IMG/VR virus record: IMGVR_UViG_2534682254_000004
From: a virus
Taxonomy: Duplodnaviria; Heunggongvirae; Uroviricota; Caudoviricetes
DNA length: 16,543 nt
Strand: one strand, 5' to 3'
In this document: positions 1-16,543 of the stretch, piece after piece
Position numbering within the stretch: position 1 is the first letter of the stretch
Layout: every line of letters begins with the position of its first letter
Notes under the pieces: generated by a model
Told to the model about the DNA's origin: nothing
The model's input: the letters and a program-made list of their open reading frames with translations, nothing else
Database searches by the model: none
Program-made: the position numbers and the translations under genes

Positions 1-722
1 CCATTCATCACGCGCTGGTCAAATCAGGCATCACACCACAGGAAGTGGATGTGGTTGTCACCCTGCCACTGAGCGAATATTTCGACACAAACGCACAGCC
101 GGACATGGCCAACATCAACCGCAAAAAAGCAAACGTCATGCGCCCGGTGGCGTACCAGAACGGAAAAGCATTCACTATCCGTAACGTACGGGTTATGCCT
201 GAATCCATTCCGGCTGGTTTTAAAGCACTGGCTGACATGAGTCCGTTTGAATCCCTGCTGATTGTGGATTTAGGCGGAACCACGCTGGATGTGGCAAAGG
301 TTCAGGGACAACTGGCAGGTATCAGCCAAGTGTTTTGCGATCCACACGTAGGCGTTTCCCTGATGGCCGATGCCGTACTGTCGGTGATGGCCACTAACGG
401 TATGCGCACCAGTCACCACATCGCCAATACCATTATCGAACATCGCCATGATGAAGCCTGGCTGCGCCAGCACATCCACAATGACGCGCATTACGCCAGC
501 CTGATGGCGGTTATTCGTGAAAAGGAAGAAACACTGAAACAACGCGTGATCCGCGCGCTGGCGGTTTTTTCGGGTTACGGGCGGGTGATGGTTGTCGGTG
601 GCGGGGCGGAGATTGTGGCACCCGCTATCCGCGAAGCCTGCGGAGTTAATGCGACTTTCATCGCGGACGGGGTGCCACAATTTGCTCTGGTTAATGGGCT
701 GTACGCAATGAACAAGGAGTAA
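1..722 (+). CDS. parM: ParM/StbA-family actin-like plasmid segregation ATPase, C-terminal ~240 aa (5' end lies upstream of window)
   Basis: Frame is open from the window edge (codons from nt 3: IHHALVKSGITPQEVDVVVTLPL...), so the M at 45 is internal. Translation carries ParM-type motifs (VMPESIPAG, SLLIVDLGGTTLDV, VMVVGGGAE) roughly colinear with plasmid R1 ParM as recalled from memory. Stop at 720-722. Confidence 0.8.
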   Translation, partial: IHHALVKSGITPQEVDVVVTLPLSEYFDTNAQPDMANINRKKANVMRPVAYQNGKAFTIRNVRVMPESIPAGFKALADMSPFESLLIVDLGGTTLDVAKVQGQLAGISQVFCDPHVGVSLMADAVLSVMATNGMRTSHHIANTIIEHRHDEAWLRQHIHNDAHYASLMAVIREKEETLKQRVIRALAVFSGYGRVMVVGGGAEIVAPAIREACGVNATFIADGVPQFALVNGLYAMNKE

Positions 723-726
723 ACCA

Positions 727-1038
727 ATGACGACACCAACCAGAAGAATAAGTTTCTATCTGAAGCCAGCTGCCGTCAAGAACGAAGGAGAAGCATGCGC
801 CTGGCTGGACAGTCTTACACCAGAAGCCCGCAAAAGCGGCCAACGCGTGGCTTTTCTGGCCGGGCTGGCACTTCTGAAGACGAATCCGGCAGAGGCTTAC
901 CGACTGGCCGCATGGGCTGATGATGAGATGTTACCTGTGACACAAATCAGCTCAAAAAAGTTTGAAGCACAGTCTGCACCAGTGGCTAAGATAACCAGCC
1001 AGATGGCTGGGAATATCCGGGCGTTATTTCCTGAGTAA
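727..1038 (+). CDS. parR: ParR/StbB-like partition adaptor (putative centromere-binding protein), 103 aa
   Basis: Starts 5 nt after the parM stop, the classic parM-parR operon arrangement. Small protein with segments resembling R1 ParR as recalled (RRISFYLKP, LDSLTPEARK, RVAFLAGLAL). Assignment rests on context plus weak motif similarity. Confidence 0.55.
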   Translation: MTTPTRRISFYLKPAAVKNEGEACAWLDSLTPEARKSGQRVAFLAGLALLKTNPAEAYRLAAWADDEMLPVTQISSKKFEAQSAPVAKITSQMAGNIRALFPE

Positions 1039-1166
1039 AAGCATCTGCGCGAAAAATGCTCACGTTTATAGAGACAGTATCATTCCATTTGGCACACTTG
1101 CTTCAATAATCGATCTGTTAAACAAATAGATTGTCTATTATCTATCGATTAAAACGATCAATTATC

Positions 1167-1195
1167 TTGACAGTAATGTGCCTTTTTGTAAGATC
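1167..1195 (+). promoter_or_regulatory. Candidate sigma70 promoter (TTGACA-N16-TAAGAT) bracketed by an 11-bp inverted repeat (caattatcttg 1159-1169 / caagataattg 1213-1223)
   Basis: Perfect -35 hexamer TTGACA at 1167-1172 and a -10-like TAAGAT at 1189-1194. The flanking 11-bp inverted repeat is centred on the -10 region, an operator-like layout. Sequence inspection only. Confidence 0.3.
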
Positions 1196-1243
1196 GTTCG
1201 CATTGTGAGCGACAAGATAATTGCGCGGCATTGTCCATGCAAA

Positions 1244-1273
1244 ACGCCCCAATAGCAGCAACTATTGGGGCGT
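1244..1273 (-). terminator. Perfect 12-bp stem / 6-nt loop hairpin (ACGCCCCAATAG-cagcaa-CTATTGGGGCGT), terminator-like only on the minus strand
   Basis: On the plus strand the stem is followed by aaaactcgg (no U-tract); on the minus strand it is followed by UUU(U)G. Could end a leftward antisense or small transcript. Confidence 0.3.
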
Positions 1274-1300
1274 AAAACTCGGTCGGACTCACTTAACCTG

Positions 1301-1385
1301 ATATGCGTGCCTTCCGAAGTAAATCAAAATGTGCGTCGTATATTTTATTGCTTACACGCACCTCTGTAAAGGCACGCATATTTTT
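1301..1385 (+). promoter_or_regulatory. Structured leader: 13-bp long-range inverted repeat (atatgcgtgcctt 1301-1313 / aaggcacgcatat 1369-1381) enclosing an inner hairpin (gtgcgt 1331-1336 / acgcac 1356-1361), followed by T5
   Basis: Sits immediately upstream of the RBS (GAGG 1391-1394) and GTG start (1403) of the small ORF. Candidate attenuator, sRNA or protein-binding site. Confidence 0.3.
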
Positions 1386-1402
1386 CCTATGAGGTAAATA
1401 AA

Positions 1403-1672
1403 GTGCGGGCTAAAACAGGTATTTGCAAGAACCCTCATCGTTATAATCCAACATTTCTGTCTCTCCCTGAATATCAAGGACAAGAAGGTCGGCACAAATG
1501 CGCTGCCTGTGCTTTTGAGCTAGGCATAAAAGATGCGCTTGAAGGACGCGCTATGGCTCAGAATGATTTAGTTTTAGCTAACATTCCGTTTAGTCAGGCT
1601 GGAACTGTAAGGCACAGAGATGCCTATGAAGCATATGTTCGTGGTTGGCGATTAATACACAGCAACAATTGA
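1403..1672 (+). CDS. Hypothetical small protein (89 aa), Cys/His-containing (C8, H12, H31, C33, C36), GTG start
   Basis: ORF with GAGG RBS 8 nt upstream and a strong intrinsic terminator directly downstream. AT-rich codon usage unlike the phage late genes. I do not recognise a family. Confidence 0.5.
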   Translation: MRAKTGICKNPHRYNPTFLSLPEYQGQEGRHKCAACAFELGIKDALEGRAMAQNDLVLANIPFSQAGTVRHRDAYEAYVRGWRLIHSNN

Positions 1673-1680
1673 TACTTTTG

Positions 1681-1706
1681 AAGCGCCGATAAGGCGCTTT
1701 TTTTGT
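1681..1706 (+). terminator. Rho-independent terminator
   Basis: aagcgcc-gataa-ggcgctt (7-bp GC-rich stem, 5-nt loop) followed by TTTTTT, 9 nt after the ORF stop. Confidence 0.8.
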
Positions 1707-1990
1707 TTGCACGATAGTGCACAAGTTTGCACAATTTTTTTGAACGACTTTTTACCCTTCCGGCCCGCATGGCGGCTGGATCCGTCAAGGATCCGTGCGT
1801 GCACAAAAAAACGCGTTTTTTCTGCGCGCAGGTGACGGGGGAACAGCCCGCGTTTCAGGGGGTAAATAGCATCCCCTGAACGATGTCGCAGCGACACAAC
1901 AGAATGGCTGTATTTCTCACGCTGAGCGTGAAAAAGACGTGAGGGCTTTTGATTTGATGGGGTGGCAGATAAGGCCGTCAAAATCGCACT

Positions 1991-2006
1991 GAGGCGGCGA
2001 GAACAT
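1991..2006. other. Candidate cos (cohesive-end) core, GAGGCGGCGAGAACAT
   Basis: About 150 bp outside the portal gene stop, where cos lies in P2-like genomes. Matches about 12 of 16 positions of the P2/186 cohesive-end sequence as I recall it (GGCGAGGCGGGGAAAGCAC). Surrounding DNA is rich in palindromes. Recollection of the reference is not verified. Confidence 0.3.
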
Positions 2007-2158
2007 GCAGTCAGCGCGATGGGATTGCGTAAGAGCCTGACCGTCGATGATGGCAATAAGCTGGAAGGCGTCGTGAAATTATCTGATTGATACAGGAGCT
2101 GGAGAGTCGGGGCATAAATTTTTTATGCCCCGGCGAAGCAGCAGACAAGCGAAGCGCG

Positions 2159-3205
2159 TCAGGATGTGGGCTGGGTGTCTAACAGTGCGTAAGGGTTAAA
2201 GCGGATCACCTCTTCGCCAAGCCAGTCATTGATGTGCTTCATGGCCTCCATGACGGGCATCAGCTCGTTAATTGCGTAAACCCGCGCGGCCTTCTCCACA
2301 TCACCAAACGCACTTTTTTCGCCCGGCATCGCCCCCATCAGTTGCGGCGGAACGCGGTGCGCAGCCAGCACATCATCACGGGATGCCGCCTTAACATTCA
2401 TGAACTCATCTTTTGCGGTGATCTGCTGGAACGGCAAAATTTGCACCCCCTCTTTGCCCCCGTTGGGCGCATGAATGAGCACGTTTTTAAACGCACCACC
2501 ACCACGTGCCCCCTGTAGCGTTTCTTTCAGGGAGTCCATGCTTTCGCGGTTTACCTGCGCTGCACCGATGTAGATGATGCACCCGGCGTGGGATCCGTTG
2601 TCGTAGTACAGTTTTCTGAACATGTCCGCCGAATGAGAAAGGCTGGCCGAGAGTAATGCGCCAAGATATTCCGGCATGCCGTAGATTTCCTGGTTAATAT
2701 CCGGATTCATCAGGTGGCACACTTTGCCAGGGCGAAACTGGAACGCGTCCTTGCCATCCTGCACATACCACCATGATTCAAGATCGCTTCCGCGTCGCAT
2801 GTATTTCGCCAGGGCGTGCCGTAATTTAAGCGGTTCGCCGAGCATATTGCTTCGAAGCTCAAGGAATGCGTTACCGAACACAAACCAGTCCAGCGCCAGC
2901 GCCGAGAAATCCTGCCGGGAAAGCAGCGGGTGCGGGATGTAGCAACCGAGTAATACATTGCGCTTAAAGTAAAGCGCAGACTGATGCCAGGACGTTTGCC
3001 GGGCAGCTCTTGCCAGGCCGTACCAGTCCACCGGGGTTTCATACCACCGCCCGTTATCAGCACAGTACATATTATCCAGCAGGTCATGCCCGATCAGGCG
3101 ATAAGGCCCATCAAATGTGAATGCACTGAGCGACGATTCTTTCCTGAGCGCATCAGCGAGATCAATGCGTGAACTCATGCGCACTTTTTTATTTTTTCTG
3201 CTCAT
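2159..3205 (-). CDS. Q: Portal protein (P2 gpQ-like), 348 aa
   Basis: Size and position match P2 Q (about 344 aa). Downstream partner of the terminase ATPase gene with a TGATG stop/start overlap. Leftward orientation beside cos as in P2. Confidence 0.9.
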   Translation of the reverse strand: MSRKNKKVRMSSRIDLADALRKESSLSAFTFDGPYRLIGHDLLDNMYCADNGRWYETPVDWYGLARAARQTSWHQSALYFKRNVLLGCYIPHPLLSRQDFSALALDWFVFGNAFLELRSNMLGEPLKLRHALAKYMRRGSDLESWWYVQDGKDAFQFRPGKVCHLMNPDINQEIYGMPEYLGALLSASLSHSADMFRKLYYDNGSHAGCIIYIGAAQVNRESMDSLKETLQGARGGGAFKNVLIHAPNGGKEGVQILPFQQITAKDEFMNVKAASRDDVLAAHRVPPQLMGAMPGEKSAFGDVEKAARVYAINELMPVMEAMKHINDWLGEEVIRFNPYALLDTQPTS

Positions 3206-4956
3206 CAGAACTCCATAACCGTGAAACGCTCGTTTTCTCCTTCGCCGCCAATCGGTTCGTTAATGACAGCAAGCATGGTTGCCCACGCAAGGTCGCCGTG
3301 GCTGATCCCCCTCGCGCGGTCCGTTTCGTAAGTGATAAAGCCGCCCGGTGTTTTCACCTTACGCACGGCGTTAAAGGCTGCGACCAGCTCGCGTTCGGCG
3401 CGATCGTATTCCCACCGCCCGGCGCGCATTATTTGCAGCATTTTCAGTACCAGCGACCGTTTTGATGACAGCGTGAAGGTGTACGGAATAGCAGCAGGGA
3501 AAAACCGTTTCACTATCTGATAAACAGCCTCCCCGTTCCCGCCTGTCACATCAATGCCGATGTGTTCCACGTTGTAGCGACACGTGAACTCTTCAATGAC
3601 TCTGGCCTGTTCTTCAAACTCCAGCCCCTGAACGCGTCGCGTCTCCACCGTTCGAAAACGGCCACCAGGAACAGCCGGAGGAACCACCACGGACACAGCG
3701 CCGCTGTCGCCGTTGCCACTGCTGCCGTTTGCGTCATACCCAATCCATACCGGACGATTCCCCATCGGGCGGGGAGCAAAAGGTTTCCAGTCTTTCCAGT
3801 CGTCGTATCCGTCAACACCACAGCCAATCAGGATATTCAGGTTAAATGCCGATTCCCCTTCGCGGACAAACTCACACATATAAAGATTGAGGAACTCGTC
3901 TTCGGTGTTTTCATCACGAATTTCATCAATATCGGTGTGTTTCCAGCCGTGATTAACCACATCTTCCAGCGTGACAATTTGCCGCCACGTCCGGTCAGGG
4001 CAGATAAGCCCGTTATGCAGCGTTTTCCAGTCCACAGAAAAACGCTGGCGTTTATGCGTGGCCTTTTTCTCGTTCCAGCGGTCGCCGTTCCAGTAGGCGT
4101 ATGCCTCGTGCGTTTCGGTGGATGGCGTGGAGAAGTAGGTGCGCCGCAGTCCGCTGAGGGTTGCCATAGCGCCAGCCACCTTGCGCAGTTCAGCAAAGCG
4201 ACAGACCCAGAAGAATTCATCAAAATAAAAATTGCCCGTATAGGACTGTGCCGACGCAGCAGAAGTGCCGAGAAAATGCAGCTCTGCGCCGTTGGAGAGG
4301 ATGATTTTATCGCCCCCTTTCAGCTCCACATCAACTTCAGCCGCGGCCTTCTGAATAATGCTTTTAAACTGGAACGCCTGACGACGCGACGCAGACAAAA
4401 AAATCTGGTTACGCTGGTAAGGTTGCGCCACATCGTCACGCAGCGCCATCAGCAGCGCTTCCTGTGCAAAATACCAGGTCGCCCCAATCTGTCGGGATTT
4501 CAGGATCATCCTGTTACGTATCCCTGCTTCCCTGCAAAGGGTCAGGGAGTCAAACCAGCCCCGCTGATGCCACTCCAGCCTGCTGATGATTTTTTCCCGC
4601 AGTGCGGCAATCTGTTCCGGCGTGAAATGATTTTTGAGTTTTTTCGCCCGGCCTTTCTTTCCTGCGGCCATCACATCCGGCTGGCCATCATGCAGCTTTT
4701 TAAGCTGCCGGGTCAGCAGGTCTATTTCCTTAAAGTCACCGCCTGTTTTATTCTGTTTTTCAGTAAGCTGGATGAGGCGCGCATCGATGGACTGCGTGAC
4801 ACGCTGCACAGGTGGCGTTTCATCCCACTGGTCGCGTTTTTTCCACGCATAAATCGTGTTCGGGTTTATTCCCATCAGACGTGATATTTCTGCGGGCGGA
4901 TAACCCTGCCAGTAAAGTTGCCGCGCACGCTGGCGCACAAAAGCGTCCTGAATCAT
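3205..4956 (-). CDS. P: Terminase ATPase / large subunit (P2 gpP-like), 583 aa
   Basis: Size matches P2 P (about 590 aa). N-terminal HTH-like segment and canonical position upstream of Q, divergent from the O-N-M-L operon. Confidence 0.9.
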   Translation of the reverse strand: MIQDAFVRQRARQLYWQGYPPAEISRLMGINPNTIYAWKKRDQWDETPPVQRVTQSIDARLIQLTEKQNKTGGDFKEIDLLTRQLKKLHDGQPDVMAAGKKGRAKKLKNHFTPEQIAALREKIISRLEWHQRGWFDSLTLCREAGIRNRMILKSRQIGATWYFAQEALLMALRDDVAQPYQRNQIFLSASRRQAFQFKSIIQKAAAEVDVELKGGDKIILSNGAELHFLGTSAASAQSYTGNFYFDEFFWVCRFAELRKVAGAMATLSGLRRTYFSTPSTETHEAYAYWNGDRWNEKKATHKRQRFSVDWKTLHNGLICPDRTWRQIVTLEDVVNHGWKHTDIDEIRDENTEDEFLNLYMCEFVREGESAFNLNILIGCGVDGYDDWKDWKPFAPRPMGNRPVWIGYDANGSSGNGDSGAVSVVVPPAVPGGRFRTVETRRVQGLEFEEQARVIEEFTCRYNVEHIGIDVTGGNGEAVYQIVKRFFPAAIPYTFTLSSKRSLVLKMLQIMRAGRWEYDRAERELVAAFNAVRKVKTPGGFITYETDRARGISHGDLAWATMLAVINEPIGGEGENERFTVMEF

Positions 4957-5110
4957 TGCTCCCCCTGAGTAATTACAGGAAGATTACCCGCGCGCGAAAC
5001 CGTTCTCCTTAACCCCCTGTTCTGGCTGTTTTCTTACAACAAAAGCCCTTTGTATCAGCCTGTTACGCTTTGCCATCATGACTGAAGAACCAGTCAGAGG
5101 GGCAAAAACT
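4957..5110. promoter_or_regulatory. Divergent late-promoter region between P (leftward) and O (rightward)
   Basis: In P2 the Ogr-activated P and O promoters lie in this intergenic region. Assigned by position only; I could not find a clean TGT-N12-ACA activator site by eye. Confidence 0.4.
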
Positions 5111-5947
5111 ATGGCTAATGAAAAAAAGACATCACGCAAAAAGTTTCGCGTGGCTGTCTCCGGATCAACTGTTGATGGCCGCGAAATCAGCCCGGTACAT
5201 CTGCGTGAAGCCGCCGAGAACTTCAACCCGGATGTTTACGCTGCCCGCGTGAACGTTGAGCACTATCTCTCGCCATGCCCGTCAAGCGAATTTTCCGCAA
5301 TGGGCGATGTCACCGCACTGAGTACGGAAGATATTACGGAAGGCCCGCTGGCCGGACGTACTGCGTTGTATGCAGAAATCGAACCGACCGAGCGCATGAA
5401 GCAGCTTGTCGCTGACGGCAAGAAAATCTATTCCAGTATCGAACTGCACCCGCAGTTCTCCGTTAACGGGCGCGCCTATCTGGTCGGGCTGGCGATGACC
5501 GACACCCCGGCAAGCCTGGGCACTGAGCGCCTGAAATTCACGGCACAGCAACGTCAGGCAGTGATGACGTTCAACAGTGTCCAGGGTGAGGCACCGCTCA
5601 TTTCCGAAGCCATCGAGTCTGAAATCGTCGAAATGGCAGAACAACGCCAGGAAGAAGGCACCCAGTGGTTTAACCGCGTAATGGGGATTATTGGTCGTGG
5701 ACGCAAAGCGGATGACGCCAGTTTCTCCCGTATTCAGGAAGCGGTGGAAGGCGTCGCAACGTCACAGGCCGACATTATCGACCGTTTTAATGTGCTGGAA
5801 ACCCGCCATCAGCAGGACCGCCAGAAAATCACGTCACTGACCACAGAGCTAGCAGCACTGAAGGAAAAACTGCGCACGCAGGACGGCGATCCGCAGAACC
5901 GCTTCACCGCAACGGGCGCAGCCTCCGACCAGCTGGCTGACTTCTGA
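5111..5947 (+). CDS. O: Capsid scaffolding protein (P2 gpO-like)
   Basis: Translation from MANEKKTSRKKFRVAVSGSTVDGREIS aligns with the P2 gpO N-terminus as recalled (MAKKVSKFFRIGVEGDTCDGRVIS) and with the internal YLVGLAMTDTPASLGTE motif. RBS AGAGGGG sits upstream of the ATG at 5111; the ORF track's 5078 start is probably too early. Confidence 0.85.
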   Translation: MANEKKTSRKKFRVAVSGSTVDGREISPVHLREAAENFNPDVYAARVNVEHYLSPCPSSEFSAMGDVTALSTEDITEGPLAGRTALYAEIEPTERMKQLVADGKKIYSSIELHPQFSVNGRAYLVGLAMTDTPASLGTERLKFTAQQRQAVMTFNSVQGEAPLISEAIESEIVEMAEQRQEEGTQWFNRVMGIIGRGRKADDASFSRIQEAVEGVATSQADIIDRFNVLETRHQQDRQKITSLTTELAALKEKLRTQDGDPQNRFTATGAASDQLADF

Positions 5948-5970
5948 TAAGACAAAGGAGCAAATTTTTT

Positions 5971-7023
5971 ATGAATCTGGTGATGTCAGATATTACCCGC
6001 AACAAGCTGGGTTGCTATATGGCGCAGCAGGCGTCGCTTAACAACATCCCGGTATCTGCACTGGTATCGCGATTTACCGTGGAACCCTCGGTGCAGCAGC
6101 GTTTTGAAAACGCAGTAAAGGAGAGCACTGAATTTACAAAAAAAATTAACGTGTTCGGTGTGACCGACCAGAAAGGCGAAAAAATCCTCCTGGACACCAC
6201 CGGGCCGATTGCGCGCACGAATACCAGTTATGACGGCACAAAACGCCGTAACCCGAATAACGTGGTTGATCTGAAAAACCGCAAATATCAGTGCGAACAG
6301 GTGAACTACGACACGTTTATTTCGTATCCGCAGCTTGATGCCTGGGCGGCACACCCTGATTTTCAGTCACGCGTCAGCACACAGATTGCCCGGCAGGTGG
6401 CGCTTGACCGCATCATGATCGGTTTCAACGGCACGTCTCACGCAGATGAGTCCAACTTCAGCACCAACAAGCTGCTTCAGGACGTTAACGTGGGATGGCT
6501 GGAGCACATCAGAACCGACGCCAGCGAGCGCGTAATGAATGACGTGACGCTGACCTCCCGCAACATGGACAACACCGTGGCGCACGCGGGTAAGTATGCG
6601 AACGCTGATGCACTGGTACAGGACGCGCGCTCATCCCTGCTGGATGAATGGCACAAGGAAGCTGACGACCTCGTGGTGATCATGGGGCGCAACCTGTTTA
6701 ACTCGCTGCGTCTGCCCGTGCTGAACAGCATCAGCGGCCAGAATCCCAATGCGGAATTACTTGCCGGACAGCTCATCCTGTCATCGCGCGCCATTGGCGG
6801 ACTGGATGTATTCCTTGCGCCGTTCTTCCCGGATTCAACGATGCTGATCACCTCGTTCAACAACCTGTCGATTTACTGGCAGAAAGGAACAATGCGTCGC
6901 CTGATGAAAGACGAGCCGGAATACAACCGCATCGCCACCTACCAGTCCATCAATGACGCTTATGTCGTTGAAGACTATGGCAAGTGCGCGATGGTCACTG
7001 GCCTGAAGTTCGCCGACAGCTAA
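5971..7023 (+). CDS. N: Major capsid protein (P2 gpN-like), 350 aa
   Basis: Contains FTVEPSV, GEKI and NLSIYW...YVVEDY segments colinear with P2 gpN as recalled. AAAGGAG RBS upstream. Confidence 0.9.
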   Translation: MNLVMSDITRNKLGCYMAQQASLNNIPVSALVSRFTVEPSVQQRFENAVKESTEFTKKINVFGVTDQKGEKILLDTTGPIARTNTSYDGTKRRNPNNVVDLKNRKYQCEQVNYDTFISYPQLDAWAAHPDFQSRVSTQIARQVALDRIMIGFNGTSHADESNFSTNKLLQDVNVGWLEHIRTDASERVMNDVTLTSRNMDNTVAHAGKYANADALVQDARSSLLDEWHKEADDLVVIMGRNLFNSLRLPVLNSISGQNPNAELLAGQLILSSRAIGGLDVFLAPFFPDSTMLITSFNNLSIYWQKGTMRRLMKDEPEYNRIATYQSINDAYVVEDYGKCAMVTGLKFADS

Positions 7024-7068
7024 TCAACTCACGGCGGGCATCATGCCCGCCTGTAACGGAGAGAAAAA

Positions 7069-7869
7069 ATGATTACTCCTGCACAGCAACACTGGCAGAA
7101 CGTGATGGCACAGCGCGCAGGCCGGGCGAAAGAAGGCGTGGACCACGCCGCGCGTACCGCGCATGAAGAGGTGCTGTATCGTCTGCGTCTGGCACAGGCC
7201 CGGCTTAAGGGCGTACAGGCCAGAAGCGCGAAAGCCGCCATCAAAAAAGAGTTGTTGCCGGATTTTTCCGGCTGGATTGAGGGAACGCTGGAGGCTGACG
7301 GCGGGCAGCAGGATGAAGTGATTGCCACGCTGATGGTGTGGGCGATTGACTGTGGCGATCTTCCGCTTGCGCTGCGTATCGGCGCGTATGTGGTCCGTCA
7401 CAACCTCATCATGCCGGATAACTTTGGCCGTACTGCTGCCACGGTACTGACCGAAGAAATCTGTAATCCGGTACTGACGCAGGCCGGGACGGATGCCGAC
7501 GCGGATTTGTCCGCCTTTATCGAACCACTGGACACCCTCCGGGAGATTGTCACCGACCAGGACATGCCGGACGAAGTGCGCGCCAAATTATGCAAAGCGT
7601 GCGCCTTTGTCCGCCGTGGCCTGAGTGATGCGGACAGCATGGCCCTGTCACTGAAGCTGCTGCGCGAAGCAATGCACCTGAACCCGAACGCAGGTGTGAA
7701 ACGCGAGATTGCAACCCTTTCCCGCGCCCTGAAAAAAGCCGATTCCGCAGCCGCACCAGAAGACGCCAGCACACCGCAGGCGCAGGACGAAAGCAGCAAA
7801 AGTAAAAAGACAACGCGGAAGCCTGCAACACGAAAAACCACCGCGACGCAGAAGGCGAAGCGCGGTTAA
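7069..7869 (+). CDS. M: Terminase endonuclease / small subunit (P2 gpM-like), 266 aa
   Basis: Motifs KKELLPDFSGWIEG, MPDNFGRT and MPDEVRAKLCKA match P2 gpM as recalled. Basic Lys/Arg-rich C-terminus. Confidence 0.85.
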   Translation: MITPAQQHWQNVMAQRAGRAKEGVDHAARTAHEEVLYRLRLAQARLKGVQARSAKAAIKKELLPDFSGWIEGTLEADGGQQDEVIATLMVWAIDCGDLPLALRIGAYVVRHNLIMPDNFGRTAATVLTEEICNPVLTQAGTDADADLSAFIEPLDTLREIVTDQDMPDEVRAKLCKACAFVRRGLSDADSMALSLKLLREAMHLNPNAGVKREIATLSRALKKADSAAAPEDASTPQAQDESSKSKKTTRKPATRKTTATQKAKRG

Positions 7870-7970
7870 CGACTGACCCCGTCAGCGGGCGGCGTGCGCG
7901 GTGTTCCGGTTTGACTCCGTGACCGTTTACACCGCGCACCCACCGCCCGATTTTTTCAGGAGTGAACCCC

Positions 7971-8465
7971 ATGAGTATGGTTGCCAGAACCAACCCCGGA
8001 CCCGCAGAGGACGACATCACCGATACCGATGATGGTGATACCCGTATTTCAGCGGGTGCATTCTGGCCGGATATTGTGCTGCGTGAACTGCGTCTGGCGG
8101 TACGACTGCCGGGCCGTGTGACCACCTCCCGCCTGCTGCATACCGCCACCGGGGCCGTGGCACACGTTACCCGCGAGCTGGAAGCGTGGCAGCAGGAACA
8201 GCAGGCGGCTGGCCATCAGACGCTGGCCGATGTTCCGGCACCCGTAATTAACGGAGAAAGCGTCAATCTCTGGCACTGGCGCAATGCGGTTTACACCGCC
8301 ACACGCGCCCTGATTCTGGAGCGTTACCGCGATGCGGACACAACGGACAAGGGCGACCGCCGGGCGGACGCACTGGATATACAGACATCGGATTTGTGGC
8401 GCGATGTGAGCTGGGCCATCTCTGACATTCTGTGCCGCCCGCGAATCTTTGCGGAGTTGTGCTGA
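7971..8465 (+). CDS. L: Head completion / stabilization protein (P2 gpL-like)
   Basis: TLADVPAPVINGESV ... ILERYRDADTTDKGDRRADALD ... LWRDVSWAI resembles P2 gpL. ATG at 7971 has a GGAG RBS 8 nt upstream; an in-frame GTG at 7962 is the alternative start. Confidence 0.85.
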   Translation: MSMVARTNPGPAEDDITDTDDGDTRISAGAFWPDIVLRELRLAVRLPGRVTTSRLLHTATGAVAHVTRELEAWQQEQQAAGHQTLADVPAPVINGESVNLWHWRNAVYTATRALILERYRDADTTDKGDRRADALDIQTSDLWRDVSWAISDILCRPRIFAELC

Positions 8466-8665
8466 TGAAAGTGAAGGCACTGGAAGGCGACACCGTGGAT
8501 TCGCTCTGTTTCCGGTACTACGGCACGACGCAGGGCGTCACCGAAAAGGTGCTGGATGCCAACCCCGGACTCTGTCAGCAGGTATTTCTGGACGCCGGGC
8601 AGGAAGTGGAGATGCCGGAGCCGGAGAAGAAGAAACGAGAAATGATTCAGTTGTGGGGGGAGTAG
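8465..8665 (+). CDS. X: Tail protein X (P2 gpX-like), 66 aa
   Basis: MKVKALEGDTVDSLCFRYYGTTQGVTEKVLDANPGL resembles P2 gpX (MKTFALQGDTLDAICVRYYGRTEGVVETVLAANPGL as recalled). ATGA overlap with the L stop. Confidence 0.8.
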   Translation: MKVKALEGDTVDSLCFRYYGTTQGVTEKVLDANPGLCQQVFLDAGQEVEMPEPEKKKREMIQLWGE

Positions 8666-8667
8666 CA

Positions 8668-8991
8668 GTGAGCACCATTCAAACAGGGATCACAGAGCAG
8701 GTTATTGCATGGCTCTTTGACCACCTGCCAACGGTGTATGCAGTAGGCGCGGCAGTCAGCATTTCCGCGCTGATGAGTCTTTATGACGGACGAACACTGG
8801 TTCAGACCGTAACGGGATCGCTGGCGTGCGGCGTTCTTGCCATGGCCGTGGCCGGGTCGTTGCGCTTCTTCGGTTTTCCTGAAGATGCCGTGACGTTTAT
8901 CGGCGCATCAATCGGTTTTATGGGGGCAGAGAAAGCACGCGACAAGGTTATTGCGGCCTTTAATCGCAGGGGGAAGGAGAAGGACGAATGA
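8668..8991 (+). CDS. Holin (three predicted TM segments, charged C-terminus), 107 aa, GTG start
   Basis: Three hydrophobic stretches (VYAVGAAVSISALMSL, VTGSLACGVLAMAVAGSL, AVTFIGASIGFMGA) and a C-terminal RRGKEKDE tail. Lies immediately upstream of the endolysin. GGGGGGAG RBS. Confidence 0.7.
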   Translation: MSTIQTGITEQVIAWLFDHLPTVYAVGAAVSISALMSLYDGRTLVQTVTGSLACGVLAMAVAGSLRFFGFPEDAVTFIGASIGFMGAEKARDKVIAAFNRRGKEKDE

Positions 8992-9380
8992 GCAACACAT
9001 TTAAATTCAGCAGCCGGAGCGAAAAGAATTTGCAGGGCGTAAATCCTGATCTGGTGAAAGTGACCCGACGGGCACTGGAAATTTCGGAAGTGGATTTTGG
9101 TATCACCGAAGGGTTGCGCAGCCGTTACCGCCAGAAGCAACTTGTGGCCACGGGTAAGAGCCAGACCATGAACAGCCGCCACCTTACGGGACATGCCGTG
9201 GATGTTGTGGCTTATATCGGCAGCCAGGTGTCATGGGAATGGCCGCTGTACGAAAAAATCGCAGCAGCATTCAGACAGGCCAGCCAGGAGCTGAATATTC
9301 CGGTGGAATGGGGCGGCGACTGGAAGACCCTGAAAGACGGACCGCATTTTCAGTTACCACACGGAGCCTATCCGGCATGA
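8988..9380 (+). CDS. Endolysin, peptidase M15 (VanY/L-Ala-D-Glu endopeptidase-like) family, 130 aa
   Basis: Spacing and context of SRHLTGHAVDV ... DGPHFQL fit the H-x6-D ... H zinc site of M15 peptidases. ATGA overlap with the holin stop. Differs in type from the P2 K lysozyme. Confidence 0.7.
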   Translation: MSNTFKFSSRSEKNLQGVNPDLVKVTRRALEISEVDFGITEGLRSRYRQKQLVATGKSQTMNSRHLTGHAVDVVAYIGSQVSWEWPLYEKIAAAFRQASQELNIPVEWGGDWKTLKDGPHFQLPHGAYPA

Positions 9381-9784
9381 AGCTCTGGCCCACGCTGGGT
9401 GTCGCTTTCCTTCTGATTGCCGCATGGGGAACATCCATGCGTCTGTCATGGTCGCTGGGCCGGGAGAACGCCAGAAACGAAGCGCAGGCCAGCACCCTGA
9501 AACGTACCGCCGACACCCTGAATATCATCAGCGCCGGGGTACAGGATATGCAGCAGGTGCTGGCGCAACTCCGCGTGGAAAATCAGCAACGCAATCAGGA
9601 CGGAGAGGCAAGACGTGAACAGCTACGCAACGATATTGCAAAAGATGAATGCGCCCACGCTTTGCCTGACGCTCGTTTTACTGACAGGCTGCGCAGGCAC
9701 GCAGAACGCGCCACGGCCAGCGCCGTCAGTCCGGCTTATACCGCAGACGCTGACCATACCGGTAACGCCTCCCCCCTTCCCTGA
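9377..9784 (+). CDS. Rz-like i-spanin (P2 LysB analogue)
   Basis: N-terminal TM helix (LWPTLGVAFLLIAAWG) then a charged, coiled-coil-like region. ATGA overlap with the endolysin stop. Contains the start of the embedded o-spanin gene. Confidence 0.7.
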   Translation: MKLWPTLGVAFLLIAAWGTSMRLSWSLGRENARNEAQASTLKRTADTLNIISAGVQDMQQVLAQLRVENQQRNQDGEARREQLRNDIAKDECAHALPDARFTDRLRRHAERATASAVSPAYTADADHTGNASPLP

Positions 9785-9935
9785 CACTCCCACATGGGGA
9801 AATCTCGGTATATGGGGCGACCGCCTTCTGGATGCACTGGAAACCTGTAACGCGGATAAACGGGCCATTGAATTACTGGAACAGCGCAGGCTGCAACGAC
9901 TGAACAACGAGGACAACAACCATGCTGAAAACTGA
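9615..9935 (+). CDS. Rz1-like o-spanin lipoprotein (P2 LysC analogue), +1 frame overlapping the end of Rz
   Basis: Signal peptide with lipobox LLTGC followed by a Pro-rich segment. Starts inside Rz and extends past it, the P2 lysB/lysC architecture. Start is GTG 9615 or ATG 9645. Confidence 0.65.
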   Translation: MNSYATILQKMNAPTLCLTLVLLTGCAGTQNAPRPAPSVRLIPQTLTIPVTPPPFPDTPTWGNLGIWGDRLLDALETCNADKRAIELLEQRRLQRLNNEDNNHAEN

Positions 9936-10389
9936 TTCCCTGCGTGAAGCCATGACCCGTTCATGCCGATGGTGTCAGGCCAACCCGGAAAAATTCACCA
10001 TTTTCGTGGAGAGCGGCAACATTGAAACGACCGGAGAAACGCCCTCGTTTGTTTACCGCTATCAGATGGTGATGTTTGTCATGGATTACGCCGGGGAGCT
10101 GGACGACCTCACGCTGCCGCTACTGGCGTGGTTATCAGAAAATCAGCCACAGTTGTTGCTCAATCCGGAGCGTAATCAGGACATCAAATTCTCCGCCGTT
10201 ATCAATGACGATGACAGCGCCGATCTCCTGTTTACGCTCCCTCTGCGGGAACGCGTTCGCATCACGCGCAGCAGTCAGGGCACGCCGCAGGCAGAACACC
10301 TGCCGGAGCCAAAACCCCGCCTGCCATCTTCCGAAGGCGACTGGTCGCATGTATTCCAGGATGTGACGTGGGGTGAAAGCGATGGATAA
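9922..10389 (+). CDS. R: Tail completion protein (P2 gpR-like), 155 aa
   Basis: Same length as P2 R (155 aa) and canonical position after the lysis genes. Assigned by synteny and size. Confidence 0.8.
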   Translation: MLKTDSLREAMTRSCRWCQANPEKFTIFVESGNIETTGETPSFVYRYQMVMFVMDYAGELDDLTLPLLAWLSENQPQLLLNPERNQDIKFSAVINDDDSADLLFTLPLRERVRITRSSQGTPQAEHLPEPKPRLPSSEGDWSHVFQDVTWGESDG

Positions 10390-11017
10390 GGCATTCACCC
10401 GCGTGGATGAAACCTTTGAGGCCATCCGCGACAGCCTGAATCAGCAGGCCATCAATAACATCGCCAGAAAGCTGGCACAGGATTTACGCCGCGCCCAGCA
10501 GGCGCGTATCCGGTCACAGAAAGCGCCGGACGGGACCGCGTGGACACCACGCAGACGCCGCGTAACCCGGATACAGGAACGCATTCGCTTTATCTGGAAT
10601 AACGAAGCACGCACGCTGAAAAACTGGCATCACGACACGGGGAAATACGGGCGAACCATTACCGGGTGGGATGAGGATAAAAATAATATCCGCACGTTTT
10701 ACCGGGATGACATCGACCGTTTTCTGGAAATACGCACCCGGCGCATCAACCAGGACAGCACAAAGCGCGTCCCCATGTTCGTAAAACTGCGCACCGCCCG
10801 CTACCTGAAAGCCCGTGCAGATGCTTCCGGTGTGACGGTGGGTTACAGCGGCGTGGCCGCACGTATTGCCCGCGTTCATCAGTTCGGTGAGCGCGATCAG
10901 GTTGCGCCGGGCATTTTCACCGATTACCCGGTACGTGAGCTGCTGGGTATCAGCCAGGCAGATGAGCGCCTGATTTATAACACGGTGCTGGGCCGGATTG
11001 CGGAGGCTGTACGGTGA
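10382..11017 (+). CDS. S: Tail completion / virion morphogenesis protein (P2 gpS-like)
   Basis: Sits between R and V and overlaps the R stop. ATG at 10382; an in-frame GTG at 10373 is the alternative. About 60 aa longer than P2 S as I recall it. Confidence 0.75.
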   Translation: MDKAFTRVDETFEAIRDSLNQQAINNIARKLAQDLRRAQQARIRSQKAPDGTAWTPRRRRVTRIQERIRFIWNNEARTLKNWHHDTGKYGRTITGWDEDKNNIRTFYRDDIDRFLEIRTRRINQDSTKRVPMFVKLRTARYLKARADASGVTVGYSGVAARIARVHQFGERDQVAPGIFTDYPVRELLGISQADERLIYNTVLGRIAEAVR

Positions 11018-11595
11018 GCGCAGAACTCATGCGACTGCTGAGCAATATCATCCGCACCGGGATCATCTCTGAAGTTGATGAGGAATCCTGGTGCGTGCGC
11101 GTTCGCAGCGGCGAACTGGAAACAGGCTGGCTGCGCTGGAACACCACGCGCGCGGGTGCCTTCAATGTGTGGTTGCCGCCATCACCCGGCGAACAGGTGG
11201 TAATTGCCTGCATCGGCGGCAACCCGGAAACCGCCATGATAATTGGCAGTCTGTGGAGTGATGCCATTCCGGCACCCGGCAAAAGCCTGAAAGAAATCGT
11301 GGTCAGCGCGCCGGATGGCGCGGTGTTCCGCTACGACGCGGACGCAGGCGCACTGAGCGCCAGCGGCATGAAAACGGCCACTTTGCAGGCATCCGTCAGC
11401 GTGAAACTGGATACGCCCGTCGTGGAATGCACAAACCTTCTGAAAACAGCCGAGATTGACGTCACAAAAGGGGGAAAGATGAGCGGCAATATCACGCACA
11501 GCGGCGGCGATTTCACCTCAAACGGCATCACAGTGCATACGCATAAGCACGGTGGCGTTAAAGGTGGCAGCGATTCGACAGGAGGCCCGCAGTGA
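11014..11595 (+). CDS. V: Baseplate spike protein (P2 gpV-like), 193 aa
   Basis: IRTGIISEV, WLRWNTTRAG, PSPGEQVVIA, VVECTNLL and KGGKMSGNITHSGGDFTSNGITVHTHKH match P2 gpV motifs as recalled. GTG start overlapping the S stop. Confidence 0.85.
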   Translation: MSAELMRLLSNIIRTGIISEVDEESWCVRVRSGELETGWLRWNTTRAGAFNVWLPPSPGEQVVIACIGGNPETAMIIGSLWSDAIPAPGKSLKEIVVSAPDGAVFRYDADAGALSASGMKTATLQASVSVKLDTPVVECTNLLKTAEIDVTKGGKMSGNITHSGGDFTSNGITVHTHKHGGVKGGSDSTGGPQ

Positions 11596-11942
11596 CAACC
11601 CGCTACACAGGAATGAACCCGGACGGAACGGGAAACCTGAACGATATGGAGCACCTGAAACAGTCAGTCAGGGACATCCTGACCACCCCGCTGGCCAGCC
11701 GGGTTATGCGACGGGAATATGGCAGCCTTGTGCCTGATTTGATTGACGAACCCATGAATAACACCACGCGTCTGCAATGCATGAGTGCTGCCGTGATTGC
11801 GCTGACACGATGGGAACCCCGCATTGCCCTGAATGCCATCGACGTTGTCTGGAAGGCAGGAGGCCGCGCCGGGGTGACGCTGTCGGGCACTGTCATGCAG
11901 ACCATGCAGAATGTTGAATTAACCATCACGCTGAGAGAGTAA
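11592..11942 (+). CDS. W: Baseplate wedge protein (P2 gpW / GPW-gp25 family), 116 aa
   Basis: Size matches P2 W (115 aa). GTGA overlap with the V stop; canonical V-W-J order. Confidence 0.85.
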   Translation: MTTRYTGMNPDGTGNLNDMEHLKQSVRDILTTPLASRVMRREYGSLVPDLIDEPMNNTTRLQCMSAAVIALTRWEPRIALNAIDVVWKAGGRAGVTLSGTVMQTMQNVELTITLRE

Positions 11943-11945
11943 ATC

Positions 11946-12842
11946 ATGCCTGCTGTTGACCTTTCCCAGTTACCGGAACCCGCCATCATCGCGGAGCCTG
12001 ATTTTGAGGAAATTCTGGCTGACACAAAGGCCATGATGATTGCGTCCTATCCCGCTGAACAGCGTGAAGCCGTTTCCGCCGCGCTGGAGCTGGAATCGGA
12101 ACCCCTGAACGTTATCGCTCAAACCATGTCGTTTCGTGAAATGCTGTTACGCCAGCGGGTTAACGAGGGCGCACGCGCCTGCATGTTAAGCCACGGTTCA
12201 GGGACAAACCTGGACAACCTCGCGGGCAATATGGACACAAAGCGCCTGGTTATCACTCCGGCAACGGATACCACCGACGCGGTGATGGAGAGCGACACCT
12301 CGCTGAGACTGCGGGCGCAGCGGGCGTATGACGGCCTGAGTGTTGCAGGCCCGTCAGGCGCATACGAGTATTTTGCACGCAGCGCCAGCGGTCTGGTGCG
12401 TGATGCGCGGGCCATCAGCCCGTCTCCGGCCTGTGTGACGGTTTCCATTCTGTCCACTGAAGGCGACGGCACAGCAACGGAGGCGTTGCTTAATACCGTT
12501 CGCGCCGTTCTGAATGCAGAGGATACCCGCCCGGTGGCCGACCGCCTGACCGTACAGAGCGCCAGAATCGTGACATGGCGGCTGAATGCAAAACTGTACT
12601 TTTACCCCGGCCCGGAATCCGAACCTATTCTGGCCGCGGCTGAATCGTCGTTCAGGAAGTGGCTGGCTGAGCAGGGGCTTATCGGTCAGGACGTGGCGTT
12701 GTCCGCCATTGCTGCCGCACTGCATGTGCACGGTGTGCAACGCGTGGAGATAATCGAACCCACACAGAATATGGCCATCAGCGACATACAGGCGGCGCGC
12801 TGTGAGTCATTCACCATCAGCGAAGGTGGGCGCAATGAGTAA
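11946..12842 (+). CDS. J: Baseplate assembly protein (P2 gpJ-like), 298 aa
   Basis: Colinear with P2 gpJ as recalled: MPAVDLSQLPEP, RQRVNEGARA, YDGLSVAGPSGAYEYFARSA, SPSPACVTVSILS, RPVADRLTVQSA, YFYPGPESEPI. Confidence 0.9.
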   Translation: MPAVDLSQLPEPAIIAEPDFEEILADTKAMMIASYPAEQREAVSAALELESEPLNVIAQTMSFREMLLRQRVNEGARACMLSHGSGTNLDNLAGNMDTKRLVITPATDTTDAVMESDTSLRLRAQRAYDGLSVAGPSGAYEYFARSASGLVRDARAISPSPACVTVSILSTEGDGTATEALLNTVRAVLNAEDTRPVADRLTVQSARIVTWRLNAKLYFYPGPESEPILAAAESSFRKWLAEQGLIGQDVALSAIAAALHVHGVQRVEIIEPTQNMAISDIQAARCESFTISEGGRNE

Positions 12843-13443
12843 TTCGTTGTTACCACCATCAGCCAGCAATTTCATGCGTTGTGCCGAAGCCGTCGGAACA
12901 CGCATTACAGACATTCCGGTAGACCTCAACACGCTGTGGTCGCCGGACACCTGCCCGGTGCATCTGCTGCCTTATCTCGCCTGGGCGTTTTCCGTTGACC
13001 GCTGGGATCGCAACTGGCCGGAAGAGACAAAGCGACAGGTGATTCGTGATGCATGGCTGATACACCGACACAAAGGGACCATCAGCGCACTGCGAAGAGC
13101 CGTGGAGCCTCTCGGCTACCTGATTGAAGTAAAGGAGTGGTGGCAACTCAATGAGGAGCCTGGAACATTTCGCATTGTTGTCGGAGTACTTGATCAGGGC
13201 ATCACCGATGAAATGTATCAGGAACTTGAGCGCCTTATTGCGGATGCAAAACCAGTAAGTCGCCATCTGACAGGGCTGGCGATCAGTCTGAGTGTGAACG
13301 GAAAGATTTTCGTTGGTACGGGATGCTATTACGGCGACGCCCTGACGGTTTATCCCTACACCCCGGAGTCCATTGTTGTCGAAGGGGATTATTTCCCGGC
13401 CCCGGCCATTCATTTAATTGATAACCTGAGAGTAAACGCATGA
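12835..13443 (+). CDS. I: Baseplate / tail-fibre attachment protein (P2 gpI-like)
   Basis: From ATG 12835 (overlapping the J stop): MSNSLLPP ... LWSPDTCPVHLLPYLAWAFSVDRWD ... HKGTISALRRAVEPLGYLI ... LIADAKPVSRHL matches P2 gpI. The ORF track's 12802 start is probably too early. Confidence 0.9.
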   Translation: MSNSLLPPSASNFMRCAEAVGTRITDIPVDLNTLWSPDTCPVHLLPYLAWAFSVDRWDRNWPEETKRQVIRDAWLIHRHKGTISALRRAVEPLGYLIEVKEWWQLNEEPGTFRIVVGVLDQGITDEMYQELERLIADAKPVSRHLTGLAISLSVNGKIFVGTGCYYGDALTVYPYTPESIVVEGDYFPAPAIHLIDNLRVNA

Positions 13444-15071
13444 CAGTGAAATACTACGCCATTCTGACTAATCAGGGCGCAGCACGACTGGCTAACGCGA
13501 CGATGCTCGGCAGTAAGCTGAATCTGACGCAAATGGCCGTTGGTGATGCAAATGGTGTGTTACCAACACCAGACCCTGCACAAACAAAACTGATTAACCA
13601 GAAACGCATTGCACCGCTGAATCTTCTGAGTGTTGACCCTAACAATCAGAGCCAGATTATTGCGGAGCAAATCATCCCTGAAAACGAGGGAGGATTCTGG
13701 ATCCGTGAGATTGGTCTTTATGATGATGAAGGTGTACTCATTGCGGTGGCAAACTGCCCGGAAACGTACAAACCGCAGTTGCAGGAAGGCAGTGGACGCA
13801 CCCAGACTATCCGCATGATTCTGGTTGTCACGAACACCGAAGCCATCACGCTGAAAATCGACCCGTCTGTGGTTCTGGCAACCCGCAAATATGTGGATGA
13901 TAAAATATCAGAGCACGAACAATCACGACGTCACCCGGACGCCTCGCTGACCGTAAAAGGTTTTACTCAGTTAAGCAGTGCAATTAACAGTGAATCAGAA
14001 ACACTGGCCGCAACACCGAAAGCGGTTAAGGCTGCATATGACCTGGCTAACGGGAAATATACCGCCCAGAACGCCACCACTACACAAAAAGGGATTGTTC
14101 AGCTCAGTAGCGCCACGAACAGCACGTCTGAAACGCTGGCAGCGACACCAAAAGCTGTTAAGGCGGTAATGGATGAAACGAACAAGAAAGCACCATTAAA
14201 CAGCCCGGCACTGACCGGAACGCCAACAACACCAACAGCGCCACAGGGGACTAATAGTACCCAGATCGCAAGCACGGCTTTCGTTATGGCCGCGATTGCC
14301 GCACTTGTAGATTCGTCACCTGATGCACTGAACACGCTGAACGAACTGGCTGCGGCGCTGGGCAATGACCCGAATTTTGCGACCACCATGACTAACGCGC
14401 TTGCGGGTAAGCAACCGAAGGATGCCACCCTGACGGCGCTGGCGGAGCTTGCTACATCAGCAGATAAACTCCCATATTTTACAGGGGCAGATCGTGCCGC
14501 GTTAACCGCGTTGACAAGTGTTGGACGTGCCATTCTTGGTAAAACCAGCACTCAGGGAGTTCTTGATTACCTTGGTTTGGGAGAAGGCTCTGCATTACCT
14601 GTTGGTGTCCCGGTTCCGTGGCCTTCAGCCACTCCGCCAACAGGCTGGCTGAAATGCAATGGTGCCGCTTTTTCTGCTGAAGAATACCCGGAACTGGCAA
14701 AGGCTTATCCGACAAATAAATTGCCTGATTTACGTGGTGAGTTTATTCGTGGCTGGGATGACGGGCGGGGGATTGATACAGGTCGCTCTATTTTAAGTAT
14801 TCAGGGGTATGCAACGGAGGATCATGCTCATGGATTACCGTCAAGATCTACGATTGTGACTGATGCAACGATTAATTTCTATTTTGATGAAAGCTGGGTA
14901 AATAGTGGCACTGACATTATCAAAAGAGGAAACACAAACGATGCCGAATTACCAGCCCCGGATTATGGAACCTTTAAAACATATAAACAATCAGTGGCTG
15001 GTTTAGGTGCCGCAGCCTCAGAAACGCGTCCGCGTAATATTGCATTTAACTATATCGTGAGGGCAGCCTGA
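13440..15071 (+). CDS. H: Tail fibre protein (P2 gpH-like constant N-terminal part fused to a variable tip carrying a tail-collar-like domain), 543 aa
   Basis: P2 H-type N-terminus (MTVKYYAILTNQGAARLANA, LTQMAVGD, FWIREIGLYDDEGVLIAVAN). Two copies of an SETLAATPKAVKA repeat. C-terminal part (PWPSATPPTGWLKCNGA ... ETRPRNIAFNYIVRAA) resembles the phage tail-collar receptor-binding fold. ATGA overlap with the I stop. Confidence 0.9.
   Translation: MTVKYYAILTNQGAARLANATMLGSKLNLTQMAVGDANGVLPTPDPAQTKLINQKRIAPLNLLSVDPNNQSQIIAEQIIPENEGGFWIREIGLYDDEGVLIAVANCPETYKPQLQEGSGRTQTIRMILVVTNTEAITLKIDPSVVLATRKYVDDKISEHEQSRRHPDASLTVKGFTQLSSAINSESETLAATPKAVKAAYDLANGKYTAQNATTTQKGIVQLSSATNSTSETLAATPKAVKAVMDETNKKAPLNSPALTGTPTTPTAPQGTNSTQIASTAFVMAAIAALVDSSPDALNTLNELAAALGNDPNFATTMTNALAGKQPKDATLTALAELATSADKLPYFTGADRAALTALTSVGRAILGKTSTQGVLDYLGLGEGSALPVGVPVPWPSATPPTGWLKCNGAAFSAEEYPELAKAYPTNKLPDLRGEFIRGWDDGRGIDTGRSILSIQGYATEDHAHGLPSRSTIVTDATINFYFDESWVNSGTDIIKRGNTNDAELPAPDYGTFKTYKQSVAGLGAAASETRPRNIAFNYIVRAA
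14511..14586. repeat. Left arm of a perfect inverted repeat (at least 76 bp) at the constant/variable junction of the tail-fibre gene
   Basis: 14511-14586 is the exact reverse complement of 16468-16543 (checked base by base). Homology ends at 14587/16467. The right arm runs to the window edge, so the repeat may be longer. Confidence 0.9.
14560..14585. other. hix/gix/cix-like 26-bp crossover site (left copy)
   Basis: TTCTTGATTACCTTGGTTTGGGAGAA; its reverse complement TTCTCCCAAACCAAGGTAATCAAGAA shares the ACCAAGGT core and TTCT...GAA flanks with hixL (TTCTTGAAAACCAAGGTTTTTGATAA as recalled). Lies at the inner edge of the inverted repeat where fibre homology ends. Confidence 0.5.
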
Positions 15072-15673
15072 TGCATAAAGCAATATTAAATAGTGACCTT
15101 ATTGCAACAAAGGCAGGGGATGTTACCGTTTATAACTACGATGGTGAAACACGGGAATATATTTCCACGTCAACTGAATATCTTGCTGTTGGTGTCGGTA
15201 TTCCGGCATGTTCCTGTCTTGATGCACCTGGCATACATAAGGTTGGTTATGCAATCTGTCGTTCTGTGAATTTAAATTCATGGGAATATGTGCCAGATCA
15301 TCGCGGTGAAATTGTCTATAGCACCGAAACAGGAGAATCGAAAGAAATCACAGCTCCGGGCGACTATCCCGAAAATACAACCACTATCGCCCCGTTAACG
15401 CCATACGATGAATGGGGTGGTAAGAAATGGGTGACGGATACCGAGGCACAGCATAGCGCCGCAGTAGACGCGGCAGAAGCACAGCGCCAGTCACTGATTG
15501 ATGCAGCAATGGCTTCCATCAGTCTGATTCAACTGAAATTGCAGGCCGGACGTAAACTGACGCAGGCAGAAACAACCAGACTTAACGCTGTGCTGGATTA
15601 CATTGACGCGGTGACGGCAACAGATACCAGCACCGCGCCGGATGTCATCTGGCCTGAACTGCCGGAGGCGTAG
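15071..15673 (+). CDS. Tail fibre assembly chaperone (Tfa / Mu U-like), 200 aa
   Basis: ATGA overlap with the H stop. C-terminal LNAVLDYIDAVTATDTSTAPDVIWPELPEA is the typical Tfa C-terminal signature. Convergent with a second tfa gene. Confidence 0.8.
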   Translation: MHKAILNSDLIATKAGDVTVYNYDGETREYISTSTEYLAVGVGIPACSCLDAPGIHKVGYAICRSVNLNSWEYVPDHRGEIVYSTETGESKEITAPGDYPENTTTIAPLTPYDEWGGKKWVTDTEAQHSAAVDAAEAQRQSLIDAAMASISLIQLKLQAGRKLTQAETTRLNAVLDYIDAVTATDTSTAPDVIWPELPEA

Positions 15674-16097
15674 GCCATTCAATATCTGGCGCACCGGAAG
15701 TATCGATCAGCTCCAGTGCGTCCAGATAATCCAGCCACAAATTATATTGCGCCAGTTCATCACCTTTCAGACGACCAATAGCGGCTTTGCCGGGCCATTG
15801 CTTACTGTTCATGTATTCGTTGGCCTGGTTAATTAGTAGCTGTCTTTCTGATTCAGTAATTTCAATAAGCTCTTCATGCGTGGGTGGAGGAATATCTGCC
15901 CACGCAGGCAGCCCATCACCTCCGGCAATACGGATTTTTCCTTGTGGCGGTTCAGCCATAAATTCACTGATAATATTTTGATTCACCTCTTTAGCATCTG
16001 ATAAATCCCATCCCTCTGATTTATATTTATCAATCATATCCACAGGGAAAAAAGCATTATGCCTTGCGCTATAAACATATTCGTTCATATAAATCAC
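15645..16097 (-). CDS. Alternative tail fibre assembly chaperone (Tfa' / Mu U'-like), 150 aa
   Basis: Minus strand. C-terminus LWLDYLDALELIDTSGAPDIEWPTPPA is a Tfa signature. Its 3' end overlaps the plus-strand tfa by 29 bp (15645-15673). Sits directly downstream of the alternative fibre tip. Confidence 0.8.
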   Translation of the reverse strand: MIYMNEYVYSARHNAFFPVDMIDKYKSEGWDLSDAKEVNQNIISEFMAEPPQGKIRIAGGDGLPAWADIPPPTHEELIEITESERQLLINQANEYMNSKQWPGKAAIGRLKGDELAQYNLWLDYLDALELIDTSGAPDIEWPTPPAVQAR

Positions 16098-16108
16098 CCT
16101 TAATAAAA

Positions 16109-16543
16109 TTACTCACCAACAGCCCACCAACTGTAATTCATCGATACTGTGGAACTGGTTGATGCAGTTCTGTAAGCGGAATTAAAACCGGTTAATGTTG
16201 GACCTTCTGCGGTCATCACGAATCCCCGTCCAGCACCTAAAGGTGCACCACCATCACCAGAATGGGTAAGCATGGCGCAGTCCACTTTTTTAGGAAAAGG
16301 GATGCTGAATGTAATTCTCATTGTTTGCGTCGATAATGTCGGCGTAATCGCACCACGACCATATTGCAGGATTTTCCCGTTGGGTAATTTCATCCATCCA
16401 TCACCACTGGCAAAAGAAGCCATATCCGGTATCTGATTTTCCCCTGTTCCCACATCCCGTTTTGCCGCTTCTCCCAAACCAAGGTAATCAAGAACTCCCT
16501 GAGTGCTGGTTTTACCAAGAATGGCACGTCCAACACTTGTCAA
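16109..16543 (-). CDS. Alternative tail-fibre C-terminal (receptor-binding) segment, Sv'-like; reading frame continues beyond the window edge
   Basis: Minus-strand ORF whose first 25 codons (LTSVGRAILGKTSTQGVLDYLGLGE) are identical to residues of H encoded at 14511-14586, then diverge into an unrelated C-terminus. Open to the window edge. Confidence 0.75.
   Translation of the reverse strand: MTSVGRAILGKTSTQGVLDYLGLGEAAKRDVGTGENQIPDMASFASGDGWMKLPNGKILQYGRGAITPTLSTQTMRITFSIPFPKKVDCAMLTHSGDGGAPLGAGRGFVMTAEGPTLTGFNSAYRTASTSSTVSMNYSWWAVGE
16468..16543. repeat. Right arm of the tail-fibre inverted repeat, including the second hix-like site at 16469-16494
   Basis: Exact reverse complement of 14511-14586; truncated by the window edge. 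Confidence 0.9.

Follow-up and report, generated by a model that had tools for sequence, protein, structure and literature searches.

Why does a P2-like prophage that integrates into the chromosome carry a plasmid-type segregation cassette next to cos, and on which DNA could this cassette act? We addressed this question with a 16,543-nucleotide stretch of viral DNA (IMG/VR record IMGVR_UViG_2534682254_000004), hereafter the window, which is identical to a P88-like (Xuanwuvirus) prophage in the chromosome of E. coli CEC03102. The occurrence of a ParM/ParR cassette in a P2-like prophage is already known, both from annotation and from the literature. Pfeifer et al. (2021) reported it for P88, and Rousset et al. 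(2022) found it in "around a fourth of P2-like phages", with StbA plus Plasmid_stab_B arrangements at the gpA-Q locus in their tables. Plasmid maintenance was the speculation in both papers. What is new here is a 1417-bp module with a candidate parC, purifying selection on parM, and a variable slot between parR and cos. The features of the window on which the argument rests are as follows.

1..722, plus strand: 3' part of parM (codons 81-319 and the stop), with the frame open from base 3
712..717, plus strand: AAGGAG Shine-Dalgarno of parR, read from the sequence, inside the end of parM
727..1038, plus strand: parR, 103 aa, putative centromere-binding adaptor (PF10784, structure-profile match, PHROG)
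1039..1700: variable cargo slot between the par module and cos, outside the par system
1403-1672, plus strand: ORF of 89 aa in the slot, phrog_3941 (unknown function)
1680-1700: terminator-like hairpin after the 89-aa ORF
1717..1800: cos-proximal region, with the genome ends placed by inference at ~1752/1753
2159-3205, minus strand: portal Q
3205-4956, minus strand: terminase P

Both par genes are on the plus strand and are transcribed toward cos. This had been stated in a preliminary description of the same DNA and is confirmed by the Pfam matches, by Q and P on the minus strand, and by the position of cos. The 225-aa protein of that description is an artefact of the window edge; its ORF had been listed from position 45, which is an internal GTG. 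In a 100%-identical genome (L003) the full parM gene spans 19763-20722 and starts 238 nt upstream of the window. ParM has 319 aa, of which the C-terminal 239 (residues 81-319) are encoded within the window, and the stop codon is at 720-722. Window positions 3-722 match Pfam StbA_N (E 3.2e-37) and the ParM C-terminal domain PF21523 (E 3.5e-69). The closest solved structure is R1 ParM (1mwk), which the full-length protein (L003 19763-20719) matches over residues 2-316 with an E value of 1.3e-92, and the PHROG match is phrog_691, "partition protein". As an actin-fold ATPase the protein is complete, with both subdomains and intact nucleotide-binding motifs, i.e., DDGSTNIK, MPESIPAG, DLGGTTLD and GGGAE. 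An alignment of phage, D6, IncF and IncI1 ParMs has 101 invariant columns.

The ATG of parR is at 727, which leaves a gap of 4 nt after parM and not the 5 nt given earlier. Since the Shine-Dalgarno of parR lies inside the end of parM and the gap is only 4 nt, translational coupling is implied. Positions 727-1038 match Pfam Plasmid_stab_B (PF10784, E 9.8e-24), the PHROG match is phrog_2515, and a profile of phage and plasmid ParRs matches the structure of pB171 ParR (StbB; 2jd3) over profile positions 4-89 (E 2.9e-14). Judged by its sequence, the product is a putative adaptor with an N-terminal ribbon-helix-helix, encoded directly after parM. It has an N-terminal RRISFYLKP strand region followed by helices, a variable linker, and a conserved C-terminal tail, NIRALFPE. 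The tail pattern N-I-[RQ]-x-[LF]-F-P-E is kept in all phage alleles despite the hypervariable linker. When ParR is aligned with R100-type StbB and the IncI1 and D6 ParRs, the tail Asn is invariant, and the invariant residues are M1, P14, R40, G46, A48 and N96. An AlphaFold2 monomer of low confidence (pLDDT 59) has a predicted helix at residues 85-100, and a Foldseek search of this model against the PDB gave no meaningful match.

By Pfam and structure matches, this is a genuine plasmid-type ParM/ParR pair of the R1-like type II, as the preliminary description had proposed. It shares with ParMRC of R1 (the parA locus) and StbAB of R100 the order of (candidate) centromere, parM and parR and their tight coupling. 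The phage ParM matches R1 ParM over its whole length and has identical nucleotide-binding motifs, and the phage ParR is in the same Pfam family as its counterparts and aligns with R100-type StbB up to and including the Asn of the tail. The differences are also clear. At 103 aa, the phage ParR falls short of the 117 aa of its plasmid counterpart, a gap in identity sets the phage ParMs apart as a clade from all plasmid ParMs, and the cassette resides in an integrating P2-family prophage, right after the rolling-circle gene gpA.

Such a cassette could be a non-functional relic of an old plasmid recombination event that is passively carried along. It has no demonstrated function, and other cargo can replace it. 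However, parM is under strong purifying selection, with a dN/dS of 0.03-0.15 across the copies in E. coli, E. albertii and Salmonella. Among 91 loci, about 96% have undamaged reading frames (ParM has 319 aa in 88/91, ParR 103 or 104 aa in 87/91), and conservation extends to the catalytic motifs and, in ParR, to the N-terminal strand region and the C-terminal tail. Passive carriage is already contradicted by the selection data, and we consider it very improbable.

The surroundings of the cassette are of the P2 type. In the 100%-identical genome, the replication gene gpA is directly upstream of parM on the same strand, with a gap of 76 nt in which no plus-strand terminator-like site was found. 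This arrangement fits co-expression with the early replication operon. The gene order is gpA, parM, parR, slot, cos and Q, and the cassette fills the interval from gpA to cos/Q, the position of tin and old in P2. The placement near cos in the preliminary description is borne out, and with a P2-type gpA directly upstream, the case that would have spoken against it, a phage that ends between parR and Q with unrelated plasmid DNA beyond, is not what is found. The position of cos was taken from the ends of the linear phage record NC_049391 (phage P88_4B11), which abut at ~1752/1753 when aligned to the window; a search for the P2 cos 19-mer, with up to 3 mismatches allowed, was negative.

The region had also been described as an accessory hotspot. 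This is correct in that the cassette lies in the gpA-Q interval, between gpA and cos/Q, and its presence varies, if rarely, among close relatives. However, the par cassette is not the variable element of the hotspot. That element is the slot between the parR stop and cos. Measured from the parR stop to a conserved cos-proximal motif, this slot can be as short as 105 bp or as long as 3785 bp, with 29 length classes in 64 related loci. The 89-aa ORF that occupies the slot in the window has neither a Pfam nor a PADLOC match.

A centromere had been expected upstream of the window, and the sequence found there is consistent with this. Upstream of parM there is a pair of 39-nt direct repeats, each of which holds one 20-bp palindrome with the core GGGATT-N4-AATCCC. 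The palindromes are at L003 19636-19655 and 19709-19728, i.e., 365-346 and 292-273 nt upstream of window base 1. They are 73 bp apart; the first overlaps the 3' end of gpA and the second ends 34 nt before the parM ATG. Four exact ACGGGATT half-sites are found inside 93 bp, versus one further exact copy in 41 kb. We propose that the two palindromic repeats together are a candidate parC. A Hafnia relative, whose flanks differ at 64 positions of the ~200-nt upstream alignment, has retained the GGGATT-N4-AATCCC cores at the same 73-bp spacing, and the cores are also conserved in Salmonella relatives. The divergent relatives for ParR-site covariation amount to this one Hafnia lineage; a ParM scan of genome contigs returned 3 near-identical loci, and a scan of IMG/VR only loci that are 98-100% identical.

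The repeats move together with parMR. In L090, homology picks up again precisely at repeat 1 (19622 in L003) and stops at the parR stop, while P88-like prophages lacking parMR have already diverged ~50 bp ahead of repeat 1 and have neither palindrome. The mobile module of 1417 bp extends from the 39-nt repeat pair through the parR stop, and position 1038 of the window is its right-hand boundary. Two other candidates were set aside: EC7518, where parM is present but gpA gave no match, is a remnant left by deletion rather than a case of divergent parC, and the phage record 500465-2, seemingly without parMR, is a mis-bounded prophage prediction that lacks the early region.

The candidate parC resembles R1-type parC in part. 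In R1-type parC, two blocks of iterons flank the promoter, and the phage repeats likewise flank a short core upstream of parM. In contrast to the two phage palindromes, R1-type parC has about ten direct A/C-rich iterons in its two blocks, as seen in L020. In E. coli, a scan with the sigma-70 consensus gave no promoter-like site between the palindromes, and the candidate that can be read there by hand matches at only ~7/12 positions. Both palindromes score as terminator-like hairpins on the minus strand. A pure RNA-structure constraint on them is unlikely. This is because the common variants are not compensatory; one of them preserves pairing on the plus strand alone, another on the minus strand alone. 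Scanned against Rfam, neither window positions 1-2300 nor the parC region had a match above threshold. The Ogr-type late-promoter motif TGT-N12-ACA was not found upstream of parM; it was not found in the P/O control region either, so this result is uninformative.

The cassette had been thought uncommon for this phage group. This view is not supported by the two prior papers or by our counts. The cassette occurs in 1291/5426 complete E. coli genomes, and the candidate parC with parM follows a gpA end of this type in 1289/1373 genomes. The ParMRC module is a near-fixed component of the P88-like P2-family prophages. About 6% of the prophages with this gpA type carry other cargo in its place; L016 has a Dam methylase and an AAA ATPase there, and L017 has three hypothetical genes on the minus strand. 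The suggestion that the phage borrowed a partition cassette as cargo can stand only for the distant past. Phage ParMs are at least 94.7% identical among themselves, against at most ~52% to the nearest plasmid ParMs; in the comparison with R1- and R100-type plasmid ParMs the identity is about 47-53%.

The first option of the preliminary description, which is also what Rousset et al. (2022) and Pfeifer et al. (2021) suggested, is that the prophage persists outside the chromosome as a segregating element, or is regularly able to do so. Some observations point in this direction. One circular "plasmid" record of 34,461 bp, pZ1323PEC0009-2, is an entire P88-like phage genome. Outside the group, the nearest ParM in any deposited phage is StbA of the P1-like plasmid prophage D6 (MF356679; 47.8% identity), which is followed by a StbB-type ParR and was remarked on by its depositors as "similar to phage P88 StbA protein". 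In addition, the P2-like Burkholderia phage KS14, which combines a P2-family virion module with a partition function, is a proven precedent for plasmid maintenance in P2-like phages (Lynch et al. 2010, PMC3091744). The weight of the evidence is on the other side. In the 5426 complete E. coli genomes, 1436/1438 cassette copies are chromosomal, and the CEC03102 copy is integrated beside btuC in a prophage with a tyrosine integrase, C repressor, cox and gpA. The circular record also carries an integrase, and its integrase/immunity region is chromosomal in 308/308 genomes having that region. A 26.7-kb Shigella "plasmid" was rejected, as it is a linear unplaced contig. D6 is different in being a 91-kb plasmid prophage without chromosomal integration, and its upstream repeats, TCTCAAATTTATCTCA in three copies, are unrelated to the P88-like palindromes. 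KS14 has a RepB initiator and a type I ParA replacing gpA and lacks a tyrosine integrase, whereas the P88-like phage keeps gpA and the integrase and is integrated. The annotated genes of its early region include no plasmid initiator, the only annotated replication gene being the rolling-circle endonuclease gpA. By these counts the prophage is not an autonomous replicon in lysogens, and the annotated early genes do not amount to a plasmid-type replication and copy-control module. A stable phage-plasmid lifestyle is not supported, and we rate it as improbable.

We suggest, at about even chances, that the cassette is a working R1-type (type II) ParMRC system that acts on the transient extrachromosomal circles of the phage. 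ParR dimers would bind the four GGGATT half-sites of the two 20-bp palindromes upstream of parM and form a small partition complex. By analogy with R1 parC, this complex probably also represses a weak promoter between the two sites. ATP-bound ParM would polymerise, the filament ends would be captured by the conserved C-terminal tail of ParR, and the growing filaments would push two circular phage genome copies apart. Because the phage integrates, we place this activity in its extrachromosomal phases. The first would follow infection and cos circularisation and precede integration; the second would follow excision, when gpA-driven rolling-circle replication is expected to give monomeric circles. 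A copy would reach both daughter cells, with fewer abortive lysogens and less loss after excision as the benefit. A single non-replicating circle gains nothing from partition, so the benefit requires some replication before integration. Against partition there is the candidate centromere itself, with two palindromic sites only, unlike R1-type parC. The negative promoter scan and the minus-strand terminator-like scores of both palindromes count against it as well, as does the intact parMR of some degraded prophages. The literature searched held no experimental evidence for parMR of P88-like phages.

The closest functional analogue of this proposed role is srpMRC of the SXT/R391 ICEs, which reduces loss of the excised circular form of the element (Carraro et al. 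2015, PMC4489591). In both cases an actin-type partition system is found on a normally integrated element, and srpMRC has a four-repeat centromere upstream of its motor gene. They differ in that SrpM and SrpR are no more than distant relatives of R1 ParM and ParR, with no detectable ParR homology in SrpR, and in that the ICE is a conjugative element and not a phage. The function of srpMRC is demonstrated, whereas that of the phage parMR is inferred. Somewhat more tentatively, and at slightly less than even chances, we hypothesize that P88-like phages have a dual lifestyle with a short-lived, actively partitioned episomal phase, which aids lysogenisation or prevents loss after excision and uses a minimal two-palindrome centromere overlapping the end of the replication gene. 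If so, the srpMRC principle would hold also for tailed phages, of a kind that roughly one E. coli strain in four carries, and this would help to explain efficient lysogenisation by very common P2-like phages. Partition of transient circles would also blur the boundary between integrative prophages and phage-plasmids. In any case, a prophage-borne actin-like segregation machine is present in about one fourth of the sequenced E. coli strains.

The same position next to gpA could serve the lytic cycle instead. P2-type replication yields monomeric circles, and these are the packaging substrate. ParM filaments and ParR might move or spread replicating genomes and so favour replication or packaging, and parMR is indeed directly downstream of gpA on the same strand. 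The model for this is prophage CGP3 of C. glutamicum, where an integrated prophage encodes the actin-like AlpC and the DNA-binding adaptor AlpA; both are induced early, AlpA binds a site in their own promoter region, and the pair acts on circular phage DNA after induction, the efficient replication of which depends on it (Donovan et al. 2015, PMC4446434). However, AlpC belongs to another actin-like lineage, the adaptor gene comes first, and the role shown is replication efficiency and not inheritance. P2 and 186, like the majority of P2-like phages, have no such system, and neither do the ~6% of prophages with this gpA type that hold other cargo. The cassette is moreover an orthodox plasmid-type ParMRC and not a divergent phage-specific actin. 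A lytic positioning role is unlikely in our view.

Partition of transient circles, which we favor, also has to be weighed against a benefit that is expressed in the lysogen, for instance if parMR interferes when ParMRC plasmids or phage-plasmids that enter the cell are partitioned, or if it has a part in defence that has gone unrecognised. The gpA-Q interval was shown to be a defence hotspot by Rousset et al. (2022). ParM, ParR and the 89-aa neighbour have no PADLOC match at E <= 0.01, however, and a module that stays nearly fixed beside a slot with constant turnover does not show the pattern of defence cargo. Since the phage ParM is at most ~52% identical to plasmid ParMs and the palindromes are unlike the R100-type iterons in L020, cross-reaction with plasmids is unlikely. 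We regard this explanation as quite improbable. Intact parMR nonetheless persists in degraded prophages that can no longer produce phage, i.e., the O157:H7 remnant L004 and L022 of EC7518, which is without gpA and the palindromes, and this hints at a possible role in the lysogen.

The gene pair at the left end of the window is a genuine ParM/ParR partition cassette. The pairing, noticed in the preliminary description, is far beyond chance, because both reading frames have Pfam matches and their neighbours are portal and terminase genes of P2 type:

3-722, plus strand: 3' part of parM (Pfam StbA_N, E 3.2e-37; ParM C-terminal domain PF21523, E 3.5e-69)
727-1038, plus strand: parR (Pfam Plasmid_stab_B, PF10784, E 9.8e-24)
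2159-3205, minus strand: PBSX/P2-type portal gene, downstream of the par genes
3205-4956, minus strand: gpP-type large terminase gene, downstream of the par genes

The first gene had been read as a 225-aa ORF (45-722). Its frame is in fact open from base 3, and it encodes the C-terminal 239 residues of a ParM cut by the window edge; the StbA_N match spans only profile positions 81-157, as expected with a truncated N-terminus. The two genes are 4 nt apart, and the ribosome-binding site of parR, AAGGAG, lies within the end of parM. Window 1-1038 recurs with 100% identity in the E. coli CEC03102 chromosome (NZ_AP026112.1), where the annotated locus L003 (window position = L003 position - 20000) holds the full-length ParM of 319 aa (19763-20722). 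This protein matches the structures of R1 ParM (1mwk and others; E 1.3e-92, residues 2-316) and keeps the phosphate-1 (DDGSTNIK), PESIPAG, phosphate-2 (DLGGTTLD) and adenosine (GGGAE) motifs. ParR can be aligned with R100-type StbB (R1/R100 ParR), IncI1 ParR and D6 StbB. In each, a basic strand region at the N-terminus (RRISFYLKP) is followed by helices and then a hypervariable linker, and the protein ends in a short tail whose Asn is invariant (NIRALFPE here versus KKNAMKLIN in the IncF protein). A profile of these ParRs matches the solved pB171 ParR (2jd3, "StbB protein"; E 2.9e-14). The AlphaFold monomer of ParR, a low-confidence model (pLDDT 59), has helices at 20-61 and another at the C-terminus (85-100), with disorder between them (62-84), and a Foldseek search with it gave nothing useful. 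PHROGs has "partition protein" families for both proteins, and PADLOC matched neither.

L003 is a complete P2-family prophage integrated adjoining btuC. Its genes run integrase, HTH repressor, early genes, the 946-aa replication endonuclease gpA, ParM, ParR, an 89-aa hypothetical protein, then Q, P, O, N, M and tail genes. The nearest deposited phages include 520873, 503458, P88, P88_4B11 and Citrobacter rodentium phiSM; those inspected, P88 included, belong to the genus Xuanwuvirus (Peduoviridae), and all have the gpA-parM-parR order. The P2 cos 19-mer is absent. The termini of the linear P88_4B11 record join at window 1752/1753, so we place cos about 715 bp past the end of parR.

The cassette had been called uncommon for this phage group, but a search of 5426 complete E. 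coli genomes finds it in 1291; the matching 3' end of gpA, found in 1373 genomes, continues into parM in 1289 of them. It is an ordinary component of this genus and is already in the literature. RefSeq names the products "plasmid segregation protein ParM" and "plasmid partitioning/stability family protein", and the GenBank record of D6 notes similarity to "phage P88 StbA". Rousset et al. 2022 analyzed exactly this gpA-gpQ locus and tabulated StbA + Plasmid_stab_B arrangements. The P88 and phiSM papers contain no analysis of parM/parR, and no functional study of this phage parMR was found in the literature searched.

A true phage-plasmid state, one of the two readings offered in the preliminary description, is improbable. 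Though P88 was flagged in the phage-plasmid screen of Pfeifer et al. 2021, 1436 of 1438 cassette copies in complete E. coli genomes are chromosomal, the present one next to btuC. One circular PLSDB record, the 34,461-bp pZ1323PEC0009-2 (NZ_CP148288.1), is annotated as a plasmid but is an entire P88-like genome carrying integrase, repressor and cox, either a replicating circle after excision or a true episome; its integrase/immunity region is chromosomal in 308/308 E. coli genomes that have it. The other PLSDB matches are very large records (228 kb to 1.4 Mb), and a 26.7-kb Shigella "plasmid" was rejected as an extrachromosomal phage, being a linear unplaced contig. Because nearly all copies are chromosomal and the "plasmid" records carry an integrase or are linear or very large, a stable phage-plasmid lifestyle is not seen. 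P88-like parMR (ParM 97% identical) also occurs on a 226-kb contig of "Vagococcus sp. WN89Y" (NZ_JBQPOM010000071.1), a Gram-positive assembly in which enterobacterial contamination or mislabelling is the most likely source.

Nor was the cassette recently borrowed from a plasmid. Searched by tblastn with full-length ParM, the phage collection yielded no matches beyond the P88-like group, at 94.7% identity or more, and the plasmid prophage D6, at 47.8%. Six PLSDB records at 95% identity or more are prophage copies; the remaining counted records, at least 4994, all fall below 60%, the best at about 52%. This identity gap argues against a recent loan, and by sequence comparison the phage ParM forms a distinct, old clade.

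A centromere had been expected upstream of parM, outside the window, and candidate repeats are found there in L003. Two 39-nt direct repeats, 73 bp apart start to start, each contain a palindrome:

L003 19636-19655: palindrome 1, 20 bp, ACGGGATT-N4-AATCCCGT, inside the last gpA codons
L003 19709-19728: palindrome 2, 20 bp, ACGGGATT-N4-AATCCCGT, ending 34 nt before the parM ATG

The half-site 8-mer has four copies in 93 bp versus one elsewhere in 41 kb. A Hafnia relative (ParR 75% identical) keeps both GGGATT-N4-AATCCC cores and the 73-bp spacing in an upstream alignment of about 200 nt with 64 differing positions. In L090, an IMG/VR sequence with another gpA 3' end, the segment homologous to L003 begins again precisely with repeat 1 (19622) and extends to the parR stop (21038); P88-like prophages with other cargo in place of parMR lose similarity about 50 bp ahead of repeat 1, and the palindromes are missing from them. 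These limits define a mobile unit of about 1417 bp, made up of the two repeats with the core between them, then parM and parR, and on alignment evidence the repeats belong to the par module, not to gpA. We infer that ParR binds the palindromes of this candidate parC. The layout resembles R1-type parC (upstream of stbA in locus L020), with repeats around a short core and iteron blocks around the promoter, and srpC of the SXT/R391 ICEs, which has four repeats; the candidate has only two sites. A sigma-70 scan between the palindromes gave no good match in E. coli; of a hand-read promoter candidate, the E. coli version (TGTGCA-16-TATATG) is weak and the Hafnia one (TGAACA-16-TATAAG) better. On the minus strand, the two palindromes score as terminator-like hairpins as well, and the natural variants GGGACT and AATCCT are not compensatory. 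The IMG/VR locus L049 is a naturally occurring one-site version of the candidate centromere: a 73-bp deletion that matches recombination between the 39-nt repeats has left it one palindrome and changed the 3' end of gpA.

Purifying selection acts on parM, whose dN/dS is 0.03-0.15 when it is compared with copies in other E. coli, in E. albertii and Salmonella and in phage records; this contradicts the reading of parMR as a relic, the least probable alternative. ParM is 319 aa in 88 of 91 loci and ParR 103/104 aa in 87 of 91. ParR, in the window and in relatives (L004, L008), has two main allele classes that diverge after codon 18, with about 54% identity between the TPEARKSGQRVAF and PASERSRAQRAAF classes; the two classes share the N-terminal strand region and the C-terminal tail, and the adjacent ParM stays about 98% identical. 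The alignments point to an apparent recombination breakpoint near codon 18. The two classes explain why many genomes match only window 1-781 by megablast. A cargo function expressed in the lysogen, slightly less probable than the phage-plasmid state, is hinted at by degraded prophages in which both par genes are intact: E. coli O157:H7 strain 1130 (L004) has IS1203 behind parR and has lost the genes from portal to tail fibre; in EC7518 (L022), a deletion joins a DUF4761 gene to parM, gpA and both palindromes are lost, and an HTH + PIN-domain pair follows parR.

Thus the observation in the preliminary description stands and its interpretation is supported only in part. We favor, at roughly even odds, an orthodox ParMRC machine acting on transient phage circles. 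ParR on the two palindromes would form the partition complex and probably autoregulate; ParM-ATP filaments, caught by the ParR tail, would push sister circles apart. Since this is an integrating phage, its substrate would have to be circles that exist transiently outside the chromosome, either between infection and integration or following excision, with gpA replication supplying more than one copy during that phase. The scan found no plus-strand terminator-like site between gpA and parM, and the position of parMR directly behind gpA fits early co-expression. srpMRC of SXT/R391 (PMC4489591) is a demonstrated precedent in an integrating element. Ranked by weight, the foremost alternative, itself unlikely, is lytic-cycle positioning of phage DNA, as for AlpAC of the Corynebacterium glutamicum prophage CGP3 (PMC4446434); the phage-plasmid state, lysogen cargo and relic follow. 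The module boundaries and candidate parC provide constructs for testing what use a phage that integrates has for a plasmid spindle.

The stable part of the gpA-cos interval is parMR, on the gpA side. Between the parR stop and a conserved motif near cos, the distance varies from 105 to 3785 bp, with 29 length classes among 64 loci, which places the hypervariable cargo slot between parR and cos. The slot and its surroundings contain:

1167-1194, plus strand: promoter-like site TTGACA-16-TAAGAT, in the slot
1244-1273: hairpin with a perfect 12-bp stem, then TTTT on the minus strand, in the slot
1370 to 1342, minus strand: promoter-like site TTTACA-17-TAAAAT, in the slot
1403-1672, plus strand: 89-aa ORF, phrog_3941 (unknown function), the only cargo gene here
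1680-1700: terminator-like hairpin after the 89-aa ORF
2100-2153: hairpin CGGGGCATAAA/TTTATGCCCCG, just beyond the stop codon of the portal gene

The 89-aa product has three Cys (C8, C33, C36) and no Pfam, NCBIfam or PADLOC match; megablast homology to phage 500465-2, of another genus (Gemsvirus), starts within its ORF at window 1576. Together, the promoter-like sites and hairpin in the slot could encode a small antisense RNA, roughly 90-100 nt long, directed against the 5' leader of this ORF; Rfam gave only sub-threshold generic antisense-RNA hairpin matches in the slot. Two P88-like loci without parMR carry other genes after gpA, possibly defence cargo: a Dam methylase and a 565-aa AAA-family ATPase in L016, and three minus-strand hypothetical genes (269, 112 and 459 aa) in L017. 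An Rfam "gyrA RNA" match at 2100-2153 (22 bits against a 45-bit gathering score) is sub-threshold and regarded as chance; the hairpin there lies where the terminator of the Q/P operon is expected.

Follow-up and report, generated by a model that had tools for sequence, protein, structure and literature searches.

A conserved control region with predicted face-to-face promoters and a covarying leader accompanies an accessory gene of temperate phages linked to GATC methylation biology

The stretch of DNA analyzed here (IMG/VR record IMGVR_UViG_2534682254_000004, 16,543 nt, hereafter the window) belongs to a P88-like (P2-type) Escherichia coli prophage (Xuanwuvirus, Peduoviridae), and its bases 1-2200 share 96-97% identity with Escherichia phages 520873 and 503458. 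At its left end, parM (to position 722) is followed by a StbB/ParR-type gene (727-1038, assigned on the basis of PF10784), a densely structured non-coding region, an 89-aa open reading frame (ORF) and the portal and terminase genes, which are encoded by the minus strand. The question raised by this locus is to which of its neighbors the region 1100-1400 belongs, and what kind of control it might exert. A preliminary description of the sequence regarded it as a regulatory hub rather than a spacer, and this view is borne out by the conservation of its elements together with the downstream ORF across genera.

The first part of the question was answered by comparison with collinear phages. In P88 and in Citrobacter phage Shae_phiSM, both parMR (94% identity to that of the window) and the portal side (94-96% identity in these flanks) are the same as here, and the homology of these phages to the window breaks exactly at position 1038 and restarts at 1689/1708, with other genes in between. 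Given this gap, the segment from 1039 to ~1700 is an inserted cargo module (1039-1707, plus strand, ~660 bp) placed between the parR stop and the cos/portal-proximal conserved DNA; it comprises an upstream block, a promoter, a leader, the 89-aa ORF and a terminator, and region 1100-1400 is its left half. The region thus belongs to the inserted cargo gene and not to parMR. Its position between parR and the ORF had been correctly given before, but it does not work as a spacer between these two genes, everything from 1039 onwards being part of the insertion. As in a moron, the module is present in some and absent from other collinear phages, and by sequence it has a promoter (predicted at 1167-1194) and an intrinsic terminator (1680-1707, plus strand; 8-bp stem with five G-C pairs, then TTTTTTTGTTT) of its own. 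No strong terminator was found after parR in a terminator scan of the window. The module lies in the cos-proximal gpA-gpQ slot, which in P2-like phages is a hotspot for accessory and defence genes (Rousset et al., PMC9122126), while its relatives also occupy further moron slots, one downstream of cI and another between Q and the lysis genes. Moreover, the same control region was detected in lambdoid and P22-like phages without parMR at that locus. Among 5426 complete E. coli genomes, 166 carried the module at ≥95% identity, chromosomal every time.

Relatives of the ORF were collected by an exhaustive HMMER search, which yielded 172 clusters at 50% identity, compared with only two near-identical matches from a word-indexed protein search. 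Those with at least 52% amino acid identity came from phages of E. coli, Salmonella, Providencia, Proteus, Pantoea-type hosts and Gilliamella, and their settings included a second P88-like lineage (L153-L157), a Salmonella P22-like phage, Providencia and Proteus lambdoid phages, Pantoea-type phages and Gilliamella prophages. The comparison set for the control region consisted of 26 distinct upstream sequences from at least six genera, with different spacer sequences. Since the leaders were too diverged for global alignment, and MAFFT misaligned the GTAAA motifs when the window leader was combined with distant ones, the comparison relied on motif-anchored extraction and on alignments within subgroups.

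The region is rich in inverted repeats. Upstream of the promoter there is a nested AT-rich palindromic block (1107-1151) containing ATCGATC and ATCGAT, whose 8-bp perfect core arms (1107-1114/1144-1151) stand within 26-nt arms that are 73% complementary; it corresponds to the nested palindrome previously placed at 1108-1150. A perfect 11-bp repeat (1159-1223; arms 1159-1169 and 1213-1223, CAATTATCTTG / CAAGATAATTG) brackets the sense promoter, and a perfect 12-bp hairpin with a 6-nt loop, named P2, has its arms at 1244-1255 and 1262-1273. The fully complementary 13-bp arms of a long-range stem, P3 (1301-1313/1369-1381, plus strand), enclose an inner hairpin (1331-1336/1355-1360) and are followed by T5 (1381-1385), the GAGG of the ribosome-binding site (1391-1394) and the GTG start codon at 1403. 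The repeats stand at the positions given in the preliminary description. In 2000 dinucleotide-preserving shuffles of 1100-1400, perfect repeats of at least 11 and at least 12 bp arose by chance with P = 0.012 and P = 0.0025, respectively, and neither a repeat of at least 13 bp nor three perfect repeats of at least 11 bp together were ever obtained. Repeats of 8 bp numbered five against 0.75 expected, and are not unusual when taken singly. On both strands, folding was more stable than in shuffles (z = -4.0 to -5.8), an effect to be expected of any DNA palindrome.

The repeats differ in their conservation. In L153 and L157, the palindromic block plus promoter (1103-1194) was 80-82% identical to the window, compared to 55-59% for the ORF and ~50% for the rest of the leader. 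Because it is better conserved than the ORF, the palindromic block is probably a binding site, possibly for a protein; no counterpart was found in lineages more distant than L153-L157. The 11-bp repeat around the promoter is not conserved in L153-L157, the closest diverged relatives, and it cannot form an RNA helix of the sense transcript, since the predicted start is located downstream of its left arm. Variation within E. coli (13 distinct variants) is too sparse for testing either this repeat or the window's own helices.

The predicted sense promoter is of sigma-70 type and consists of TTGACA (1167-1172), a 16-nt spacer and TAAGAT (1189-1194) on the plus strand, with a start expected near 1201; judging from the promoter position, the mRNA of the ORF would have a 5' leader of ~200 nt (1201-1402). 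The pattern TTGAnn-N16-18-TAnnnT is kept in 24 of the 26 relatives, ~165-235 nt upstream of the start codon. Of the operator-flanked promoter proposed earlier, the two hexamers and the 11-bp repeat are real, while the operator is putative, the repeat being absent from L153-L157. A more constant companion of the promoter is the tetramer GATC, which occurs 5-8 nt upstream of TTGAnn in 25/26 relatives, 24 of them fitting GATC-N5-8-TTGAnn-N16-18-TAnnnT and one (L172) having kept GATC with a mutated -10 hexamer. In the window, GATC is found at 1111-1114, at 1155-1158 (8 nt upstream of the -35 hexamer, vs. 5-7 nt in the other lineages) and at 1192-1195, where it overlaps the -10 hexamer and +1 (TAAGATC, 1189-1195); this placement over a core promoter element, as in Dam-regulated promoters of the IS10 pIN type, is shared by many lineages. 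Over the control regions of 14 lineages, GATC was the most over-represented palindromic tetramer, with 52 occurrences against 12.7 expected from base composition (~4-fold). Providencia and Proteus lineages present two to three GATC sites phased at 11-12 bp across the -35 region. Other lineages have GATC directly after the -35 hexamer of the antisense promoter described below, and also within a palindrome (GAGATCTC or GTGATCAC) close to the antisense start; at neither of these sites does the window lineage have it. The pattern suggests that a further input may act at the GATC sites, either the state of Dam methylation or a protein that binds GATC, which might be the ORF product itself.

Inside the long-range stem, a minus-strand promoter-like site (1370-1342) was observed that is not among the features of the preliminary description. 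It consists of TTTACA (1370-1365), 17 nt and TAAAAT (1347-1342), with a predicted start near 1335, and its -10 hexamer falls into the loop of the inner hairpin. The corresponding pattern, TTTAC(A/T)-N17-TAnnnT, held the same position in each of the 26 distinct relatives, with 57-70 nt from the -10 hexamer to the start codon downstream of it, so that in every one of them a predicted promoter on the opposite strand lies inside the predicted target transcript. The spacing is invariably 17 nt, and ten different -10 hexamers occur, all with T1, A2 and T6. The -35 TTTACA overlaps the conserved 3' arm of P3, and part of its conservation could serve the sense structure. Transcription from this site would produce a cis-antisense RNA of ~95 nt (minus strand, 1335 to 1240) made up of a 5' tail complementary to the P3 5' arm, the P2 hairpin (1273-1244) and a U-tract. 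Only on the minus strand does TTTT (1243-1240) come after P2, the plus strand having TAAAAC after the hairpin, in accordance with what had been noted before; P2 would therefore serve as the terminator of the predicted antisense RNA and form a mirror hairpin in the sense leader. The minus-strand tail is U4 in the window, UUUCCC in many relatives and weaker in a few, and P2 was not called a terminator by the scan of the window. The predicted antisense RNA folded more stably than its shuffles (z = -4.0), and no conserved ORF was found on it. Searches against Rfam at permissive thresholds aligned only the hairpin of the window, to sar (RF00262; 22.0 bits, E = 0.16, vs. a gathering threshold of 43) and to ctRNA_pGA1 (RF00236; 22.1 bits vs. 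45), and six related loci gave sub-threshold terminator-like matches only, with no family. From these sequence features we infer that the antisense RNA exists and that both promoters fire. The antisense pair is the best supported of the functions that the preliminary description had listed, given the minus-strand promoter with its 17-nt spacing in 26/26 relatives and the placement of P2 as a terminator.

The covariation analysis across homologous loci that had been called for revealed that the helices are maintained. Across 23 relatives, 92.2% of the P2 cells were paired, compared with 65.1% in shuffles and 35-55% in register-shifted controls. Compensatory changes on both sides were found at 11 of the 12 pairs, the stem sequence differing from genus to genus while the pairing was kept; double-change cells amounted to 75 vs. 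23.7 in shuffles, and none of 500 shuffles equalled the observed covariation. P2 is almost wholly Watson-Crick paired, and the exceptions favor the minus strand in two counts (6 vs. 3 and 9 vs. 3). In three lineage pairs the P2 loop is reverse-complemented between close relatives, as expected if only the complementarity between sense and antisense matters. Regarding P3, the 3' arm of the relatives contains a conserved AAAG(C/G), and the 5' arm covaries with its variable remainder between lineages. P4, a hairpin of the relatives that pairs the Shine-Dalgarno sequence (SD) with an anti-SD, also presents compensatory changes; candidate anti-SD sequences of the window are 1296-1299 and 1360-1364. 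Taken together, P1, P3 and P4 had 46 G.U against 2 A.C cells in the alignment of one subgroup, and 19 against 3 in that of another. Since a G.U pair of the opposite strand would show up as an A.C cell, these three helices are plus-strand RNA structures, and the asymmetry provides independent evidence for transcription of the sense leader and for the importance of its fold. The window lineage has no clear counterpart of P1, the 5' hairpin of other lineages.

Two further candidates for leader function were discarded. A 12-codon reading frame across P2 (1237-1275) was not conserved in the relatives when inspected by eye, and this spoke against a leader peptide. The U5 after P3 in the window is absent from other lineages; being lineage-specific, it does not support the conserved attenuator that had been suggested for the T-run after the long stem.

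The association of the leader with its cargo is close. Of 26 matches to a 20-nt leader motif in IMG/VR, 25 precede a member of the 89-aa ORF family, and the remaining one (L205) stands ahead of a Bro-N antirepressor-like gene that has a CI/S24 repressor as its neighbor. Silencing by antisense RNA is classical for antirepressor genes, as in the ant/sar pair of P22. On this distribution, the control unit is portable and travels with its cargo.

Based on the above, region 1100-1400 is probably the control region of a horizontally mobile cargo gene, in which a cis-antisense RNA would act on the leader. The sense promoter would give rise to an mRNA whose ~200-nt leader contains a weak 5' hairpin, P2, P3 and then the ribosome-binding site, and the folded leader (P1-P2-P3-P4) would largely occlude this site; in relatives, the occlusion would be due to the anti-SD:SD hairpin, which adjoins or overlaps the 3' arm of P3. 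An antisense promoter located in P3 (3' arm plus loop region) would fire leftwards and produce the ~95-nt RNA from ~1335 to ~1240, with its 5' tail complementary to the P3 5' arm and its termination at P2 and the U-tract. Pairing of this RNA with the leader, collision of the convergent polymerases, or both, would keep the ORF off. The pairing would break P3 and, in several lineages, the freed 3' arm or the adjacent anti-SD would close over the SD. The repressive direction of the effect is what we infer from these pairings; in simulations of SD accessibility with the antisense target blocked, the changes were mostly downward, small and inconsistent, and in the window accessibility rose slightly, from 0.40 to 0.48. 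That the methylation state or the 89-aa protein sets the balance of the two promoters is a tentative extension of this mechanism, which we regard as rather unlikely.

Among the alternatives, those that attribute the region to its neighbors fare worst. A parC-like centromere for ParR, or some other site related to parMR that was displaced to the downstream side of parR, would be suggested by the adjoining parR gene and by the AT-rich palindromes; it is hardly credible, given that the whole region is missing from P88 and Shae_phiSM, next to a 94%-identical parMR, and that lambdoid and P22-like phages have this control region without having parMR at the locus. No direct-iteron array of the ParMRC type was present in the region either, and the displaced centromere-like site of the preliminary description was accordingly abandoned. 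Only slightly less improbable is the view that the flanking operons (parMR on the plus strand, portal-terminase on the minus strand) have incidental terminators or insulators here, next to palindromes that arose by chance: P2 does resemble a minus-strand terminator and the window has no strong terminator after parR, but the elements travel with the ORF into unrelated contexts and covary, and the three long perfect repeats were never reproduced in 2000 shuffles. A type I toxin-antitoxin or abortive infection system, with a toxic ORF, a labile antisense antitoxin and a folded leader silencing a stable mRNA as in hok/sok or symE/symR, would fit the geometry (an antisense promoter within a long structured 5' UTR, an occluded SD, an RNA formed by a 5' tail plus hairpin) as well as the presence of the module in phage defence hotspots. 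We consider it quite unlikely in view of the product, which at 89 aa is longer than the ~60 aa below which such proteins fall and is a polar, soluble, predicted Zn-binding protein with a confident globular model rather than a small hydrophobic or otherwise toxic peptide, and of its homologues, which are restriction-modification (R-M) accessories without such a leader.

The remaining alternatives share part of the evidence with the antisense mechanism. In a purely cis-acting leader, P1-P4 would regulate translation or stability alone (e.g. as a thermosensor or through autoregulation by the protein), the minus-strand "promoter" being a by-product of the conserved GUAAAG of the P3 arm. The G.U asymmetry, which indicates that the sense leader folds, the covarying anti-SD:SD hairpin, and the simulations, in which the SD was mostly paired even without antisense RNA, are all in line with this possibility. 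Nevertheless, TAnnnT stands exactly 17 nt from TTTAC(A/T) in ten versions and in differing structural contexts of the sense RNA; since this spacing is kept across such contexts, constraint on structure alone is insufficient, and we assign the explanation a low probability. Better placed, although still doubtful, is a switch at the DNA level, in which the palindromes and GATC sites would be operators, read by Dam, SeqA or a protein that binds GATC (perhaps the 89-aa Zn protein), setting the promoter balance according to methylation or replication state. It would account for the enrichment of GATC at conserved promoter positions, for its phasing across the -35 region in Providencia and Proteus, for the higher conservation of 1103-1194 (which includes the 1107-1151 palindromes) with respect to the ORF, and for the R-M neighborhood of distant homologues detailed below. 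On the other hand, the window has no GATC at the antisense promoter, the promoter-bracketing 11-bp repeat is lineage-specific, and gene association alone is no proof that the protein binds GATC. Such a switch is compatible with the antisense mechanism that we favor, and would act upstream of it.

The ORF itself (GTG 1403 to stop 1672; 1391-1672 with its SD, plus strand) belongs to phrog_3941, a family of unknown function annotated as "hypothetical", and encodes a polar protein with a predicted Zn-binding site of the form C-x3-H...C-x2-C. Its AF2 model (pLDDT 92.9) is globular with an internal duplication, and no matching fold was found in PDB or BFVD. Distant homologues lack this leader: among 58 such loci, the antisense pattern appeared in five when 330 nt upstream were considered and in none at the conserved position, and both promoter patterns together in none. 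In 37 of the 58, genes of DpnII-type (GATC) R-M systems were found within 2.5 kb, and 19 carried the full set of Dam-class methyltransferase, N6_N4 methyltransferase and DpnII endonuclease. The domain also occurs fused to NOV_C/DUF3883 nucleases (PDC-S36- and PD-T4-1-like), DndB/DpdB and WYL domains. By the gene-context logic with which readers of modified DNA are predicted (PMC4738411), the R-M operons and the fusions suggest that the 89-aa domain may be DNA-binding, possibly GATC- or m6A-related. A bolder version of the whole scheme, which we regard as unlikely, sees in the cassette an epigenetic sense/antisense switch, in which both promoters would carry GATC sites that read the Dam methylation or replication state and choose between sense mRNA and antisense RNA, so that a GATC R-M accessory protein would be made only at a defined moment (infection, induction), and this protein, with a previously undescribed duplicated Zn-binding fold, would recognize GATC or m6A DNA and feed back on its own GATC operators.

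No description of the cassette was found in the literature search. The accessory hotspots of temperate phages are being mined for defence and counter-defence genes, and the control of the cargo is mostly ignored. The present cassette carries a control unit of its own, composed of predicted face-to-face promoters, a covarying leader and GATC sites; as this unit has remained attached to the cargo across three phage slots and at least six genera, tight control evidently matters. The link between the ORF family and DpnII/Dam-type R-M systems is a lead to a new DNA-methylation-related protein domain, and it hints at how GATC methylation might be sensed or exploited by phages. Conservation, the absence of a description from the sources searched and a link to the biology of GATC methylation come together in this cassette.

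Several known systems resemble the cassette in part. IS10/Tn10 reportedly possesses the RNA-IN/RNA-OUT pair with a Dam-sensitive pIN promoter, and the cassette is like it in its predicted face-to-face promoters, in a short, stable stem-loop antisense RNA that would pair with the 5' part of the mRNA, and in the GATC over the sense -10 hexamer; the overlap, however, is ~36 nt in IS10 vs. ~135 nt here, the start codon of the cassette is not covered, its cargo is not a transposase and there is no sequence similarity. With CopA/CopT of R1 and other ctRNAs it shares an antisense promoter placed in the leader ~60-70 nt upstream of the start codon and reading away from the gene, a GC-rich terminator hairpin on the predicted antisense RNA, and an effect on translation that would be indirect, via leader structure, whereas it has no conserved leader peptide (by eye) and its cargo is not a replication gene. 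The sar/ant pair of P22 (RF00262) is similar in that an antisense RNA of comparable size restrains a dangerous accessory gene in a temperate phage; there is also weak similarity between the terminator hairpins, and the leader relative L205 drives a Bro-N antirepressor-like gene. In contrast, sar covers the ribosome site of ant, while the predicted cassette RNA would lie 65-160 nt upstream of the start codon, and the genomic setting is different. The hok/sok and symE/symR systems present the combination predicted here, of a long folded 5' UTR occluding the SD and a cis antisense RNA with a 5' tail and terminator hairpin, also on mobile elements, and differ from the cassette in that its protein is soluble, predicted to bind Zn, 89 aa long and a member of an R-M-associated family.

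Phage morons have their own promoter and terminator and are present or absent between collinear phages, as is the cassette. Most described morons have simple promoters, whereas the cassette carries a conserved leader with predicted sense and antisense promoters. Its position coincides with the cos-proximal gpA-gpQ defence hotspot of P2 (PMC9122126). Based on these comparisons, we file the cassette, which matches no Rfam family, as a putative cis-antisense-controlled accessory gene of a mobile element.

At its left edge, the cassette is insulated in other phages by a strong, often bidirectional terminator (at about 2725-2760 in L039/L041, with equivalents in L042, L160 and L163 and in L164-type loci). 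Only a weak 5-bp hairpin (1040-1064) was found 3' of parR in the window, and transcription of parMR may therefore read through into the module. On the other side, the interval separating the module from the portal gene (1689-2158) was conserved among P88-like phages and presumably includes the cos region. It contained direct repeats of GTTTGCAC(G/A)AT at 1705-1715 and 1725-1735. A palindrome spanned 1708-1731, and at about 2106-2133 lay a G+C-rich hairpin flanked on each side by A/T runs.

Within the cassette, the 6-nt loop of P2, the predicted terminator hairpin of the predicted antisense RNA, was exactly reverse-complemented between close relatives in three pairs of loci, at the position equivalent to 1256-1261 of the window (TTGCCG/CGGCAA in L164 vs. 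L172, TTGGCG/CGCCAA in L043 vs. L040, and TTGACG/CGTCAA in L198 vs. L049). In each pair the loop is flipped within a stem that is itself conserved.

In L205 (2300-3285), a Bro-N (antirepressor-like) gene, located immediately 3' of a CI/S24 repressor gene, replaced the Zn protein behind the same cassette of promoter, leader and antisense promoter. In a single genome, that of E. coli CH4793 (NZ_CM166350.1, 1996361-1997809; match H27), the module was cut in two by an IS1-family insertion. In Salmonella phage BIS08P22 (L200), a CDS annotated as "hypothetical protein" (3165-3401), lying between cI and the ORF homologue, overlapped the expected site of the conserved non-coding leader, and may be a mis-annotation.

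The 89-aa product of the ORF at 1403-1672 is one of a family of small Zn-binding proteins with a wide distribution. At 37 of the 58 loci examined outside the phage clade (L046-L119), the family member was housed in a DpnII-type (GATC) restriction-modification operon, and 19 of these 37 carried a Dam-class methyltransferase, an N6_N4 methyltransferase and a DpnII endonuclease together. The domain also occurred in fusions with NOV_C/DUF3883 nucleases, with DndB/DpdB and with WYL; Pfam, NCBIfam and PADLOC contained no model covering it. The AF2 model of the protein was confident, and no structural neighbours were retrieved from PDB or BFVD. Upstream of the distant homologues (L046-L119), GATC was rarer than expected (32 observed vs. 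46.5 expected), which fits hosts with GATC-specific restriction, whereas the control regions of the phages showed the opposite trend, with GATC enriched roughly 4-fold.

What the first reader, a model, noticed from the sequence alone, without database searches (positions are those of the whole stretch)
14511..16543. Mu G-segment-like invertible host-range cassette on a P2-like tail fibre gene
A perfect inverted repeat of at least 76 bp (14511-14586 / 16468-16543) brackets about 1.9 kb that holds the variable tip of H (14587-15071), a tfa gene (+), a convergent second tfa gene (-) overlapping it by 29 bp, and an alternative fibre tip on the minus strand (16109-16467). Both tips share the 25 codons encoded by the repeat. 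A 26-bp sequence at the inner edge of each arm resembles Hin/Gin/Cin/Pin crossover sites (core ACCAAGGT, central TT at 14572-14573). Inversion would swap the receptor-binding tip and its chaperone. No invertase gene is in the window, so it should lie just beyond the right edge, unless the cassette is frozen. The repeat extending outward from the putative crossover point is unusual, since in Mu the inverted repeats are only 34 bp.
Basis: partly seen in the sequence, partly recalled or inferred. Interest (0 to 1): 0.7.

Follow-up and report, generated by a model that had tools for sequence, protein, structure and literature searches.

The report
Invertible tail-fibre switch, repeat exaggerated by assembly
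This is an ordinary, already known kind of phage DNA switch that flips a 1.9-kb segment to swap the tip of a P2-like prophage tail fibre, and the striking 76-base perfect repeat that drew attention comes from assembling a culture that held both orientations.

Summary
Window 14560-16494 is a Gin/Cin/Pin-type invertible host-range cassette on gene H of a P2-like E. coli prophage. It holds two alternative fibre tips, each with its own chaperone gene, between two 26-bp crossover sites.

The window is the first contig of NCBI scaffold JH709377.1. After an 81-N gap, the next contig encodes a 199-aa serine invertase, 82% identical to PinE of e14.

The 76-bp perfect repeat is not a genomic feature. 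Two complete genomes match window 1-16482 at 100%, and there the true repeat is 15 exact bases. They diverge from the window immediately after the central AA of the right site. The window's last 61 bases are the junction expected after inversion, and the next contig starts at the first base after that AA.

So the assembly broke at the crossover point because the sequenced DNA held both orientations. Four complete genomes carry this prophage: two in each orientation, differing by an exact inversion.

Half of the cassette is 95% identical to the e14 P segment. This kind of switch is already known, so interest is low.

The parts
13440..15071 (+). Tail fibre gene H as expressed in the orientation seen in the window (543 aa). 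The constant part runs up to the crossover site; tip A lies inside the invertible segment.
   Evidence: ORF. Pfam finds Phage_tail_fib N-terminal domain, Phage_fiber_2 repeats and Collar. Identical CDS WP_000217021.1 in E. coli CEC03102.
14560..14585 (.). Left 26-bp crossover site, TTCTTGATTACC TT GGTTTGGGAGAA, with central TT at 14572-14573. It lies in coding sequence and encodes ..DYLGLGE.
   Evidence: Sequence. The inner half-site is identical to that of e14. It shares the AAACC-NN-GGT core with the Mu and P1 sites. P1's record annotates the crossover between the two central T.
14574..16480 (.). Invertible segment: about 1.9 kb, 1909 bp between site centres.
   Evidence: E. coli CEC08123 equals CEC03102 with exactly this stretch reverse-complemented, with 0 mismatches in 3710 nt.
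14587..15071 (+). Tip A, the receptor-binding end currently fused to H. It is of the Collar-domain type and is the e14 StfE tip.
   Evidence: Pfam Collar at aa 389-436. Window 14569-15770 is 95.3% identical in DNA to e14 stfE-tfaE.
15071..15673 (+). Chaperone gene tfaA for tip A (200 aa, TfaE-like).
   Evidence: Pfam Caudo_TAP, E 2.5e-32. 93.5% amino-acid identity to e14 TfaE.
15645..16097 (-). Chaperone gene tfaB for tip B. It is silent in this orientation and converges on tfaA with a 29-bp overlap. RefSeq annotates 147 aa, starting from the ATG at window 16088.
   Evidence: Pfam Caudo_TAP, E 1e-30. 53% identity to e14 TfaP. CDS WP_001008238.1.
16109..16467 (-). Tip B, the alternative fibre end (gp53-like C-terminal domain). 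It becomes fused to H after inversion, giving a 501-aa fibre.
   Evidence: Pfam Gp53-like_C, E 8e-13. In-frame fusion checked. The same fusion is annotated as the 501-aa WP_000217018.1 in CEC08123.
16469..16482 (.). Genuine part of the right crossover site: inner half-site TTCTCCCAAACC plus central AA (16481-16482). The genuine outer half, CGTTTAAGAAAA, is not in the window.
   Evidence: The full right site in twin genomes is 25/26 identical to the right site of e14. Only these two copies of the half-site occur in the window, against 0.10 expected by chance.
16483..16543 (.). 61-nt tail that is the reverse complement of 14511-14571. It is the junction of the other orientation (tip B joined to the constant part of H), attached at the contig end by the assembler.
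   Evidence: Absent at this place in CEC03102 and NCCP 14541, which are 100% identical up to 16482/16485. Present exactly in the inverted genome CEC08123. The source scaffold has 81 N straight after it, and the next contig starts at the first base after the central AA.

Best explanation
The region is a working two-state DNA inversion switch of the Gin/Cin/Pin/Hin (Din) type in a P2-like prophage of E. coli.

How it works:
- A serine invertase is encoded just right of the window.
- It binds two 26-bp sites, one at 14560-14585 and one starting at 16469. The sites share the inner half TTCTCCCAAACC and the central AA/TT but differ in their outer halves.
- By analogy with Hin and Gin, it cuts both sites at the central dinucleotide and rotates one pair of subunits. 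This flips the 1.9 kb in between.
- In the orientation shown, the late operon reads H constant part + tip A (Collar, StfE-like) and then chaperone tfaA.
- After inversion it reads H constant part + tip B (gp53-like) and then tfaB.
- Progeny phage would therefore carry one of two receptor-binding tips. That effect on host range is inferred, not shown.

Why the repeat looks long:
- The 76-nt perfect repeat exists only in the assembled contig.
- The sequenced culture held both orientations.
- The assembler followed the orientation-A junction on the left and the orientation-B junction on the right. It stopped when it ran back into H.
For: Shown by tool results:
1. Window 1-16482 is 100% identical to two complete genomes, which then read CGTTTAAGAAAA and encode a 199-aa recombinase from 67 nt on.
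2. The window is positions 1-16543 of scaffold JH709377.1. It is followed by 81 N and then by a contig that starts exactly at CGTTTAAGAAAA. Over the 182 nt aligned, that contig is identical to the complete genome, and it carries the invertase gene.
3. Window 16400-16543 occurs exactly in the inverted twin genome and not in the non-inverted one.
4. CEC08123 equals CEC03102 apart from an exact inversion between the sites, with 0 mismatches in 3710 nt.
5. At 100% identity, orientation A is found in 2 complete genomes and orientation B in 2.
6. The invertase has Resolvase and HTH_7 domains. It is 82% identical to PinE and 73% to Gin. It matches the Gin crystal structures at E about 1e-90.
7. The sites match those of e14, Mu and P1 read from the public records of those genomes. 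The P1 record marks its crossover point and the Mu record marks the G-segment boundaries.
8. Both H fusions are open and in frame, at 543 and 501 aa.

Inferred:
- Dependence on Fis and an enhancer. Nt 19-90 of the invertase gene are 81% identical to the enhancer annotated in P1 cin, against 60% for nt 91-150. The residues Q150, R153 and L154 correspond to Hin residues that are proposed to interact with Fis (PMC3798978).
- Inversion in P2-like prophages has been shown experimentally in another strain (PMC4272514).
Against: - No reads were available, so the mixture of orientations in the sequenced DNA is inferred from the contig and scaffold structure.
- The assembler and its settings are unknown. 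The fit to k = 77 is suggestive only: the terminal 77-mer 16467-16543 holds exactly one segment-specific base. The neighbouring contig also lacks the 15 shared bases that a simple de Bruijn model would leave on it.
- The enhancer similarity is confounded by conservation of the protein's N-terminus.
- Receptor specificities of the two tips, and whether this prophage still makes particles, were not tested.
Confidence: 0.93

Rival explanations
1. The long inverted repeat is real in this strain. A partial copy of the H constant region lies in inverted orientation between tip B and the invertase, so the strain encodes two convergent fibre genes or has a perfectly symmetrical pair of sites.
For: - The window sequence itself shows 76 nt of perfect repeat running to its end.
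- The 81-N gap leaves room for unseen sequence.
- One IMG/VR contig (L009) does carry a second, 5'-truncated H copy next to such a cassette.
Against: - None of 5426 complete E. coli genomes holds the window's arrangement. The best matches stop at 16482/16485.
- The neighbouring contig starts at exactly the first base after the central AA. A hybrid junction predicts this; a duplication does not require it.
- The second H copy in L009 is a direct repeat, not an inverted one. Its cassette junction is simply the orientation-B junction.
Confidence: 0.03
2. The cassette is a frozen relic. The 61-nt tail is a chimeric read or a generic misassembly unrelated to site-specific inversion.
For: - Draft assemblies of that period contain chimeric ends.
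- No reads were examined here.
Against: - The tail begins at the base after the central dinucleotide of a canonical invertase site. It reproduces base for base the junction found in naturally inverted twin genomes.
- An intact invertase gene lies next to it.
- Identical prophages occur in both orientations.
Confidence: 0.03
3. The switch works as described, but in the lysogen its main benefit goes to the host. One orientation would yield a fibre-tip protein that blocks adsorption of other phages, as reported for the e14 StfE2 chimera.
For: - Tip A and tfaA are 95% identical in DNA to the e14 stfE-tfaE half.
- PMC12529663 reports that inversion of the e14 P segment creates StfE2, which inhibits T2 adsorption.
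Against: - Here the tips are fused to a full-length H gene inside an otherwise complete late operon of a P2-like prophage.
- By established P2 biology, that operon is silent in lysogens.
- No expression data are available.
- This reading does not exclude the host-range function.
Confidence: 0.06

Closest known systems
P segment and PinE invertase of the e14 cryptic prophage, E. coli K-12
   Same: - Same layout: tip, tfa, convergent tfa with a 29-bp overlap, tip, invertase.
- Identical inner half-sites, and a right site that is 25/26 identical.
- Invertase 82% identical.
- Tip A and tfaA 95% identical in DNA.
   Different: - Here the cassette sits on a full-length P2-type H gene in an apparently complete prophage, not on a short remnant.
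- Tip B is of an unrelated gp53-like type.
- tfaB is only 53% identical to TfaP.
- The segment measures 1881 nt between the repeats, against 1797 nt in e14.
G segment and Gin of phage Mu
   Same: - Constant N-terminal fibre part outside the segment.
- Two variable tips, each with its own chaperone, in opposite orientation inside it.
- Invertase gene just outside the right site.
- Invertase 73% identical.
- 26-bp sites with the same core.
   Different: - Mu's segment is about 3 kb.
- Mu's sites (TTATCCAAAACC TC GGTTTACAGGAA) have a different central dinucleotide.
- The host phage is of P2 type, not Mu type.
C segment and Cin of phage P1
   Same: - Same enzyme family and same site core: TTCTCTTAAACC AA GGT....
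- The crossover is annotated between the two central bases.
- The enhancer lies inside the 5' end of the invertase gene.
   Different: P1's record does not annotate its repeats. From my own knowledge, P1 has 0.6-kb inverted repeats that lie inside the invertible segment. The apparent long repeat here lies outside it and is an assembly product.
Invertible tail-fibre loci in P2-like prophages of EPEC E2348/69 (PMC4272514)
   Same: Co-existing orientations of a fibre cassette in P2-like prophages were detected from short reads and checked by PCR, including a simple two-state version.
   Different: - I did not test whether those cassettes are the same sequence.
- One EPEC locus has three repeats and four variants, whereas this window has two sites.
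Hin/hix flagellar phase switch of Salmonella
   Same: - The invertase's C-terminal domain matches the Hin DNA-binding domain structure.
- It keeps the Q..RL residues that are proposed to interact with Fis (PMC3798978).
- The sites are likewise 26 bp long.
   Different: Hin flips a promoter. This switch flips coding ends of a structural gene together with their chaperone genes.

Membership tests
Din-family (Gin/Cin/Pin/Hin) DNA inversion systems | Small serine recombinase with an N-terminal catalytic domain (nucleophile Ser in the YVRVST motif) and a C-terminal helix-turn-helix, encoded next to the segment | tested here: met
   The gene is outside the window. It lies on the next contig of the source scaffold and in twin genomes. 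Pfam finds Resolvase (E 4e-51) and HTH_7. MLIGYVRVSTNDQ is present. It is 82% identical to PinE and 73% to Gin, and matches PDB Gin at E about 1e-90.
Din-family (Gin/Cin/Pin/Hin) DNA inversion systems | Two 26-bp imperfectly palindromic crossover sites in inverted orientation with the core AAACC-NN-GGT and the same central dinucleotide | tested here: met
   The left site is at 14560-14585. The right site is TTCTCCCAAACC AA CGTTTAAGAAAA in twin genomes and in the scaffold. Compared with the e14, Mu and P1 sites read from their public records. There are only two copies in the window, against 0.10 expected.
Din-family (Gin/Cin/Pin/Hin) DNA inversion systems | Conservative inversion exactly between the sites, with both orientations found in nature | tested here: met
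   An exact inversion with 0 mismatches in 3710 nt separates two complete genomes. At 100% identity there are 2 genomes in orientation A and 2 in orientation B. The source assembly holds a hybrid junction.
Din-family (Gin/Cin/Pin/Hin) DNA inversion systems | Recombinational enhancer with Fis sites in cis, usually inside the 5' end of the invertase gene | tested here: inconclusive
   Nt 19-90 of the invertase gene are 81% identical to the enhancer annotated in P1 cin, against 60% for nt 91-150. This region also encodes the conserved catalytic N-terminus.
Din-family (Gin/Cin/Pin/Hin) DNA inversion systems | Dependence on Fis and on negative supercoiling | not testable with these tools
   Indirect only: Q150, R153 and L154 align with Hin Q151, R154 and L155, which PMC3798978 proposes to interact with Fis.
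Invertible tail-fibre host-range cassette (Mu G / P1 C / e14 P type) | Crossover site inside the fibre gene, so that one constant N-terminal part is joined in frame to either of two C-terminal tips | tested here: met
   Both fusions are open reading frames of 543 and 501 aa. Both are annotated as such in complete genomes.
Invertible tail-fibre host-range cassette (Mu G / P1 C / e14 P type) | Each tip followed by its own tail-fibre assembly chaperone gene, the two pairs convergent | tested here: met
   Two Caudo_TAP genes lie at 15071-15673 (+) and 15645-16097 (-).
Invertible tail-fibre host-range cassette (Mu G / P1 C / e14 P type) | The two orientations give particles with different host range | not testable with these tools
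   The tips have unrelated folds by Pfam (Collar versus Gp53-like_C), which fits different receptors. No adsorption data are available.
P2-like (Peduoviridae) prophage | P2 gene order Q P O N M L X ... V W J I H with P2-family hallmark proteins | tested here: met
   Annotated twins of the window carry portal, terminase, P2-family capsid, GpR, S, V, W, J, I and H.

The most novel reading that the evidence does not exclude
Besides setting phage host range, the switch gives the lysogen a reversible defence. In one orientation the StfE-type tip (95% identical to the e14 tip reported to block T2 adsorption) would be made at low level from the prophage and mask outer-membrane receptors. Inversion would then toggle the host's susceptibility to other phages.
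Probability: 0.06. Interest if true: 0.5.

Novelty: already known. Interest (0 to 1): 0.12.

Why it matters
Biologically this adds nothing new. Invertible fibre cassettes with Pin/Gin-type invertases are textbook, and they have been seen flipping in P2-like E. coli prophages.

The practical lesson is for genome scanning. A perfect inverted repeat that runs into a contig end may be the trace of an active inversion switch in the sequenced culture, not a long genomic repeat, particularly when its length is near a typical assembly k-mer. Such contig ends could be mined as free evidence of phase variation. They should also not be read as unusual site architecture.

The case further shows that the silent tip's apparent long shared N-terminal stretch in draft assemblies can be spurious.

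Tried and rejected
- **Real long repeat.** Rejected as the main reading because no complete genome has it and the scaffold breaks at the crossover base.
- **Third crossover site (multi-inversion system).** A half-site search with up to 2 mismatches found only the two sites.
- **Fresh large inversion next to the invertase.** In twin genomes the tail genes FI to U lie on the opposite strand from D. This junction is present in 1358 genomes, so it is the normal gene order of this prophage lineage. A weak site-like sequence there was not pursued.
- **Left end of the window as a repeat boundary.** Both sides of it occur twice in the twin genomes. That fits a second related prophage but does not explain the break. 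Inconclusive.
- **Scan of genome contigs for the hybrid junction.** 0 hits.
- **NCBIfam.** It gave no family for H or the chaperones, and only sub-threshold matches for the invertase.
- **Promoter scan upstream of the invertase.** Nothing found.
- **Naming the assembler from the 76-nt overlap.** The terminal 77-mer fits k = 77, but the neighbouring contig's start does not fit a simple de Bruijn model. I leave this as a suggestion only.
- **Script access.** Several loci (L002, L004, L007, L008, L011) could not be read by scripts, so I inspected them with get_sequence and DNA alignment instead.
Full report
**1. The observation**

The inverted repeat is in the window as stated. The arms are 14511-14586 and 16468-16543, 76 nt, 100% complementary, with 1881 nt between them. 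The right arm is cut by the end of the window.

The gene content between the arms is also as stated:

| Window coordinates | Strand | Feature | Pfam evidence |
|---|---|---|---|
| 13440-15071 | + | Gene H, 543 aa | Phage_tail_fib N-terminal domain, fibre repeats, Collar domain at aa 389-436 (inside the segment) |
| 15071-15673 | + | Chaperone tfaA | Caudo_TAP |
| 15645-16097 | - | Chaperone tfaB, 29-bp overlap with tfaA | Caudo_TAP |
| 16109-16543 | - | Open frame running off the window | Gp53-like_C fibre-tip domain |

The 26-bp site is at 14560-14585 (TTCTTGATTACC TT GGTTTGGGAGAA), with central TT at 14572-14573. Its inverted partner starts at 16469.

**2. What lies beyond the window, and why the repeat looks long**

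The whole window from 1 to 16482/16485 is 100% identical to two complete E. coli chromosomes, CEC03102 and NCCP 14541. Both part from the window immediately after the central AA (16481-16482) of the right site.
- The window continues GGTAATCAAGAACTCC..., which is the reverse complement of the H constant region.
- The genomes continue CGTTTAAGAAAATGCAG....

In those genomes the inverted repeat is 15 nt exact, or 18 nt with one mismatch. A 199-aa 'recombinase family protein' starts 67 nt after the crossover centre.

I then looked up the truncated 144-aa product of the minus-strand frame at the window's end. It is on record in one place: NCBI assembly GCA_000267885.2, scaffold JH709377.1, 19205 nt.
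- The window is positions 1-16543 of that scaffold, that is, its first contig.
- It is followed by 81 N.
- The next contig begins exactly at CGTTTAAGAAAATGC, the first base after the central AA. Over the 182 nt aligned it is identical to CEC03102, and it carries the invertase gene.

So the assembly broke at the crossover point to the base. The window's last 61 nt are the junction of the other orientation.

**3. Both orientations exist**

A query made of the H constant part joined to tip B (orientation B) matches two further complete genomes, CEC08123 and PA2, at 100% over all 855 nt. The orientation-A junction matches CEC03102 and NCCP 14541 at 100%.

From the H start to the end of the invertase gene, CEC08123 equals CEC03102 with the stretch between the two half-sites reverse-complemented, with 0 mismatches in 3710 nt. 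Window 16400-16543 is found exactly in the inverted genome and not in the other.

In CEC08123 the fibre is annotated as a 501-aa protein, with the same two chaperones and the same invertase protein accessions. My in-frame fusion of 13440-14586 with the reverse complement of 16109-16467 gives the same 501 aa.

**4. The enzyme and the sites**

The invertase:
- It has Resolvase and HTH_7 domains and the YVRVST nucleophile motif.
- It is 82% identical to PinE of e14 and 73% to Gin of Mu.
- It matches the Gin crystal structures 3UJ3 and 4M6F at E about 1e-90.
- It keeps Q150, R153 and L154. These correspond to the Hin residues that PMC3798978 describes as uniquely conserved among DNA invertases and proposed to interact with Fis.

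The sites, compared with those read from the public records of e14, Mu and P1:

| Element | Site | Sequence |
|---|---|---|
| e14 | left | CTCTCGAAAACC TT GGTTTGGGAGAA |
| e14 | right | TTCTCCCAAACC AA CGTTTATGAAAA |
| Mu | gix | TTATCCAAAACC TC GGTTTACAGGAA |
| Mu | gix | TTCCTGTAAACC GA GGTTTTGGATAA |
| P1 | cix | TTCTCTTAAACC AA GGTATTGGATAA |

- The P1 record annotates the crossover between the two central bases.
- The true right site here is 25/26 identical to the right site of e14.
- The half-site with its central AA occurs only twice in the window, against 0.10 expected by chance. This is therefore a two-state switch, not a multi-inversion system.
- The stretch of the invertase gene that corresponds to P1's annotated enhancer (nt 19-90) is 81% identical to P1, against 60% for the next 60 nt. 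This is suggestive only, because the stretch also encodes the conserved N-terminus.

**5. Relation to e14**

Window 14569-15770 (tip A and most of tfaA) is 95.3% identical in DNA to the stfE-tfaE half of the e14 P segment. TfaA is 93.5% identical to TfaE. TfaB is 53% identical to TfaP, and tip B has no counterpart in e14. The convergent 29-bp overlap of the chaperone genes is the same in e14.

**6. Mechanism**

Shown:
- two sites, an adjacent invertase gene and an exact inversion in nature;
- two in-frame fibre variants, each followed by its own chaperone gene.

Inferred from the Hin and Gin systems (PMC3798978):
- invertase dimers on the two sites synapse at a Fis-bound enhancer on supercoiled DNA;
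- they cut at the central dinucleotide, and one subunit rotation inverts the segment.

Inferred from Mu, P1 and the unrelated tip folds:
- particles made in the two states use different receptors.

**7. The artefact**

The terminal 77-mer (16467-16543) contains exactly one base specific to the segment followed by the 76-nt repeat. A node-centred de Bruijn assembler at k = 77 would leave this if it followed the orientation-B junction and stopped on re-entering H. This is an inference. The assembler is unknown, and the neighbouring contig's start (lacking the 15 shared bases) does not fit the simplest model.

The main conclusion does not depend on k. It rests on the scaffold structure and on the twin genomes.

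**8. Comparison with what is known, and verdict**

Inversion of fibre cassettes by Pin/Gin/Cin-type enzymes is long established. Co-existing orientations in P2-like prophages of E. coli have been shown from read data and PCR (PMC4272514).

A recent paper reports that inversion of the e14 segment yields a protein that blocks T2 adsorption (PMC12529663). Because tip A is the same as that e14 tip, a host-defence side role cannot be excluded. However, the tips here sit on a full H gene in a late operon.

Verdict:
- The feature flagged as unusual is an assembly by-product.
- The system is of an already known kind, so interest is low.

Noticed in passing
window 1-1672: The accessory region left of the portal gene, which in P2 lies beyond the replication genes, holds other genes here. 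The twin genome annotates a ParM-type plasmid segregation gene (cut by the window start, ending at 722), a 'plasmid partitioning/stability family' gene (727-1038) and a small hypothetical gene (1403-1672). An actin-like partition system in an integrated P2-like prophage is odd.
   Followed up: no
window 1 (left contig end); L003 12628-13827: The window starts in the middle of the parM gene. It is also the start of the scaffold. The 600 nt on either side of that point each occur at two places in the twin genomes, which suggests a second related prophage caused the break.
   Followed up: partly
L004 1403-8254 (E. coli CEC03102, just right of the window): After the invertase gene, the tail genes U, T, E', E, FII and FI lie on the minus strand. 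D follows on the plus strand from about 7146, unlike P2, where FI to D form one plus-strand operon. The FI/D divergent junction is present in 1358 complete genomes, so it is the normal layout of this lineage. How D is transcribed there is unclear. D is annotated as a shortened 266-aa protein with a small pseudogene fragment beside it.
   Followed up: partly
L009 1-4549 (IMG/VR UViG 2690316318_000018): A related phage contig carries a full H with a tip-A-like end and a tfaA-like gene. Next comes a second H copy lacking its first ~37 codons, joined to tip B in orientation B, then tfaB and a reversed tfaA. The two H copies share a 300-nt, 100% direct repeat. The two tfaA copies form a 490-nt inverted repeat at 95%. 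This is either a real tandem fibre arrangement or another assembly product of a flipping cassette.
   Followed up: partly
L004 7058-7090 (outside the window): The sequence TTCTCCCGACCC GG CGACAACAAAAA, between FI and D, resembles the crossover half-site TTCTCCCAAACC in 10 of 12 positions. It may be chance. I did not test whether it can serve as a secondary site.
   Followed up: no
window 15645-15673: The two convergent chaperone genes overlap by 29 bp, so the C-terminal residues of both proteins (..WPELPEA and ..WPTPPAVQAR) are encoded on opposite strands of the same DNA. e14 has the same 29-bp overlap.
   Followed up: partly
L001 7700-7729 (outside the window): A 12-bp-stem hairpin, AAAACCGCTAAT..ATTAGCGGTTTT, spans the invertase stop codon. 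It sits between the invertase gene and the convergent gpU gene and looks like a two-way terminator.
   Followed up: no
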